IMG/VR virus record: IMGVR_UViG_2802429219_000011
Span: 1-18,574 of that record
Reading direction: 5' to 3' (one strand)
Length of the DNA stretch: 18,574 nucleotides
Source of the DNA: a virus
Lineage: Duplodnaviria > Heunggongvirae > Uroviricota > Caudoviricetes
The notes under the pieces: model-generated
What the model was told of the DNA's origin: nothing
Seen by the model: the letters and a program-made list of their open reading frames with translations, nothing else
The model's database searches: none
In this document: piece after piece, positions 1-18,574 of the stretch
Numbering within the stretch: position 1 is the first letter of the stretch
Layout: every line of letters begins with the position of its first letter
Made by a program: the position numbers and the translations under genes

Positions 1-451
<451 letters not shown>

Positions 452-720
452 GGTGCACCATCAAACTCTGTATGCTTTACCAGCCAGGATGCCAGAACCT
501 CTGCGCCCAGCACGCCGATAATGAACGACACCAGAAAATGCGCTGCCACACGCCAGGCTGAAAGCGCCTGCGGCATCGTTGCCACAAATAACGCCCCGGC
601 GAACGCACCAAACACAATCCCGAAATCCGTTCCGGTAAACAGCCCGAATACCGTCGCCCCGCCGAGCGCCGCAGCCGTGCCGGAACCGGATAAGGGTTCA
701 GACATACTTTTTCTCCTGTA

Positions 721-745
721 AATAAAAAAGGGCCACCAGCGGCCC
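721..745 (-). terminator. Intrinsic terminator closing the TerB-like moron
   Basis: GGGCC(730-734)-ACCAGC-GGCCC(741-745) hairpin, followed on the minus strand by UUUUUUAUU (complement of 721-729). Confidence 0.45.
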
Positions 746-797
746 GTAAAAAAACAACACCCCGTCAAAGGCACCCGCAGATGCCTTTTGTGTGATG

Positions 798-950
798 TTA
801 TTCAGATTTATGCAGTAAAGGCCGGAGCACGACCAGCGCCATCGCCACCAGCACACCATCTGCCAGCACCGACATCAGCCGTCCGGTGAAATCCACCGCC
901 ACTACCAGAAACAGCAGGATGGCAGCCAGCACAAGGCGCGCACTTTTCAC
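798..950 (-). CDS. Small hydrophobic protein (50 aa, GTG start overlapping the upstream stop)
   Basis: GTG at 950-948 overlaps the TerB-like stop (GTGA). Product VKSARLVLAAILLFLVVAVDFTGRLMSVLADGVLVAMALVVLRPLLHKSE is almost entirely hydrophobic. Below the ORF-track length cutoff; no independent SD. Confidence 0.3.
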   Translation of the reverse strand: MKSARLVLAAILLFLVVAVDFTGRLMSVLADGVLVAMALVVLRPLLHKSE

Positions 951-1372
951 AGGTACTGCTCCAGCGGTAGCTGAAGCGCCTGAGCAATTTTCTTGAGCTG
1001 TGCTTCTTCATCCGGACCAATGCCATCCTGGTCAGCGATATCCAGACACAGGCACAGCACATTAACTGCATCGTCTGTTCCTGCCACGTCAGCCAACTGA
1101 CGAAGGGCTTCAGCATTGGCAGAGCGCGGCGACGCTTCATAACGGGCGCGGATATTTGCACTCATTTGTGCAATCTCACCGGAGAACGGCGCAAAAGCAG
1201 GAAGTGCTGCAATGGTTTTCTCCAGCACCGCGATTTCTTTCGCGTCACAGGTGCCGTCAGCGTATGCAATGGAATACGCGCCCCAGACGGTCGCCTCCAC
1301 TGCATCGCGGTTCTCCATTTTCTTTACTTCAGTAATGGCCTTGCGGGTTTTCTTTTTGAAAATACCAAACAT
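947..1372 (-). CDS. TerB-like domain protein (tellurite-resistance TerB / DjlA-N-like fold), prophage moron
   Basis: ATG at 1372-1370 with AAGGAAAAG upstream. 141 aa with two ADG...D..E...L-type motifs (AYADGTCDAKEIAVLEKTI and DIADQDGIGPDEEAQLKKIAQAL) typical of TerB-family proteins. Family call is from motif recall only. Confidence 0.55.
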   Translation of the reverse strand: MFGIFKKKTRKAITEVKKMENRDAVEATVWGAYSIAYADGTCDAKEIAVLEKTIAALPAFAPFSGEIAQMSANIRARYEASPRSANAEALRQLADVAGTDDAVNVLCLCLDIADQDGIGPDEEAQLKKIAQALQLPLEQYL

Positions 1373-1620
1373 CGTGACTTTTCCTTTTAGTGGGTGAGCC
1401 TGCGCCCGGAGGGTGACCAGCCCACAGAGAAAGTCACACTGACCATCCCGTAAGCTCACCCCTGAAAGGCTCTGTGGTTTTTGATGTGCGCCGGGCGCGG
1501 CGCGAAGAAATGAAATAAGACTTACCTGAAATTAAGGTTAATCTGAGGATTTAAACCATTTTTAAAGCTTAGTAATATCAACTCGTCTCCTGTAGGAGGC
1601 TGATACTTATTATTCTTCAT

Positions 1621-1734
1621 GGACTTTGTCCCGCGGCTTTAATCCGACAGCCGCGCCATTTTTTCACCCTCTCGCAAATTGCTATCTAAAGGACTTTGTC
1701 CCACGAGTATTCCAGGATGCTCGTGTATTTTTTT
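1621..1734 (+). repeat. Two tandem units of a 12-bp motif (GGACTTTGTCCC), each followed by a hairpin and T-tract (terminator-like on the plus strand)
   Basis: Unit 1: GGACTTTGTCCC 1621-1632, hairpin GCGGCT/AGCCGC 1633-1654, T6 at 1659-1664. Unit 2: GGACTTTGTCCC 1691-1702, hairpin ACGAG/CTCGT 1703-1724, T7 at 1728-1734. Confidence 0.5.
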
Positions 1735-1749
1735 GTTTGATGCAGGAAT

Positions 1750-1773
1750 AAAAAAAACCGCCTGGTACGGCGG
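1750..1773 (-). terminator. Intrinsic terminator downstream of the tRNA pair
   Basis: CCGCC(1758-1762)-TGGTAC-GGCGG(1769-1773) hairpin, followed on the minus strand by a U8 run (complement of A-run 1750-1757). Confidence 0.5.
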
Positions 1774-2041
1774 TTAAGGATGTATTACCAGATTTTGATT
1801 AGTATATGATTAATCTCAATGTCACGTTTAGCGATGTTTACAACATCGGGATGATGCATCACCGACCCTGCCAGAGATATTGCAAATCTCTACCAATGAT
1901 GCACCATTCCGATGGTGTAAAAAAATAGCACTGGACTGCAATTGGTATCACTCATTACAGAACGGGACGTGGATAAAGAGGCCAAAAACCATCCCCACAT
2001 ATATAATGTGTCAGTGCATAACACAATCTCGCCTTACTACT

Positions 2042-2117
<76 letters not shown>

Positions 2118-2120
2118 ATA

Positions 2121-2196
<76 letters not shown>

Positions 2197-2258
2197 ACTG
2201 GTTCCTCAAGAGAAATAAAAATGACCGCGCTTTACATCCCCTTCGGAACCGGAGACCG

Positions 2259-2286
2259 ATATTAATAATACCAGCTCTCTTTTCAA
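2259..2286 (-). promoter_or_regulatory. Candidate sigma70 promoter for the tRNA pair
   Basis: On the minus strand TTGAAA (2286-2281), 16-nt spacer, TAATAT (2264-2259), followed by a GC-rich stretch, about 60 nt upstream of tRNA-Thr. Confidence 0.4.
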
Positions 2287-2432
2287 TGGAAAATCACATC
2301 AAGATTTGTAAATATACATATATGTTTTTATTTTTTATGAAATAAAGAAATTATTAAATGCATATTTAACGATTGTTTTTTATCTCAGTTACAATCTGAT
2401 TAATTTTTTCTTCCACACCATTTTGCGGACAT

Positions 2433-2459
2433 AAAAAAACCCGCTCGGCAGCGGGTTTT
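2433..2459 (-). terminator. Intrinsic terminator just downstream of the putative Q gene (tR'-like)
   Basis: CCCGCT(2440-2445)-CGGC-AGCGGG(2450-2455) hairpin, followed on the minus strand by U7 (complement of A-run 2433-2439). Confidence 0.5.
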
Positions 2460-2509
2460 GCTTGCTTTGCCATCATGTACAAAATCGGCAAAATATCAGA
2501 TTTGCACGA

Positions 2510-2538
2510 AATATATGCCTTTTAATCTACTTTTGCAA
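2510..2538 (-). promoter_or_regulatory. Candidate late promoter (pR'-like) overlapping the 3' end of the putative Q gene
   Basis: On the minus strand TTGCAA (2538-2533), 17-nt spacer, TATATT (2515-2510), about 50-70 nt upstream of the tR'-like terminator, mirroring the lambda pR'-6S-tR' arrangement. Confidence 0.35.
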
Positions 2539-3211
2539 CACTTTGCTTTGAAAATGCCGCCTTTTGTTCTGAGCGTGTTCTCATCACAAACAATAAAGCC
2601 TCACTATCCAGACGGTGGAAAATGTGTTTCATTGCAACCCAGTGACCAGTAAATGTTTTGGACCAGTTTTTTGTTGTTACTCCCGCCAGTAATGCCAGTT
2701 CCTGATATTCATAAGTTTCACGCCCAGCCAGCTCACTCTTCACATCCTGTGCCGCCAGCCAGATTAATTTTTTCAGGCGCTCCAGCGTTTTCCCTGCAAT
2801 TTTTCTGGTACCGGATTGGGCGTTAAATTCATTCCACACCCACTGTGTTATCGCAATCTGGTGTTCCCAGCAAATGCTGCCGCTGTAACACCACAGCAAC
2901 CAGGCTTTATGGTGCTCTTCAAGAGACAGAACTGCCCGTCGCCATGATGATGTCGAAAACTCAACCTGACTTACCAGAGGAATTGACGTCCCCTTTGCCA
3001 GCGATTGTTTCCCCGGGATTGGTGGATTATCCCGCGTGACCATTTTTCCAGTCACTTCATCGCGGTACCGGATTTTTTTACGCCTGTAACGCCCTGTATC
3101 GAACATGGCATTCTCCAGCCAGGCTTCAAGCTGGCCTTTTGTTGCCCCACTCAAATCGGCGGTGGCGATAATGAGCTGCTCACGAACAAACTGTAAATAC
3201 TGGTTATTCAT
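2522..3211 (-). CDS. Putative late-gene antiterminator Q (positional call; family not confirmed)
   Basis: ATG at 3211-3209 overlaps the rusA stop (ATGA). 229 aa, lying between rusA and the pR'/tR'-like elements and tRNAs, exactly where lambdoid Q sits. No Cys4 zinc motif is visible, so it is not lambda-type Q; the family is uncertain. Confidence 0.45.
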   Translation of the reverse strand: MNNQYLQFVREQLIIATADLSGATKGQLEAWLENAMFDTGRYRRKKIRYRDEVTGKMVTRDNPPIPGKQSLAKGTSIPLVSQVEFSTSSWRRAVLSLEEHHKAWLLWCYSGSICWEHQIAITQWVWNEFNAQSGTRKIAGKTLERLKKLIWLAAQDVKSELAGRETYEYQELALLAGVTTKNWSKTFTGHWVAMKHIFHRLDSEALLFVMRTRSEQKAAFSKQSVAKVD

Positions 3212-3567
3212 GCGCACTCCAGTTCTGTGATTTTTATCCCCAACCGACCACCAGGAACAGGCAGACCGCGCACAATATTAATTTCATCAAACTGCTCGTC
3301 GTCTATGAGTAGTCCCGCATGCGTCAGCGCATCCAGTAGTGCTTTCAGGATATTGTCCAAGTCACGACGGCGCTTATCCGGTGGCTCTGCAATAATCTTT
3401 ATCGCCAGCCTTCCGGACAGGTTTAATTTCAGTCGCTGCTGGCGAACAATAAGTGCCACATCCCGGCGATAACGCTCACCGGCTTTTGATACAAAATATG
3501 TGCTGCCACGACGTCGCCAGTAGGTGTTCACCGTCGGTGGGTAAGGCAAAACAAACTCTATACGCAT
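3208..3567 (-). CDS. rusA: RusA-family Holliday junction resolvase
   Basis: ATG at 3567-3565 with AGAGG upstream. Product contains PPTVNTYWRRRG ... PDKRRRDLDNILKALLDALTHAGLLIDDEQ ... GGRLGIKI, matching the RusA motifs (PPSNNRYY, DRRRRDLDN, DDAQ) of E. coli RusA. Confidence 0.85.
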   Translation of the reverse strand: MRIEFVLPYPPTVNTYWRRRGSTYFVSKAGERYRRDVALIVRQQRLKLNLSGRLAIKIIAEPPDKRRRDLDNILKALLDALTHAGLLIDDEQFDEINIVRGLPVPGGRLGIKITELECA

Positions 3568-3579
3568 CAGTAACCTCTT

Positions 3580-4635
3580 TTACCCGAGCACGCCGGTTGC
3601 AAAGGCGTGATCAAGAAAACGAAAAATTAAATCAACCTGGGAACCATGCTTTTCTTCGAACGCCAGCGGATCCGCATGAAGCTCGTTGTGATGCTCCCGA
3701 CACAGCGGTAGTGTGAAAATATCGTGGGATTTTGTTCCCATTCCGCCCTGACCATGACCAATCAGGTGATGGGGATCGTCGGCTGGCTTACCACAACACG
3801 CGCACGGCTGTGTCTTTACCCAGCGCGTGTATTTCTCGTTAACCCAGCGGCGACGTTTAGGTCGTTTCATGAAAGATTCCGGAGACTCCGGATCAACGGC
3901 AATGCTGACCACTGTCTTTTCCTGTGGTGGGTTCTGTTGCTGGTGCTGGTGGACGTGAGGCGGTAGCGCAATATTTTTTGTACGCTGCTTCAGTATACTG
4001 GTGGCGGTCTGTTCTCCCGGTATGATGTCGCTTTCGCGGTACACAGAGCGGATTTTTTCCTCTCGTACCCCCAGAGAGCGACGTAATACTGCCTCCGGTA
4101 GTGCGTCCGCCACCTGATTGCAGACCGCCCACCAAGATAATTCAGCCAGCGATAATTCCCGCTCCTGCGCACCGCTTATTGCGTGACGGATGACGTCAAT
4201 CATCCATGCTGTCAGGTTTTGTTGAGCAAGTTGCTCAAGTGATTCTGAGGTCTGGTCACGCAGTTGGTTGTCGCAGTGCCAGCACAACACCATCGCGCCG
4301 GTACCGTAACGATGTATGACGGTTTCGCTGTGATGGTAGTCACCATGAGGCCACTGGCAGGATTTAACATGACGCAGGAGCCAGTCAGACAGTGCACCAG
4401 CGCCGCCGGCAGCACGAATCACCCGCTCATCGCTGAAAAATGGCAGTAATGATTTATCCTCCGCCAACGGCTGGCGAACGGCAGGAGCAACTCCGGACGG
4501 CAGCCCGCGCATGCTTTTCGGTTCAGGCTCCACCAGCACACGCCCCTGCATAAACAAAGGCATCGCATCAGGACCGGGCCTGAAAAGTACAATCCCCAGG
4601 CGGTGAGCAATTTCAGGAGTCACTAATACCCTCAC
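3580..4635 (-). CDS. DUF968-type lambdoid prophage protein (YdfU-like) with a C-terminal HNH-like motif
   Basis: GTG start at 4635 immediately after the upstream stop (internal ATG alternatives exist). C-terminus PCACCGKPADDPHHLIGHGQGG ... LCREHHNELHA has a Cys pair plus HH...N...H spacing as in HNH-type zinc-binding nucleases. N-terminus resembles Qin YdfU as I recall it. Confidence 0.65.
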   Translation of the reverse strand: MRVLVTPEIAHRLGIVLFRPGPDAMPLFMQGRVLVEPEPKSMRGLPSGVAPAVRQPLAEDKSLLPFFSDERVIRAAGGAGALSDWLLRHVKSCQWPHGDYHHSETVIHRYGTGAMVLCWHCDNQLRDQTSESLEQLAQQNLTAWMIDVIRHAISGAQERELSLAELSWWAVCNQVADALPEAVLRRSLGVREEKIRSVYRESDIIPGEQTATSILKQRTKNIALPPHVHQHQQQNPPQEKTVVSIAVDPESPESFMKRPKRRRWVNEKYTRWVKTQPCACCGKPADDPHHLIGHGQGGMGTKSHDIFTLPLCREHHNELHADPLAFEEKHGSQVDLIFRFLDHAFATGVLG

Positions 4636-4636
4636 G

Positions 4637-4909
4637 TTACCTCCAGATGCGTTGCTGGAATGTGCGGGACGGACGCGGTGGGCGCTCGGAGTACGGCAGC
4701 CTGACGTAGATTATCCAGTGACGATAATCGAGGCTGAGGGCTTTCTTAATCTCGTATCCACGTCTGCGGTAGTTATGAATCAGCCATTCGGCCTGTTCTG
4801 CAGTGCATGGGTCATGCTGGTACCAGTCATATTTGAATGCATGAGAACGCCGATCGTGCCTGCTGGCACGATCGGTATCAGAATTGTGTAATTTGGTCTT
4901 GTGCGCCAT
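4637..4909 (-). CDS. Small basic hypothetical protein (Rem-like by position only)
   Basis: ATG at 4909-4907; stop lies 1 nt before the DUF968 GTG, suggesting translational coupling. 90 aa, Arg/His-rich; no motif recognised. Confidence 0.45.
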   Translation of the reverse strand: MAHKTKLHNSDTDRASRHDRRSHAFKYDWYQHDPCTAEQAEWLIHNYRRRGYEIKKALSLDYRHWIIYVRLPYSERPPRPSRTFQQRIWR

Positions 4910-5014
4910 CTGTTTTCTCTGCTGGCGCAGCAGGTGCCAGTTGTTCAGGCTGGCATGTGAATTGTAAACCAGAACACAGGAATAACACAAAGCCCACATC
5001 GGCGGGCTTGATTA

Positions 5015-5443
5015 TTAAGCTGAGTCCGGCGAATACCAGGGGAAATAAATATCGCTTAACGACGTGTGCTTAAGAACAGAGTCCACCGCCAATTTTAACG
5101 TCAACGACATGAAATTCTCAAAATACCATGAATTTTTCACAAAGAATTTTTCATCGATCAACTCTCCATTCATGATATCAAAGTCCGTAATCAGCTCCAT
5201 CTTTAGCTCAAAAGAGGGTTCTTCATCCCCGGCACCATCTCTATCGGGATACCCTTTTATCGATGGCGAAAATCCAATCCGGAACCAACAAGTACCATCA
5301 TCATCGCGCCCCGAAGAAAATTTAACTTCCTCGATCGAGACCTTAAAAAACCCTCCATCATCACTAGTGTTATCCTTGAAACTACTGGAAACAATATCGA
5401 AACCAGCATACTTAATATTTTGTAACATCAGTGACGCATCCAT
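5015..5443 (-). CDS. Acidic hypothetical protein (orf142), third gene of the hicAB block
   Basis: ATG at 5443 (AGAGG 11 nt upstream), or ATG at 5428-5426 overlapping the hicB stop (TGATG). Asp/Glu-rich with no motif I recognise. Lies in a visibly AT-rich stretch. An antisense ORF (5064-5489 +) also exists, so strand assignment rests on operon context. Confidence 0.45.
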   Translation of the reverse strand: MDASLMLQNIKYAGFDIVSSSFKDNTSDDGGFFKVSIEEVKFSSGRDDDGTCWFRIGFSPSIKGYPDRDGAGDEEPSFELKMELITDFDIMNGELIDEKFFVKNSWYFENFMSLTLKLAVDSVLKHTSLSDIYFPWYSPDSA

Positions 5444-5904
5444 CGCTCACCAGCCTCTTTCTTTTTTGTTCTTGCTGAAGGGGAAATGACATAACCAAAA
5501 GAGAATGCTTTTTCCCAAACGAATGTATCTGTCGTTTCTTCGCTTTCCGAATGAGAATGAACTTCTTTTTTGTCAGCAATCTTTTCTTCGATAGCTTTAC
5601 GCACATAATCATTAAGCGTCGTCTTATCCGCCATTGCAGCCAAAAACGCTTTCTTATGAAGATCGCGACCAATTCTGATGTTAAAAGTACCACTCATTGG
5701 TTTATCAGGAGATTTCCCTAACTGCTTGCATGTGTCGAGATAATCTGTAACAGCTTCTTCAAAAGCCGCCCTTAACCCATCCAGTGTTTCCGCTTCGTAG
5801 GTTACAACATCGTTTACGCACTGAATTTTCCCATGAAGTATGTTATCTTCAAGTGAAACCTCAATGCTGCCAAAATAACCTTTATAACTCAGCACATTAC
5901 TCAT
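5428..5904 (-). CDS. hicB: HicB-family antitoxin (HicB N-domain plus RHH-like segment) with an unusual ~45-aa C-terminal extension
   Basis: ATG at 5904-5902 lies inside the last codons of hicA. Product begins MSNVLSYKGYFGSIEVS ... YEAETLDGLRAAFEEAVTDYLDTC ... KPMSGTFNIRIGRDLHKKA, the canonical HicB pattern (YKGY-GS ... P-KP-SG-F-R----LH-K). The ORF is also open from an upstream ATG at 5919. Confidence 0.75.
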   Translation of the reverse strand: MSNVLSYKGYFGSIEVSLEDNILHGKIQCVNDVVTYEAETLDGLRAAFEEAVTDYLDTCKQLGKSPDKPMSGTFNIRIGRDLHKKAFLAAMADKTTLNDYVRKAIEEKIADKKEVHSHSESEETTDTFVWEKAFSFGYVISPSARTKKKEAGERWMRH

Positions 5905-6145
5905 AACTATCAATCTCATCCAAAAGATTTTTCACTTCTTTAAGCACATATCCTTTAACAATATTGCCAGGATGTGGGCAATGAAAAGCCACAAGCCTTC
6001 CATTAGCATTGGTAAACTTCCTTCTTGAGCCTGAACCGGTAAGCATTTCGAAACCATAATGCCCAAGCAACGTCACGAGTTCATCCCATGTAAAATCCTT
6101 TGGAAGCTGATTCAGACGCCACCTCAACTTCTCTTTTTTGCTCAT
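5897..6145 (-). CDS. hicA: HicA-family mRNA interferase toxin
   Basis: ATG at 6145-6143. Product contains GFEMLTGSGSRRKFTNANGRLVAFHCPHPGNIVKGYVLKEVKNLL, matching the HicA/YcfA-like core (G-x-GS-x-R-x-F ... HxPHPG ... LL). Confidence 0.75.
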   Translation of the reverse strand: MSKKEKLRWRLNQLPKDFTWDELVTLLGHYGFEMLTGSGSRRKFTNANGRLVAFHCPHPGNIVKGYVLKEVKNLLDEIDSYE

Positions 6146-6171
6146 TTAAAGTATATCCCTTCCCCCACCAA

Positions 6172-6190
6172 TAGCAACTAACAATCAGTT
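6172..6190. promoter_or_regulatory. Palindrome upstream of hicA, candidate HicB operator
   Basis: GCAACT (6172-6177), 7-nt spacer, AGTTGC (6185-6190), about 30-45 nt upstream of the hicA start; RHH antitoxins usually bind such palindromes. Confidence 0.3.
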
Positions 6191-6373
6191 GCAAGCTCAT
6201 CGCAATAAAGAAGCATAAGAACCCTGTACCTAATTCATAACAACAGAAAACACATGCGAGCATGAAAATGTTACAATAATATTAAAGCCACTTGCTAGTA
6301 AGGTTAAGTGTGGGTGCGTTGAGGATGCCTGACACATCAGGGGTGGCGAGGGATTTCTCCCCCGCCGGGTCTC

Positions 6374-6529
6374 TTACTCCTCAGGTTCGTAAGCTGTGAA
6401 GACAGCGACCTCCGTCTGGCCGGTTCGGATTCGTACCTCGCAGAGGTCTTTCCTCGTTACCAGTGCCGTCACTATGACGGTTAAACAGATGACGATCAGG
6501 GCGATTAACATCGCCTTTTGCTGCTTCAT
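6374..6529 (-). CDS. hokD: Hok-family type I toxin (HokD/RelF-like)
   Basis: ATG at 6529-6527. Product MKQQKAMLIALIVICLTVIVTALVTRKDLCEVRIRTGQTEVAVFTAYEPEE: single TM helix plus the conserved Hok C-terminus (CE-R ... EVA-F-AYE). Matches my recollection of HokD. Confidence 0.85.
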   Translation of the reverse strand: MKQQKAMLIALIVICLTVIVTALVTRKDLCEVRIRTGQTEVAVFTAYEPEE

Positions 6530-6739
6530 AGCCTGCTTCTCCTTGCCTTTCGGCACGTAAGAGGCTAACCTACGTGTGCAAGTCATAGATATGGCCTCAG
6601 ATTAATGTTAAGCGTCTTGCAGGACGCGTAATGTTAACTGGGGCTTTTCTCTATCTGCCGTTGGTGTTCATGCCTGAGACAGATAGCCTCAAGCACCCGC
6701 AGCCATTCTACTTAACTATCCTTTTCCCGCAAATCGTTT

Positions 6740-6823
6740 TTATCCCCAGCGGCAAATCGAATACACCACCAGCGCCACCGCCAGTGCAATTCCTACCGTG
6801 GTGAATGCCTCAGGCCAGGTCAT
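6740..6823 (-). CDS. Candidate 27-aa hydrophobic peptide upstream of the hok leader
   Basis: ATG at 6823-6821 with a GGAGG Shine-Dalgarno 7 nt upstream. Product MTWPEAFTTVGIALAVALVVYSICRWG is a single predicted TM segment. Too short for the ORF track. Confidence 0.25.
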   Translation of the reverse strand: MTWPEAFTTVGIALAVALVVYSICRWG

Positions 6824-6910
6824 TGATTCACCTCCTGCGGTGGTTCCGGTAGCGGCATCCAGTGAGTTGAGCTCTCTACTTCGATGCCGTCTTTGTCCAC
6901 AAAAGCCATC

Positions 6911-7348
6911 TTATTCCCGCCACGAATGGGGCAAAAACACCTTATCCCAGGAACCGGGGAATACATTCCCGAGATCATCGCGAAGAATCACATCGCAGTA
7001 TTCCGCAGGAACTGCATCACTACAGCTTATCCAACCATCTGGAGCTACCGGCGCTGGTTGGGCTGTATAAAGCGGTGTTATATCTGCCCGAAGACCACAC
7101 GTCTCATACAATCGCACATACTGTTCAACTTCTGCTTTGTCAGAATACGTAACCGTAAACGTATCAAACTCATTGTCAATTCGAGTGAAAGTCACCTTCC
7201 ATGCCACCGGCTCTGCTTCCAGCGATGCCAGTGCAATTTTGAATAACTCACCCTCTACCTGTGCCATCCCTGAATTTGGGTGGCATTTCGCAATCGCTAT
7301 TTTTAATTTAGCTTCTTCGATTAATTGTTCTTTGGTTAATTCAGTCAT
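6911..7348 (-). CDS. Lambdoid early protein with a C-terminal DUF551-like segment
   Basis: ATG at 7348-7346 with AAGGA upstream. C-terminal PDGWISCSDAVPAEYCDVIL resembles the DUF551 W-I-S ... LP signature seen in many prophage proteins. Confidence 0.5.
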   Translation of the reverse strand: MTELTKEQLIEEAKLKIAIAKCHPNSGMAQVEGELFKIALASLEAEPVAWKVTFTRIDNEFDTFTVTYSDKAEVEQYVRLYETCGLRADITPLYTAQPAPVAPDGWISCSDAVPAEYCDVILRDDLGNVFPGSWDKVFLPHSWRE

Positions 7349-7349
7349 T

Positions 7350-7568
7350 TCAGTTTTCCTTATATGGATTAATTTTATTGTGTAGTGTGTTGAACGACGC
7401 CCATACCACGTCGTTATACAATTCAATAACTGGCTCAATTATTTTGCCGATTCCCCATACCAGAATTAACGGGGATATCGGTATCATCAACACGATAAAC
7501 AGAATGAGAAACAGGAATTCTGTTGCTCTGCTCTTTCGCGGATAATTTTTCCTGAATAGTGTAGTCAT
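7350..7568 (-). CDS. Small membrane protein (72 aa)
   Basis: ATG at 7568-7566 with GGAG upstream. Hydrophobic core FLFLILFIVLMIPISPLILVWGIG. Its stop lies 1 nt from the next start. Confidence 0.45.
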   Translation of the reverse strand: MTTLFRKNYPRKSRATEFLFLILFIVLMIPISPLILVWGIGKIIEPVIELYNDVVWASFNTLHNKINPYKEN

Positions 7569-7569
7569 A

Positions 7570-7767
7570 TCACTCCCATTTAATTTGCTTAGAACCGTGA
7601 TTTCTCCAGCGGTTTTGTGCCGCACTTCTACGTCGCCTGACACTGTAAAAATGCGTTGGTAACCACCTGGCAAGGCCAGAAGGCGCATAACGAACAACAA
7701 GTCGATTTGAGATGCGGATAAGCTGCCCGGGCTTTGCAGTAAGCAGTTTTGCTTTACGGTTTTTCAT
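7570..7767 (-). CDS. Small basic hypothetical protein (65 aa)
   Basis: ATG at 7767-7765 with AGGAG 9 nt upstream. Arg/Lys-rich. Start overlaps the stop of the upstream 54-aa ORF (ATGA). Confidence 0.45.
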   Translation of the reverse strand: MKNRKAKLLTAKPGQLIRISNRLVVRYAPSGLARWLPTHFYSVRRRRSAAQNRWRNHGSKQIKWE

Positions 7768-7928
7768 CGCTTTGATCTCCTGCGTTTCTTTGCTGCACGT
7801 CGTGCCGCTGCAATACCGGTATGGCGCTTTGGTGCCGGGATAATATTGTCAGCCATCATGACATGTGGAATAACTGTTAATGACGACGCCCAAAACCGCA
7901 CCAGATACGGCAATAAACAATTTTCCAT
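7764..7928 (-). CDS. Candidate 54-aa protein with a strongly basic C-terminus
   Basis: ATG at 7928-7926 with GAGGTG 9 nt upstream. Product MENCLLPYLVRFWASSLTVIPHVMMADNIIPAPKRHTGIAAARRAAKKRRRSKR. Stop overlaps the next start. Below the ORF-track cutoff. Confidence 0.3.
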   Translation of the reverse strand: MENCLLPYLVRFWASSLTVIPHVMMADNIIPAPKRHTGIAAARRAAKKRRRSKR

Positions 7929-8096
7929 TCGCATTTCTCACCTCAACTGACCTGAATATCAGTAATTGTTTGTTGCAACCATTCTTTAGTTAATTCTGCC
8001 ATTTTTATTACCGCCCTTTCGGGCGGCCTCCTGATGTTCTGAGGGTGCAGGAATCCCTCCGGTTAAGGATTAAATTTTTAACAGTGCTAAATTTAA

Positions 8097-8453
8097 TTAT
8101 TCAGTTCTTGATTTTGTCGCCCTGCGTATCCGCACTTTCGCGTTACGCTCAATCTGAATTAGCTTTTCTATATTTTTCCGCCGTTCCTGTTCCTCCTGGC
8201 GCAATAACCTTACATCATCTGCCAGCCTGGTTTCTCTTTTAGCCACAGAGAGCATCCAGTCAAATGGCTCCACAACTGCACCGCAGATTTTACAGCGGAC
8301 CTGACGCTCTTTTTCGTCAACCCGGACAGAGGCGTGATGGCAATATGGTCTTTCCGATGGCTCATAAAGAAAATTAACTTGATTACGTGGGTCATCCTCT
8401 TTTACCGGAAATAAAACGATATTGCTTAACTCATCTTCTGGTTTTATTTCCAT
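8097..8453 (-). CDS. Hypothetical nin-region protein with a Cys/His cluster and a charged coiled-coil-like tail
   Basis: ATG at 8453-8451 with strong SD AAGGAGAGGAG. CHH ... CKIC spacing suggests a small zinc ribbon; the C-terminus is E/R/K-rich. Confidence 0.55.
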   Translation of the reverse strand: MEIKPEDELSNIVLFPVKEDDPRNQVNFLYEPSERPYCHHASVRVDEKERQVRCKICGAVVEPFDWMLSVAKRETRLADDVRLLRQEEQERRKNIEKLIQIERNAKVRIRRATKSRTE

Positions 8454-8510
8454 GCTCCTCTCCTTTGATGCGAATGCCAGCGGTAATTGAAACCTGATAG
8501 CTAATTTCAC

Positions 8511-8939
8511 TCACAGTACCGCCTCCTGAAAATTACCCTGATAGAAAGCCAGTACACGCTGCATAGCTTCGCTCTTCCGGCACTCGCGACAGATTATGTT
8601 CAGATGTCTGTCGTAGCGGCGTATTTCTCCGTCTGGTAACTTTCGAATCAGTGTCTGGTCAGTTGTTTTCTCCGGTGTCTTACGCCATTCACGATACGCC
8701 TGCTCTGATGCAAAAACACCGTATTCCCCGGACATGTATAAATCACCACAAGCCAGTACATCCACAAGGCAGCGTCGGACCGAATGCCAGCCAGCTCCCG
8801 TCGCTCTCTCCAGTTGCGACATCGTCATGCGTTCATTTTTGCGTACCAACCCGATAATTCGTGCCTTCAGCTCTTCCCGCTGTTCGGGTGTAAAAACTTT
8901 TGCCACAAGCCCTCCTGAAAAATCACCTTCACAATTCAT
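8511..8939 (-). CDS. ren: Ren-like protein
   Basis: Start ATG overlaps the P-like stop (ATGA), as for lambda P/ren. C-terminus ICRECRKSEAMQRVLAFY parallels lambda Ren FKECRQSAAMKRVLAVY as I recall it. Confidence 0.55.
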   Translation of the reverse strand: MNCEGDFSGGLVAKVFTPEQREELKARIIGLVRKNERMTMSQLERATGAGWHSVRRCLVDVLACGDLYMSGEYGVFASEQAYREWRKTPEKTTDQTLIRKLPDGEIRRYDRHLNIICRECRKSEAMQRVLAFYQGNFQEAVL

Positions 8940-9601
8940 ACAAAACCAGCTGCCTTCCGGCGTTCATACTCCCGTTTCAGCAACTCAATTGGTGTTGGCC
9001 CCGACGGGCGTTTGGGTGCCGCCAGTTGTCGCCGGACTGGCGGAACGCTCAGGCCGTTACTAACATGCTTTGCCCATTTCGTCAGTTGCCGTTCTGCAAG
9101 CCGTTTTAACTCCCCTTCGGTCATCTGCCGCTCAATCCCCTTTGAACGCATCTCGAGACAAATGTGATACAGCACAGGCTGAGGCCACGGATATTTATCG
9201 CTTCCGTCGTATCGCCAGGACTCATTGCGCCAGCGGCGGTACTCCTCCATCACAGCATCCACCGTCAGACCAAATGGATTTGCCCCACTCTCCAAAATCA
9301 GCGCCACAAACTCAGCCAGGTCCGGAGGCCATGTTTCACCCGCCCGGCAGCGATCCATGCACTGGCGGCAGACCTGCCGGATTTGCTGCTCAGTCATCGC
9401 GCCAATCTGTGCAATCCAGAGCTTCGAAGGTGCGGCCCCGTTCTTCTGGGTCCAGCGGTTCGAATAAACCTCCCCCATGAGTTCCCACAACTTCCACGCC
9501 GTTTCCGTCGCGGATAAATCCGTTTTCACGTTCCCACTGCTCACGTGCTGCCCGAATTTCCTGAACTGCCCGTGATGCGGTGCCACCTGGCGTTGCTGCA
9601 T
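8936..9601 (-). CDS. Lambda P-like replication protein (helicase loader)
   Basis: ATG at 9601-9599 with GGGGG upstream; 221 aa. The block WPPDLAEFVAL ... YPWPQPVLYHICLEM ... MTEGELKRLAERQL parallels lambda P (FLPSPGQFVAW ... YPWKSNAHYWLV ... LTDAELRRKAADEL). Its first ~70 codons overlap the O-like frame. Confidence 0.7.
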   Translation of the reverse strand: MQQRQVAPHHGQFRKFGQHVSSGNVKTDLSATETAWKLWELMGEVYSNRWTQKNGAAPSKLWIAQIGAMTEQQIRQVCRQCMDRCRAGETWPPDLAEFVALILESGANPFGLTVDAVMEEYRRWRNESWRYDGSDKYPWPQPVLYHICLEMRSKGIERQMTEGELKRLAERQLTKWAKHVSNGLSVPPVRRQLAAPKRPSGPTPIELLKREYERRKAAGFV

Positions 9602-10430
9602 GGTTTACCCCCTTGCTGACTGGTTTAACCTGCGCCCTGACGTGATTTACGTGACGGGCGAATTTCTGCTCCCACTGAATCTGCGTAAATACTTTCCCCT
9701 CCGCTGCCCAGTAGTCCCGGAAGGCGGCAAGTTCAGCAGGTGTAAATTCTGTCTCCGGCAAAGCCATCCCCCACAACGCAGCCCGTCGTCGAAAATCCCG
9801 TGACGGATACCAGCTATCGGTCATCGGAAATTTTCCGATGGGTTCGCTCAGGCCATCCAGGAATACAGGGGGTGCTGCCTGTAACGACAAAACTTCCTGC
9901 TCACTGGTCGGAGCACTCTCGCGTGCGTTATGTGTGGGGGTTAGATCTTTGGGTTCCTTTGGGTTCCGTGATCCGTTTTTGGGTGTCTTTGATGGAAAAT
10001 TTGGGTGTCTTTGGTTATTTTCCATGCAGTTAAGAGTTCCGTTTTTGGGTCTGTTTTGTGCTGAAACATAACCATTTTCGGTACTGTTTTTATTAACAGC
10101 ACCAATTTTACCCACCTTTAAAGACTCCCGTTTTTGGGTGTATTCAGGCTCGGCAACACTTTCTTCTACACCGATAAGTCGGTACACCACAATTTGCTTT
10201 GTTCTGCCTTTTCTCTCACCGGTATCAACAATTAACCCAATCTCCATCAGGTGTCGTAAGCTGTCCTGCACAGTCTTTTTGTTCAGTTCCGTTACTTCTG
10301 CCAGGGCAGATACAGACGGGTATGCACACAAATCGGCACCGCACATATCAGCAAGCCAGGTCAATACTGACTTACTGGATGAACTGCCGGTTTTCACCTT
10401 TTTAGCCCATCGTAGTGCATCGATACTCAT
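9390..10430 (-). CDS. Phage replication initiator (O-like): N-terminal winged-HTH domain and DnaT-like C-terminal region
   Basis: The ORF track starts at a TTG (10505); I prefer the ATG at 10430-10428 (MSIDALRWAKKV...) preceded by GGGG. The N-terminus matches the phage replication-protein HTH pattern (LTWLADMCGADL ... PSVSALAEVTELNKKTVQDSLRHL). Contains the iteron array. Confidence 0.65.
   Translation of the reverse strand: MSIDALRWAKKVKTGSSSSKSVLTWLADMCGADLCAYPSVSALAEVTELNKKTVQDSLRHLMEIGLIVDTGERKGRTKQIVVYRLIGVEESVAEPEYTQKRESLKVGKIGAVNKNSTENGYVSAQNRPKNGTLNCMENNQRHPNFPSKTPKNGSRNPKEPKDLTPTHNARESAPTSEQEVLSLQAAPPVFLDGLSEPIGKFPMTDSWYPSRDFRRRAALWGMALPETEFTPAELAAFRDYWAAEGKVFTQIQWEQKFARHVNHVRAQVKPVSKGVNHAATPGGTASRAVQEIRAAREQWERENGFIRDGNGVEVVGTHGGGLFEPLDPEERGRTFEALDCTDWRDD
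9948..10146. repeat. Iteron array (putative origin of replication) inside the O-like gene
   Basis: TTTGGGT core at 9948, 9958, 9978, 10000, 10044 and 10133. Longer copies CCGTTTTTGGGTGTCTTTG (9973-9991), AAATTTGGGTGTCTTTGG (9997-10014), TCCGTTTTTGGGTCTGTTTTG (10038-10058), CCCGTTTTTGGGTGTATTC (10128-10146). A moderately AT-rich stretch lies at 10061-10120. Confidence 0.6.
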
Positions 10431-10953
10431 ACGAACCCCAGACAGACATTTGTTTATCTGCAAAATAATGTTGGTATTGCTGACGATACGCATGCTTGAA
10501 AGCAATAGCTTTTTCTATAAGCTCGTCAGTCTCACGTTCCACAACAGCGGGATCCGCAAAAAGCAGCCCGGACTCCACCACATCGCCATATTCTTTGTTT
10601 AACCCGGCGATCATGTACGTAATGCTTTTTCCGTCAGTAATTTCACAATACAACCTGAAATCACTGATCCGGATAGCCTCCATAATTGCCGGAATCAACG
10701 CCGTGAATTTTTCACGCTTATCCCTGGTGTCAATAGCTTTCCAGCGTTCGAATATCTTCACTCTGTTAACGCCAAGCGCCCGTTGATCAACCGCGCCATC
10801 ATCAAATGTGACACGTTGAACATCGATGTTCGGGCGTTCTTTCAGAGTCCAGAATGCCTCTGTGATTAATATCGTCGCCTGCTCCTGCGTCATTCCTGGT
10901 CGACATACCCAGGCATCCAGAGCCTCGCGAGCCTGCTCAGGAGTGAATATCAT
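10402..10953 (-). CDS. Hypothetical early protein between cro-like and O-like genes (cII/YdaT position)
   Basis: ATG at 10953-10951 overlaps the last 17 nt of the cro-like gene. 183 aa, no motif recognised with confidence. Confidence 0.5.
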   Translation of the reverse strand: MIFTPEQAREALDAWVCRPGMTQEQATILITEAFWTLKERPNIDVQRVTFDDGAVDQRALGVNRVKIFERWKAIDTRDKREKFTALIPAIMEAIRISDFRLYCEITDGKSITYMIAGLNKEYGDVVESGLLFADPAVVERETDELIEKAIAFKHAYRQQYQHYFADKQMSVWGSYEYRCTTMG

Positions 10954-11209
10954 TGTTCACCGCCAGTGATTCATTCGACATACACTTATTTCCACAAGGT
11001 AGTCCATCTGTTGGGTTGGGATAAATGTCAGGGCGAATTTCATGCGGGGTAACTTCCCACTTCATTAACTGGCATAACGGAATTACCTGCTTTGGGGGAA
11101 CGCCAAAGCTAAACCATTGCCAAACGGTCTGTTGAGCGACCCCCATATAGCGACCTATTTCAGCTTGAGTGTATTTCTGCCTAATTTTTTCGCGAGTGCT
11201 ATCTAGCAT
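10937..11209 (-). CDS. Cro-like HTH regulator (YdaS-type)
   Basis: ATG at 11209-11207 with strong SD AGAGGAGGG. HTH segment TQAEIGRYMGVAQQTVWQW. Divergent from the repressor gene. Confidence 0.7.
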   Translation of the reverse strand: MLDSTREKIRQKYTQAEIGRYMGVAQQTVWQWFSFGVPPKQVIPLCQLMKWEVTPHEIRPDIYPNPTDGLPCGNKCMSNESLAVNNDIHS

Positions 11210-11244
11210 TTTGCCCTCCTCTGAAAACTATAAACAAAGCCTAC

Positions 11245-11279
11245 AATAAAAAACTGTACGCAATCAACAGTTTTTTATT
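11245..11279. promoter_or_regulatory. Operator: perfect 13-bp inverted repeat with 9-bp spacer in the divergent cro/repressor control region
   Basis: AATAAAAAACTGT (11245-11257), spacer ACGCAATCA, ACAGTTTTTTATT (11267-11279). Confidence 0.6.
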
Positions 11280-11317
11280 GTGATGCTTTTAACAGTATTT
11301 ACCTGTAAAATTGAATA

Positions 11318-11719
11318 ATGATGAACGCCCTAGAAGTATCTATGTACAGAATCAGCAAGCTTCTTCAGGAAACTGGATGGAGCCAGGCTGAACTTGCCCG
11401 TAGAATTGGTGTGACACAACAAACAGTTCAACAATGGGTCAGCGGTAAGGCTACGCCTAAAGCCTCAAGTTTGGATAAACTGGTTGAGGTTACAGGGCAT
11501 CCATTGCATTGGTTTTTATTGCCTCCTGATGAGGGGGAGCAAATTTTCACCCCTGACACAATGAAAATTGGTCCTCGCCAACGCGAACTGCTCCAAGCTT
11601 TTAGTGCGTTTCCAGAGGAAGACCAAGAAAAAATGCTTCAAGAAATCAAAGACAAGAAAAAATCAATGGAAGAAACTATTGCCCGATGGTTGGCGGCACA
11701 AAAAAGCCGCCGGGCGTGA
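11318..11719 (+). CDS. Prophage repressor, XRE-family HTH (DicA/PaaR2-like)
   Basis: HTH segment SQAELARRIGVTQQTVQQWVSG. C-terminal region (SAFPEEDQEKMLQEIKDK) parallels DicA (NALPESEQDTQLAEMRAR) as I recall it. Divergent from cro-like and directly upstream of the antitoxin/toxin pair. Confidence 0.7.
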   Translation: MMNALEVSMYRISKLLQETGWSQAELARRIGVTQQTVQQWVSGKATPKASSLDKLVEVTGHPLHWFLLPPDEGEQIFTPDTMKIGPRQRELLQAFSAFPEEDQEKMLQEIKDKKKSMEETIARWLAAQKSRRA

Positions 11720-11746
11720 CCACTGTACAAGAAGAGGAGTTATGCC

Positions 11747-11938
11747 ATGAGTACAGCCCTTTCTCCGATAGTTTCAGAATTCGAAACTACCGAACAAGAA
11801 AACAGTTACAACGAATGGTTGCGCGCTAAAGTGACGTTAAGCCTTGCAGACCCTCGCCCCGCAATTCCACATGACGAGGTAATGGCTGAAATGGAAAATC
11901 TTATTGCTCAAATTGCTGCAACTAACAGGAGCGAGTAA
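11747..11938 (+). CDS. Small antitoxin (PaaA2-like, 63 aa)
   Basis: Stop overlaps the ParE start (TAATG). Size, position between a DicA-like regulator and ParE, and acidic composition fit the paaR2-paaA2-parE2 arrangement reported in E. coli O157 prophages. Confidence 0.55.
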   Translation: MSTALSPIVSEFETTEQENSYNEWLRAKVTLSLADPRPAIPHDEVMAEMENLIAQIAATNRSE

Positions 11939-12225
11939 TGTTACCCATTTTATGGCTACCATCTGCTCGCGATGATTTGCGTCAGGTCGTAACCTATATT
12001 GCTAAGGAAAACATTCCTGCAGCACGCAGACTAAAAATACGTATTGAAACGTCTGTTTTAACCCTCTCTGAGCACCCATATCTATATCCGCTAAGTGATC
12101 GAGTATCCGGTTTGCGGGAACTTGTGGTTCACCCTAATTATATCGTGTTGTACCGAGTAGCAACTTCAAGCATTGAAATTGCGAATATTGTGCATGCCCG
12201 TCGACAATTTCCCTTCTCTATCTGA
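11938..12225 (+). CDS. parE: ParE/RelE-superfamily toxin
   Basis: Product MLPILWLPSARDDLRQVVTYIAKEN ... LSEHPYLYP ... GLRELVVHPNYIVLYRVATSSIEIANIVHARRQFP fits the ParE pattern (W-P-A-DL---YI ... G-REL-V--NY---YR ... I-I--I-H-R). Confidence 0.8.
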   Translation: MLPILWLPSARDDLRQVVTYIAKENIPAARRLKIRIETSVLTLSEHPYLYPLSDRVSGLRELVVHPNYIVLYRVATSSIEIANIVHARRQFPFSI

Positions 12226-12241
12226 GCCGAACAATTTCCAT

Positions 12242-12266
12242 ACTCCCTCATTCGAGGGAGTTTTTT
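12242..12266 (+). terminator. Intrinsic terminator after parE
   Basis: ACTCCCTC(12242-12249)-ATTC-GAGGGAGT(12254-12261) hairpin followed by T6 (12261-12266). Confidence 0.55.
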
Positions 12267-12278
12267 GTCTAAGACAAC

Positions 12279-12320
12279 AATTAAAAACTGTTGACACAAA
12301 ACAGTTTTTAATTGTAGATT
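12279..12320 (+). promoter_or_regulatory. Second operator copy overlapping a strong candidate promoter for the dicB-type operon
   Basis: AATTAAAAACTGT (12279-12291), 9-bp spacer, ACAGTTTTTAATT (12301-12313). Consensus -35 TTGACA (12291-12296) sits inside the operator, with TAGATT -10 at 12315-12320 (18-bp spacer). Confidence 0.55.
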
Positions 12321-12496
12321 ATTTTTACCAACCCACCCCGCCCCACAGAATGCAGGGCAATACTTCGAGTTACCAGGCAGTGGTCAGGGGTTAAGTAGCC
12401 AGCCCGAGGCGTAAGAACATGACGGCAGGGTTCAACTTTAACTATGCAGCAGGTTTTTGTTCCGCTACCCCGGCGTTAAGGGGAAATGAGGTCAAC

Positions 12497-12652
12497 ATGG
12501 ATACTATCGATCTTGGCAACAACGAATCTCTGGTGTACGGCGTGTTTCCCAACCAGGACGGCACGTTCACCGCGATGACGTATACCAAAAGCAAAATGTT
12601 TAAAACCGAAAATGGTGCCCGTCGCTGGCTGGAAAGAAACTCAGGTGAGTGA
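12497..12652 (+). CDS. ydfA: YdfA-like small protein (51 aa)
   Basis: ATG at 12497 with GAGG 5 nt upstream. Product MDTIDLGNNESLVYGVFPNQDGTFTAMTYTKSK... matches my recollection of Qin YdfA. The ORF-track start (12419) is an upstream in-frame extension. Confidence 0.65.
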   Translation: MDTIDLGNNESLVYGVFPNQDGTFTAMTYTKSKMFKTENGARRWLERNSGE

Positions 12653-12653
12653 T

Positions 12654-12782
12654 ATGGATTTCGACACAATCATGGAAAAGGCTTACGAAGAATACTTCGA
12701 AGGCCTTGCCGAAGGCGAAGAAGCTCTCAGCTTCAGTGAGTTTAAACAGGCGCTTTACAGTTCGGCAAAATCTATCGACTAA
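12654..12782 (+). CDS. ydfB: YdfB-like small acidic protein (42 aa)
   Basis: ATG at 12654, 1 nt after the ydfA-like stop. Product MDFDTIMEKAYEEYFEGLAEGEEALSFSEFKQALYSSAKSID. Below the ORF-track cutoff. Confidence 0.55.
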   Translation: MDFDTIMEKAYEEYFEGLAEGEEALSFSEFKQALYSSAKSID

Positions 12783-12793
12783 CGGGGTTATAG

Positions 12794-13432
12794 ATGGAAT
12801 TTAAAGAGTTACCAAAAGAAATCAAGGTGATTGCAGCGCATGCACTTTGTCAACGTCTGTCCGAAGTTGAATTAGAATCTGCAACGAAGAAAGACATTGA
12901 TAATATGGCTCGTAATGTGCGCGATGCGTTTACCGGATTGTATTTCTGTTCGTCTGTAAATAAACACGACTCAGAGAGTGTGGCAAAGAAAATTGCAGAA
13001 ACGACAGCGCAAAACATCAATACGAAACCAATGAAAGAAGAAATTGATCAGTTTGCTCATGATGCTGGTTTAAAAAACAAGAAAGAAAAATCGCCATACG
13101 CGGGAAATATGTTTGTTTATGACAATCTCATCAGAATCCGTGGCAAGATTCCGGCTGAATACCTGACAAAAGTTCATCAGGCATTGCTTAAGAACCTGGA
13201 AACAGAAGTATTTGATGGCAACGCCAACGGATCCTTCAGAGTGTCAACTCTTGCGAAAGAATGGGATACAGAGAATAGCTGGAATGTTGCGACGTGGATG
13301 TTCAGTAACAGAGCTTCAGCCCTGGAAGCAGCAACATGTATTTGTGACCTGTTAAAAGCAGACCACAAATACAACCTTGATGTATACAGCTATATTTACG
13401 CTGAACACTATCCGCTCTGGATTGACTGGTAA
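12794..13432 (+). CDS. Hypothetical 212-aa protein, AT-rich cargo gene in the ydfC position
   Basis: ATG at 12794 preceded by GGGGTTATAG. No motif recognised. Visibly more AT-rich than its neighbours. Stop abuts the stop of the convergent 69-aa gene. Confidence 0.6.
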   Translation: MEFKELPKEIKVIAAHALCQRLSEVELESATKKDIDNMARNVRDAFTGLYFCSSVNKHDSESVAKKIAETTAQNINTKPMKEEIDQFAHDAGLKNKKEKSPYAGNMFVYDNLIRIRGKIPAEYLTKVHQALLKNLETEVFDGNANGSFRVSTLAKEWDTENSWNVATWMFSNRASALEAATCICDLLKADHKYNLDVYSYIYAEHYPLWIDW

Positions 13433-13642
13433 TTACAGGGCGGTGCCAGCAGGGCCACGACGACCAACACCACGATTGTAATCAATGATGCCATTATAAA
13501 GCACATTGTTTAATTTATCGTCAAATGCTGATTTCGTGAGCCTTAACTCTGAATGGTTTTTTAATAACCCTGATTGCCTGAGTTGATTAACCAGACATTC
13601 AATCTGTTTTTCAATAAGCGGATGTATTGGTCTGTTTGGCAT
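13433..13642 (-). CDS. Hypothetical 69-aa protein, convergent with the 212-aa gene
   Basis: ATG at 13642-13640 with GGAGG 5-6 nt upstream (the ORF-track start at 13654 lies inside the SD). Product MPNRPIHPLIEKQIECLVNQLRQSGLLKNHSELRL...; no family recognised. Confidence 0.45.
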   Translation of the reverse strand: MPNRPIHPLIEKQIECLVNQLRQSGLLKNHSELRLTKSAFDDKLNNVLYNGIIDYNRGVGRRGPAGTAL

Positions 13643-13964
13643 TTTATCCTCCATTGAGGTTCTGGGTTAAAAATGGAGACCAACACGCTGCCACGTGTAG
13701 TCGTGCGCCGGACACGGATAAGAATCCGGCACTGACAGTTTACTGAAAGGATATATCCCTGAAAAGTCAGGGCATAACGCGAAAGCGCACGGCGAAGTTC
13801 TTCTGTCTGTACGGTGTCGTTAAATTTAATTCGACCGTGCGCTTCCGGTTGTGGCAATCCGCGAAATGGCGCGGCGGTAAGTATGGCGGGGTTATCCTTA
13901 CCCCATTAGTGGCACCGGGTTGTCAGGTTGACCATACGCCTGAGTGACAACCCCGCCACAACAA

Positions 13965-14026
13965 CCCATGTTGATTACCTTTTGGCGGGTATCCGTTTTG
14001 TTTTCCCCGTGATACCCGCCCTTTTT
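13965..14026 (+). ncRNA. DicF-like small RNA (divergent homolog), 3' end defined by an intrinsic terminator
   Basis: Perfect 10-bp stem GGCGGGTATC (13984-13993)/GATACCCGCC (14011-14020) with T5 at 14022-14026, in the conserved ydfABC-dicF-dicB operon position. TTTGGCGG-TATC ... CCGTGA ... CCGCCCTTTTT resembles my recollection of DicF. The 5' end is a guess. Confidence 0.4.
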
Positions 14027-14209
14027 AAAGTGAATTTTGTGATGCGGTGAATGCGGCTCAGCGCACGCGGAACAGTTAAAAAGGCCAGTTGACTTCCGTA
14101 TTGGTTCTTATGGGTGGGTTCTCTGTATCCGGCGTTAATTATTAACTGGTTAACGTCACCTGGAGGCACCAGGCACCGCATCACAAAATTCATTGTTGAG
14201 GACGCGATA

Positions 14210-14392
14210 ATGGAAACGTTATTACCAAACGTCAATACGTCTGAAGGTTGTTTTGAAATTGGTGTCAGAATCAGTAACCCTGTATTTACTGAAGATGCCA
14301 TTAATAAGAGAAAACACGAACGGGAGCTATTAAATCAAATATGCATTGTTTCAATGCTGGCCCGTTTACGCCTGATGCAAAAAGGACGCTGA
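14210..14392 (+). CDS. dicB: DicB cell-division inhibitor
   Basis: ATG at 14210 with GAGGA 8 nt upstream. Product METLLPNVNTSEGCFEIGVRISNPVFTEDAINKRKHERELLNQICIVSMLARLRLMQKGR, 60 aa, nearly identical to my recollection of DicB. Confidence 0.85.
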   Translation: METLLPNVNTSEGCFEIGVRISNPVFTEDAINKRKHERELLNQICIVSMLARLRLMQKGR

Positions 14393-14394
14393 CA

Positions 14395-14598
14395 ATGAAT
14401 ACAGCATTTGCACTCGTTCTGACAGTTTTTCTTAATACAGGCGAACCAGTCGATCTTGTTATTGGTATACATGACTCAATGAAAGAATGCATGGCTGCCG
14501 CAGCGGAACAGAAAATTCCCGGCAACTGTTATCCGGTTGATAAAGTTATTCGCATGGACAATAACGAAATCCCGGCAGGACTTAAAGCAGCACCGTAA
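14395..14598 (+). CDS. ydfD: YdfD-like small protein (N-terminal hydrophobic segment; lysis-associated in Qin)
   Basis: ATG at 14395 directly after the dicB stop, AAGGA upstream. Product MNTAFALVLTVFLNTGEPVDL ... KIPGNCYPVDKVI, consistent with Qin YdfD as I recall it. Confidence 0.65.
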   Translation: MNTAFALVLTVFLNTGEPVDLVIGIHDSMKECMAAAAEQKIPGNCYPVDKVIRMDNNEIPAGLKAAP

Positions 14599-14678
14599 TT
14601 AATATCCGGTTTCATTTTTAGATGCCAGCAATGGCAGGGATTTGTTCACCCTTAAATCTGTAATGAGGTTAAAACAAA

Positions 14679-17153
14679 ATGAGTAAAGTCTTTATTTGCG
14701 CCGCCATTCCGGACGAACAGGCAATAAAGGAAGAAGGTGCAGTTGCTGTAGCCACTGCCATTGAAGCCGGTGACGAACGCCGCGCCCGTGCCAAATTTAC
14801 CTGGCAATTCCTGGAGCAATATCCGGCTGCTCAGGACTGCGCTTATAAATTTCTTGTCTGCGAGGATAAACCCGGCATGCCCCGCCCTGCTATCGACTCC
14901 TGGGATACCGAATATATGCAGGAAAACCGCTGGGATGAGGAATCCGCTTCCTTTATTCCGGTCGAACCAGAATCCGATCCGATGAACGTCAATTTTGACA
15001 AGCTGTCCCTTGAAGTACAGAACGCGGTCCTGGTTAAGTTCGGTACATGTGAAAACATCACCGTTGATATGGTGATTAGCGCACAGGAGTTACTGCAGGA
15101 AGACGTGGCGACATTCGACGGGCATATCGTTGAAGCACTGATGAAAACACCAGAAATTAACGCTATGTATCCGGAACGCAAACTGTTCGCTATCGGATGG
15201 GGTAAACACAAATGTAAGCCGGGTGCCAAATGGCCCGAAATTCAGGCTGAATTACGTAACTGGAAAAAACGGCAGGACGCGGAGCGCAAAGAGACTGGAA
15301 AATACACGTCTGTTGTTGATCTCGCCCGCACCAGAGTCAACCGACAGCACACTGAAAACTCAGCAGAAAAAATCCCCCCTGTCACTGCAGTTATTCGTCG
15401 CGAATACAAGCAGACATGGAAAACATTGGATGATGAACTGGCCTACGCTCTGTGGCCTGGTGACATTGATGCCGGAAACATTGACGGCAGCATCCATCGC
15501 TGGGCAAAAAATGAAGTTATCGAGAGCGATCGCGAAGACTGGAAGCGTATTTCCGCATCAATGCGCAAACAGCCTGATGCCATTCGCTATGACCGTCAGA
15601 CTATTTTTGGCCTTGTCCGTGAGCGTCCGATCGACATTCACAAGGATCCCGTGGCACTGAACAAATACATCACTGAATACCTGGCGACAAAGGGCGTGTT
15701 TGAGGATGAAGAAACAGACCAGAACACTGCTGATATTCTCCAGCCGTCAGCAGCACAAACTGATGCAGTGGAAACTGAAGTATCTGATACCAAAAAAAAT
15801 GAAAGCGCGCTGGAAACTGAACCATCTGTAGAGCGTGAGGGGCCGTTCTACTTCCTCTTCACCGATAAGGATGGCGAAAAATATGGTCGTGCAAACAAAC
15901 TTTCTGGTCTGAATAAGGCGCTGGCTGCCGGGGCTACTGAAATCACGAAAGAAGAATATTTTGCCCGCAAAAACGGCACATACTCAGGTTCACAACAAAA
16001 TACTGGTGCATCTGACACGACCGCACAACCAGAGCCGGTAAAAGTTACCGCTGACGAAGTAAACAAAATTATGCAGGCAGTCAGCCAGCCTGACGCCAAT
16101 CAGTTGCTTGCTGCCTCTCGCGGAGAATTTGTTGCAGGGATTAGCGACCCGAATGATCCGAAATGGGTGAAGGGGATTGAAACCCGCGATTCTGTGTACC
16201 AGAACCAGCAAGAAACGGAACAGAACGACCAGAAAGCGGAACAAAACAGCCAAAATGCGTTACAAAACGAGCCAGAAACGAAACAATCCGAACCAGTAGC
16301 GCAACAAGAACCAGAAAAAACCTGCACCGCCTGCGGTCAGAGCGGTGGCGGCAACTGCCCTGATTGTGGCGCGGTGATGGGCAACGCAACATATCAGGAA
16401 ACATTCGATGAAGAGAATCAGGTTGAAGTTCAGGAAAATGATCCGGAGGAAATGGAAGGCGCTGAACATCCACACAAGGGGGACACTAGCGGCGCTCAGG
16501 ACCACGCCAGCGATAGTGAAACTGGTGAGGCGGCAGATCCCTTAATTAATGTGAATGGTCATCATAAAAGCACATCCACCAGCAGAGTGTGGTACCACCT
16601 GATGATCGACCTTGAAACGATGGGTAAAAAAAGTAATGCCCCCATCGTGGTTATTGGTGCTGTGTTCTTCGATCCGCAGACCGGGGAAATCGGGCCAACA
16701 TTTTATATCGTTATCAGCCTGGTTGACGCTATGGACACGGGTGCTGTACCTGATGGTTCCACCATCGAATGGTGGCTTGCTCAGTCCAGCGAAGCCAGAT
16801 CTGCAATTTTAGTTGATCAGGTAAAACTGGTTGACGCTCTTATTCAATTTCGGGAATTCATCAATGAGTACTCGAATGAAAAATTCGTTCAGGTATGGGG
16901 CAATGGTGCAACTTTCGACAACACTATTTTACGAACCTCGTACGAACGCCTGAACATCCCCTGCCCGTGGCGTTACTACAACGATCGCGATGTACGTACA
17001 ATCGTTGAACTGGGAAAAACTATCGACTTCGATGCCAGAACAGTTATTCCATTTGAAGGCGTGCGCCACCATGCGCTGGATGATGCCCGTCACCAGGCGA
17101 AATACGTTTCAGCAATCTGGCAAAAACTGATCCCGAATCAGGCTGATTTTTAA
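14679..17153 (+). CDS. Large early protein (824 aa): N-terminal YdfE-like region, Q/E-rich low-complexity linker, C4 zinc-ribbon motif, C-terminal DEDDh-type 3'-5' exonuclease domain
   Basis: C-terminal motifs MIDLETMG (Exo I, D-x-E), WGNGATFDNTIL (Exo II) and HHALDDARHQ (Exo III, H ... D). CTACGQSGGGNCPDCG gives C-x2-C-x8-C-x2-C. GAGG 11 nt upstream of the ATG. Confidence 0.8.
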   Translation: MSKVFICAAIPDEQAIKEEGAVAVATAIEAGDERRARAKFTWQFLEQYPAAQDCAYKFLVCEDKPGMPRPAIDSWDTEYMQENRWDEESASFIPVEPESDPMNVNFDKLSLEVQNAVLVKFGTCENITVDMVISAQELLQEDVATFDGHIVEALMKTPEINAMYPERKLFAIGWGKHKCKPGAKWPEIQAELRNWKKRQDAERKETGKYTSVVDLARTRVNRQHTENSAEKIPPVTAVIRREYKQTWKTLDDELAYALWPGDIDAGNIDGSIHRWAKNEVIESDREDWKRISASMRKQPDAIRYDRQTIFGLVRERPIDIHKDPVALNKYITEYLATKGVFEDEETDQNTADILQPSAAQTDAVETEVSDTKKNESALETEPSVEREGPFYFLFTDKDGEKYGRANKLSGLNKALAAGATEITKEEYFARKNGTYSGSQQNTGASDTTAQPEPVKVTADEVNKIMQAVSQPDANQLLAASRGEFVAGISDPNDPKWVKGIETRDSVYQNQQETEQNDQKAEQNSQNALQNEPETKQSEPVAQQEPEKTCTACGQSGGGNCPDCGAVMGNATYQETFDEENQVEVQENDPEEMEGAEHPHKGDTSGAQDHASDSETGEAADPLINVNGHHKSTSTSRVWYHLMIDLETMGKKSNAPIVVIGAVFFDPQTGEIGPTFYIVISLVDAMDTGAVPDGSTIEWWLAQSSEARSAILVDQVKLVDALIQFREFINEYSNEKFVQVWGNGATFDNTILRTSYERLNIPCPWRYYNDRDVRTIVELGKTIDFDARTVIPFEGVRHHALDDARHQAKYVSAIWQKLIPNQADF

Positions 17154-17217
17154 TGTTCAACCCCGGTCGTCGCCCACCAGCTATAGTGGCGGCGACCATG
17201 ATTAGCGAACGACGCTC

Positions 17218-17466
17218 ATGGCAAGACTTATTCTGCTCACTGAGTGGGCAAAAGAGGAATTCAGTGAACCGGTCCCTACTCCGGGTACGTTAAGTAAATA
17301 CGCTAAAGCCGGAATGATATTTCCTCTCCCCAAAAAAGTAGGAAGGCACTGGCGAGTGGATCCACGCGCTCGCTTTGTCGGAATGGTAAACAAGCCTGAG
17401 GTGATCGCCACAGATCACCCTGCTTTGAAGAGGATACTGGAAGATGGCGCGCCCGCGAAAATATAA
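17218..17466 (+). CDS. xis: Excisionase (lambda Xis-like)
   Basis: Product MARLILLTEWAKEEF ... AGMIFPLPKKVGRHWRV parallels lambda Xis (LTLQEWNARQ ... CRIFPPPVKDGREYLF). Overlaps the int start by 23 nt. Confidence 0.7.
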   Translation: MARLILLTEWAKEEFSEPVPTPGTLSKYAKAGMIFPLPKKVGRHWRVDPRARFVGMVNKPEVIATDHPALKRILEDGAPAKI

Positions 17467-18574
17467 AACCGATGTTCCGGGTTTATCTCCGTATTTTGAC
17501 AAAAGAAATAACAAAGTTTACTGGCGTTACAGGCATCCCATCACAGGTAAAAATCATGGACTCGGCAGTATTGACCAGAAACTGGCGGAAACCATTGCAG
17601 CAGAAGCGAACAGCCGTCTTGCCAGACAACAAATGGAGCAAATGCTCAGTCTGCAGGAGAAAATTATTAGTGATACCGGCGGCGCATCAACCGTTTCCAT
17701 TTTTCTGAATAATTACAGAAAAATTCAACAGGAAAGATATGAGAACGGAGAAATCAAGCTCAGCACGCTGAAACAAAAAGCGGCTCCTCTCAGGGTGTTT
17801 GATGAACGTTTTGGAGCCAGGCCGCTAGATGCCATAACCGTAAAAGATGTGGTATCGGTGCTGGAAGAATACAAGGCAAAGGGACATAACAGAATGGGAC
17901 AAATTTTCAGGAAGGTATTGATCGATGTTTTCCGGGAGGCTCAACAAACGGGTGATGTCCCGCCAGGCTTTAACCCGGCTGAATCGGCAAAAAAACCGCA
18001 AGTGCGGATATCAAGACAGCGACTGACTTTTGATGAGTGGATGATGATTTATAACGCAGCGGAAAAGGATGGTTACTTTTTACAGCGCGGCATGCTGCTG
18101 GCACTGATGACGGGCCAGCGTCTTTCGGATATTTGCAAAATGCAGTTTTCGGATATCCGGGATGGTTACCTTCATGTCGAACAGCAAAAAACAGGAGCCC
18201 GGATAGCCATTCCTCTGGCTCTGCGTTGCGACAAATTAAATCTGACCCTAGGTGACGTGGTGTCATCCTGTCGTGATTACATCCTTAGTCCGTGGTTATT
18301 GCACCATCATCACGCTAAGGGGATGGGTAAGCGCGGCGGGATGGTTAAACCAGCAACGTTAACAGTTGCATTTAAAAAAGCCCGGGATTCTGTGGATTAC
18401 AACTGGCGTGCTAATGGCACTCCACCCTCTTTCCATGAGCAAAGATCTTTATCAGAAAGATTGTTCAGAGAACAGGGAATTGATACCAAAATTTTGCTGG
18501 GTCATTCGAATCAAAAAATGACCGATATTTACAACGACGCACGCGGTAAGGAGTGGAAAAAACTGGTTATTTGA
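17444..18574 (+). CDS. int: Tyrosine recombinase, lambda-type integrase (complete; stop at the window edge)
   Basis: N-terminal arm-binding-like domain, core with R ... LLGHS ... TDIYNDARG placing the catalytic Tyr in the usual motif. 376 aa. Confidence 0.9.
   Translation: MARPRKYKTDVPGLSPYFDKRNNKVYWRYRHPITGKNHGLGSIDQKLAETIAAEANSRLARQQMEQMLSLQEKIISDTGGASTVSIFLNNYRKIQQERYENGEIKLSTLKQKAAPLRVFDERFGARPLDAITVKDVVSVLEEYKAKGHNRMGQIFRKVLIDVFREAQQTGDVPPGFNPAESAKKPQVRISRQRLTFDEWMMIYNAAEKDGYFLQRGMLLALMTGQRLSDICKMQFSDIRDGYLHVEQQKTGARIAIPLALRCDKLNLTLGDVVSSCRDYILSPWLLHHHHAKGMGKRGGMVKPATLTVAFKKARDSVDYNWRANGTPPSFHEQRSLSERLFREQGIDTKILLGHSNQKMTDIYNDARGKEWKKLVI

Follow-up and report, generated by a model that had tools for sequence, protein, structure and literature searches.

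The window, an 18,574-nucleotide stretch of a Caudoviricetes virus record, carries on its minus strand the Q gene, tRNA-Thr, tRNA-Gly, a TerB cassette and a holin gene, in that order (Table 1). The segment between the tRNAs and the holin gene is best explained as a self-contained accessory cassette, made up of a leader, terB, a coupled DUF3927 gene and a terminator, in the Q-dependent late operon of a lambdoid prophage. All of the elements listed in the initial annotation of this DNA were found, on the minus strand and no more than a few bases from where it had placed them, and the gene order agrees with the site that it had proposed for the cassette between the tRNAs and the lysis genes. The terminator is clean, as had been described, with a stem GGGCC-GCTGGT-GGCCC at 745–730 followed by the T-run TTTTTTATTT, and ends the cassette 17 bases ahead of the holin start.

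The cassette is inserted between conserved modules (Q/tRNAs and holin), and its presence varies among phages: this site may instead be occupied by a gene for a solute-binding protein, or the TerB cassette may be preceded by DNA methylase genes. The term "moron" that had been applied to it fits as far as the insertion between conserved modules and the possession of its own terminator are concerned. In the strict sense a moron also has a promoter of its own, active in the lysogen; a consensus scan, which is weak evidence, found no sigma-70-like promoter between the terminator at 1775–1756 and the leader. The conserved block opens with a transcribed helix, P1, which in most loci directly follows the terminator of the preceding unit. 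TerB had also been considered unexpected cargo for a late operon. This view is not borne out: TerB homologs are distributed across Enterobacterales, and the trio of TerB family protein, DUF3927 family protein and putative holin is annotated by the NCBI pipeline in 521/5426 complete E. coli genomes, so that, at about 10% of these genomes, the cargo is nothing unusual.

The TerB ORF matches the Pfam profile PF05099 above its gathering cut-off (32.4 bits against 24.4, E = 1.2e-7, residues 11–57), which bears out its designation as a TerB-domain protein, and its start codon agrees with the NCBI annotation in homologous loci. The 233 homologs are named TerB family, tellurite-colicin resistance or TciA in their sources and carry precomputed PF05099 assignments. 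A longer protein beginning at a GTG at 1459 (an in-frame ORF of 170 aa) was rejected, as the NCBI annotation begins at the ATG at 1372 and the frame is interrupted by 1-base indels in the leaders of close homologs. A sequence search of the PDB with TerB returned chance-level matches to PNPase only, with no TerB-family protein among the solved structures, and for this reason a fold search was needed. The AlphaFold model is all-helical, with six helices and a pLDDT of 87.7, and its best Foldseek matches are four chains of 2H5N, which we take to be a TerB-family structure (probability 1.0, TM 0.52–0.59). The next match has a probability of at most 0.41, leaving 2H5N as the sole convincing fold match in the PDB. 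TerB contains a pair of acidic motifs (..DG..D/E..E, twice) that appear from their sequence to be of the metal-binding type, AYADGTCDAKE (36–46) and DIADQDGIGPDEE (111–123). Across 15 homologs there is no variation at residues D39, G40, E46, D111, D114 or G117, and both motifs are retained in a TerB type that is 43% identical. The protein thus resembles the TerB of terZABCDE in its PF05099 match, its all-helical fold and its two DG...E motifs, whereas it differs in that the Pfam match covers residues 11–57 only, that it is partnered not by TerC but by a DUF3927 membrane protein of 50 aa, and that no other ter gene (terZ/A/C/D/E or a TerC-like partner) lies within the window, where its neighbours are tRNAs, the DUF3927 gene and holins.

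The small hydrophobic ORF after terB matches the Pfam DUF3927 profile PF13064 with 52.6 bits (cut-off 25, E = 4.4e-14), residues 4–48 aligning with profile positions 4–48 of 53. Its GTG start lies inside a GTGA that overlaps the TerB stop, and the protein has two hydrophobic segments flanking a conserved DFT motif. The ORF is retained, together with the 4-base overlap (or an adjacent TGATG/TAATG), at every homologous locus of full length, one of which has a TerB that is only 43% identical, so the pairing of TerB with a coupled small ORF withstood the conservation check. The DUF3927 gene is translationally coupled to terB, and the pair are ordinary, widely annotated prophage genes within the reach of routine annotation. 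A single fused TerB-DUF3927 protein was found (P0051), which is possibly an artefact. To judge from the family names, the gene order and this one fusion, the two-span DUF3927 protein probably anchors the soluble, all-helical TerB domain at the inner membrane, and from there TerB would act on envelope or ion stress, on exclusion or on how lysis proceeds.

Table 1. Features of the TerB cassette and its surroundings, with the helices of the leader RNA.
Feature	Position	Strand	Basis
Q gene	3217–2522	minus	
tRNA-Thr	2196–2121	minus	
tRNA-Gly	2117–2043	minus	
Structured 5' leader RNA of the TerB cassette, "type I" member	1373–1509	minus	covariance-model match at 1370–1512
Helix P1, hairpin GCGCC (1503–1499) / GGCGC (1492–1488)	1488–1503	minus	3/5 pairs change on both sides
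Helix d, CGCCCGG (1497–1491) with CCGGGCG (1409–1403)	1403–1497	minus	7/7 pairs change on both sides, model-fitted alignment
Helix a, CCACAGAG (1477–1470) with CUCUGUGG (1429–1422)	1422–1477	minus	8/8 pairs change on both sides
Anti-SD CCUUU (1469–1465) with Shine-Dalgarno (SD) AAAGG (1387–1383), extending helix b	1383–1469	minus	2/5 pairs change on both sides
Helix b, GGGGUGAGC (1462–1454) / GCUCACCC (1399–1392)	1392–1462	minus	8/9 pairs change on both sides, type II copies included
Helix e, hairpin GGGAUGGUCAG (1449–1439) / CUGGUCACCCU (1420–1410), 18-nt loop	1410–1449	minus	10/10 modelled pairs change on both sides
Helix f (pseudoknot), loop GUGACUUU (1437–1430) with AAAGUCAC (1381–1374)	1374–1437	minus	6/8 pairs change on both sides, MAFFT alignment
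TerB-family gene, 141 aa, ATG at 1372–1370	947–1372	minus	Pfam PF05099
DUF3927 small membrane protein gene, 50 aa, GTG start	798–950	minus	Pfam PF13064
Intrinsic terminator of the cassette	722–745	minus	terminator scan: 6-pair stem (5 G-C), 4-base loop, T-run
Phage_holin_8 gene, interrupted by IS21-family element	400–705	minus	Pfam, profile positions 1–79 of 121
istB of the IS21-family element	13–390	plus	IstB_IS21 match, E = 7.6e-42

The leader ahead of terB is apparently a member of an undescribed family of pseudoknotted RNAs of about 120–150 nt that precede accessory genes. It scores 144.5, 141.8 and 146.8 bits with three covariance models (R1, R2 and R3, respectively), is better conserved than the TerB coding sequence, and is found upstream of 197 type-1 and 127 type-2 TerB genes, being kept ahead of the TerB that is only 43% identical. 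Some TerB loci of other genera have upstream regions unrelated to it, and the leader is therefore not required for TerB expression. Nor is its architecture specific to TerB, as the same arrangement with a different sequence stands before unrelated accessory genes encoding an NMT1-like solute-binding protein, KilA-N proteins, ANT/KilAC proteins (the Ant antirepressor) and proteins of unknown function, with two or three copies per phage genome. About 300 phage records contain the family, including 933W-type Stx phages. Rfam 15 gave no match over 1373–1509 at the gathering score or at E ≤ 10, and the ant leader from an Stx2 phage was equally without a match at E ≤ 5. No account of the element turned up in full-text literature searches (DUF3927, TerB/prophage/holin, the ant leader, the leader sequence). 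A leader peptide encoded by a 19-codon ORF, with its ATG in GGGATGG, was discarded because it occurs in the window only and the ATG is missing from other sequence groups.

The leader contains seven helices, several of which cross to form pseudoknots, and all seven are retained through compensatory changes. The 5'-most hairpin, P1, has G-C, A-U or C-G as its outermost pair depending on the lineage. The 5' arm of helix d consists of the P1 loop plus two bases of the P1 stem, and the helix crosses helix b; in the MAFFT alignment, 42 sequences have C-G and 22 have U-A at one of its pairs. Helix a takes as its 3' arm the 3' half of the hairpin-e loop, and so crosses helix e. Its matched variants include CCACAA/UUGUGG, CCUGCAGAG/UUCUGCAGG, CCGCAGA/UCUGCGG and CCAAAGA/UCUUUGG. 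Helix e has many G.U pairs, and since these would turn into C.A in the complementary strand, they favour an RNA of the TerB sense. Bases of the hairpin-e loop pair in helix f with the 8-nt spacer between the SD and the AUG, and matched variants of this pseudoknot occur in independent lineages (AUUACGUC/GACGUAAU, UUCGUC/GACGAA and AGCGUUU/AAACGCU). Helix b and the anti-SD:SD pairing that extends it form the minimum-free-energy fold in most variants, with an SD unpaired probability of 0–0.5; among type I leaders alone, helix b does not covary and has several single changes that are left uncompensated.

The nested inverted repeats that had first drawn attention to the leader are in part confirmed. 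The outer repeat, GGGTGAGC (1392–1399) with GCTCACCC (1454–1461), is conserved, extending over 13 nt with 85% complementarity. The inner one had been read as a hairpin of GUGAC (1437–1433) with GUCAC (1417–1413), and this pairing is broken in other sequence groups, in which helices e and f are kept. Instead, GUGAC lies in a hairpin loop and covaries with a different GUCAC, at 1378–1374 beside the AUG. A separate resemblance concerns the arms of helix b, of which b5 (CAGGGGUGAGCC) looks like an extended SD and b3 like the 16S 3' end. Mimicry of 16S by these arms was dropped as an explanation, being weakened by type II copies with GAAAUGAGCC.

The suggestion that the leader is a structured regulatory RNA is supported by covariation across homologs. 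In a MAFFT alignment of 26 representatives, with six long-range helices counted, both sides of 14 pairs vary, compared with 7.9 ± 1.7 in shuffled controls (0/500 reach 14) and 2–5 in slid controls, although the shuffle controls overstate significance because the leader sequences are related and recombining. The other two of the three counts used alignments fitted to the tested structure, hence biased towards it: with diverged copies included, 23/29 pairs of P1, anti-SD:SD, b and e change on both sides (10.2 ± 1.8 in controls; 93.8% of cells paired), as do 15/15 pairs of helices d and a (4.4 ± 1.2; 96% paired). Thermodynamic folds of nine variants leave the SD mostly paired, with z = −1.7 to −3.3. 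The fold of the window's own leader has only a slight advantage over shuffled sequence (z = −1.1 to −1.7), and for this reason the case for the structure rests on the comparison of homologs, a case that we regard as strong. Duplex energies of cognate and non-cognate arms were informative for helix a only, since duplexfold finds alternative pairings for the G+C-rich helices e and d.

The leader family apparently buries the ribosome-binding site (RBS) of many accessory genes in lambda-like phages. For the cassette as a whole, we consider it probable, with some reservation, that the leader is a cis-acting translational control element with an RBS-burying fold that keeps terB off by default. The folded leader would bury the RBS twice, with the SD paired to the CCUUU that extends helix b and the SD-AUG spacer taken up in helix f, and with the RBS buried in this way terB translation would be off by default, as would that of the DUF3927 gene through coupling. 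Helices P1, d and a, which use the hairpin-e loop and the 5' end, would either lock the RNA into a compact multi-pseudoknot or form part of a competing conformer that frees the RBS, the latter being possible because a single 18-nt loop serves both helix a and helix f. All seven helices may be unable to form at the same time. Expression of terB would switch on only once something remodels the leader; candidate triggers are temperature, a small ligand, an RNA-binding factor from phage or host, and the course that folding takes when Q-modified transcription is fast. Translational regulation by the leader, its switching and the nature of the trigger are what we infer from this arrangement.

The pairing of start-adjacent bases also bears on an unlikely alternative, namely that the leader is a constitutive structural element serving in RNase protection, as an RNase III or E processing site, or as a fixed low-level damper of translation. 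Nearly every base is paired, most helices could fit one fold, and P1 and d together make a classical H-type pseudoknot; copies mostly open a cassette immediately behind a terminator, a useful place for a processing or insulating element, and no conserved, unpaired core resembling a ligand site was seen. Protection or processing would not require a hairpin to pair specifically with the SD and with the bases beside each different start codon, yet helix f covaries exactly there, and geometry suggests that the 18-nt loop cannot pair fully with the partners of both a and f. Somewhat less probable again is a leader acting as a specific sensor, either a riboswitch or the operator of a dedicated RNA-binding protein, through which one signal would co-regulate ant, kilA-N genes and terB, with the invariant UUUCAG, UGAGCC/GGCUCA and the GGGC after helix a as binding site. 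Invariant blocks amid freely covarying helices do recall riboswitches, ribozymes and protein operators, the architecture is complex and pseudoknotted, and the two to three copies in a phage genome stand before functionally unrelated genes. However, such heterogeneous cargo points to no common ligand, and the invariant blocks are complementary to one another and covary in type II copies (helix b), so that double use in alternative pairings could explain their conservation. That the conserved block acts as DNA (promoter or operator, mosaic recombination boundary, protein-binding site) or as an independent small RNA is highly improbable: its 5' edge is a mosaic junction with upstream sequences of unrelated types, and small RNA genes are known from the Q-to-lysis region (AgvB/AsxR and Pas; PMC4104026; bioRxiv 10.64898/2026.05.13.724894), but the compensatory changes, together with G.U pairs that would read as A.C in the opposite strand, indicate a folded RNA of the gene's own strand, the element has no terminator and continues into the SD and AUG with helix f taking start-adjacent bases, a consensus scan gave no sigma-70-like promoter in or just before the block, and it has no similarity to PasA, PasC, PasD or any Rfam small RNA.

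The anti-sRNAs AgvB and AsxR (PMC4104026) and the Pas sRNAs (PMC8550237; bioRxiv 10.64898/2026.05.13.724894) are located downstream of Q and pR', around the lysis genes, and TerB has been listed among the typical neighbour genes of PasA and PasC (PMC8550237; bioRxiv 10.64898/2026.05.13.724894). The leader shares this genomic neighbourhood and is continuous with a coding sequence, unlike those short, terminator-ended, trans-acting and Hfq-dependent RNAs. Neither AgvB nor AsxR has an Rfam match in the window, and homology to Pas sRNAs was rejected after blastn with PasA, PasC and PasD (E2348/69, published coordinates) found no homolog there.

The control element that we favour has partial counterparts among known systems. 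In the lambda cIII mRNA, alternative pairings occlude or expose the SD and start codon and thereby set translation of an accessory regulator (Rfam "Lambda_thermo"). Both are lambdoid mRNA leaders with base-pairing over the SD and start region, but the cIII element, a far smaller structure free of pseudoknots, overlaps the coding start and belongs to the early operon, whereas the leader has seven helices, comes from a multi-copy family in the late region and is not matched by the Lambda_thermo model. In the com-mom operon of phage Mu, a single RBS-sequestering hairpin is opened by Com, a zinc-finger protein encoded just upstream. By analogy, a late and potentially harmful accessory gene may here too be left untranslated by an RBS-sequestering stem until a remodelling factor acts, although the leader fold is far more elaborate and its family serves many different genes. 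The preQ1-II and SAM-II riboswitches incorporate the RBS into a pseudoknot, and they share with the leader this placement and the occurrence of invariant bases flanked by covarying helices. The leader is two to three times larger than these, is not known to have a ligand or a ligand-related gene context and matches no Rfam family.

The leaders appear to constitute a large multi-pseudoknotted RNA family that, although absent from Rfam, is present in hundreds of sequenced lambdoid phages as well as in about one complete E. coli genome in ten. The leader is a defined object of ~135 nt, each of its seven helices having natural compensatory variants, and would explain why accessory cassettes travel as leader-gene-terminator units. 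It precedes genes of phage behaviour (antirepressors, KilA-N) as well as possible lysogenic-conversion genes (TerB, the secreted binding protein). As a switch, it would add an unrecognised post-transcriptional layer to late-gene control in medically important phages. A bolder and doubtful proposal is that the family is a new sensor RNA class, responding to a ligand, a protein or temperature, and a shared post-transcriptional switch for lambdoid accessory genes including Ant; if this were true, one signal would coordinate the antirepressor, KilA-N and TerB, and so influence induction, lysis and toxin release. In the major Shiga-toxin phages, one copy of the leader stands inside the lysis cassette, where in 933W-type Stx2 phage ant is lodged between R and Rz and the leader lies between R and ant.

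Read from its ATG at 1372, the 141-aa ORF scores over the curated cut-off of the Pfam TerB profile, and the NCBI-annotated homologous loci use the same start. Its AlphaFold model, built with 15 homologs as input, is all-helical (pLDDT 87.7), and the sole convincing fold match in the PDB is 2H5N (probability 1.0, TM 0.53-0.59), which we take to be a structure of the TerB family. The protein has two acidic DG...E motifs that do not vary among homologs. The TerB stop overlaps in GTGA with a GTG-initiated 50-aa ORF (950-798) that belongs to Pfam DUF3927, and the terminator (745-730 plus T-run) is canonical. The initial annotation, which had described a TerB-domain protein, an overlapping small ORF, a clean terminator and a leader with an outer inverted repeat, also present, is thus confirmed as an observation. 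Its interpretation is supported in part. The protein cargo it called unexpected proved ordinary: 521 of the 5426 complete E. coli genomes have hits to the region, annotated as TerB family, DUF3927 family and putative holin.

Homologs are found in Citrobacter, Enterobacter, Erwinia, Klebsiella phages and others. All full-length homologous loci have a 50-54-aa ORF that shares the conserved core VDFT(S/G)..MS.LADGVLV and whose start either overlaps the TerB stop (GTGA) or follows it immediately (TGATG/TAATG), and both ORF and coupling are kept with a second TerB type that is 43% identical. On the strength of the genome counts, the homolog spread and this conservation, the TerB-DUF3927 pair is real, coupled and common, and functionally uncharacterised. 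A single database protein, P0051 (196 aa), is an in-frame TerB-DUF3927 fusion, which may be genuine or a (frameshift) artefact. In prophage PP2 of E. coli E2348/69 (NC_011601.1 740958-741116; L257:459-617), DUF3927 follows a different 247-aa membrane protein, not TerB; the published sRNA PasD2 begins 41 bases after this DUF3927 gene.

The leader, about 135 bases 5' of the ATG, is nearly identical before both TerB types and is more conserved than the TerB protein. Conservation sets in abruptly at about 1509; sequences further upstream are of unrelated types and end in a terminator-like hairpin and T-run in 76 of 95 distinct contexts, the window's own having only an A+U-rich hairpin and a U-rich run. 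A 32-aa ORF, MKNNKYQPPTGDELILLSFKNGLNPQINLNFR (1522-1620, minus strand), ends 13 bases 5' of the leader. Homopolymer runs in the leader differ in length among close homologs (L155:1129-1272, L046, L081 and other loci), with up to 11 G in helix b and 5-8 C at the e3/d3 junction, which may reflect slippage-type variation or errors in sequencing.

Comparison of eight groups of type I sequences (those like the window's leader), then of diverged copies, all read as minus-strand RNA, revealed seven pairings (see table). P1, anti-SD:SD (SD, Shine-Dalgarno), b and e form a nested set, and most variants have this set as their minimum-free-energy fold. Both d and a are crossed with b and e, and f crosses all helices but P1. 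Of the hairpin-e loop, the 5' half pairs in helix f with the spacer between SD and AUG, and the 3' half pairs in helix a with the segment just 5' of the anti-SD.

Features of the late operon and leader pairings in the window (helices as 5' arm / 3' arm)
Feature	Position	Strand	Remark
RusA	3567-3208	minus	
Antiterminator Q	3217-2522	minus	Pfam Phage_antiter_Q, E = 7.7e-94
tR'-like terminator	2459-2436	minus	directly 3' of Q
tRNA-Thr	2196-2121	minus	
tRNA-Gly	2117-2043	minus	
Second terminator	1775-1756	minus	between tRNAs and TerB cassette
Helix P1	1503-1499 / 1492-1488	minus	
Helix d	1497-1491 / 1409-1403	minus	
Helix a	1477-1470 / 1429-1422	minus	
Anti-SD:SD	1469-1465 / 1387-1383	minus	
Helix b	1462-1454 / 1399-1392	minus	
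Helix e	1449-1439 / 1420-1410	minus	
Helix f	1437-1430 / 1381-1374	minus	
TerB AUG	1372-1370	minus	
Phage_holin_8 gene	705-400	minus	3' of TerB cassette; ends at profile position 79/121
istB (IS21-family), 3' part	13-390	plus	adjoins broken end of Phage_holin_8 gene

Covariation of the leader, which the initial annotation had proposed as a check, was found beyond shuffled and slid controls in all three alignments used, whose sequences are related and recombining. In a MAFFT alignment of 26 representatives, fitted to no structure, 14 of the 47 pairs in the six long-range helices (all but P1) changed on both sides (f 6 of 8 pairs, a 3, e 3, d 1, anti-SD:SD 1, b 0), against 7.9 +/- 1.7 after shuffling (0 of 500 reaching 14) and 2-5 when slid, with 90.5% of cells paired. 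Alignments fitted to R2 and R3, two covariance models of the leader, are biased towards the structure under test; the first, with diverged copies included, gave two-sided changes in 23 of 29 pairs of P1, anti-SD:SD, b and e (shuffled 10.2 +/- 1.8, slid 9-11, cells paired 93.8%), and the second in 15 of 15 pairs of d and a (shuffled 4.4 +/- 1.2, slid 3-7, cells paired 96%). Helix b hardly varies among type I leaders, and it has several uncompensated changes. Helix f takes the forms GUGACUUU/AAAGUCAC, AUUACGUC/GACGUAAU, UUCGUC/GACGAA, AGCGUUU/AAACGCU and others, its loop in each case matching the bases 5' of that gene's own AUG. G.U pairs are frequent where the opposite strand would have A.C, which points to a structured RNA transcribed from the gene's own strand.

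The leader belongs to a family and is not specific to TerB. A pattern scan of viral contigs found the type I leader, again at this site, before the gene of a secreted NMT1-like solute-binding protein of 281 aa, which is followed by a lipoprotein and the holins. Covariance models detected second and third copies, far more diverged (24-75 bits), in the same phages; they lie 3' of the lysis genes, in front of KilA-N proteins, an ANT/KilAC antirepressor and a number of unknown proteins. In these type II copies P1, d, a, b and e persist although their sequences differ, and UUUCAG, UGAGCC/GG(C/U)UCA and the AAAAGG SD are retained; some copies show a clear helix f, which in short-loop copies is weak or missing. 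Type I leaders were found in 31 phage records, and blastn with one type II copy returned 291, including 933W-type Stx2 and Stx1 phages, VT2-Sakai, O104:H4, Shigella Stx and Salmonella phages. In Stx2-converting phage I (AP004402.1 58459-58601; L377:3501-3647) a diverged copy lies inside the lysis cassette, with the endolysin gene R on one side and ant, the antirepressor gene, on the other; this is its place in 933W-type Shiga-toxin phages. Some TerB loci of other genera have upstream regions unrelated to the leader.

The Rfam 15 search gave no match to the leader at any threshold tried, the full-text literature search found no paper containing its sequence, and neither papers on ant of Stx phages nor those on the region's small RNAs describe it. 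Pas sRNAs and AgvB/AsxR share its neighbourhood and are unrelated in sequence. Its closest analogues in mechanism would be the alternative lambda cIII mRNA structures, the com-mom operator of Mu and SD-sequestering pseudoknot riboswitches, as a likeness and not as membership. The leader is a candidate for a new and widely distributed RNA family, worth experimental follow-up.

The folded leader would bury the ribosome-binding site twice, in anti-SD:SD and in helix f, so that the default state would be 'not translated'; through the GTGA coupling, DUF3927 expression would follow that of TerB. Helices a and f draw on one 18-nt loop, which on geometric grounds cannot pair fully with both partners at once; this conflict suggests that the leader switches between occluded and open conformers, the main alternative being a single compact multi-pseudoknot fold. 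No promoter was found for the cassette and the conserved block opens with a transcribed helix, so the cassette is most simply taken as part of the Q-antiterminated late transcript; without Q, the flanking terminators would silence it. From its family, the topology of its partner and its position beside holins, we infer that TerB may be a membrane-tethered module affecting envelope or ion stress, exclusion or lysis.

The window covers part of a lambdoid prophage, its late operon on the minus strand. Since the holin gene stops where istB begins, lysis and structural genes have been lost; on inserting, the IS21 element seems to have deleted the rest of this region and left a defective prophage. 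The tR'-like terminator has a sub-threshold likeness to the Salmonella prophage RNAs isrJ/isrK (27.5 bits versus a gathering score of 37). The plus strand, which is antisense to the late operon, has GGACTTTGTCCC as two direct repeats (1621-1663 and 1691-1735), each leading into a hairpin and T-run, and the pair faces the second terminator. This layout resembles the 'convergent sRNA pairs' reported for the moron site of EHEC prophages (PMC4104026); the Rfam scan of the window gave no match to AgvB/AsxR. Between the tRNA genes and the second terminator lies a 25-nt inverted repeat (1837-1861 / 1897-1921, 88% complementary, 35 nt apart), overlapped by meaningless sub-threshold microRNA matches only. 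The early region carries a hok/sok-type toxin-antitoxin module (6374-6698, minus strand; Rfam sok, 109.5 bits at 6524-6698).

Follow-up and report, generated by a model that had tools for sequence, protein, structure and literature searches.

We analyzed a window of viral DNA 18,574 nt in length and found that a three-gene block on its minus strand is very likely a toxin-antitoxin-chaperone (TAC) operon of the HicAB type, which a lambdoid prophage carries as cargo. A first-pass annotation had called the block possibly a tripartite toxin-antitoxin module, and this suggestion gains support in a specific form: with a SecB fold predicted for its third protein, the block falls among the known TACs and does not form a tripartite type of its own. 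PMC5105189 and PMC3581621 already list TACs of the HicAB type, to which the block adds a new example. Its features are as follows.

4996 to 6301, no strand assigned: whole cassette, an insert relative to the empty slot between hokD and the nin region
6174 to 6192, no strand assigned: operator palindrome GCAACT-N7-AGTTGC, 29 to 47 nt upstream of the hicA ATG
5897 to 6145, minus strand: hicA, toxin, 82 aa (Pfam HicA_toxin, 5.4e-10; phrog_8887 "toxin," 4.6e-26)
5428 to 5904, minus strand: hicB, whole gene (Pfam HicB, 1e-17)
5569 to 5904, minus strand: hicB core, residues 1 to 112, with the N-terminal HicB domain and RHH (Pfam HicB, 1.3e-17 at residues 55 to 105)
5428 to 5568, minus strand: hicB tail, residues 113 to 158 plus the stop codon, a C-terminal extension resembling a chaperone-addiction (ChAD) element
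5015 to 5428, minus strand: third gene ("hicC"), 137 aa from the ATG at 5428, acidic, with a predicted SecB fold; presumed dedicated chaperone
4990 to 5009, minus strand: terminator-like hairpin downstream of the third gene, straddling the left junction (4995/4996)

The cassette, comprising hicA, hicB, and the third gene, is a 1,306-bp AT-rich insert set into the terminator downstream of hokD. Alignment of the flanks gave the same junctions, 4995/4996 and 6301/6302, against two other loci: L003, an empty site with 9 nt between the flanks, and L004, which carries phd-doc cargo at the same junctions in the hokD slot. The insertion point has hokD on one side and a gene group ending in DUF968, RusA, and Q on the other. 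The computed GC content of the insert is 40.1%, compared to 54.0% and 47.8% for the flanks, and is the lowest among all 1,306-nt windows, so the earlier impression of an AT-rich block inserted after hokD was borne out. The hairpin at 4990 to 5009, which had been described as having a U-poor tail, is also real: it has an 8-bp stem (−13.6 kcal/mol; z = −3.9 versus shuffles) and an interrupted U-tract, is the only terminator-like site within 4600 to 6700, and sits where the empty site has the hokD terminator hairpin.

The same three genes occur at two unrelated E. coli prophage positions, the hokD slot and the gap between cI and N (L002), and the sequence common to the window cassette and the L002 copy spans 5008 to 6223. 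Lambda carries rexAB between cI and N. The cassette and its relatives occupy typical prophage cargo slots (the hokD slot, the cI-N gap, and next to an integrase). With its precise junctions and its presence at two unrelated positions, the block behaves as the self-contained moron that had been proposed.

The palindrome noted earlier upstream of hicA exists, but 2 nt from where it had been placed, and its true coordinates are 6174 to 6192. It occurs once in the window, where chance would give 0.04 matches, and is the window's version of a family consensus, TGCAACTA-N5-TAGTTGCA. A palindrome at the same offset (−45 to −50) was present in seven of seven diverged three-gene loci with no alignable flanking DNA, and one was also found upstream of hicA in phage mEp234. 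When a genome collection was scanned with the 16-nt consensus, 106 of the 120 matches adjoined hicA-hicB, making this operator a search handle for the HicAB subfamily across phyla. The HicB model has RHH helices and the palindrome lies upstream of the operon, as in HicAB systems, and the HicB RHH domain would bind this site. A promoter-like element (TTGCTA-16-TATACT, 6177 to 6150) is probably not the promoter, because its −10 element overlaps the spacer between the Shine-Dalgarno sequence and the hicA ATG and ends 5 nt before that ATG.

As the first-pass annotation had claimed, hicA and hicB overlap, by 8 nt (ATGAGTAA), and both products match their Pfam families (HicA_toxin and HicB). They form a type II pair of a family known in TACs (HigBA, MqsRA, and HicAB). 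HicA belongs to a subfamily marked by a GSRRKF motif and an HxPHP motif, and hicA is at least 99.2% identical across all E. coli copies examined. It lacks the GSH motif's catalytic His; in a weak alignment (E value, 0.88), Arg41 stands opposite the His of 1WHZ. Within the subfamily the motif most often reads GSR, at 81 of 114 operator-linked HicAs in a simple pattern count, and His55 and His58 (FHCPHP) are conserved instead. Toxic activity of HicA is thus an assumption on our part, with Arg at the canonical catalytic His position.

The DNA-binding RHH domain of HicB ends at approximately residue 112, leaving a tail of 46 residues, in agreement with the ∼45 aa first estimated. In the AF2 model, residues 1 to 110 (block-mean pLDDT, 79 to 95) form a beta-sheet, a helix, and the RHH helices (80 to 92 and 97 to 109), and the match to phrog_9151 (2e-48) covers residues 1 to 118 only. 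The tail is rich in aromatic residues, some of them grouped in a patch (FVWEKAFSFGYVI), and has an EVHSH motif, a conserved Trp near its end, and a terminal His; it is predicted to be disordered, with pLDDT below 50 and no secondary structure across residues 119 to 152. A disordered extension with aromatic residues is what a TAC antitoxin should have, and, as is also the case for TACs, the tail is missing from two-gene HicAB relatives. Among 44 tail-bearing homologues, HxH was found in 33, the late Trp in 33, and the C-terminal His in 36. Since the frame and motifs are kept across these homologues, we rejected the concern that the tail is a frameshift artifact; a single E. coli copy, P0055, is a frameshifted exception.

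For the third gene, the acidity and the TGATG overlap with hicB that had been reported both stand (pI 4.31; 25 D/E versus 13 K/R), but the reported length of 142 aa belongs to a different start, the upstream ATG at 5443. The real start is most likely the ATG at 5428, giving 137 aa, because the alignments of all 46 family representatives begin at query position 6 and the 1-nt overlap with hicB (TGATG or TAATG) recurs in diverged loci. The family, gathered by exhaustive search of representatives (a word-index homology search gave only three to seven relatives), comprises 46 clusters of uniform length. RefSeq labels the gene "hypothetical protein," and its PHROG family has no assigned function. 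A dN/dS of 0.09 at a dS of 1.15 indicates strong purifying selection.

No family had been recognized for this ORF, and our sequence searches agree. Pfam, NCBIfam, and PADLOC searches with the third protein gave no match, nor did a search of PDB sequences with the single sequence and two family profiles. The Pfam SecB profile (PF02556) matched neither the window protein nor any of 43 family members at E values up to 1, and hhalign against E. coli SecB was not significant (probability, 0.2). Structure prediction gave a different answer: the fold, predicted with confidence, matches SecB-type chaperones, the best structural match being specifically a TAC chaperone, and the model has no counterpart of the SecB C-terminal helix after residue 119. 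Because sequence and profile searches found no SecB match, the SecB assignment rests on the predicted fold and on genomic context.

That context is the linkage between the HicB tail and the third gene. We located related loci by exact-protein look-ups and a scan for the operator DNA. HicB tails of at least 35 aa were found in 24 of 113 loci with HicB core matches, and 22 of these 24 have a coupled downstream ORF of 124 to 174 aa; where the tail is 13 aa or shorter, L111 is the one locus that may have a coupled third ORF. Homologues of the third gene at 23 to 42% identity directly follow an extended HicB (147 to 188 aa) with hicA upstream, in Vibrio, Cronobacter, phage mEp234, a Rahnella plasmid, three metagenomic lineages, and another locus of the genome collection (L117). 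The three co-oriented genes keep the toxin-antitoxin-chaperone order of a TAC, with the same overlaps (8 nt and 1 nt), in diverged loci, which answers the earlier question of whether the synteny recurs. In all, about ten lineages have the third gene adjoining an extended HicB. In L010, a distant family member comes after an Xre-HTH antitoxin, which likewise bears a C-terminal extension; pairing with more than one antitoxin family (several are known) is familiar from TAC chaperones.

The E. coli copies share at least 99.2% identity in hicA and the hicB core, and identities of the tail and hicC track each other (98.6/99.5, 96.4/96.4, and 79.6/79.5%). Relative to the L002 copy, the HicB tail is 79.6% identical and the core 99.7%, with a sharp recombination breakpoint at ∼5565, HicB codon ∼113. 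The tail and the third gene co-occur and are co-inherited, and the view that the two belong together is upheld by both the co-occurrence in 22 of 24 loci and the parallel identities. Other tail-bearing HicBs, in various phyla, are followed by third genes with no detectable sequence similarity to HicC, for example, those of the L018/L113/L122/L083 family and of L021, L053, L054, L035, L079, and L123, and hhalign gave no significant match of the other third-gene families to HicC or to SecB.

These data bear on two alternative views of the third gene. It could be an unrelated passenger, or no real gene at all, beside an ordinary two-gene hicAB, as its "hypothetical protein" label in RefSeq and its PHROG family without function would allow. 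This is extremely improbable given the dN/dS of 0.09 at a dS of 1.15, the uniform length across 46 family clusters, the extended HicB that adjoins it in about ten lineages with the 1-nt overlap conserved, and the confident fold prediction; we rejected it on the strength of the dN/dS and the co-occurrence of tail and third gene. It is also quite improbable that the third protein, though part of the module, does something other than chaperone the tail, whether binding HicA directly as a second antitoxin or adaptor or serving as a co-regulator, with a SecB-like fold reused. Such a role would fit a protein without sequence similarity to SecB, and the third gene is a regulator in other three-part toxin-antitoxin systems, for example, the paaR-paaA-parE-type set of the window itself. 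However, the structure it matches best is that of a TAC chaperone specifically, the presence of the third gene tracks the HicB tail and not HicA, the tail and third gene recombine as a unit apart from hicA and the hicB core, and the distant homologue in L010 pairs with another antitoxin family that also has a C-terminal extension.

A further alternative accepts the same three-protein machine and changes its purpose, to a prophage addiction or stabilization module or a stress-responsive growth switch in place of phage defense. TACs were first described as stress-responsive modules (PMC3581621), and a growth switch of this kind is what was originally proposed for the M. tuberculosis TAC. The window's two other toxin-antitoxin systems, hokD beside the cassette and a paaR-paaA2-parE-like set, fit selfish prophage maintenance, and no defense-library model matches: PADLOC-DB 2.0 returned no match for HicA or the third protein and only a weak AbiEii match for HicB (0.0025). 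We nonetheless consider a nondefense role unlikely. The mEp234 and L002 cassettes lie in the cI-N gap, the position of rexAB in lambda, and the swapping of tail and chaperone around an invariant toxin better fits a changeable sensor than plain addiction. In addition, the E. coli TACs tested so far, MqsRAC, CmdTAC, and HigBAC, all three defend against phages (bioRxiv 10.1101/2024.02.24.581848).

Comparison with known systems is consistent with a TAC operon. The Mmet-TAC of Methylomonas methanica MC09 (HicA Metme_2813, HicB Metme_2812, and a SecB-TA chaperone; Bordes et al. 2016, PMC5105189) resembles the window block in being HicAB-type, with toxin-antitoxin-chaperone order and an RHH-type HicB (PMC3581621). 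By published residue ranges, its experimentally defined ChAD (HicB residues 119 to 159; PMC5105189) occupies a position comparable to that of the window tail (113 to 158). The Mmet-TAC chaperone was found by SecB similarity, whereas the window third protein matches no SecB profile, and the dependence of Mmet-TAC on its chaperone was shown experimentally (PMC5105189), whereas the window system is known from sequence and prediction. The M. tuberculosis system HigB1-HigA1-Rv1957 (5MTW; Guillet et al. 2019, PMC6377645) is of HigBA type with an HTH antitoxin, unlike the window's HicAB with RHH, and is chromosomal in mycobacteria rather than prophage cargo; the third protein has 7% sequence identity with Rv1957.

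HigBAC (strain NT1F31), CmdTAC, and MqsRAC (Mets et al., bioRxiv 10.1101/2024.02.24.581848, and Vassallo et al., cited therein) are, like the window system, prophage-borne in E. coli. They have ChADs with spaced aromatics and a chaperone that acts as the phage sensor, TAC chaperones sensing phage proteins through competition with the ChAD (bioRxiv 10.1101/2024.02.24.581848), and aromatics are present in the window tail too, as a patch and a conserved Trp. Their toxins are HigB, the ADP-ribosyltransferase CmdT, and MqsR, as opposed to HicA, and in place of their Ala-Ala or Val-Ala ClpX degron the window tail has a conserved C-terminal His.

Phages mEp234, mEp506, and HK106 (PV340539.1, PV340542.1, and JQ182732.1) carry the same three-gene family, HicA-HicB-"HicC chaperone." The mEp234 third protein, labeled "HicC chaperone" as a database annotation in GenBank PV340539.1, is 31.9% identical to the window protein over its full length, and its locus likewise has hicB and hicC overlapping by 1 nt and the operator palindrome ahead of hicA. 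Lying between cI and N like L002, the mEp234 cassette is a distant allele in another slot than the window copy. Searches of a paper library found no paper describing the mEp234 or mEp506 HicC and no experiment on this HicA-HicB-HicC family. Canonical two-gene HicABs, for example, those of Collinsella, Lachnospiraceae, and Bacteroidota, share the GSRRKF HicA subfamily, the HicB core, and the operator consensus with the window, but their HicB ends right after the RHH (109 to 125 aa) and no coupled third gene follows.

By analogy with these systems, we infer a chaperone-dependent, anti-phage operon that might work as follows. HicB dimers would repress the operon by binding the palindrome. The tail would act as a ChAD element, making HicB unstable or aggregation prone, and the SecB-like HicC would hold the tail via its aromatic residues, allowing HicB to neutralize HicA. 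Were HicC titrated away, for example, by a protein of an invading phage that mimics the tail, HicB would fail, and freed HicA could then cleave RNA and arrest the infected cell, protecting the lysogen population.

The SecB fold predicted for a gene that RefSeq calls hypothetical turns a seemingly ordinary hicAB pair into a three-part TAC, and SecB profile surveys miss at least this chaperone family. The natural alleles, in which toxin and antitoxin core are the same while tail and chaperone differ by ∼20%, make it possible to ask how specific tail and chaperone are for each other and whether the choice of phages sensed lies with the chaperone, as has been shown in HigBAC. More tentatively, and with some doubt, we speculate that the tail and chaperone form a swappable sensor that recombines apart from an invariant "warhead" of HicA and the HicB core and that other, unrelated third genes may be cryptic SecB-fold chaperones. 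If this is true, TAC systems would be much commoner and more diverse than censuses based on SecB similarity report.

Three genes, all on the minus strand, make up the block:

5897-6145, minus strand: hicA, 82 aa; Pfam HicA_toxin, 5.4e-10
5428-5904, minus strand: hicB, 158 aa; Pfam HicB, 1.3e-17, residues 55 to 105
5015-5428 (or from the ATG at 5443), minus strand: third gene (hicC), 137 aa from the ATG at 5428, 142 aa from the ATG at 5443

As the first-pass annotation had described, hicA and hicB overlap, sharing 8 nt (ATGAGTAA). The 142-aa length and the TGATG overlap that it gave for the third ORF are both real, but they belong to different starts: the TGATG shared with the hicB stop goes with the ATG at 5428 and a 137-aa product, and 142 aa is the length from the ATG at 5443. 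We take 5428 as the start, because the alignments of all 46 family representatives begin at position 6 of the longer form and because the 1-nt overlap between hicB and the third gene recurs in diverged loci and in the lambdoid phage mEp234. The third protein is indeed acidic, with a pI of 4.31 (E. coli SecB, 4.26). The AT-richness of the block, previously a visual impression, was borne out by computation (40.1% GC versus 54.0% and 47.8% in the flanks), and no other 1.3 kb of the window is as AT-rich. The palindrome GCAACT-N7-AGTTGC lies upstream of hicA at 6174-6192, 2 nt from where it had been placed, and the 4990-5009 hairpin has a folding energy of -13.6 kcal/mol (z = -3.9). A promoter-like site returned by a scan upstream of hicA is badly placed and is probably not the promoter.

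At the level of sequence, the third protein does lack a recognizable family. It had no match in Pfam, NCBIfam, or PADLOC, its sole PHROG match was a family of unknown function, and no PDB sequence matched even with a 43-member profile; none of those 43 members matched Pfam SecB, and an hhalign comparison with E. coli SecB was not significant. The family is small, with 46 clusters (50% identity) found in 1.84 billion representatives and full-length members all of 133 to 151 aa. This uniform length, together with purifying selection on the gene (dN/dS of 0.09 at a dS of 1.15), supplies the conservation and coding signal expected of a genuine gene. Structure prediction gave a confident AlphaFold2 model on the family alignment (pLDDT 91.3, pTM 0.83), consisting of four long beta-strands and, after them, a short helix and a long helix. 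When this model was searched against the PDB with Foldseek, the best 19 matches were all SecB or Rv1957, and its best match in a viral structure library was also annotated as SecB.

HicB carries a C-terminal tail (residues 113 to 158) beyond its ribbon-helix-helix (RHH) domain, and its match to phrog_9151 ("HicB-like antitoxin") is limited to residues 1 to 118. In the AlphaFold2 model of HicB, the N-terminal domain and the RHH helices (80 to 92 and 97 to 109) are confident, and residues 119 to 152 have pLDDT values below 50 and no secondary structure. A frameshift artifact would be an alternative source of such a tail. The tail is in a conserved frame, however, because short motifs are common to 44 tail-bearing homologues: a K-E-hydrophobic-H-x-H stretch directly after the RHH domain (33/44), a hydrophobic or aromatic patch in many (in the window, FVWEKAFSFGYVI), a Trp among the last 16 residues (33/44), and a His within the last three (36/44). 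A frameshift is the probable explanation for P0055, the sole E. coli variant whose tail differs, which reads an alternative frame (…KKFILIRKAKKRQIHSF…), that of a spurious window ORF at 5412-5693; such a change would uncouple HicB from the chaperone. The otherwise variable tails (window 5431-5568; alignment A6) keep E-V-H-x-H after the RHH domain, a Trp approximately 4 to 16 residues before the C terminus, and a C-terminal His. This His is also kept at loci where hicB does not overlap the gene that follows, and it may serve as a degron or as an anchor for the chaperone.

Three independent lines of comparative evidence, namely, gene order, co-occurrence, and co-inheritance, indicate that the HicB tail and the third gene go together. 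Third-protein family members at 23 to 42% identity lie directly after an extended HicB (147 to 188 aa), with hicA upstream, in Vibrio (L005), Cronobacter (L009), three metagenomic lineages (L006-8, L011-12, and L013-14; in L013 hicA is present though not called as a gene), a genome-collection locus (L117), mEp234 (L136), and a Rahnella plasmid. Tail length splits cleanly across the 113 loci with a HicB core match among the matches listed: tails of at least 35 aa occur at 24 loci, 22 of which have a coupled downstream ORF of 124 to 174 aa, and where tails are no longer than 13 aa, L111 is the only locus that may have one. Between the window and the E. coli copy found between cI and N (L002), hicA and the HicB core are 99 to 100% identical; at approximately position 5565 (HicB codon ∼113), identity falls abruptly to ∼80%, a level maintained throughout the third gene. 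Among four E. coli copies, the identity of the tail and that of the third gene vary in parallel (98.6/99.5, 98.6/99.5, 96.4/96.4, and 79.6/79.5%), and hicA and the HicB core are at least 99.2% identical.

At locus L010 (2-761), a distant family member (P0049) follows not a HicB but an Xre-type HTH antitoxin with a C-terminal extension, whose end it overlaps. This arrangement suggests that the HicC family also serves HigA-like antitoxins; the contig is not long enough to reveal a toxin gene. Toxin-antitoxin-chaperone (TAC) chaperones pair with several antitoxin families. Further tail-bearing HicBs of the subfamily that shares the upstream palindrome (L018, L113, L122, and L083; L021; L053; L054; L035; L079; L123) are followed by coupled ORFs of 124 to 174 aa that matched neither the HicC family, Pfam SecB, nor each other's families. 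These other third genes may likewise be cryptic SecB-fold chaperones.

The upstream palindrome generalizes to TGCAACTA-N5-TAGTTGCA, located at -45 to -50 relative to the hicA ATG in 7/7 diverged three-gene loci. A genome-collection scan for this 16-nt pattern returned at least 120 loci (L015-L134), and in 106 of the 120 matches listed a hicA-hicB pair of this subfamily lay right beside it; among the matches listed, such pairs came from Actinomycetota, Bacillota, Bacteroidota, cyanobacteria, and Proteobacteria. The pattern marks one HicAB subfamily, and many of the matches listed are two-gene systems in Collinsella. Conservation of an operator across such distant phyla is unusual.

The block is carried by 13 of 5,426 complete E. 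coli genomes, and more than 3,000 match its flanks only. As first proposed, it lies between hokD (Pfam HOK_GEF, 2.9e-23) and the nin-type side, where a small gene of unknown function precedes DUF968, RusA, and Q. Flank comparison with an empty site (L003) and a site occupied by phd-doc (L004) gave identical junctions, 4995/4996 and 6301/6302, and the insert is therefore 4996-6301. The empty-site junction falls within the terminator hairpin downstream of hokD, whose position is occupied in the window by the hairpin after the third gene. In L135, a second cassette (a hypothetical protein and an ImmA/IrrE peptidase) is stacked in the slot beside the hicAB-third-gene cassette. These shared junctions and the stacked cassette argue that the three genes travel as one unit, in keeping with the self-contained element first envisaged. 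Cargo is exchanged at a slot just downstream of hokD, which is empty in L003 and holds phd-doc in L004, this cassette in the window, and two cassettes in L135.

Elsewhere in the prophage, tRNA-Gly(TCC) and tRNA-Thr(TGT) lie in the late region (2043-2196, minus strand) next to the window's most AT-rich 400-nt stretch (2201-2600; GC, 0.34). A second three-part toxin-antitoxin set lies next to the regulatory region (11318-12225, plus strand):

11318-11719, plus strand: HTH repressor-like gene
11747-11938, plus strand: PaaA2-type antitoxin; Pfam PaaA2, 2.6e-21
11938-12225, plus strand: ParE toxin, 1.4e-14

RefSeq names for homologous genes are RelB and RelE/ParE, and we take the set to resemble the paaR-paaA-parE systems of E. 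coli O157 prophages.

In the HicA subfamily, GSRRKF (within residues 37 to 46; window 5897-6145) replaces the canonical GSH motif with its catalytic His, and an H-x-P-H-P motif (within residues 54 to 60) is conserved instead. Arg41 aligned, weakly, to the His of 1WHZ; with Arg at the canonical catalytic position, the toxin chemistry is therefore assumed. Because GSRRKF is common to two-gene relatives, it is not TAC specific.

All the structural and genomic hallmarks of a TAC that the analysis could assess were found in the block, SecB family membership by sequence being the sole exception. HicAB-type TACs have been described (PMC3581621), with HicBs all of the RHH type, and one, from Methylomonas methanica, has been validated (PMC5105189). 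Its chaperone-addiction extension spans HicB residues 119 to 159, and the window tail spans residues 113 to 158. GenBank PV340539.1 and PV340542.1 label a 32%-identical homologue in mEp234/mEp506 "HicC chaperone," and no paper describing that family was found in the literature searched. Given these described systems and this label, the block belongs to a known kind of system.

Domain identities, predicted fold, predicted tail disorder, conserved palindrome, gene order, co-occurrence, and co-inheritance were computed here, and characterized TACs (PMC5105189; PMC6377645; bioRxiv 10.1101/2024.02.24.581848) suggest how the parts would act. HicB would repress the operon via the palindrome, its tail would destabilize it unless held by the SecB-like protein, and loss of free chaperone would release HicA. 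The likely cause of such loss would be a phage protein that competes with the aromatic motifs of the tail, in the way that lambda gpV competes for the HigC chaperone (bioRxiv 10.1101/2024.02.24.581848). In prophages, the cassette lies between cI and N, at the end adjoining the integrase, or in the hokD slot that also takes phd-doc, and these positions support a putative role in protecting the lysogen. What the block offers is a chaperone family undetected by SecB profiles, natural swaps of tail plus chaperone behind an invariant toxin, and an operator conserved across phyla.

Follow-up and report, generated by a model that had tools for sequence, protein, structure and literature searches.

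The window, that is, the whole 18,574-nucleotide (18.6-kb) stretch of caudovirus DNA analyzed here, contains a lambda-like early replication module with the gene order cI-like, cro-like (YdaS), YdaT-like, initiator, and P-like helicase loader (Table 1). The loader start codon (ATG at 9397) overlaps the initiator stop codon (ATGACTGA), and in relatives the gene downstream of the initiator encodes either a P-like loader or a DnaB helicase. The module is found in 908 of 5426 complete Escherichia coli genomes, O157:H7 included. The prophage that carries it here may be defective.

The initiator matches the PHROG family phrog_1032, "replication initiation protein" (E = 2.6e-91), and the Pfam DnaT domain PF17948 (E = 6.5e-17) together with a sub-threshold HTH_36 hit. 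In a Foldseek search with the full-length model, the N-terminal domain matched winged-helix regulators and Rep proteins, but the similarity was only of a generic winged-helix kind, with the Rep-DNA complex 5kbj at an E value of ∼0.1. Residues K52, T53, R73, G75, and T77 do not vary within the family, and this winged helix is presumed to be the iteron-binding domain. The DnaT-like domain matches PDB entries 6aep (E = 1.6e-19) and 4ou6, with E values of 1e-18 to 1e-19 and Foldseek TM scores of 0.88 to 0.92 on the target. An earlier reading made from the sequence alone had labeled the gene "O-like." The protein does not match the Pfam lambda O family (Phage_rep_O): a scan at E ≤ 0.01 lists DnaT, HTH_36, RP-C, and HVO_A0114 only. 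PHROG families named "replication initiation O-like" are remote matches (E = 5.5e-12 to 1.7e-7). Assignment to plasmid Rep families was also rejected, with RP-C below threshold (16.5 bits versus a cutoff of 24.4, E = 0.0078) and Rep_3 absent from the Pfam hits, as was a full-length DnaT architecture, since only residues 194 to 270 match DnaT chains and the N terminus is a phrog_1032-type winged helix.

Table 1. Features of the initiator gene, its repeat array, and the adjoining loader gene (window coordinates)
Feature	Position	Strand	Description
Lambda-P-like helicase loader gene	8936..9397	-	PF06992; PHROG phrog_109 "P-like helicase loader," E = 9.4e-54
Initiator ("O-like") gene, 346 aa	9390..10430	-	ATG at 10430, stop 9390-9392; translation
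DnaT-like ssDNA-binding domain, codons 201-267	9630..9830	-	PF17948; PDB 6aep, 4ou6; Foldseek
Predicted disordered linker hosting the whole array, codons 91-194	9849..10160	-	pLDDT <50, no secondary structure
Mosaic junction at array edge	9923..9945	.	Below: 92% nt identity to Rac-type ydaU; above (array and N-terminal domain): unrelated
Flank element	9943..9968	-	CGGAACCCAAA-GGAACCCAAA-GATCT; 10-bp tandem repeat like iteron right arm
Iteron I6, terminal, best conserved	9973..9986	-	ACACCCAAAAACGG
Iteron I5, variant with reversed center	9994..10008	-	ACACCCAAATTTTCC; H-P-N-F; relatives carry ACACCCAATTTTGG
Iteron I4	10039..10052	-	AGACCCAAAAACGG; translated R-P-K-N-G
Iteron slot I3, degenerate	10070..10084	-	ACCGAAAATGG; relatives carry ACCGAAAACGG (alignment)
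Least stable 40-mer of gene, inside array	10082..10121	.	30% GC; nearest-neighbor stability scan, z = 1.7 versus window
Iteron slot I2, degenerate	10102..10115	-	GTGGGTAAAATTGG; relatives carry ACACCCAAAAACGG there (alignment)
Iteron I1	10128..10141	-	ACACCCAAAAACGG(G); frame giving T-Q-K-R-E
N-terminal winged helix-turn-helix domain, codons 1-90	10161..10430	-	AlphaFold2 pLDDT 84-94; helices and beta-hairpin wing

The linker-coding segment contains a dense repeat array. Six copies of TTTGGGT, all on the plus strand, lie at 9948, 9958, 9978, 10000, 10044, and 10133 in steps of exactly 10, 20, 22, 44, and 89 bp, which confirms the copies and spacings given by the sequence-only reading. The array, placed by that reading in the linker-coding part, spans codons 96 to 162, between the winged helix and the DnaT-like domain, and the repetitive peptide that the reading described is present in the translation as NRPKNGT and KTPKNGSRNPKEPKDL. 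Only 2 further copies of TTTGGGT occur elsewhere in the 18.6-kb window. Six copies were reached in 0 of 2000 dinucleotide-preserving shuffles of each of the 210-, 500-, and 1041-bp surrounding segments. A control that counted any 7-mer recurring at least six times gave 100, 18, and 12 cases per 2000 shuffles of the same segments, and it is invalid for a T-rich segment, a failure attributed to overlapping T-runs as the putative cause. Local enrichment of the repeats is far beyond chance and counts in favor of an origin of replication. Four of the cores had been said to lie within ∼19-bp repeats. The longer repeats are real, but they belong to two overlapping families: CCGTTTTTGGGT, with three copies (9973, 10039, and 10128, the only matches to this 12-mer in the whole window at ≤1 mismatch) and a further, degenerate copy at 10072 without a TTTGGGT core, and TTTGGGTGTCTTTG, with copies at 9978 and 10000.

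Read on the coding (minus) strand, the array consists of six iteron slots with the consensus ACACCCAAAAACGG: three full copies, one variant, and two degenerate slots. The earlier anatomy is revised in two respects: the copies at 9948 and 9958 are assigned to a 10-bp tandem repeat of their own, and the degenerate slots I2 and I3 had been missed. With six slots, four of them strong, the array contains at least four direct repeats with an A-tract. The window's own copies read CCC-A5-CGG(G) with weak inverted arms; their dyad symmetry is weak, and CCC/GGG arms occur in I1 alone. Given two degenerate slots and an I4 that is polymorphic between closely related alleles (at 10050, 10041, and 10040), some copies may be nonfunctional. 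The two leftmost TTTGGGT copies fall in the flank element, a perfect 10-bp tandem duplication (TRF 9947-9967) that aligns with a conserved CGGAATCTAYCARGGAACC..AAAGATCT in relatives and is distinct from the iterons. Across family genes, the density of GRAAYC is 13.5 per kb in the flank versus 1.9 per kb elsewhere.

The repeats are conserved in homologous genes, a point on which the sequence-only reading had made its proposal depend. Edwardsiella phage EPP-1, with 67% nucleotide identity and a different C-terminal domain, has ACACCCAAAAACGG(G) six times in this linker, and 10 enterobacterial genes aligned slot by slot carry linker iterons likewise. The CCCAAAAACGG of I6 is invariant in 10/10 of these genes. 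Most of 80 genes from Enterobacterales, Acinetobacter, Marinobacterium, Burkholderiales, and Sphingomonadales have 4 to 7 repeats in the linker and almost none outside it, with the proviso that many family sequences are related and that counts across genes are of nonindependent events. In the family, the last iteron is in most cases nearly palindromic (GTCCC-N6-GGGAC), and a conserved run of CGGAAYC repeats follows it. The array is co-inherited with the N-terminal domain, and the pair is joined to differing C-terminal domains: a DnaT-like one in the window, Phg_2220_C in Edwardsiella. A corresponding boundary is visible in the gene itself: megablast hits to Rac-type ydaU cover query positions 1 to 534 only. 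The K-12-type ydaU of Rac was rejected as the source of the repeats, as its N terminus differs and the repeats are absent (Rac-SA53 YdaU). Polymorphism among close relatives is only partly informative on constraint, given that mosaic recombination confounds it. Variable sites number 26/202 in the array, 21/284 in the N-terminal domain, and 103/555 in the C-terminal part, and only the 77 bp spanning I5, I6, and the flank (9946-10022) stand out, with 1 variable site among 48 alleles.

Repeats of this kind could also reflect a PKNG-type low-complexity peptide, either under selection at the protein level or produced by neutral duplications that kept the frame of a disordered linker. The peptide is indeed repetitive, the linker is predicted to be disordered, and 9947-9967 is a recent perfect 10-bp tandem duplication. 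Against this stands the reading of one DNA core, ACCCAAA, in all three frames within the window, where it yields the unrelated peptides TQKR, PKNG, and HPNF. A looser core, CC[C/G][A/G]A[A/T], is distributed over the three frames as 132/109/48 across the family. Spacings of 17 to 18 nucleotides are common among relatives, and 17 is not a multiple of 3. Synonymous positions are fixed as well: in the P-[K/E]-N-G codons of relatives, CCC is used in 54/54 cases (14% elsewhere), AAA/GAA in 54/54, and AAC in 54/54 (57% elsewhere), so the motif shows no free synonymous variation. Iteron slots are also better conserved than the DNA between them. In diverged enterobacterial genes, mean pairwise identity is 0.89 for I1 (5 genes) and 0.86 for I6, versus 0.60 for inter-iteron spacers and 0.42 for the third positions of codons in the folded domain. 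Frame use and codon choice together largely refute the protein-level explanation, which we regard as highly improbable. Because the core is read in three frames and synonymous codons are fixed, sequence comparison indicates that the constraint acts on DNA and not on the peptide. The DNA sites give rise to the repetitive peptide (PKNG, TQKR, HPNF) as a side effect, which a linker with predicted disorder would tolerate.

The spacings had been described as close to multiples of a helical turn. A period of ∼11 bp fits, and one of 10.5 bp does not. Phase coherence at 10.0 to 10.5 bp is poor both for the six slots (R = 0.22 to 0.43) and for the six TTTGGGT copies (R = 0.26 to 0.61), and 10.5-bp helical phasing was therefore rejected. 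AA/TT power at 11.0 bp is 2.70 in the array compared to 0.20 ± 0.21 in other sampled 211-bp segments, none of which equaled it, and AA/TT periodicity across the family is ∼11.25 bp. Phase coherence of the six slots alone was not significant (R = 0.77, Monte Carlo P = 0.11), and family-wide spacings of 17-18, 24, 32-33, 46, 65, and 78 follow no simple multiple-of-a-turn rule. A moderately AT-rich stretch had also been noted; it is real but modest (Table 1), and we regard 10082-10121 as a weak candidate for an unwinding element. This least stable 40-mer lies inside the array, whereas the unwinding element of lambda lies past the last iteron, and in the window GC-rich DNA directly adjoins the array on its 3′ side. 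A nearest-neighbor stability scan and a composition profile of the gene found no strong AT-rich unwinding element around the array, and no DnaA boxes, IHF sites, sigma-70 promoters, or terminators were found around it.

Together, these observations make it likely that a lambdoid (PPompW/Rac-like) prophage of E. coli has its replication origin inside the linker-coding segment of the initiator gene, with the array as the part to which the initiator binds. The proposal of a putative prophage origin resembling ori-lambda is supported by conservation, DNA-level constraint, and gene context. Points that count against it are the absence of a strong AT-rich unwinding element, the degenerate slots, the weak dyad symmetry of the window's copies, and a possibly defective prophage. 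Several traits of a lambda-type origin are present, namely, an array within the initiator open reading frame between its domains, co-inheritance of array and N-terminal domain, a downstream loader, and an early-operon position. We infer that initiator binding, bending, melting, helicase loading, and origin firing take place at the array. Transcription of the early rightward operon (cro-like, YdaT-like, initiator, P-like loader) would pass through the array. The iterons would be bound by the N-terminal winged-helix domain of the initiator, probably in dimeric form, in view of the short inverted arms (CCC / GG(G)) that flank the A-tract of each site. A-tracts phased at ∼11 bp, together with the bound protein, could then bend the DNA or wrap it into a complex resembling the O-some of lambda, and an easily melted neighboring segment would open. 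The C-terminal DnaT-like domain may hold the single-stranded DNA, contact the P-like loader, or both, and the loader would deliver host DnaB. The searchable literature contained no report of binding or origin firing for this initiator family.

Two other readings accept the repeats as protein-binding DNA. The sites might be bound by the initiator for mainly regulatory ends (autoregulation, copy control of the titration or handcuffing type, or incompatibility with and exclusion of related phages) while the origin lies elsewhere. DNA-level conservation and co-inheritance with the winged helix fit any initiator-binding role equally, a clear AT-rich unwinding element beside the array is missing, and iteron plasmids use the same sites for initiation and control (PMC5043065). 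However, the 18.6-kb window has no second array of this motif, the motif is confined to the linker in nearly all family loci, and intragenic sites of this kind are the origin in lambda and Stx phages, which makes a mainly regulatory array unlikely. Alternatively, the repeats might bind a host factor or a YdaT-like or cI-like regulator unrelated to the DNA-binding domain of the initiator. In its favor, GATC occurs at 9944 and 9970 in the array, and enterobacterial relatives retain the flank's GATCT. This explanation is very unlikely in view of an array that tracks the N-terminal domain from Enterobacterales to Sphingomonadales despite varying neighbors and C-terminal domains, and of the lack of a DnaA-box or IHF consensus nearby.

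The arrangement itself is the expected lambda type, very probably present here in an initiator family for which no origin description was found in the searchable literature. Searches covering the iteron sequence, PPompW, oriJ, and DnaT/HTH-type phage initiators returned no description of an origin of this kind, closed-access work being outside their scope. If the array is an origin, a candidate that can be tested is now assigned to this prophage module of E. coli. The gene is currently annotated as "DnaT-like ssDNA-binding domain-containing protein" or "primosomal protein," the latter a misleading name. CCC-A-tract-GGG repeats in the linker of an HTH_36-type initiator could serve as a signature for origins in unannotated prophages of Enterobacterales, Acinetobacter, and Burkholderiales. 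The locus is also a clean case of a cis-acting DNA element constraining protein sequence in three frames, with a disordered linker as tolerant host, and it cautions against taking PKNG-type repeats for a protein motif. Origin fragments could find use in replicons derived from phages or, as decoys, in disrupting replication.

A broader and more tentative possibility, to which we give somewhat less than even weight, is that HTH_36/phrog_1032 initiators define an undescribed, Proteobacteria-wide class of phage and prophage origins with a conserved grammar. Such a grammar might comprise 4 to 7 CCC-(A-tract)-GGG iterons, in any frame, in the segment coding for the disordered linker, with the palindromic terminal iteron last, then 2 to 4 CGGAAYC right-arm-like repeats 10 to 13 bp apart, the A-tracts being phased at ∼11.25 bp. 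The CGGAAYC repeats may be a site of strand opening or strand capture that replaces a simple AT-rich block. If this class exists, the PKNG/PENG/TENG repeats in thousands of database proteins would be the translated shadow of origin DNA.

Lambda iterons are inverted repeats with A-tracts that bind O dimers (PMC5043065, PMC7466680). Like the present array, ori-lambda in gene O and the origins of the Stx phages 933W and P27, which have six iterons, sit midway along the initiator gene and separate the segments for the DNA-binding and C-terminal domains. They share 4 to 6 direct repeats with inverted arms around an A-tract, DNA that is curved (putatively so in the window), and a place in the early rightward operon after the cro/cII analogues with a P-type helicase loader next. 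Compared to lambda, the initiator here falls outside the Pfam O family, with remote PHROG "O-like" matches only, and its C-terminal domain is of the DnaT-like ssDNA-binding type. The iteron is shorter (about 12 to 16 bp, CCC-A5-CGG) and unrelated in sequence, and the last iteron is followed by the conserved CGGAAYC run instead of a distinct 40-bp AT-rich block.

The iteron plasmids R6K, RK2, F, P1, and pSC101 likewise have direct-repeat arrays, a winged-helix initiator, and an ∼11/22-bp phase (PMC5043065). Plasmid iterons are intergenic and bind Rep monomers, whereas the sites described here are intragenic and have a dyad character, which suggests dimer binding. E. coli DnaT (primosomal protein I) has a total length of ∼179 aa. 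Its C-terminal ssDNA-binding domain is homologous to that of the initiator (PF17948; PDB 4ou6, 6aep), but the DnaT N-terminal domain is absent here, and a winged-helix, putative origin-binding domain stands in its place.

The Rac prophage has an active origin, oriJ. Its YdaU shares with the window a DnaT-like C-terminal half that is 92% identical at the nucleotide level, as well as an operon position of the ydaS-ydaT-ydaU type. Rac-type YdaU differs in its unrelated N-terminal domain and has no ACCCAAAAACGG repeats. Judged from these alignments, the specificity module, consisting of the N-terminal domain and its iterons, has been exchanged relative to Rac.

According to the sequence-only reading, six TTTGGGT copies inside the O-like gene marked a likely prophage origin of replication. 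The six copies stand as described, at 9948, 9958, 9978, 10000, 10044 and 10133, all on the plus strand and spaced by 10, 20, 22, 44 and 89 bp; just two more occur elsewhere in the 18,574-bp window, and six copies were reached in 0 of 2,000 dinucleotide-preserving shuffles of each of the surrounding 210, 500 and 1,041 bp. Across the whole window, the 12-mer CCGTTTTTGGGT (one mismatch at most) is found only at 9973, 10039 and 10128, and a repeat finder placed the longer repeats in two overlapping families. The gene carrying the array encodes 346 amino acids on the minus strand, so that the TTTGGGT side is the non-coding strand; the iteron unit on the coding strand is ACACCCAAAAACGG. Alignment of the window with nine diverged enterobacterial homologues defined six iteron slots, I1 to I6, whose coordinates were checked (see table). 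CCCAAAAACGG of the terminal iteron, I6, is unchanged in 10/10 aligned genes.

Features of the array and its surroundings; identity values are nucleotide identities averaged over pairs of five representative enterobacterial genes, and iteron sequences are those of the coding strand.
Feature	Position (strand)	Sequence	Remark	Identity
I1	10128-10141 (-)	ACACCCAAAAACGG	full	0.89
I2	10102-10115 (-)	GTGGGTAAAATTGG	degenerate	
I3	10070-10084 (-)	ACCGAAAATGG (core)	degenerate	
I4	10039-10052 (-)	AGACCCAAAAACGG	full	
I5	9994-10008 (-)	ACACCCAAATTTTCC	variant centre	
I6	9973-9986 (-)	ACACCCAAAAACGG	full	0.86
Inter-iteron spacers				0.60
DNA after array				0.50
Third codon positions, folded N-terminal domain				0.42
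Repeat family		CCGTTTTTGGGT..	repeat finder; 3 copies + degenerate one at 10072	
Repeat family	9978 and 10000	TTTGGGTGTCTTTG	repeat finder	
Flank repeat	9943-9968	CGGAACCCAAAGGAACCCAAAGATCT		
GATC (Dam) sites	9944-9947, 9970-9973			
Least stable 40-mer of gene	10082-10121		30% GC, z = 1.7	
Initiator gene	9390-10430 (-)			
P-like loader	8936-9397		mechanical ORF 8936-9601 (-)	
DUF977 gene	8511-8939			
HicB-family antitoxin-like ORF	5428-5919 (-)			
DUF968 ORF	3580-4635 (-)			
Q antiterminator gene	2522-3217			
tRNA-Gly(tcc), tRNA-Thr(tgt)	2043-2196 (-)			
824-aa ORF	14679-17153			
21-nt tandem repeat	16203-16307	AACGAGCCAGAAACGGAACAA	5 copies, 71% matches	

The two leftmost TTTGGGT copies fall in the flank repeat, a perfect 10-bp tandem duplication (TRF) that aligns with a distinct conserved element of relatives, CGGAATCTAYCARGGAACC..AAAGATCT. 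Across the family, two to four CGGAAYC units per gene, spaced 10 to 13 bp apart, follow the last iteron, and GRAAYC density is 13.5 per kb in this flank versus 1.9 per kb elsewhere in family genes. The CGGAAC unit looks like the right arm of an iteron. GATC sites lie on either side of the CGGAAC tandem repeat, and AAAGATCT at the array end is kept in most enterobacterial relatives; both may relate to regulation of the putative origin by SeqA or Dam. The post-iteron flank of Acinetobacter genes (e.g., L091, L094, and L148, within loci L091-L162) is CGGAATCTATCAAAGAATCTATCAATAGAATCTAAAAATAAAAA, encoding RNLSKNLSIESKNKK, whose three 12- to 13-nt direct repeats, ending in an A-rich run, recall in form the 13-mer repeats of unwinding elements. 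Other lineages carry GGAACCGTCA three to four times at this position (loci L115, L131, and L137).

The repeats might merely mirror a repetitive peptide. This peptide-only reading was rejected because of frame use, spacing, codon fixation and the identity of slots relative to spacers. The ACCCAAA cores of the window are read in three different frames, giving TQKR, PKNG/PKD, and HPNF/NPK, and in 82 family genes the looser core CC[C/G][A/G]A[A/T] is distributed 132/109/48 among the frames. Common iteron spacings are 17 to 18 nt, and 17 is not divisible by three. Wherever the linker of a distinct gene encodes P-[K/E]-N-G, the Pro codon is CCC (54/54; CCC makes up 14% of Pro codons in the remainder of these genes), the second codon is AAA or GAA (54/54), and the Asn codon is AAC (54/54, versus 57% elsewhere). 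By these patterns, the constraint on the array acts at the level of the DNA and not of the peptide.

AA/TT dinucleotides in 9940-10150 have a sharp 11.0-bp period with a power of 2.70, a value that no other sampled 211-bp window reaches (0.20 ± 0.21). The family-average peak lies at 11.25 bp in the linker, with no such peak in the N-terminal coding part, and 56/72 genes peak between 10.75 and 12 bp, although many of these are related and cannot be counted as independent. With an 11-bp period, the four strong iterons share a phase (R = 0.97); the value for all six slots (R = 0.77) is not significant by itself (P = 0.11). The proposal that the spacings are multiples of a helical turn is roughly right for ∼11 bp but not for 10.5 bp. 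The phased A-tracts are compatible with intrinsic curvature, which they would share with ori-lambda. Support for an origin is weakest with regard to the AT-rich element: the gene's least stable 40-mer lies inside the array, and beyond I6 and the flank repeats the start of the Rac-like segment makes the DNA GC-rich. No DnaA box or IHF consensus was found near the array.

The initiator N terminus matches phrog_1032 "replication initiation protein" (PHROGs, E = 2.6e-91) and, below threshold, HTH_36 (Pfam); remote PHROGs matches are to families named "replication initiation O-like." The C terminus is a DnaT single-stranded DNA (ssDNA)-binding domain (Pfam, E = 6.5e-17), backed by PDB sequence and fold searches, and it is this domain alone that the names "primosomal protein" and "DnaT-like" cover. 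In the AlphaFold2 model, residues 1 to 90 form a confidently predicted winged helix (pLDDT 84 to 94), residues 91 to 194 lack structure (pLDDT < 50), and the DnaT-like domain comes next. Since the array occupies codons 96 to 162, it lies wholly within the predicted disordered linker.

The adjacent downstream gene matches PF06992 and phrog_109 (E = 9.4e-54) and is a helicase loader of the lambda P type. Its likely start, the ATG at 9397, overlaps the initiator stop as ATGACTGA, which suggests translational coupling; the mechanical ORF intrudes on the initiator gene by 204 nt. The DUF977 gene directly follows the loader gene, and the HicB-family ORF and the DUF968 ORF (with a weak, subthreshold HNH-nuclease match) lie between the replication genes and Q. 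The two tRNA genes are just downstream of Q, where PPompW phages have another set (Arg, Lys, Met). Upstream of the initiator are YdaT-like, YdaS/Cro-like, and divergent cI-like genes. The 21-nt tandem repeat, at 7 codons per unit, keeps the reading frame of an ORF with an Rv2179c-like 3'-5' exonuclease domain. The initiator gene is 98% identical to that of PPompW-type Escherichia coli prophages. Its partner gene seems to differ, since the downstream gene annotated "phage replication protein" in PPompW phages is 423 bp long and follows a 31-nt gap.

The repeats are conserved in homologous genes; their absence there was part of what the sequence-only reading named as refuting it. Edwardsiella phage EPP-1, with 67% nucleotide identity over the N-terminal part and a Phg_2220_C C-terminal domain, repeats ACACCCAAAAACGG(G) six times within the linker, and among 80 loci (one genome per species) nearly all genes have 4 to 7 copies of a 12-mer (≤2 mismatches). 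The pattern CCNAAAANCGG / CCNRAAAACGG is confined almost entirely to the initiator linker in Enterobacterales, Marinobacterium, Burkholderiales, and Sphingomonadales; Acinetobacter genes have the variant GTCCCAAC(A/G)(A/T)TGG and further lineages TTCCGAAAACGGAA, GCCCGAAAACGGGC, or ACCCCCAAATTTGGGGT. GTCCC-N6-GGGAC, a near-perfect palindrome, is the typical form of the terminal iteron. Arsenophonus nasoniae locus L134 has three extra same-strand copies (1467-1526) ∼1 kb upstream, outside the initiator gene, which may represent a second array or be left over from another initiator gene; loci L107 and L139 have two extra copies each.

Rac-type ydaU shares only 9390-9923 with the window (92% identity); its N terminus is unrelated, its sequence lacks iteron repeats of the window's type, and the junction falls at the array's edge. 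Because N terminus and array stay joined while the C-terminal domain varies, with the junction at the array edge, the DNA-binding domain and the array form a single specificity module that can be exchanged. In relatives, the gene downstream encodes a P-like loader or a DnaB helicase. The N-terminal-plus-array module is found in 908/5,426 complete E. coli genomes; of its 993 places, 3 lie on plasmids, not chromosomes, and could be phage-plasmids or integrated prophage fragments.

Directly observed are the repeat array with its position and DNA-level conservation, and the arrangement of the domains and of the neighboring genes; we infer all biochemical steps of the mechanism. Early-promoter transcription would run through the array, and winged-helix domains, probably as dimers, would fill the iterons, bending the phased DNA or wrapping it. 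A nearby segment would melt, perhaps 10082-10121 or else the flank with the CGGAAC repeats, the DnaT-like domain may capture ssDNA and/or contact the loader, and DnaB would be brought in by the P-like loader.

We found no description of this predicted origin or its iteron in the openly searchable literature. An origin at the array is what a specialist would expect; beyond expectation are the family-wide grammar of the predicted origin, the conserved CGGAAYC repeats replacing a simple AT-rich block, and the array's clear dual coding in three frames. The initiator is no member of the plasmid Rep families and falls outside Pfam's lambda O family. Lambda iterons are inverted repeats with A-tracts bound by O dimers (PMC5043065, PMC7466680), and the family iterons likewise have short inverted arms around an A-tract. 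The proposed likeness to ori-lambda holds in the array inside the initiator gene, the arms and A-tract design, and the P-like loader downstream; the predicted origin is lambda-type in function and layout.

Follow-up and report, generated by a model that had tools for sequence, protein, structure and literature searches.

Two inverted repeats in a prophage of the Sakai Sp4 immunity type are very probably the OR and OL operator sets of its repressor

Results

Two inverted repeats in the 18,574-nucleotide stretch of DNA analysed here (the window) very probably serve as OR and OL operators in a prophage that is lambdoid, resembles Qin and Rac and has the immunity type of Sakai Sp4; its 133-aa repressor would bind five 15-bp sites. 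By analogy with known prophages the arrangement appears ordinary and well understood, with a single repressor in control of the immunity switch as well as of the dicB operon promoter; binding by the repressor and repression of that promoter, here named PL, have been seen in the homologous systems only, those of DicA and PaaR2. The immunity region carries genes for YdaT, YdaS, an HTH_3 repressor, PaaA, ParE and a DUF1391 protein by Pfam, together with dicB, and is annotated alike in E. coli relatives and in Sakai Sp4, which we take to be the equivalent of CP-933M. A switch of this type was present in 509 of 5426 complete E. coli genomes.

The palindromes were found exactly where the earlier note had placed them, with AATAAAAAACTGT-N9-ACAGTTTTTTATT at 11245-11279 and AATTAAAAACTGT-N9-ACAGTTTTTAATT at 12279-12313. 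That note had taken them for the same 13-bp repeat occurring twice; they do share the N9 architecture, but their 13-nt arms differ at one position each (A vs T), so the two are not identical. In its full extent, palindrome 1 covers 11243-11281, with perfect 15-nt arms (11243-11257 and 11267-11281) and a 9-nt gap, and lies between the YdaS/Cro-like gene and the gene for the 133-aa HTH repressor. Palindrome 2 covers 12277-12315, with perfect 16-nt arms (12277-12292 and 12300-12315) and a 7-nt gap; it lies past paaA-parE and a terminator and wraps the PL promoter, with dicB further downstream. The repeats are non-random and cannot be put down to chance: the window has 5 copies of the half-site AAAAACTGT where 0.28 would be expected, a count reached in 0 of 200 shuffles, and 2 copies of the full N9 palindrome where the expectation is 0.02. 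When the pattern ACART-N5-AYTGT was searched with up to 1 mismatch, only five matches were found in 18.6 kb, all of them within the two regulatory gaps.

The switch consists of a cro-like gene and a repressor gene that diverge across a 108-bp gap (10937-11209 on the minus strand and 11318-11719 on the plus strand), where three ACART-N5-AYTGT sites at 11243-11306 overlap the hexamers of two putative promoters, PR and PRM. On the minus strand, PR (11238-11267) would combine a -35 hexamer TTGATT (11267->11262), an 18-nt spacer and a -10 hexamer TAGGCT (11243->11238), which is a weak match to consensus. Its layout is that of PL, and the PR and PL cassettes pair as inverted copies that are 76% complementary over 51 nt. 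Repeat and pattern searches placed OR1, the left arm of palindrome 1 (ACAATAAAAAACTGT, 11243-11257), in the PR spacer, and OR2, the right arm (ACAGTTTTTTATTGT, 11267-11281), next to the PR -35 hexamer, with its centre about 44 bp upstream of the repressor ATG. The sole match besides the palindrome arms is the OR3 candidate ACAGTATTTACCTGT (11292-11306), which overlaps the putative PRM (11306-11318, plus strand). As read from the sequence, PRM would have its -10 hexamer TAAAAT at 11306-11311 and its +1 at the A of the repressor ATG (11318). The repressor gene has no Shine-Dalgarno sequence, and its mRNA would be leaderless if PRM is placed correctly.

The repressor (11318-11719, plus strand, 133 aa) has an N-terminal HTH_3 domain (Pfam, E=2e-13) and is 97% identical to ECs_1069 of Sakai Sp4. 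It is short, a LexA-type cleavage domain being absent by sequence reading, and among solved structures the 434 repressor is the nearest to its HTH. The cro-like protein (90 aa; Pfam YdaS_toxin, E=7.8e-10) is 42% identical to the repressor in the HTH, and the helix-3 stretches of the two are nearly the same (AQQTVWQW vs TQQTVQQW). Since its recognition helix is almost that of the repressor, YdaS most likely competes for the same sites. The earlier note had a single repressor both setting immunity and silencing the division-inhibitor operon, a reading that gains support from the gene context, from covariation among relatives and from the Qin and CP-933P homologues, except that the Cro-like YdaS very likely uses the sites as well. 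The second gene of the leftward operon is ydaT-like (10402-10953, minus strand, 183 aa; Pfam YdaT_toxin, E=1e-5) and would be a functional analogue of lambda CII. In the 434 repressor, QQ at the start of recognition helix 3 reads ACA, and we considered QQ as a predictor of the ACA ends; this was demoted to a lead, as the 66% identical repressor of one relative (L082) keeps QQ while its operators differ.

Downstream of the repressor gene lies a paaA-parE toxin-antitoxin pair (11747-11938 and 11938-12225, plus strand), a PaaA-type antitoxin followed by a ParE toxin according to Pfam (PaaA2, E=2.6e-21; ParE_toxin, E=1.4e-14) and PDB matches (ParE2 of 5cw7, E=1.5e-36, 60 of 93 residues identical). 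The presence of this module, and of YdaS, raises the alternative that the palindromes are bound mainly by another protein, either YdaS alone, with its nearly identical recognition helix, or a PaaA-ParE complex acting as a classical autoregulator, as antitoxins of type II systems do at their own operons. We regard this as improbable. To our knowledge, from structural work on PaaA2, PaaA-type antitoxins have no DNA-binding domain, and variant prophages with a 351-bp deletion have lost most of paaA-parE while the repressor and both palindromes stay intact. The YdaS of CP-933P does repress its PL933P promoter, but PaaR2 and YdaS both act at such sites there (PMC8630535), and we retain the repressor as the probable main ligand. 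The repressor-TA operon ends in an intrinsic terminator at 12242-12267 (plus strand), which has an 8-bp G+C-rich stem followed by a T run and folds at -13.7 kcal/mol (z=-4.6).

Beyond the repressor gene, and reading away from it, a second promoter is bracketed by the two remaining sites (12277-12315). The promoter scan gave PL at 12291-12320 on the plus strand as TTGACA-N18-TAGATT (10/12 matches), with the TTGACA that the earlier note had reported at the second palindrome located at 12291-12296; the -35 hexamer is consensus and the -10 hexamer matches at 4 of 6 positions. PL lies 177 nt upstream of ydfA, and its -35 hexamer starts 206 nt before the start codon of that gene. By repeat and pattern searches, OL2, the left arm of palindrome 2 (ACAATTAAAAACTGT, 12277-12291), abuts the -35 hexamer, and OL1, the right arm (ACAGTTTTTAATTGT, 12301-12315), fills the spacer. 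A third OL site, the palindrome TTGTCTAAGACAA at 12265-12277, was rejected, being unconserved in relatives.

Palindrome 2 could also be an RNA hairpin that serves as a back-up terminator for read-through from parE and is no protein site at all. A terminator scan did flag 12277-12315, with a 16-bp stem followed by a T-rich tail, and this segment folds at -17.6 kcal/mol (z=-6.4). Its stem, however, is nearly all A-T, the proper G+C-rich terminator described above stands immediately upstream, and palindrome 1, being upstream of both putative start sites of the switch, would stay untranscribed. Together with the occurrence of each immunity type's own repeats at both places (below), which a hairpin leaves unexplained, these points make this possibility very improbable, and palindrome 2 is treated as the OL set in what follows.

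From PL, a conserved 5′ leader of about 175 nt (12321-12496, plus strand) extends to ydfA, and nearly the same leader sequence follows at least 12 promoter-operator types. The leader was considered as a structured RNA and this was rejected, since 12326-12500 is no more stable than shuffled sequences (z=+1.67); it had no Rfam match. The first gene of the operon is ydfA (12497-12652, plus strand; Pfam DUF1391, E=4.7e-27), and dicB (14210-14392) and ydfD (14395-14598) follow downstream on the same strand, with reading frames checked, in a dicBF operon layout that aligns with that of K-12. DicB is identical to K-12 DicB at 54 of 59 residues (92%). For DicF, the small RNA that lies between ydfC and dicB in the Qin-type operon, no Rfam match was obtained at the gathering score or at E ≤ 1, and alignment with K-12 revealed a 9-nt deletion and a diverged DicF 5′ part in the DicF-like region. 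The distance from PL to dicB is 1.9 kb and crosses an opposite-strand ORF and the DicF-like terminator; by analogy with Qin, transcription from PL may continue to dicB, which is uncertain.

In order to follow the sites through natural variation, we used a conservation set of 38 loci, comprising 37 IMG/VR loci and the window. The flanks of the arms vary while the arms are essentially invariant: those of OR1 and OR2 showed zero variation in the 38 loci, with 11 variants of the 9-nt spacer between them, and the OR3 candidate varied only at its central base. OL2 was kept in 37 of the 37 IMG/VR loci, and the OL arms had two rare variants in all, a change of the OL1 arm end from AATTGT to ACTTGT (1 of 37) and an inner T for A in OL1, from TAATTGT to TTATTGT (5 of 37). 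In 7 of 37 loci, including Sakai Sp4, the OL spacer has one additional base, giving a 25-bp spacing.

These data bear on how the palindromes are to be parsed. The earlier note had read the arms as half-sites; as judged from their sequence, each arm is instead probably a separate 15-bp operator of the form ACART-N5-AYTGT, with three such operators at the switch and two at PL. The competing parse, in which each 39-bp palindrome is one operator and the 13-16-nt arms are half-sites of a single symmetric repressor oligomer, seems to us rather unlikely, though it has points in its favour, namely that the arms are perfect mirror images including an asymmetric A-tract and that the whole arm is conserved. 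Against it, the distance of 24 bp between the arm centres is more than a compact dimer, as known from the 434, lambda and P22 repressors, could span with its two HTH domains, and the natural OL variants with 25-bp spacing are also difficult for it. Each arm has an internal dyad of its own, and the third conserved site at 11292-11306 has ACA...TGT ends with no A-tract half-site. PaaR2, moreover, forms multiple complexes and gives a 78-bp footprint (PMC8630535). Under the one-operator parse the function would be unchanged and only the anatomy would differ; a 39-bp palindrome can also be read as one composite site.

Further evidence for the operator reading comes from comparison between immunity types. 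Upstream of the conserved ydfA leader we found about 19 distinct promoter types, corresponding to immunity types, and in each of these heteroimmune types the repeats at the ydfA promoter match the switch of their own prophage. The own-versus-other 8-mer score was 129 vs 70.2 ± 8.8 (p ≤ 5e-6, permutation test, about 19 types), where the score is the best k-mer score of a 110-bp window. Switch regions were set by hand for this comparison, because longest-ORF calling missed the switch at about half of the loci. Two other measures were discarded: 9-mer sharing between the PL region and the 3 kb upstream was too noisy (diagonal 12.0 vs off-diagonal 8.1), and blastn-short of PL against the upstream region was powerless for such short sites.

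Discussion

In the model proposed here, where the positions of the transcription starts, the division into five sites and the control of the repressor by itself are inferred, the 133-aa repressor would bind OR1 (11243-57), OR2 (11267-81), OR3 (11292-306), OL2 (12277-91) and OL1 (12301-15). At PR and at PL, a pair of inverted sites would flank the -35 hexamer and occupy the spacer, and bound repressor would thereby exclude RNA polymerase, shutting off ydaS/ydaT leftward and the ydfA ... dicF-like-dicB-ydfD-exo-xis-int transcription unit rightward. From OR2, the repressor may activate synthesis of its own leaderless mRNA, and OR3, lying over the putative -10 hexamer, would then give negative autoregulation, both as in lambda, while YdaS competing for the same sites could make the switch bistable. 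A further idea, which we put forward tentatively and think somewhat doubtful, is that an oligomeric repressor, octameric like PaaR2, bridges the five-site set in a 1.03-kb OR-OL loop around the repressor gene and paaA-parE, with the N9/N10 polymorphism at OL tuning repression of the dicB operon.

In lambda and 434, CI and Cro share OR1-3 between divergent PR and PRM, and a second set, OL1-3, lies beyond the repressor gene. The window has the same plan, with three sites between divergent promoters, spaced 24-25 bp centre to centre as in the lambda geometry known to us, a second site set over a leftward-type promoter beyond the repressor gene, a repressor mRNA that would likewise be leaderless, and a repressor and Cro predicted to use common sites. 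Unlike these phages, it has only two evident OL sites and a short repressor that by sequence reading has no LexA-type cleavage domain, and no N-type antiterminator gene follows PL. Because that domain is absent, the prophage would presumably be induced through an antirepressor or through noise in the switch, like Qin (PMC10448788).

For Qin itself, DicA has been reported to bind Oc and to repress dicBp, and deletion of dicA raises dicBp activity 22-fold (PMC3441716, PMC10448788). The two prophages share a short repressor (about 135 aa) adjoining a divergent cro-like gene, a homologous downstream operon with the closely similar DicB, and the use of one palindrome type that appears in the switch as Oc (TTGTTAGTCATAACTAACAA) and again on either side of the -35 hexamer of the ydfABC-dicF-dicB promoter; in K-12 Qin the sites at the two equivalent places are of a TGTTAGYCAT type, unrelated to those of the window. 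DicC is also unrelated to the cro-like protein found here, the DicF region has diverged, the leader is long where that of Qin is short, and a paaA-parE module with its terminator separates the repressor gene from PL. The comparison with DicA made in the earlier note thus holds for the logic, which is that of Qin, and fails for descent: with no more than 28% identity to DicA, and 53.4 bits against the NCBIfam DicA model NF007257, whose cut-off is 101, the repressor is no orthologue of DicA, although it would work in a DicA-like way.

A closer relative is CP-933P, a cryptic prophage of E. coli O157:H7, where footprints of PaaR2 and YdaS were obtained on the switch and these proteins repress PL933P about 100-fold; paaR2 mRNA is leaderless there, and ydaT comes second in the leftward operon (Jurenas et al. 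2021, PMC8630535). The order of genes is the same (ydaT-ydaS, then the divergent repressor-paaA-parE, a terminator, PL and ydfA), the start of the -35 hexamer precedes the ydfA start codon by 207 nt at PL933P and by 206 nt at PL of the window, and operator repeats are common to the switch and PL. The repressor is 40% identical to the CP-933P-type repressor over residues 37-133, and ParE has the 60 of 93 identical residues given above. Two loci, L067 and L049, are of the CP-933P type, since their ParE is identical to PDB ParE2, and both have PL at the position seen in the window. The immunity specificity nevertheless differs. The N-terminal DNA-binding parts of the two repressors cannot be aligned, and YdaT in the window has 183 aa. 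In CP-933P the repeats belong to a GTTTAGT/TTAATAAAC type, for which four palindromes of 18 bp and a further three 'operators' have been described, whereas the five ACART-N5-AYTGT sites form two 39-bp perfect palindromes and one single site. The CP-933P YdaT operator TTGATT-N6-AATCAA is absent from the window even when up to 2 mismatches are allowed.

CP-933M carries a homologous system (PMC8630535), and we found nothing specific in the literature on CP-933M operators and paaR1, nor binding or expression data for the Sp4 immunity type in the searchable literature. About 9% of complete E. coli genomes harbour this type, O157:H7 Sakai Sp4 being one example; its neighbours Qin and CP-933P have been dissected, but this type apparently has not. 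The proposed map of five sites, three promoters and a leaderless repressor mRNA changes no concept, but it could help in predicting which of the many lambdoid prophages in EHEC strains are cross-immune, and when dicB-type division inhibitors and the recombination and excision genes become de-repressed. The looped five-site set, if true, would be a compact immunity specificity, not characterised before, that follows an operator grammar of its own.

Among the copies of AAAAACTGT recovered by the window-wide search that the earlier note had proposed, the fifth, at 14422-14430, is a single half-site within the ydfD coding sequence and probably occurs there by chance.

Gene context and palindromes

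The window belongs to a lambdoid, Qin/Rac-like E. coli prophage, and the annotation of the region in E. coli relatives agrees with it. To the left of palindrome 1 lie genes of the YdaS (HTH; 10937-11209, minus strand) and YdaT (10402-10953, minus strand) families and then a DnaT-domain replication gene. To its right lie the plus-strand genes of a 133-aa HTH_3 protein, the repressor (11318-11719), a PaaA2-type antitoxin (11747-11938) and a ParE toxin (11938-12225), with a G+C-rich terminator (12242-12267) 3′ of the last. Palindrome 2 follows around TTGACA-N18-TAGATT (10 of 12 matches in a promoter scan), then an approximately 175-nt leader and ydfA (DUF1391; 12497-12652). Beyond ydfA come a 212-aa ORF, an opposite-strand ORF, a region homologous to K-12 dicF, dicB (14210-14392; 54 of 59 residues shared with K-12 DicB), ydfD (14395-14598), an exonuclease-VIII-like gene, and ORFs placed like the annotated xis and int of relatives.

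Direct reading of the sequence confirmed the inverted repeat reported in the earlier note, AATAAAAAACTGT-N9-ACAGTTTTTTATT at the switch (11245-11279) and AATTAAAAACTGT-N9-ACAGTTTTTAATT at 12279-12313, as well as the TTGACA -35 element within the latter (12291-12296). A repeat finder extended the perfect arms to 15 nt (11243-11257/11267-11281) and 16 nt (12277-12292/12300-12315), and paired the two regions as inverted copies over 51 nt with 76% complementarity. When the proposed search for further half-site copies was run on the 18.6-kb window, AAAAACTGT was found five times against 0.28 expected, a number reached in 0 of 200 shuffles, and the full palindrome twice against 0.02 expected. A chance origin of both palindromes is excluded. 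The fifth half-site copy (14422-14430), isolated within the ydfD reading frame, is probably a chance occurrence.

Putative operator sites and promoters

Each palindrome arm is itself pseudo-palindromic, ACART-N5-AYTGT. With at most one mismatch, this pattern has five matches in the window, all within the two regulatory gaps: 11243-11257, 11267-11281 and 11292-11306 (ACAGTATTTACCTGT) at the switch, and 12277-12291 and 12301-12315 at PL. The inverted repeat is real at both places, and its arms appear better read as separate operators, five sites in all.

On the minus strand, the switch carries TTGATT-N18-TAGGCT upstream of GGAGG and the ydaS ATG, and shares its layout with PL: in each, one site lies directly against the -35 element and a second occupies the spacer. 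Read on the plus strand, TAAAAT (11306-11311) would serve as a -10 element, with its predicted start at the first base of the repressor ATG (11318). The third switch site extends into this hexamer, and the middle site has its centre about 44 bp upstream of the ATG. From these elements we infer PR, the ydaS promoter, and PRM, the repressor promoter. The site spacings (24 and 25 bp) and positions resemble lambda OR1-OR2-OR3 in the textbook account. Lambda cI mRNA is leaderless. No Shine-Dalgarno sequence precedes the repressor ATG, and the repressor mRNA is likewise predicted to be leaderless, as is paaR2 mRNA (PMC8630535).

Conservation within the immunity type

The repressor and ECs_1069 of the O157:H7 Sakai prophage Sp4, where gene order is the same, are 97% identical; we take Sp4 to be the Sakai equivalent of EDL933 CP-933M. 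CP-933M has been named as a carrier of a paaR2-paaA2-parE2 homologue (Jurenas et al., PMC8630535). Of 5426 complete E. coli genomes, 509 had a match to the 121-bp switch region, 500 of them at ≥95% identity. A pattern scan found both palindromes in 37 IMG/VR contigs, 1034-1037 bp apart, or 683 bp in two contigs. These 37 loci and the window, reduced to distinct sequences (17 switch, 23 PL), were aligned, and variation lay in spacers and flanks, with none in the arms. OR arms were identical in 37 of 37 loci and the 9-nt OR spacer had 11 variants; rare OL arm variants carried T for A at an inner position (5/37) or an end-position change (1/37). In the third switch site, only the central base varied among relatives.

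In 7 of the 37 loci, including Sakai Sp4, an extra A lengthens the OL spacer from 9 to 10 nt; five of these loci also have the OR-type ACAGTTTTTTATTGT as right arm. This naturally occurring polymorphism changes the spacing within the PL spacer region, and such a one-base change would be more easily tolerated by independent operators than by half-sites of one dimer. It is possible to read each palindrome as one long operator, but these variants, the 24-bp arm spacing and the third switch site all disfavour that parse.

In three loci (L077, L125 and L141), a 351-bp deletion (window 11813-12162) takes out most of paaA and parE, leaving the repressor and both palindromes intact with an OR-OL distance of 683 bp, so the arrangement does not depend on the toxin-antitoxin module. 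One 48-kb contig (2617270976_000012) returned its OR-type and OL-type palindromes as separate loci (L093 and L096), and these appear further apart than the usual 1.03 kb.

Covariation of switch and PL across immunity types

We clustered 80 YdfA-encoding IMG/VR loci on the DNA immediately preceding the conserved leader; the 21 clusters represent about 19 distinct promoter types, and 19 representatives were scored. Most types have a TTGAC-type -35 element that starts 101-106 or 206-212 nt before the ydfA start codon, and in every type examined the repeats flanking it reappear in the switch of the same prophage. Qin has TGTTAGTCAT at both places and the CP-933P type has GGTTTAGT / GTTTATTAAAC; further types have, among others, TTGAGTTTTCTCA, AATTACAAATTTAA and ATAGCCTATTGACAA. 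Loci L067 and L049 belong to the CP-933P type, since they encode a ParE identical to that of PDB 5cw7 (ParE2). Best-window 8-mer scores between each PL and its own upstream DNA summed to 129, compared with 70.2 ± 8.8 for permuted partners (p ≤ 5e-6). At the sequence level, such covariation is the computational equivalent of one regulator set reading both places. If palindrome 2 instead acted as an RNA hairpin or back-up terminator, both this covariation and the untranscribed copy at the switch would be left unexplained.

The arrangement matches the standard OR/OL plan of lambdoid phages, demonstrated before in the two sister prophages Qin and CP-933P. Qin DicA binds a 20-bp palindrome, Oc, and activates dicA (PMC3441716), dicA deletion raises dicBp 22-fold, and operator sequences have been described between dicA/dicC and between dicA/dicBp (PMC10448788). 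In CP-933P, PaaR2 and YdaS footprint the switch and each represses PL933P about 100-fold; this promoter, named after lambda PL, has switch-like operators and lies beyond the paaR2-paaA2-parE2 operon (PMC8630535), a position homologous to that of palindrome 2. The literature searched contained no description of operators of the Sp4/CP-933M type.

Candidate binding proteins

The repressor and the Cro-like YdaS are 42% identical over the HTH, with nearly alike helix-3 stretches (TQQTVQQW and AQQTVWQW), and, like their counterparts in lambda, 434 and CP-933P, probably bind a common set of sites. The closest solved structure to the repressor HTH is 434 repressor. The helix-3 QQ pair might specify the ACA ends, but this is no more than a lead, since the 66% identical repressor of locus L082 keeps QQ with different operators. 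With DicA, the repressor shares 28% identity, and it scores 53 bits against the 101-bit NCBIfam DicA cut-off, which marks it as a PaaR/DicA-like protein, not a DicA orthologue. The earlier proposal of one DicA-like repressor for both the switch and the dicB operon is supported, with three amendments: the protein is no DicA orthologue, the Cro-like protein very likely acts at these sites too, and the arms are better taken as separate operators.

Comparison of the window repressor with those of L014, L067 and L082 shows a modular build: across immunity types the C-terminal 50-100 residues are 40-65% identical and the N-terminal HTH part is replaced, which suggests that new immunity types arise by repressor domain swapping. 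The YdaT-like protein has 183 aa in the window and 141 aa in O157-type relatives; the window contains no copy of the CP-933P YdaT operator TTGATT-N6-AATCAA.

Other features

The opposite-strand ORF inside the PL transcription unit (73 aa; 13433-13654, minus strand) has no K-12 counterpart and is "hypothetical" in relatives. The dicF-homologous region (about 13960-14030) gave no Rfam DicF match; it has a 9-nt deletion and divergence at the part matching the DicF 5′ end, and retains a GGCGGG...CCCGCC stem followed by a T run. At 14033-14187, STnc100 matches below threshold (33.5 bits; gathering score 47). The leader (12321-12496) gave no Rfam match and no predicted structure overall (z=+1.67), and contains a CCCC-N8-GGGG hairpin right before the ydfA ribosome-binding site; it is near-identical after at least 12 unrelated promoter-operator types, and the leader of Qin-type loci differs from it and is short. 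The prophage right arm carries two tRNA genes (2046-2117 and 2124-2196, minus strand) and a sok antitoxin RNA (6524-6698, minus strand; 109.5 bits), which implies a hok/sok module.

Follow-up and report, generated by a model that had tools for sequence, protein, structure and literature searches.

The locus described here raises the question of whether a regulator gene that precedes an antitoxin gene and a ParE-type toxin gene is the third component of a toxin–antitoxin system, the immunity repressor of a prophage, or both at once. It lies within an 18,574-nt stretch of viral DNA (Caudoviricetes; IMG/VR record IMGVR_UViG_2802429219_000011), which is referred to as the window in its entirety. 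Judged from its sequence, the locus is very probably a lambdoid prophage immunity operon, allelic to the paaR-paaA-parE system that the E. coli O157:H7 prophage Sp4/CP-933M carries. The gene identities, their layout, the operator repeats and their co-variation with the repressor type, and the purifying selection on parE are established directly.

Operon layout and transcription end

Three open reading frames run co-directionally on the plus strand in the order repressor, paaA, parE—that is, regulator, antitoxin, and toxin in tight linkage—and share one terminator at their end:

11318–11719, plus strand: repressor of the PaaR1 type, 133 aa, with an N-terminal HTH_3 domain and the conserved PaaR C-terminal domain
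11747–11938, plus strand: paaA antitoxin, 63 aa, with its own Shine–Dalgarno sequence GAGGAG at 11734–11739
11938–12225, plus strand: parE toxin of the ParE family, 95 aa
12242–12267, plus strand: intrinsic terminator closing the repressor-paaA-parE operon

The gap between the repressor stop and the paaA start is 27 nt, and the paaA stop codon TAA (11936–11938) overlaps the parE start codon ATG (11938–11940) as TAATG with one base in common. The linkage, the overlap, and the terminator, all of which the earlier note had pointed out, were found in place, with position 12266 being the end of the T run. The terminator stem (12242–12261) comprises eight pairs, five of them G–C, with a 4-nt loop and is followed by TTTTTTG. 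The 50-nt stretch around it folds with −14 kcal/mol (z = −3.0 against shuffled sequences), and the terminator is also kept in the Sp4 and KY180 loci. A consensus promoter scan of 10800–12700 called no internal paaA-parE promoter in the repressor gene, which is weak negative evidence.

Architecture of the antitoxin–toxin pair

The 63-aa protein belongs to the PaaA family. It matches Pfam PaaA2 (PF21217; E = 2.6e-21) and NCBIfam NF050103 (93.6 bits, cut-off 50), and its top match in the PDB is PaaA2 itself (3zbe/5cw7, E = 2.9e-22). No HTH, RHH, or ParD match was obtained for it in Pfam or NCBIfam. Hence, it shows the length of about 63 aa and the lack of a DNA-binding domain that characterize PaaA, and the pair differs from a canonical ParD–ParE system, as its antitoxin is of the PaaA type without a ribbon–helix–helix domain. 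For the PaaA homologue of O157, it is reported that the protein is protease-labile, being degraded by ClpXP and ClpAP (PMC8630535).

The 95-aa protein is a member of the ParE family (Pfam ParE_toxin, PF05016, E = 1.4e-14) with ParE2 as its top PDB match (5cw7_B, E = 1.5e-36). Compared with the allele of E. coli O157:H7 Sakai, parE shows a dS of 1.29 and a dN/dS of 0.07. This purifying selection identifies it as a real, constrained gene and rules out a chance open reading frame. For paaA, the ratio of non-synonymous to synonymous differences is 6:1 against Sakai and 5:1 against KY180, counts that are too small to speak of relaxation.

Architecture of the repressor

The repressor contains an HTH_3 domain (Pfam, E = 2e-13), and no peptidase S24 match was found in Pfam; it does not have the self-cleavage domain of the lambda CI type. 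Because it comprises only 133 aa and no S24 domain, it counts as a non-cleavable repressor of the DicA/PaaR2 type, and PaaR2 was likewise noted to be without a peptidase domain (PMC8630535). Its C-terminal domain carries the motif LLQxFxAFPEE...IARWLAAQKxRRA that is common to PaaR2 and five other variants. A PDB search with the repressor gave nothing past generic HTH domains such as those of 434 repressor and HipB. Across the paaR comparisons, dN/dS ranges from 0.03 to 0.10.

The label "DicA-like" that the gene had been given holds in the sense of distant homology only. The repressor is 28% identical to K-12 DicA over 110 aa (E = 9e-13), and it aligns from residue 11 to 130 with positions 9–131 of the 135 in the NCBIfam DicA model (NF007257). 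Its score is herein 53.4 bits, as opposed to a cut-off of 101 for the DicA subfamily. By sequence, the repressor is a distant homologue of DicA and no DicA orthologue.

The immunity region and its neighboring genes

The position of the repressor is that of a lambdoid immunity repressor, as had been proposed: it is divergent from ydaS- and ydaT-like genes, and operator-like palindromes lie upstream of it as well as around a PL-like promoter downstream. The neighboring genes are the following:

10402–10953, minus strand: ydaT-like gene encoding 183 aa, candidate for a CII-like activator; it comes second in the rightward early operon
10937–11209, minus strand: ydaS-like gene encoding 90 aa, candidate Cro analogue that diverges from the repressor gene
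12497–12652, plus strand: DUF1391 gene, ydfA-like, with which the leftward early operon begins

The ydaT-like product matches Pfam YdaT_toxin (E = 1e-5) and PHROG phrog_163, "CII-like transcriptional activator" (E = 6.5e-40), and is 36% identical to YdaT of CP-933P/Sp12 over 90 aa. The ydaS-like product matches Pfam YdaS_toxin (38.9 bits, cut-off 30) and PHROG phrog_35, "transcriptional repressor" (E = 3.6e-22). It shows no similarity to YdaS of CP-933P (E = 0.34), which is expected for a different immunity type. The DUF1391 gene (Pfam, E = 4.7e-27) is given with the length of its annotated homologues (L001, L002, and L011; 51 aa, 156 nt); the longest open reading frame starts at 12419.

The overall gene order is Q, replication genes, ydaT, ydaS, repressor-paaA-parE, DUF1391, DUF1482, exo, xis, int, and six heteroimmune E. 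coli prophages show this layout as well. The locus thus combines a divergent Cro-like gene, OR operators, a second operator set at PL, and a position between the replication and the early-left genes. Each of the six immunity types has its own palindrome, which is repeated at both OR and OL (as operator/TTGAC/operator at PL), and the operator sequence changes together with the repressor's DNA-binding domain among these relatives. The PaaR C-terminal domain, on the other side of the protein, is kept together with paaA-parE across the heteroimmune types. As a side observation, the cassette conserved across these prophages starts midway through the repressor gene, with the C-terminal domain.

Operators and promoters

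A 15-bp palindrome, ACAGT-N5-ACTGT, occurs in three copies before the repressor gene and in two around the promoter past the terminator; it is absent from the rest of the window. The control elements are as follows:

11243–11257: operator O1, ACAATAAAAAACTGT, in the OR-like cluster 11243–11306
11267–11281: operator O2, ACAGTTTTTTATTGT, in the same cluster
11292–11306: operator O3, ACAGTATTTACCTGT, in the same cluster
11238–11267, minus strand: candidate PR toward ydaS, −35 TTGATT at 11267–11262 and −10 TAGGCT at 11243–11238
11306–11311, plus strand: candidate PRM −10 TAAAAT, the repressor ATG following after 6 nt
12277–12320, plus strand: OL/PL-like control region with operators at 12277–12291, ACAATTAAAAACTGT, and 12301–12315, ACAGTTTTTAATTGT

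The OR-like operators are spaced by 24 and 25 bp from center to center within the 108-bp repressor/ydaS region. The degenerate form ACARTN5AYTGT has four exact matches in the 18.5-kb window, with 0.06 expected and none of 200 shuffled sequences reaching four. The fifth site deviates by one mismatch, and none of the five falls outside the two control regions. In the Sakai Sp4 and KY180 loci, the 15-mers are unchanged and the O1–O2 spacer is variable. Repressor binding is predicted at all five. To the best of the literature consulted, no description of ACAGT-N5-ACTGT as the PaaR1-type operator, present three times at OR and twice at OL, was found, and it is put forward here as a prediction.

The PL-like promoter consists of TTGACA (12291–12296) and TAGATT (12315–12320) with an 18-nt spacer; two exact copies of the operator lie at its flanks and overlap it. 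It agrees with the consensus at 10 of 12 positions and is the sole promoter-like site called in 10800–12700. A direct repeat, D1, and the inverted repeats I1/I2 tie the OL/PL region to OR, and the region is kept in relatives. The scan flagged the 39-bp A/T-rich palindrome at 12277–12315 as terminator-like. This was rejected in favor of an operator pair since the repeat also occurs at OR and embeds the PL −35. A further candidate, a structured RNA in the leader past PL (about 12321–12420) that is common to all immunity types, was dismissed with a folding z of 0.51. An Rfam search of 12200–12700 left the leader unmatched, the sole match being a chance miRNA over the OL palindrome.

The candidate PR is read straight from the sequence and is built like the PL-like promoter: its 18-nt spacer contains O1, and direct repeat D1 (45 nt, 78% identity) encloses it. 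It is weak, agreeing with the consensus at just 7 of 12 positions, and was missed by the promoter scan. For the candidate PRM, O3 overlaps the −10 and O2 abuts a poor −35. The position of O3 suggests that the repressor may repress its own promoter. The ATG is not preceded by a Shine–Dalgarno sequence, which implies a leaderless repressor mRNA. Such an mRNA would be in line with paaR2, for which 5′ RACE and N-terminal sequencing demonstrated a leaderless transcript (PMC8630535), and with lambda cI.

No copy of the published YdaT operator, TTGATT-N6-AATCAA, is present: the best site has at least three mismatches, and five matches were counted with 14.7 expected by chance. Hence, YdaT would here be of a different specificity type, and a PRE-like route is only putative.

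Comparison with related systems

The closest relative is the trio of prophage Sp4 of E. coli O157:H7 Sakai. Repressor, PaaA, and ParE are 97, 90, and 84% identical to ECs_1069, ECs_1068, and ECs_1067, respectively, the first of which is annotated as "phage repressor protein" in the Sakai record. Sp4 equals CP-933M (PMC2884950), CP-933M carries a homologue of paaR2-paaA2-parE2 (PMC8630535), and the Sp4/CP-933M trio presumably corresponds to paaR1-paaA1-parE1 (Hallez et al. 2010). Both loci share the protein lengths of 133, 63, and 95 aa, the TAATG-type overlap, the terminator, the ydaS neighbor, the downstream DUF1391 gene, the OR region, and the OL palindromes with identical 15-mers. They differ in parE, whose alleles are distinct (78% nt identity, dS 1.29, as opposed to about 96% nt for paaR and paaA) with the divergence breakpoint near 11960. 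Furthermore, the ydaT-like product comprises 183 aa here and 141 aa in Sp4, and the replication genes differ.

The match to paaR2-paaA2-parE2 of CP-933P/Sp12, which had been suggested for this locus, is one of family: the same three components are present, but the closest copy is that of Sp4/CP-933M. PaaA is 73% identical to PaaA2 and ParE 65% to ParE2. The repressor is 41% identical to PaaR2 over the C-terminal 98 aa, with the similarity lying mostly in the last 50 or so residues, and the HTH domains are unrelated. Operon order, lambdoid immunity position, divergent ydaS-ydaT, downstream PL/OL, and a peptidase-free repressor are common to both loci. The differences concern the HTH domain, YdaS, the operators (GTTTAGTAA-type there, ACAGT-N5-ACTGT here), and the YdaT operator, which is missing here. 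PaaA1 and ParE2 show no cross-neutralization (PMC4803016), which makes the two types functionally separate.

For CP-933P, it was shown that PaaR2 corresponds to CI, YdaS to Cro, and YdaT to CII, and that PaaR2 represses ydaST and PL/OL (PMC8630535; Jurenas 2021). Since the HTH domain and operators are unlike those of PaaR2, it is the position and the repeats only that point to repression at the present locus. The paaR2-paaA2-parE2 locus stabilizes a mini-F plasmid by post-segregational killing, and steady-state activation of the toxin is absent; in CP-933P, ParE2 activity was undetected in either transcriptional state, and its biological role is a proposal (PMC8630535).

With the lambda cI-rexA-rexB operon, the locus shares a repressor divergent from cro, three OR operators spaced by about 24 bp, a second set at PL, accessory genes that follow the repressor on one transcript, a terminator before OL, and a probably leaderless repressor mRNA. 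In contrast to lambda, only the HTH domain is similar, the self-cleavage domain is absent, the cargo is a toxin–antitoxin pair instead of rexAB, and OL has only two evident operators. DicA–DicC of the E. coli K-12 Qin prophage combines a homologous repressor of the same two-domain build with a small Cro-like gene in divergent orientation, and the genes from ydfA (DUF1391) to dicB lie downstream. However, dicA is directly followed by ydfA without a toxin–antitoxin pair, and the operators are of the TGTTAG...CTAACA type.

Proposed mechanism and significance

In the proposed mechanism, the 133-aa repressor would bind the three 15-bp palindromes of the repressor/ydaS region and the two at the PL-like promoter, and would thereby silence both early operons. 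Bound to O2, it would probably stimulate its own weak promoter, the transcript of which is apparently leaderless. In the lysogenic state, this transcript would also carry paaA and parE. PaaA, devoid of a DNA-binding domain, would wrap around ParE and neutralize it. If the immunity region were lost or replaced, PaaA would no longer be resupplied and ParE would be set free. The pair would hence serve the prophage or its immunity region as an addiction module, and is probably cargo inserted between a DicA-type repressor gene and PL, where lambda has rexAB. Repression, leaderless translation, toxicity, neutralization, and addiction are herein transferred by analogy from the work on PaaR2.

The coupling of the repressor to a toxin–antitoxin pair is thus supported as the earlier note had read it, but it is not new: the immunity repressor doubling as toxin–antitoxin regulator has been experimental knowledge for the paralogue PaaR2 of CP-933P since 2021 (PMC8630535). 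The locus is a typical example of an arrangement known from O157:H7 prophages, and its toxin–antitoxin pair probably helps the prophage to stay. As an allele of a characterized system, its importance goes little past correct annotation. Possibly useful by-products are the prediction of the PaaR1-type operator, the evidence for a two-gene module, and the start of the conserved cassette within the repressor gene.

Distribution and alternative readings

Among 5426 complete E. coli genomes, 510 contain the repressor with OR and 509 the repressor with the toxin–antitoxin pair, a linkage that is inflated by clonal O157:H7 genomes. In 50,697 phage records, no PaaR1-type module was found; the sole matching record is phage Evi, which is of the PaaR2 type with parE2 unannotated. 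Outside the enterobacteria, all 37 paaA-parE loci of other Proteobacteria with upstream DNA are without a PaaR/DicA homologue within up to 3 kb. Since paaA-parE occurs there as two genes without PaaR, the pair is best viewed as cargo in a repressor operon. Hence, of the claim of a three-gene toxin–antitoxin unit, the operon of three stands, and the sequence data favor a two-gene pair as its cargo. The module would be widespread and captured by enterobacterial lambdoid immunity operons, which supports the insertion hypothesis already raised for the pair (PMC8630535).

An autonomous tripartite system, in which the regulator would in effect be the DNA-binding part split off from an antitoxin, dedicated to regulating the pair and with no immunity role, is distinctly unlikely. 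It would account for the tight three-gene operon, for the linkage in 509 of 510 E. coli genomes, and for the retention of the PaaR C-terminal domain with paaA-parE, and the system was in fact first described as a three-component toxin–antitoxin system (Hallez 2010, as cited in PMC4803016). Yet the same palindrome surrounds the strong promoter of the unrelated early-left operon, the regulator sits at the dicA/cI position divergent from Cro- and CII-like genes, and PaaR2 represses ydaST and PL (PMC8630535). DicA, moreover, has the C-terminal domain without a downstream toxin–antitoxin pair, and the 37 stand-alone loci speak against an obligate third component. A decaying remnant in a cryptic prophage that has lost toxin and repressor function is barely credible: the three frames are intact, parE and paaR have the low dN/dS values given above, and operators, promoter, and terminator are conserved. 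The O157:H7 homologues do sit in cryptic prophages (PMC8630535), and paaA exhibits the non-synonymous excess of 6:1 and 5:1, but these counts are too few to show relaxation.

The immunity operon with an addiction cargo also has to be weighed against a role of paaA-parE mainly as an anti-phage module of abortive infection or exclusion that is expressed in the lysogen, instead of as an addiction module. The pair occupies the rexAB slot of lambda, after the repressor and before the terminator and OL/PL, and lability of the antitoxin, as reported for its homologue (PMC8630535), could release the toxin if a phage halts host transcription. This reading is highly unlikely, as the paralogue data concern plasmid stabilization by post-segregational killing with no steady-state toxin activation, and as none of the PADLOC defense models match PaaA or ParE, the regulator giving generic HTH matches only. 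The pair paaA-parE may chiefly be an exclusion device, or may be shaped by toxin-allele swapping and antitoxin co-adaptation under phage or prophage conflict instead of by simple addiction; jointly, these two are improbable.

A related observation concerns the paaA/parE junction. Relative to Sp4, nucleotide identity drops sharply here from 96 to 78%, and the changes in paaA are mostly non-synonymous, which could reflect such allele swapping and co-adaptation.

Prophage context and architecture of the operon

The window represents a lambdoid prophage's early arm, in which the operon encoding a regulator, an antitoxin and a ParE-type toxin is embedded as follows.

2522-3217, minus strand: Q antiterminator gene
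8936-9601, minus strand: P-like replication gene
9390-10505, minus strand: DnaT/O-like replication gene
10402-10953, minus strand: ydaT-like gene (PHROG "CII-like activator", E=6.5e-40)
10937-11209, minus strand: ydaS-like gene
11318-11719, plus strand: regulator ORF, 133 aa (HTH_3, E=2e-13)
11747-11938, plus strand: antitoxin ORF (paaA), 63 aa (PaaA2/PF21217, E=2.6e-21; NCBIfam NF050103, 93.6 bits vs cut-off 50)
11938-12225, plus strand: toxin ORF (parE), 95 aa (ParE_toxin, E=1.4e-14)
12242-12261, plus strand: stem of an intrinsic terminator (8 pairs, 5 G-C, 4-nt loop), then TTTTTTG
Past the operon, plus strand: DUF1391, DUF1482, exonuclease (14679-17153), excisionase, integrase

The antitoxin stop codon TAA (11936-11938) and the toxin ATG (11938-11940) have one base in common, reading TAATG, and the 27-nt gap between regulator and antitoxin contains GAGGAG at 11734-11739. 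The terminator folds with -14 kcal/mol over a 50-nt stretch (z = -3.0 vs shuffles); position 12266, at which the earlier note ended its feature, is the last base of the T-run. ORF calls and terminator scan thus reproduce the tight linkage, overlap and closing terminator described there, and the family models concur with the labels repressor, antitoxin and ParE toxin. Its description is accurate and its interpretation right, with the refinements below.

The arrangement ydaT-ydaS, regulator-paaA-parE and DUF1391 is repeated in six other Escherichia coli prophages with different regulator types, five of which carry dicB farther downstream. In Qin of K-12, ydfA (DUF1391) directly follows dicC and dicA without a toxin-antitoxin pair, unlike in the window. 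None of the complete E. coli genomes covers at least 80 % of the window; the highest coverage is 66 %, at 92.6 % identity. For the immunity module, identity to these genomes peaks at 95.7 %. The prophage combines known modules in a new mosaic. Downstream of the Q gene lie two tRNA genes (2046-2196, minus strand), at the place of the annotated tRNA-Gly and tRNA-Thr of the related SC407 locus; tRNA genes at this site are common in lambdoid and Stx-type prophages.

Identity of the paaR-paaA-parE copy

This type of locus and the coupling of repressor and toxin-antitoxin are already known. The system was described in 2010 (Hallez et al., as cited in PMC4803016), experiments on the paralogue, published in 2021, showed a prophage repressor acting as toxin-antitoxin regulator (PMC8630535), and the Sakai genome record labels the orthologue in prophage Sp4 a phage repressor. 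Small additions are the predicted operator/promoter layout of the PaaR1 type, the occurrence of paaA-parE as a two-gene pair beyond the enterobacteria and the start of the conserved cassette within the repressor gene.

The top solved-structure matches are E. coli O157 PaaA2 (3zbe/5cw7, E=2.9e-22) and ParE2 (5cw7_B, E=1.5e-36). Both O157:H7 Sakai copies, Sp4 and Sp12, were fetched as references.

Protein identity of the window trio to the Sakai copies
Sp4, ECs_1069/1068/1067 (same lengths, 133/63/95 aa): regulator 97 %, antitoxin 90 %, toxin 84 %
Sp12, PaaR2/PaaA2/ParE2: regulator 41 % (C-terminal 98 aa; HTH region unrelated), antitoxin 73 %, toxin 65 %

The proposed match to paaR2-paaA2-parE2 hence holds for system family and layout, whereas the nearer Sakai copy is Sp4. 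Since Sp4 is CP-933M (PMC2884950), which is said to carry a homologue of paaR2-paaA2-parE2 (PMC8630535), these identities mark the trio as an allele of the CP-933M/Sp4 paralogue, taken to be paaR1-paaA1-parE1, and not paaR2-paaA2-parE2. According to a review, PaaA1 does not neutralise ParE2, nor PaaA2 ParE1 (PMC4803016). Other complete E. coli genomes hold still nearer copies, with 99/92/93 % aa identity for strain JNEC-KY180. "DicA-like" applies to the regulator in the sense of distant homology (28 % identity over 110 aa to K-12 DicA, C-terminal domain included), but the curated DicA model scores 53 bits vs a cut-off of 101.

Operators and promoters

The palindrome ACARTN5AYTGT is matched exactly at four sites of the 18.5 kb vs 0.06 expected, a number reached in 0/200 shuffles; a fifth site has one mismatch. 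All five are confined to the control regions before the repressor gene (OR-like) and after the terminator (OL-like).

11243-11257, 11267-11281, 11292-11306: OR-like operators in the region from which the ydaS-like and repressor genes diverge, centre-to-centre distances 24 and 25 bp
12277-12291, 12301-12315: OL-like operators just past the terminator, flanking and overlapping the PL-like promoter
12291-12320: PL-like promoter, TTGACA-18-TAGATT, the region's sole strong sigma-70-like call

The two regions form a 45-nt direct repeat of 78 % identity. The loci of Sakai Sp4 and KY180 keep the 15-mers unchanged, and the O1-O2 spacer is variable. Each heteroimmune relative, that is, a prophage with another regulator type, repeats its own palindrome at both OR and OL positions, and its PL shows the same operator/TTGAC/operator build: ACAC-N7-GTGT in locus L006, AATAGCAnnGCTATT in L007, ACACTTT...AAGTGT in L008, TGTTAG...CTAACA in Qin and a GTTTAGT-type in Sp12, which agrees with the published PaaR2 consensus GTTTAGTAA (PMC8630535). 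Of the evidence available here, this co-variation of palindrome and repressor N-terminal domain speaks most strongly for the 133-aa protein as the immunity repressor, with the palindromes as its predicted operators, and it bears out the immunity-repressor position assigned earlier.

Read from the sequence, a candidate PR (minus strand, TTGATT-18-TAGGCT, 7/12 consensus positions) contains O1 in its spacer. The candidate PRM has its -10 element TAAAAT at 11306-11311, 6 nt before the ATG, and a poor -35 abutting O2. As a Shine-Dalgarno sequence is also lacking, the repressor mRNA would be leaderless, as demonstrated experimentally for paaR2 and lambda cI (PMC8630535).

Although their operators differ, all heteroimmune paaR-type prophages examined share a conserved PL leader (~12321-12420, ACCAACCCACCCCGCCCCACAGAATGCAGGGCAATAC...). 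It has no Rfam match and its folding energy is not unusual; it is possibly a nut-like or regulatory site.

The paaA-parE pair as cargo

Repressor and OR occur in 510/5426 complete E. coli genomes, 509 of them with the pair downstream, counts that include many clonal O157:H7 genomes. Repressor and pair are almost invariably linked in this species. The block conserved across heteroimmune types begins mid-gene, with the C-terminal ~45 aa of the repressor (LLQxFxAFPEEEQ...KKESME..IARWLAAQKxRRA), and runs on through paaA-parE; HTH domain, operators and ydaS are exchanged.

Outside enterobacteria, one genome per species was scanned with a ParE alignment, yielding 38 loci in Acetobacteraceae, Acidithiobacillus, Comamonadaceae, Pseudomonas, Halomonas and others. 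A PaaA homologue (median 64 aa), usually overlapping parE by one base, lies directly upstream in 37/37 loci with upstream DNA, and none of the 37 has a PaaR1/PaaR2/DicA homologue within up to 3 kb (tblastn, E <= 0.01). Because these pairs lack such a homologue and their upstream neighbours are heterogeneous, the ancient, mobile unit appears to be the two-gene pair. The evidence favours this pair, carried in the repressor operon, over the three-gene unit of the earlier note. In lambdoid prophages of enterobacteria, a DicA-type repressor operon would carry paaA-parE as cargo at its 3' end, in the slot of rexAB in lambda, which supports the insertion hypothesis already raised in PMC8630535.

In E. 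coli OkiPb01713 (L009 1669-2532), tandem regulators precede paaA-parE, a PaaR2-like one of 123 aa and then a PaaR1-like one of 153 aa, whose altered C-terminus reads into paaA. They adjoin an IS3 insertion in ydaT, and the region has the appearance of an immunity region that underwent recombination or duplication. Escherichia phage Evi (LR597642.1) carries PaaR2 and PaaA2 (98 % identical) and a parE2 unannotated in its record (L050 2780-3055, LR597642.1 ~24917-25192), 100 % identical to the O157 protein.

Proposed mechanism and alternatives

By homology to PaaR2/PaaA2/ParE2 (PMC8630535; PMC4803016), the repressor would bind OR and OL, silence the ydaS-ydaT and PL operons and autoregulate, the same lysogenic transcript supplying PaaA and ParE. 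ParE would be neutralised by PaaA, whose homologue is labile to ClpXP and ClpAP (PMC8630535); loss of the region would free ParE and cause addiction. When overproduced, the ParE homologue triggers the SOS response and localises to the nucleoid (PMC8630535; PMC4803016). RecA cleavage of the repressor is not expected, as noted for PaaR2, since a Pfam search of the protein found no peptidase S24 domain.

That the regulator is instead the dedicated DNA-binding half of a split antitoxin is very unlikely: a second operator set sits on PL, the neighbours are Cro/CII-like, DicA is a precedent without a toxin-antitoxin pair, and paaA-parE pairs stand alone elsewhere. An anti-phage exclusion role would suit the rexAB position of the pair, but PADLOC models give no match and published data favour post-segregational killing, making it a little less credible still. 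Decay of the operon is scarcely credible, given intact ORFs and purifying selection on parE (dS 1.29, dN/dS 0.07 vs the Sakai allele) and paaR (dN/dS 0.03-0.10).

A sharp recombination boundary lies at the paaA/parE junction, near 11960 (window 11938-12225 vs 3192-3479 of the Sakai Sp4 locus, L002). Compared with Sp4, paaR and paaA share ~96 % nucleotide identity and parE 78 %. The paaA differences are mostly non-synonymous (6 to 1 vs Sakai, 5 to 1 vs KY180; small counts). Toxin alleles may have been exchanged here with co-adaptation of the antitoxin.

Other toxin-antitoxin loci

The same prophage arm contains a second type II pair (5428-6145, minus strand), whose arrangement agrees with the annotated E. 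coli SC407 locus, and a type I locus.

5897-6145, minus strand: hicA-like toxin (HicA_toxin, E=5e-10)
5428-5919, minus strand: hicB-like antitoxin (HicB, E=1e-17)
6524-6698, minus strand: hok/sok type I locus (Rfam sok, RF01794, 109.5 bits vs gathering score 59)

Three toxin-antitoxin loci hence lie within 18.5 kb of one prophage.

Follow-up and report, generated by a model that had tools for sequence, protein, structure and literature searches.

What occupies the position between ydfB and dicB in a dicBF-type early operon, and do the genes found there belong together? Operons of this type serve cell-division control and, through DicB, phage exclusion. In the DNA analysed here, an 18,574-nt viral stretch (IMG/VR record IMGVR_UViG_2802429219_000011, positions 1 to 18,574; hereafter the window), the position is taken by a 212-aa ORF (gene A) and, on the opposite strand, by a 69-aa ORF (gene B). 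An earlier note, made from the sequence alone, held that the two genes replace ydfC and are of a kind typical of toxin/antitoxin (TA)-like or exclusion cargo. [quoted passage not shown]

Results

Arrangement of the locus

Both ORFs were found where they had been placed (Table 1), and the end coordinate of 13660 given for the region includes the Shine-Dalgarno (SD) region of B, in which the GGAGG motif ascribed to this gene is indeed present. A is an annotated CDS in homologous RefSeq loci. In the program-made ORF list the frame of B begins at an ATG further upstream and has 73 aa; RefSeq, at homologous loci, uses the start that gives 69 aa. The genes are convergent and their stops adjoin with a gap of 0 nt. 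The proposal that they lie tail-to-tail without a terminator holds, since a consensus scan finds none between or just past both stops and folding of 100 nt across the junction yields z = −0.45 and −0.59. The zero gap recurs in 50/50 loci with both ORFs at full length (212 and 69 aa) and in the Salmonella loci L143–L145, and every cassette class shows either a zero gap or an overlap.

The surroundings follow the dicBF (Qin-type) gene order 3′ of a repressor gene. DUF1391/ydfA, ydfB, DicB and DUF1482 stand in the order first described (Pfam 95.5 bits for DUF1391, 127.5 for DicB and 81 for DUF1482), in agreement with homologous RefSeq loci. The dicF named in that order was not recovered, as the DicF sRNA model (Rfam RF00039) is absent at the gathering threshold and at E<1; its position holds a divergent element. 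The base composition of the pair differs modestly from its surroundings, with GC contents of 40.8% for A and 40.5% for B against 47.5% for the whole window and 51.3% for the region from the leader to dicF. The description of A as AT-rich is thus correct in direction, though the difference is modest.

Table 1. Positions of the features discussed.
Feature	Position	Strand	Description
PaaA2/ParE type II TA	11747–12225		just upstream; co-directional overlapping bicistron of Pfam-recognised families
Gene A	12794–13432	+	212 aa; stop TAA at 13430–13432; early dicBF-type operon, 3′ of ydfA/ydfB; PHROG 2151 (function unknown)
N-terminal module of A	12794–12958	+	aa 1–55; MEFKxLP...FTGLY; two helices
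C-domain of A	13085–13432	+	aa 98–212, ~115 aa; acidic, pI 5.3; invariant block in alignment A1
Gene B	13433–13642	−	69 aa; stop is TTA on the + strand at 13433–13435
SD region of B	13643–13654	−	GGAGG at 13648–13652, 5 nt from ATG; doubles as 3′ arm of hairpin H3
Hairpin H3	13649–13678	−	CUCCAU (13678–13673) with AUGGAG (13654–13649); most of SD covered
Hairpin H2	13679–13702	−	stem sequence lineage-dependent, pairing retained
Hairpin H1	13707–13730	−	GCCGGA...UCCGGC; putative 5′ end of B transcript
Promoter-like site for B	13737–13765	−	TTTTCA (13765–13760), 17-nt spacer, TAAACT (13742–13737); putative, from sequence
Divergent element at dicF position	13955–14028		carries terminator

Coding capacity of A and B

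Judged by substitution ratios over 30 haplotypes, with shifted frames as control (0.93–1.5), both A and B are coding genes under purifying selection. The dN/dS is 0.32 for A (0.45 in the N-terminal module and 0.17 in the C-domain) and 0.23–0.25 for B. Each protein matches a PHROG family of unknown function over its full length: A matches PHROG 2151 over residues 1–212 of 212 (E 1.4e-119) and B matches PHROG 4274 over residues 1–69 of 69 (E 5.9e-43). Homologs of B are confined to Escherichia and Salmonella, and its invariant columns, including those of a C-terminal R..PAG..L tail, span both genera. The concern that the 69-aa ORF might be neither conserved nor expressed is therefore answered by its conservation and purifying selection, and B is presumably expressed. 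That A, B or both should be no genes at all, with the frame of B an accidental ORF on the strand opposite the operon's 3′ UTR, is exceedingly improbable. B is small and neither gene has a functional annotation anywhere, as such a reading would have it; nevertheless, the frame-specific purifying selection effectively refutes it, and the full-length PHROG families, the strong invariant SD and the protein identity of B in Salmonella (below) also speak against it.

A conserved leader precedes B

Upstream of B lies a conserved leader of about 90 nt with three predicted hairpins. In the window its RNA folds at −34.1 kcal/mol on the B strand and at −27.3 for the complement. Both arms of hairpin H3 are invariant in 40 unique E. 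coli/Salmonella leaders, and the hairpin is part of the minimum free energy fold; the SD columns are invariant among nine sampled leaders from E. coli and Salmonella. The stem of hairpin H1 is invariant in the 40 leaders as well. That of hairpin H2 is ACACG/CGUGU in E. coli and CCCRAC/GUYGGG in Salmonella, with a double change to ACAUG/CAUGU in L063; it is predicted in 40/40 unique leaders, weakly in two or three. An attempt to assign the strand of hairpin H2 by G-U asymmetry gave no clear preference, the B strand being favoured in 26 leaders and the opposite strand in 13.

The sequence 5′ of hairpin H1 varies by context while the leader itself stays constant. The promoter-like site ahead of it was missed by a consensus scan; an AT-rich −10-like hexamer stands at roughly equal distance from H1 in unrelated upstream contexts.

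The slot is polymorphic and separate from ydfC

At least ten different cassettes are found between identical flanks, and K-12 has none. Small ORFs of at least ten unrelated kinds follow the same leader at the slot, and the SD is present ahead of every small-ORF class found there. The C-terminal domain specific to A is optional: one class has an A of only 52 aa, and in three cassette classes the MEFK gene is wholly absent. One alternative ORF just reaches the Pfam cutoff for the GhoS antitoxin (21.2 vs 21 bits); searches of the alternative small ORFs against PADLOC gave no meaningful matches. Comparison of sequences thus shows the position to be polymorphic, apparently a hypervariable cargo site in a repressor-controlled early operon of the dicBF type. 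The notion of accessory cargo stands, given these exchanges at the same flanks and the joint presence of A and B in 597/600 genomes, and the evidence supports a cassette of two genes that belong together.

The pair does not replace ydfC. In strain E9 the order is ydfA-ydfB-ydfC-A-B-dicB, with both present, and three records (H2, H3 and H14) carry ydfC and two hypothetical genes inside the same match; TUM1881 and TUM9812 are listed in this way. In K-12, about 20 nt of the start of the A gene are joined to the downstream UTR, 3′ of ydfC. This scar indicates that the slot is separate from ydfC and has been deleted in K-12. Nor is A a long form of YdfC, a possibility that would have made the gene an ordinary component of such prophages: BLASTP against the 72-aa YdfC of E9 gave no alignment at E≤100.

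The C-domain of A and B form a unit

A consists of a widely shared N-terminal module joined to a family-specific alpha/beta C-domain. Helices are predicted at residues 8–24 and 32–54 of the module, which is common to many short proteins with unrelated C-termini; the alignment shows mosaicism within the family too. About 45 of the 58 library-wide profile matches to A span just the first 35–94 residues, and partial PHROG matches (1363, 9419, 6937 and 33007) fall on aa 1–75. All 142 homologs of A are labelled "hypothetical" or "Ybl81". The AlphaFold2 (AF2) model of the whole protein is mediocre (pLDDT 62.6), with about 77–87 over residues 101–140 and 80–82 over residues 161–190 of the C-domain. 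The predicted order in this domain is beta-beta-alpha-beta-beta-alpha-beta. The same order is found in the SUI1/eIF1 family, which recurs among the weak matches; a relation to this family is an unconfirmed lead.

Relatives of the C-domain are present in 13/13 Salmonella loci. They share 30–39% identity, lie 3′ of Phage_Cox and carry other N-termini, some with an HTH, one being an HTH_3 (26.2 bits), and some without; the remote relatives P0175 and P0186 have 36% identity (E 4e-16). Each faces a B homolog of 41–56% identity (BLASTP E 3e-11); the partner of P0175 has 64 aa and the one in L143 has 69 aa. These C-domain genes overlap the B homologs by 11–53 nt, and in L143–L145 a stand-alone C-domain ORF adjoins B. 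Because the distant relatives always face a B homolog, the C-domain and the small protein make up a conserved unit, whose pairing, as judged from these comparisons, predates the fusion to the MEFK module. No B homolog without a C-domain was found among the loci examined. The C-domain and B (pI 9.7, basic) have opposite charges, which weakly suggests a partnership.

There is also a regulatory reading. The C-domain would be a receiver that binds B and governs the part to which it is joined, the HTH in Salmonella or the MEFK module in E. coli, and B a small co- or anti-regulator; the pair would then tune the lysis-lysogeny decision or the early operon, with neither the host nor other phages as its target. 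We regard this as distinctly unlikely.

Distribution and co-inheritance

Of the complete E. coli genomes, 597 contain B and 600 the C-terminal part of A, so that both co-occur in 597 of the 600 genomes with either gene. O157:H7 EDL933, whose two proteins are WP_000394548.1 and WP_001133037.1, is included. The 3 extra genomes share one B-deletion allele. The pair thereby occurs in 597/5,426 complete E. coli genomes (about 11%), other Shiga-toxin-producing strains among them, and the B-type leader in at least 22% (1,193/5,426). A profile search of genome contigs with A produced no confirmed locus. INPHARED gave no match to the pair among 50,697 deposited phage genomes, and in view of this absence any part that the pair may play in active lytic growth is hypothetical.

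Alleles with a single intact gene exist in both directions, with B deleted and A intact or with A truncated and B intact. The B-deleted allele keeps A whole in two different N-terminal backgrounds. Six further B alleles are cut to 17 aa, all of them by A7-to-A6 homopolymer changes. Since these may be sequencing errors, they were rejected as evidence that B is dispensable, and that argument rests on the internal-deletion allele.

With zero distance between the genes, co-inheritance may be a trivial consequence. B would then be an independent moron, unrelated to the early protein A, and the two would be transmitted jointly for want of intergenic DNA at which recombination might part them. Mosaic boundaries in lambdoid phages tend to coincide with gene borders, and this, along with the zero gap or overlap in all classes and the single-gene alleles, agrees with independent genes. 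However, the families stay paired at 30–56% identity in a different type of prophage, the pairing survives an N-terminal part that is different, absent or HTH-bearing, and the C-domain lacks B in just 3 of the 600 genomes while no locus examined had the B homolog alone. Independence of the two genes is, on balance, unlikely.

Searches for toxins, antitoxins and defence systems

Nothing significant was found for A in Pfam, NCBIfam or PADLOC, consistent with the first impression that it has no recognisable motif, and the same holds for B. At E≤1, zero families of the PADLOC-DB v2.0.0 defence HMMs were matched by either protein. Family and fold searches gave no match of A or B to a toxin, antitoxin or defence model, and in neither protein was a recognised toxin family or toxin fold identified. 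Searching the PDB by sequence profile gave no match better than E 0.1; PDB and BFVD searches gave no match for the pair, and the fold searches were uninformative on function. The AF2 model of B has two helices at low confidence (pLDDT 58.4), too weak a basis for a fold search. Neither protein has a membrane segment and both are hydrophilic, with peak Kyte-Doolittle values over a 19-residue window of 0.22 for B and 0.82 for A. No paper was found on "ybl81" or on five RefSeq protein accessions. The papers on dicBF and on EHEC sRNAs do not mention the A/B genes, and the names dicB and ydfA are absent from the supplements of an EHEC RNA-seq/Ribo-seq paper (PMC5331693).

Thus, the earlier description of the pair as cargo is borne out and its TA component is not. 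A classic TA system is not supported, because the genes are convergent and do not form a bicistron, match no TA model, have no membrane segment and occur in single-gene alleles, which argue weakly against strict addiction. A type I system of the hok/sok kind finds no support for want of a small hydrophobic membrane toxin, as the Kyte-Doolittle maxima indicate.

A looser toxin and antidote relation deserves separate consideration. A, by way of its C-domain or its N-terminal module, would be a host-damaging early protein like its operon neighbours DicB, DicF and YdfD, and B an antidote made in lysogeny that guards against leaky A by a type II-like neutralisation in a convergent layout. The toxicity of the dicBF products and the stochastic firing of the operon (PMC5069750, PMC10448788) favour this relation, as do the conserved A/B pairing and the weak predicted structure of B, which is expected of a protein that folds on binding. 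Another small ORF at the slot has the GhoS score noted above, and the genuine PaaA2/ParE system just upstream means that the region does collect TA cargo. Nevertheless, classes without the A-specific domain still have a leader-driven small ORF, from which it follows that the small ORFs are not generally partner antidotes. The B-deleted allele leaves A intact in two N-terminal backgrounds, no toxin-family, antitoxin-family or PADLOC match was obtained, and the C-domain, either fused to an HTH or alone, has the look of a module for binding or regulation rather than that of a toxin. A safety catch of this kind seems rather improbable.

Discussion

Our tentative preference, held at somewhat less than an even chance, is that A and B are a mobile two-gene cassette encoding a reciprocally expressed cognate pair, with B a lysogeny effector and the C-domain of A its neutraliser. 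For this pair we infer promoter activity, reciprocal expression, physical interaction and a biological role. A would be read as part of the early operon under control of the repressor, and B in the opposite direction from its own putative promoter via the three-hairpin leader. As the stops adjoin without a terminator, each transcript would run antisense into the other gene, so that the cassette should act as a reciprocal switch. In lysogeny, with the early operon repressed, B would be made; upon derepression A would be made and B shut down. B would be the cargo proper, a small effector of the lysogenic phase that most likely acts in exclusion, defence or host modulation. The C-domain of A would be its cognate binding partner, neutralising or redirecting B on the lytic switch and thus providing self-immunity. 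An exclusion or defence role for the pair is possible.

A wider proposal can be built on the exchange of ORFs behind one leader. The SD-occluding leader may be a plug-in expression platform for many unrelated small lysogeny proteins, several of them with a cognate neutraliser read convergently from the early operon of the lytic phase, and the whole an undescribed class of prophage "reciprocal-switch" cassettes. This broader proposal is doubtful. If true, the class would represent modular defence or host modulation with self-immunity, shuffled among Escherichia and Salmonella prophages including Stx phages.

Several known systems resemble the cassette in part. The sieB gene of lambda and P22 with esc, and rexAB, are lambdoid early-left exclusion genes with built-in self-immunity. 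Like the pair, they are prophage-borne and lie in or near the repressor-controlled early-left operon; expression in the lysogen from their own promoter and a cognate self-sparing function are further features, which for A/B are only proposed. They have no sequence or fold similarity to A/B, and sieB/esc are co-directional and nested whereas A and B are convergent. BstA-aba, said to have been described by Owen et al. in 2021, is reportedly a prophage defence with cognate self-immunity. As in the model preferred here, a prophage defence factor is accompanied by an element that neutralises it in the prophage's own lytic cycle. However, BstA is one large protein whose gene contains aba as a DNA element, neither is homologous to A/B, and PADLOC returned no match for the pair.

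Type II TA systems such as PaaA2/ParE resemble A/B in that two genes, borne by a prophage as cargo, encode small proteins that form a cognate pair, of which one is small and, by prediction, poorly structured alone. They differ in that PaaA2/ParE is co-directional and overlapping and belongs to Pfam families, while A/B is convergent, belongs to no TA family and has alleles with one gene intact in both directions.

The morons of lambdoid phages offer another comparison. In EHEC prophages, convergent anti-sRNA genes occupy the moron site at PR′ (PMC4104026). These too are extra genes that occupy a constant site flanked by conserved phage genes and are directed against the phage operon, and they combine a conserved scaffold with a variable part in many variants among EHEC prophages. 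The A/B slot lies, by contrast, in an early dicBF-type operon and not after PR′, what varies in it is an ORF for a protein, preceded by a conserved structured 5′ leader, and several of its classes add a cognate partner on the operon strand. Measured against a lambdoid moron, the cassette has the replacement polymorphism and a modestly deviating base composition but not a terminator of its own. YdfC in the dicBF operon of K-12 Qin, a small protein, likewise has no known function and is encoded between ydfB and dicF; it differs in having no similarity to A and in being a separate optional gene 5′ of the slot, so that both may coexist.

Even if the preferred model is wrong, A and B are a real, conserved pair of hypothetical genes, not a variant of ydfC and not a TA system of any recognisable type. 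If the model is true, the "long untranslated region" of K-12 Qin would be explained as a deletion scar, and a convergent, expression-exclusive layout would be added to the known designs of cognate pairs. At least ten uncharacterised families of small proteins would be opened to direct testing. The dicBF-type operon would then be an unrecognised hotspot at which prophages swap lysogeny-phase small proteins behind one riboregulatory leader.

Results

The earlier note described gene A (212 aa) and gene B, the convergent 69-aa ORF, as abutting tail to tail with no terminator between them, and both points were confirmed. The coordinates place the two stop codons next to each other, and the GGAGG of gene B lies five bases 5' of its ATG. 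A site scan found no terminator-like site at the junction, where the folding of 100 nt was not above that of shuffled sequence (z = -0.45 and -0.59). The gap between A and B is zero bases in all 50 loci in which both ORFs have full length (212 and 69 aa). The GC contents are 40.8% for A and 40.5% for B, versus 47.5% for the window. In homologous loci, O157:H7 EDL933 included, RefSeq lists each as a hypothetical protein.

Features of the prophage region, in gene order where no position is given
Feature	Position	Strand	Remarks
hok/sok-type locus (Rfam sok, 109.5 bits) and two phage-borne tRNA genes, Gly-TCC and Thr-TGT	6374-6698, 2043-2196 (joint)	-	elsewhere in the prophage
cro-like gene		-	first in order
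HTH repressor-like gene (133 aa), PaaA2 (Pfam 75.8 bits), ParE toxin (54.8 bits)	11318-12225	+	after cro-like gene, between repressor position and ydfA
Terminator-like hairpin	12242-12261	+	within 12242-12320
39-nt palindrome with promoter-like site	12277-12315	+	contains the TTGACA of TTGACA-18-TAGATT; before ydfA
ydfA (DUF1391), ydfB			before A/B
Gene A	12794-13432	+	stop TAA 13430-13432
Gene B	13433-13642	-	stop reads TTA at 13433-13435
Shine-Dalgarno GGAGG of B	13648-13652	-	
Leader of B	13643-13735	-	about 90 nt long, 5' of the ATG
Conserved non-coding DNA, about 570 nt			between A/B and dicB
DicF-like element	13955-14028	+	dicF position
Sub-threshold STnc100 sRNA match	14033-14187	+	just 5' of dicB
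dicB, DUF1482 gene, 824-aa exonuclease, xis, int			in this order after the non-coding DNA

For A, dN/dS across 30 distinct haplotypes is 0.32 overall (C-domain, aa 98-212: 0.17; N-terminal part: 0.45); for B it is 0.23-0.25, and shifted frames of the region give 0.93-1.5. Both ORFs are coding, and the notion that they are not genes is scarcely credible. Of the 5,426 complete E. coli genomes, 597 contain gene B (at 744 places) and 600 the C-terminal half of A (at 751); the three additional genomes carry an internally deleted B allele. The two genes are co-inherited. Neither gene is new as such, since both already belong to PHROG families of unknown function and are common among sequenced E. coli; the A/B pairing, the hypervariable slot that holds it and the shared leader were not found described in the literature.

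Alleles with a single intact gene exist in both directions. Six IMG/VR loci (L036, L050, L062, L067, L081, L119) have A6 at codons 4-6 of gene B, leaving a 17-aa protein, where EDL933-type alleles (L003, L044) have an A7 run; the B allele in the window is without this run. The loss of one A reflects either slipped-strand variation or an error in sequencing the homopolymer. Decayed cassettes were also seen: in E. coli RM13752, gene A is interrupted by IS100 and the 69-aa frame by an internal stop, and in ETEC1730 gene A is without its N-terminus according to RefSeq and the 69-aa gene is intact.

A was dissected from its family alignment and an AF2 model of moderate to low confidence (pLDDT 62.6). 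The N-terminal module (aa 1-55), two helices, is mosaic within the family and is followed by a linker modeled at low confidence, and the C-domain is nearly invariant with a beta-beta-alpha-beta-beta-alpha-beta order (pLDDT about 80). An exhaustive search of 1.84 billion representative proteins with the A profile returned only 58 matches, of which about 45 share only the N-terminal module, joined to unrelated C-termini. Only two, P0175 and P0186, are remote relatives of the C-domain. They are encoded in Salmonella enterica by prophages of another type, in which integrase, HTH repressor and Cox precede the C-domain gene, and their N-terminal parts differ from that of A, P0175 having an HTH_3 domain. 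Such HTH fusions suggest a reading of the C-domain as a B-responsive regulatory domain, which we consider quite improbable.

A convergent B homolog of 64-69 aa is present in 13 of 13 Salmonella loci examined. In the Cox-type loci (L133-L142) it is 41-56% identical to B (one pair gives a BLASTP E of 3e-11) and overlaps the C-domain gene by 11-53 nt. In L143-L145 the C-domain ORF stands alone (76% identical) and meets the B gene (81% identical) at zero distance; a tandem second cassette, of the 64-aa class, follows. Since the C-domain is paired with B despite other or absent N-termini, the conserved unit is C-domain plus B, with the N-terminal part of A interchangeable, and sequence comparison indicates that the pairing is cognate. 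That A and B are independent genes, linked physically only, is unlikely.

The leader of B is conserved and has three hairpins, of which H1 and H3 do not vary among 40 unique leaders; in H3 CUCCAU pairs with AUGGAG of the Shine-Dalgarno region. The pairing of H2 is kept despite sequence change: E. coli has ACACG/CGUGU, Salmonella has CCCRAC/GUYGGG, and L063 shows a double change. The sequence 5' of H1 depends on context, and each context has an AT-rich -10-like hexamer at roughly equal distance, which suggests a candidate promoter upstream of the leader and a B transcript beginning at H1. At least 1,193 of the 5,426 E. coli genomes contain this leader, as do two Stx phages, phiP27 and phiSTEC1589-Stx1c; the Salmonella loci L137 and L143 have two tandem copies, each with its own cassette. 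The B product is basic (pI 9.7) with two helices predicted at low confidence (AF2) and no hydrophobic segment, and homologs of it occur only in Escherichia and Salmonella.

Searching IMG/VR for exact matches to the Shine-Dalgarno/leader motif gave at least 119 loci, and one leader precedes at least 10 unrelated small ORFs, all on the minus strand (L013-L131, L133-L147). Among the matches listed, the 69-aa family accounts for 53 of 119 loci and the 64-aa family for 22; families of 99, 61 and 59 aa, a 61/80-aa Zn-ribbon family, a 63-aa Zn-ribbon and ORFs of 75 and 101 aa are also preceded by the leader. In L032 (cassette 3563-3999) a 94-aa ORF, which reaches the GhoS antitoxin family at the Pfam cutoff (21.2 versus 21 bits), converges with an unrelated 51-aa ORF with a 4-nt overlap. 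Among the same listed matches, the plus-strand protein has a class-specific C-terminal variant in each cassette class, one class having the 52-aa N-module alone and three being without a plus-strand MEFK-type protein. Tail-to-tail overlap is usual among them (12 nt for 112/64 aa, 44 nt for 186/80 aa, 131 nt for 129/99 aa, 14 nt for 101/101 aa).

The proposal that the pair replaces ydfC did not hold. No similarity between A and YdfC was detected, and strain E9 carries ydfA-ydfB-ydfC-A-B-dicB. In Qin of K-12 MG1655 (L132, about 2040-2120) ydfC is followed by a degraded remnant, about 20 nt, of the A (MEFK-type) gene start, which runs directly into the conserved DNA 5' of dicF; missing by deletion are the cassette, its Shine-Dalgarno and hairpins H2 and H3. 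A "long untranslated region" has been described between ydfC and dicF of K-12 (PMC5069750). Because the remnant is fused to the downstream region, this stretch appears to be a deletion scar of the slot.

The window corresponds to a lambdoid prophage early region. The HTH, PaaA2 and ParE genes that precede ydfA resemble the three-component paaR2-paaA2-parE2 toxin-antitoxin system of O157:H7, and the HTH gene may double as prophage repressor. The palindrome with its promoter-like site is a candidate dicBp-like operator/promoter of the ydfA-...-dicB operon. Rfam did not detect DicF in the window; at its position lies a divergent DicF-like element without the canonical 5' UUUCUGGUGAC region and with a terminator hairpin of its own (MFE -22.7 kcal/mol, z -5.0). 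About 185-204 complete E. coli genomes have this variant without annotating it; it may act as an sRNA that differs in its range of targets. The STnc100 match, which falls in strongly conserved DNA, scores 33.5 bits versus a gathering score of 47.

Discussion

The toxin/antitoxin-like character formerly suggested for the pair is, in the classic sense, not supported. A type II or type I system fits poorly with the convergent layout, the lack of any toxin or antitoxin family match for A or B, the hydrophilicity of both proteins and the single-intact-gene alleles in both directions. A toxin A with B as its antidote has a small chance of being right. We rate the cassette with the prophage accessory or moron cassettes.

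Gene A lies within an operon that is repressed in lysogeny; repression of the dicBF-type operon is lifted by the antirepressor Rem, or is lost stochastically in part of the population (PMC10448788). B would be transcribed in the lysogen from its own predicted promoter, its transcript running antisense into A, and upon derepression, operon transcription would make A and silence B. We infer this reciprocal expression from the coding status, co-inheritance and cognate pairing of the two genes, the shared leader, the missing terminator and the position of A in the repressed operon. As a leader-driven small ORF is present in every cassette class while the partner-specific domain is optional, B would be the main cargo, a small effector of the lysogenic phase that may act in exclusion, defence or host modulation. 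The C-domain of A would then be a cognate binder that neutralises or redirects B in the prophage's own lytic programme. Taken as a whole, this model is a tentative but real possibility.

Follow-up and report, generated by a model that had tools for sequence, protein, structure and literature searches.

Cell division is blocked by the prophage small RNA DicF, which also alters metabolism and tunes virulence in EHEC. The stretch of prophage DNA analysed here (18,574 nucleotides, hereafter the window) carries a non-coding interval rich in inverted repeats which ends, just upstream of the division inhibitor gene dicB, in a terminator hairpin resembling that of DicF. This raises the question of whether the locus encodes DicF itself, a small RNA directed at other targets, or an element that acts mainly on the transcript in which it lies. 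The interval was compared with its counterpart in Escherichia coli K-12, with related loci in IMG/VR and with complete E. coli genomes, and its predicted folding, processing signals and target pairing were assessed.

Identity of the locus and gene order

Sequence and gene order place the interval in the early-left operon, of dicBF type, of a Qin-type lambdoid prophage, where it forms the intercistronic leader directly 5' of dicB and corresponds by homology to the ydfC-dicF-dicB intercistronic region of K-12 Qin. Alignment with the K-12 ydfC-dicB spacer, which the first-pass annotation had proposed as a check, gave a mean column identity of 89%; the terminal hairpin of the window coincides exactly with the K-12 dicF annotation, and dicB follows 184 nt downstream. 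The order DUF1391/ydfA, ydfB-like, leader, dicB, DUF1482 and exonuclease is common to the window, K-12 and other loci, so that the hairpin occupies the location of DicF between ydfABC-type genes and dicB. The coordinates of the features are collected in Table 1.

Table 1. Features of the leader and its surroundings, in window coordinates
Feature	Position	Strand	Remarks
CI-type HTH repressor	11318-11719		Upstream of the leader
69-aa ORF	13436-13642	-	phrog_4274, E 5.9e-43; hypothetical in the closest E. coli relative
5' leader part, optional module	13655-13772	+	GCCGGA...TCCGGC hairpin (13707-13730), GGATATATCC palindrome, CCCTGA/TCAGGG hairpin
Long hairpin	13773-13853	+	21-pair stem, hypervariable interior; candidate RNase III substrate
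Putative RNase III cut	13847-13848	+	Position transferred from K-12 (L001:2749-2752, published 190-nt species) on homology and length
Three precursor-body hairpins	13859-13953	+	CCGCG/CGCGG (13859-13874), GGGG/CCCC (13888-13904), GGGTTGTCAGGT.../...GCCTGAGTGACAACCC (13917-13953)
Slot 5' module AACCCATGTTGATTACCTTTT	13962-13983	+	Replaces the K-12 tail containing UUCUGGUGAC (alignment)
Type B hairpin and U-run	13984-14026	+	Intrinsic terminator; would be the 3' end of a putative small RNA
Slot-to-dicB spacer, structured dicB 5' UTR	14027-14209	+	88-99% identical across allele classes except for one indel region
dicB, cell division inhibitor	14210-14392	+	Pfam PF05358 DicB, E 1.5e-37; 3' of the slot terminator
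DUF1482/YdfD protein	14395-14598		3' of dicB, as in Qin
recE-type exonuclease, 824 aa			3' of DUF1482/ydfD, as in Qin
Further ORFs	17218-17466 and 17444-18574		3' of the exonuclease

In addition to the repressor, a toxin-antitoxin pair and the DUF1391/YdfA protein are encoded upstream of the leader. Two small overlapping ORFs (11747-12225, +) lie between the repressor and the ydfA-like gene, and the closest E. coli relative (L002) has the second of them annotated as a toxin of the RelE/ParE family. The place of ydfC in K-12 is taken in the window by a 212-aa ORF (phrog_2151) and the convergent 69-aa ORF. The latter forms the left boundary of the interval on the opposite strand, lies outside the RNA element and belongs to no Pfam family; it meets the 212-aa ORF (12794-13432, +) head-on without a spacer. 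Elsewhere in the prophage, a full-length sok antitoxin RNA (6524-6698, -; RF01794, 109.5 bits) implies a hok/sok-type module, and two adjoining tRNA genes were recognised at 2046-2117 and 2124-2196 (-; Rfam tRNA, 64.5 and 73.8 bits).

Folding and conservation of the leader

Reading of the sequence from 13300 to 14500 and an inverted-repeat search confirmed all the motifs listed in the first-pass annotation. These comprise the 10-bp palindrome GGATATATCC (13749-13758), the hairpin CCCTGA-AAAG-TCAGGG (13757-13772), the repeat GCGCACGG (13785-13792), which pairs with CCGTGCGC (13835-13842) and extends to 13 nt at 92% complementarity, and the perfect 9-bp pair formed by GGGTTGTCA (13917-13925) and TGACAACCC (13945-13953), followed by the terminator. 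Not every one of them is meaningful. The palindrome is at chance level, as about 0.4 are expected in 376 nt (our own arithmetic, 4^-5 per position), and it is not kept in K-12, where its counterpart is broken and reads GGATATTTCC; the CCCTGA/TCAGGG stem is also weaker in K-12. As a whole, RNA spanning 13690-14030 has a predicted folding energy of -128.1 kcal/mol, compared with -107.3 +/- 5.7 for 100 dinucleotide shuffles, none of which was as good (z -3.67).

Dozens of prophages have kept the long hairpin, the three hairpins behind it and the terminator. Positions 13700-13772 align with the 3' region of K-12 ydfC, and the 5' leader module is swapped for unrelated sequence in loci L123, L126 and L127. 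In the consensus fold, the GCGCACGG/CCGTGCGC repeat is part of the 21-pair helix 13773-13795/13831-13853, which is 97.7% paired in 25 diverse loci and encloses an interior whose sequence varies freely. The three hairpins that follow are 97-100% paired in 25 diverse loci, and the variants of the GGGG/CCCC hairpin, CTGGGG..CTCCAG and CAGGGG..CTCCTG, are still paired. Over the leader helices in the 25 loci, 97.9% of cells are paired, compared with 37-47% when the partners are slid. The covariation test on the same 25 loci found a single pair with a double change and no measure convincingly above shuffles, as the leader is too conserved and offers too little variation. A search for DicB relatives at one genome per species returned only seven loci, all from Escherichia/Shigella except one mislabelled MAG, and therefore supplied no distant leaders for covariation. 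The leader helices are conserved and compatible with the data, which falls short of proof. A consensus computed with alifold from 83 sequences was degraded by two deletion variants.

Several other candidates within the interval were considered. A long-range pairing of 13884-13896 with 13946-13958 fails because a G-to-T change in L013-type loci is compensated locally in the GGGG/CCCC hairpin and not at the distant arm. For a candidate antiterminator pairing (13952-13961/13980-13989) and a candidate closing helix (13848-13855/13955-13962), CA/TG variants still pair, though only through wobbles opposite invariant G and U. Small ORFs of 20-40 aa are disfavoured as genes by one-nucleotide and other non-multiple-of-three indels at the GGGG/CCCC hairpin in many loci. 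Natural deletions were also seen: loci L009 and L042 lack the long hairpin, with the junction at a repeated CGCGAAA, and retain the slot hairpin, and L134 and L177 lack the equivalent of 13861-13954, joining GGTTGTGGCAATC to AGCTACAAC, and retain the slot hairpin with dicB 3' of the slot. Neither the long hairpin nor the 13861-13954 block is therefore indispensable.

Processing signals

In K-12, DicF has no promoter of its own and is made only by processing of the dicBp polycistronic transcript, from which RNase III generates a 190-nt DicF species and RNase E a 53-nt species (PMC10448788). The major transcript, of 1,146 nt, stops at dicF, and a read-through transcript of 1,608 nt spans dicB-ydfD (PMC10448788). 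When 190 nt are counted back from the K-12 terminator, the position reached is L001:2749-2752, the 3' foot of the long hairpin, which by length corresponds to approximately 13847 in the window. The earlier suggestion that the upstream structures could be RNase III or RNase E sites is thereby strengthened with respect to RNase III, the K-12 190-nt species beginning, by length, at this foot. A cut near 13847 would give the 5' end of a precursor of about 178 nt ending at the terminator. The putative small RNA shares the setting of such a product: it lies inside a polycistronic unit, a long stem suited to RNase III is located upstream, an intrinsic terminator would form its 3' end, and no + strand promoter was found in a scan of 13400-14300. 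A put-like processive antiterminator was also considered and is unlikely, because a major transcript of K-12, 1,146 nt long, ends at the terminator of dicF.

The type B cassette at the dicF slot

The sequence occupying the dicF position is referred to as the slot, and the version in the window as type B. Its hairpin has a perfect 10-bp stem, formed by GGCGGGTATC (13984-13993) and GATACCCGCC (14011-14020), and is followed by C and TTTTT (14022-14026), so that the 3' terminal hairpin and U-run of a Rho-independent terminator, as known from DicF, are present. RNAfold adds two further pairs to this stem and leaves a U/C-rich loop; the 57-nt RNA 13970-14026 has a predicted energy of -19.7 kcal/mol, compared with -15.9 for K-12 DicF.

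The covariance model suggested as a check does not recognise this element: Rfam DicF (RF00039) gave no match in 13400-14300 even at E<=10, whereas K-12 dicF scores 76.7 bits against a gathering score of 48, and family membership consequently fails on sequence and structure. Rfam searches of the whole window at gathering score, together with the search of 13400-14300 at E<=10, reported only sok, the two tRNAs and a sub-threshold STnc100 match. The alignment explains the silence of the DicF model, since between near-identical flanks the 5' UUCUGGUGAC is missing and the loop and 3' arm are different. Positional homology is not refuted by this result, as the model also misses five of the six other non-canonical classes at gathering score. 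The first-pass statement that the terminal segment resembles DicF consequently stands with respect to its exact dicF position and its flanks, which are about 90% identical, and falls with respect to the covariance model. The argument that RefSeq annotation is missing was rejected as evidence, because PGAP fails to annotate even perfect copies of canonical dicF.

What is shared with K-12 DicF is the position between ydfABC-type genes and dicB, the conserved upstream hairpins including the putative RNase III site, the stem base GGCGG/CCGCC, the CCCUUUUU tail and the downstream spacer. What differs is the 5' tail, where the K-12 UUCUGGUGAC is aligned in type B with a 9-nt gap and substitutions, and the loop and 3' arm. 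The K-12 3' arm is imperfect exactly where it pairs with ftsZ, whereas the type B hairpin is a perfect complement with a U/C-rich loop. Type B and K-12 DicF are identical in 43 of 64 aligned columns, and none of 1000 shuffles scores as well; without GGCGG/CCGCC, the hairpin interiors show no significant similarity, 139 of 1000 shuffles doing equally well. The residual similarity thus stems largely from the stem base and tail, and the homology to DicF is positional. A type B-specific scan of IMG/VR retrieved 51 contigs, in which dicB usually follows. Among these variants the stems are essentially invariant, loop length varies by T-run slippage, and UUUCCC is present in every variant seen.

Allele diversity at the slot

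The slot is an island of divergence. Over about 59 nt (13962-14020), the window is 61-67% identical to the other allele classes, and 80% to L002, with which it shares the 5' module; in comparison with class representatives, identity is 85-98% over the 117 nt upstream and 82-99% over the 193 nt downstream. Locus L002 matches the window at 98-99% in each of its flanks, yet carries hairpin C. Scanning IMG/VR with the two conserved flanks recovered at least 119 loci with at least 38 distinct inserts, and at least eight allele classes can be distinguished (Table 2), which combine 5' tails and terminator hairpins in varying ways. The 5' module of the window is found with a different hairpin in L002, and the B hairpin with another 5' module in L176. 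When the Rfam DicF model was applied at gathering score to loci of classes B to G, only class F, which keeps the canonical hairpin, was recognised (58.9 bits).

Table 2. Allele classes at the dicF slot
Class	Loci	Composition
A	K-12, the majority	Canonical
B	Window, L077, L101	Window type
C	L002, L120
D	L009, L125	Canonical 5' tail, new hairpin
E	L018, L129	Canonical 5' tail, short hairpin
F	L022	New 5' tail, canonical hairpin
G	L065
H	Shigella phage 75/02 Stx	Further allele

In the set of 5426 complete E. coli genomes, the 117-nt sequence preceding the slot was counted at 8476 places in 4270 genomes, the canonical cassette at 6599 places in 3953 genomes, type B at 163 places in 153 genomes (the exact allele in 11 genomes, among them E. 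coli ETEC4090, NZ_CP122620.1, and OkiPb01701, NZ_AP042598.1) and type C at 115 places in 92 genomes; these megablast counts require an exact 28-nt word and may miss some copies. Given the difference between leader and canonical cassette, roughly a fifth of slots may hold other, non-canonical alleles. A previous comparison was based on dicF sequences that were more than 99% identical (mSystems 2016), and the literature searched, including for the term "DicF-like", yielded no description of non-canonical slot alleles. The locus and its processing are already known. As a separate observation, Rfam matches above gathering score revealed genes for isrK and C4 antisense RNA at L065 1171-1359 and L042 4732-4920, a few hundred bases from slot alleles G (L065) and C (L042).

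A proposed processing site and terminator ahead of dicB

The best explanation, held with moderate confidence, is that the leader with the type B allele would function as a cis-acting processing site and intrinsic terminator ahead of dicB. Once the prophage repressor is lifted, a polycistronic transcript started upstream would cross the leader, and RNase III would cut the conserved 21-bp hairpin near its 3' foot. Most transcripts would end at the strong intrinsic terminator and release the RNA of about 178 nt, which RNase E could trim to a hairpin RNA of approximately 45-55 nt; the toxic dicB would be reached by read-through transcripts only. The element would thus act mainly in cis, by separating and destabilising the upstream cistrons and attenuating dicB, and the released RNA would be a positional homologue of DicF. 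The homology, synteny, conserved helices, allele diversity and loss of predicted pairing are what the analysis shows, and for type B we infer transcription, cleavage sites, termination efficiency and absence of trans activity.

The invariant stems and T-run slippage in the loop of type B suit a terminator better than a constrained seed, and the perfect-complement hairpin (-19.7 vs -15.9), the drift of the loop and the imperfect 3' arm of canonical DicF together fit a terminator without a constrained seed. Operon-internal attenuating terminators before toxic genes in lambdoid early-left operons share with this element a strong hairpin and U-run directly 5' of a division inhibitor, which is dicB here and kil in Shigella phage 75/02 Stx and phage Evi; the stretch examined revealed neither an antiterminator protein gene nor an element of the nut/put type. 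Besides covariation at control level and the crudeness of the pairing energies, two features of the sequence count against the cis-acting reading. The upstream gene content is unlike that of K-12, which obliges the operon transcript to pass through a convergent gene. Moreover, the U-run directly 5' of the type B hairpin and the 3' U-tail have what we take to be a likeness to an Hfq-binding module, and this, together with the UUUCCC kept in all type B variants, leaves room for a role in trans.

The alternative that takes up these last features is that type B RNA genuinely acts in trans as an Hfq-dependent small RNA, with a target set unlike that of DicF, the dicF slot being a swap-in position for alternative regulators. 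We regard this as possible, though not probable. On this view the replaced 5' tail and U/C-rich loop would give different targets, the order of U-run, hairpin and U-tail, as read from the sequence, is that of DicF, and the divergence island between conserved flanks, the reassortment of 5' and hairpin modules between loci, the change of hairpin between near-identical flanks in L002 and the constancy of UUUCCC would all be consistent with retargeting. These points are set against a loop length that drifts by slippage within type B and a hairpin that is perfectly complementary, as in a plain terminator, whereas the canonical DicF 3' arm deviates where it pairs with ftsZ. In addition, the search for targets of the type B loop and tail in the 18.5-kb window gave a best value of -22.5 kcal/mol compared with -23.4 +/- 2.4 for shuffled seeds, and hence no target beyond shuffled controls. 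A broader proposal, which we put forward as an unlikely and speculative one, is that the dicF position might be a modular swap-in locus in a near-invariant processed leader before dicB or kil, where at least eight alternative small RNAs would be assembled from interchangeable 5' tails and hairpin loops, each with different host or phage mRNA targets; type B with its UUUCCC loop would be one of them, missed by current annotation models.

Each outcome would have consequences for how the locus is read. Surveys so far have registered near-identical dicF copies only, and the Rfam model behaves alike. If the non-canonical RNAs are active, calls of DicF presence or absence mis-state the regulatory capacity of a strain, and the locus would constitute a natural experiment in small-RNA retargeting. 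If they are terminators only, as the cis-acting reading proposes, the alleles display the slot without the constraint of pairing with ftsZ and would help to explain the origin of DicF from an operon-internal terminator.

Predicted pairing with DicF targets

In K-12, the 3' region of DicF pairs with the ribosome-binding site of ftsZ and its 5' end with xylR (PMC5069750). Target pairing was predicted by a simple scan with crude, accessibility-corrected duplex energies (in kcal/mol), which recovers the canonical DicF sites published for both ftsZ and xylR. In canonical DicF, the predicted pairing engages nt 31-53 with ftsZ -28..-7 (hybrid -22.7, total -8.1), nt 5-14 with xylR +10..+20 (total -12.3; shuffles -2.6 +/- 1.1) and nt 25-43 with pykA -18..+1 (total -11.8), whereas the corresponding totals for the window RNA are -3.2, -1.2 and -4.5. 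The best sites of the window RNA on ftsZ have hybrid energies of -8.0 and -7.5 and totals of -3.2 and -2.9. On ftsZ, xylR and pykA, the targets examined in response to the earlier call for target prediction, the window RNA pairs no better than the mean of shuffled sequences. Since shuffled sequences cover values like the canonical ftsZ total itself (-8.1), no more can be concluded than that the canonical duplexes are gone.

The first-pass annotation was right that the element differs from DicF in the region that would pair with targets: according to the alignment and the duplex scan, both K-12 target-pairing segments differ. The 5' single-stranded UUCUGGUGAC that pairs with xylR is absent, and the 3' complementarity to the ftsZ ribosome-binding site, through which DicF has been shown by experiment to act, is lost in the prediction. 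Without the DicF 5' tail and the ftsZ-pairing 3' arm, type B RNA would most likely not be an inhibitor of ftsZ, xylR or pykA.

It is highly improbable that type B is a functional DicF orthologue that still represses ftsZ and whose sequence change is neutral. The common position, stem base and U-tail, the 43 identical columns and the capacity of the loop to form CGG-A-GAGAA / UUUUC-C-CCG with the ftsZ Shine-Dalgarno region (short form, hybrid -7.5) speak for an orthologue, but the Rfam DicF model is silent, the canonical ftsZ duplex falls from a hybrid energy of -22.7 to -7.5 or -8.0, the 5' UUCUGGUGAC has disappeared and the hairpin interior is not significantly similar once the stem base is set aside.

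The 69-aa ORF and the promoter question

It is very unlikely that these structures act at the DNA level, as promoter or operator of the antisense 69-aa gene, and are not RNA elements: the start of this ORF at 13642 would place a promoter in the left part of the interval, and the 10-bp palindrome could in principle bind a dimeric protein, but the lone sigma-70 match is weak and would start the transcript inside the ORF, positions 13700-14030 are conserved in K-12 and many loci without the 69-aa ORF, and the palindrome is at chance level and broken in K-12. The sole match scores 9/12, and its -10 element extends to 13641, over the ATG (13642-13640), so that a transcript would begin within the ORF. 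The earlier idea that the upstream structures form a promoter region for the 69-aa gene was therefore abandoned, as 13700-13772 is also kept in K-12 without the gene. A further sigma-70-like match on the minus strand (14207-14235; TTGACG, 17-nt spacer, CATTAT) overlaps the dicB start; at 9/12 it is at the level expected from shuffles, and transcription from it would run antisense across the dicB leader and slot toward the 69-aa ORF.

The spacer to dicB and related kil loci

Downstream of the slot, the Rfam family STnc100 (RF02076) matches 14033-14187 over model positions 21-154 of 206, at 33.5 bits (E 2.1e-5) and thus below the gathering score of 47 bits. K-12 has an STnc100 match at the same place, of 34.1 bits. 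STnc100 has been linked to prophage PasD sRNAs (Zhu, Shabalina and Storz 2026 preprint), and the dicB 5' UTR may be a distant member of this STnc100/PasD structured family. The match differs from the family in being sub-threshold, it is located outside the reported interval, and the region here is the 5' UTR of dicB or, in Stx phages, of kil.

The same slot and spacer precede kil, in place of dicB, in Shigella phage 75/02 Stx (L131 1500-1994) and in phage Evi (L133 824-1334). The former has yet another slot allele and is without the upstream RNase III-type hairpin, and in the latter kil is preceded by canonical dicF. Canonical dicF is also found in bona fide phages, Tritos being an example. 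The occurrence of slot and spacer before kil, together with canonical dicF in Tritos, makes the module a general leader for division inhibitors in lambdoid phages.
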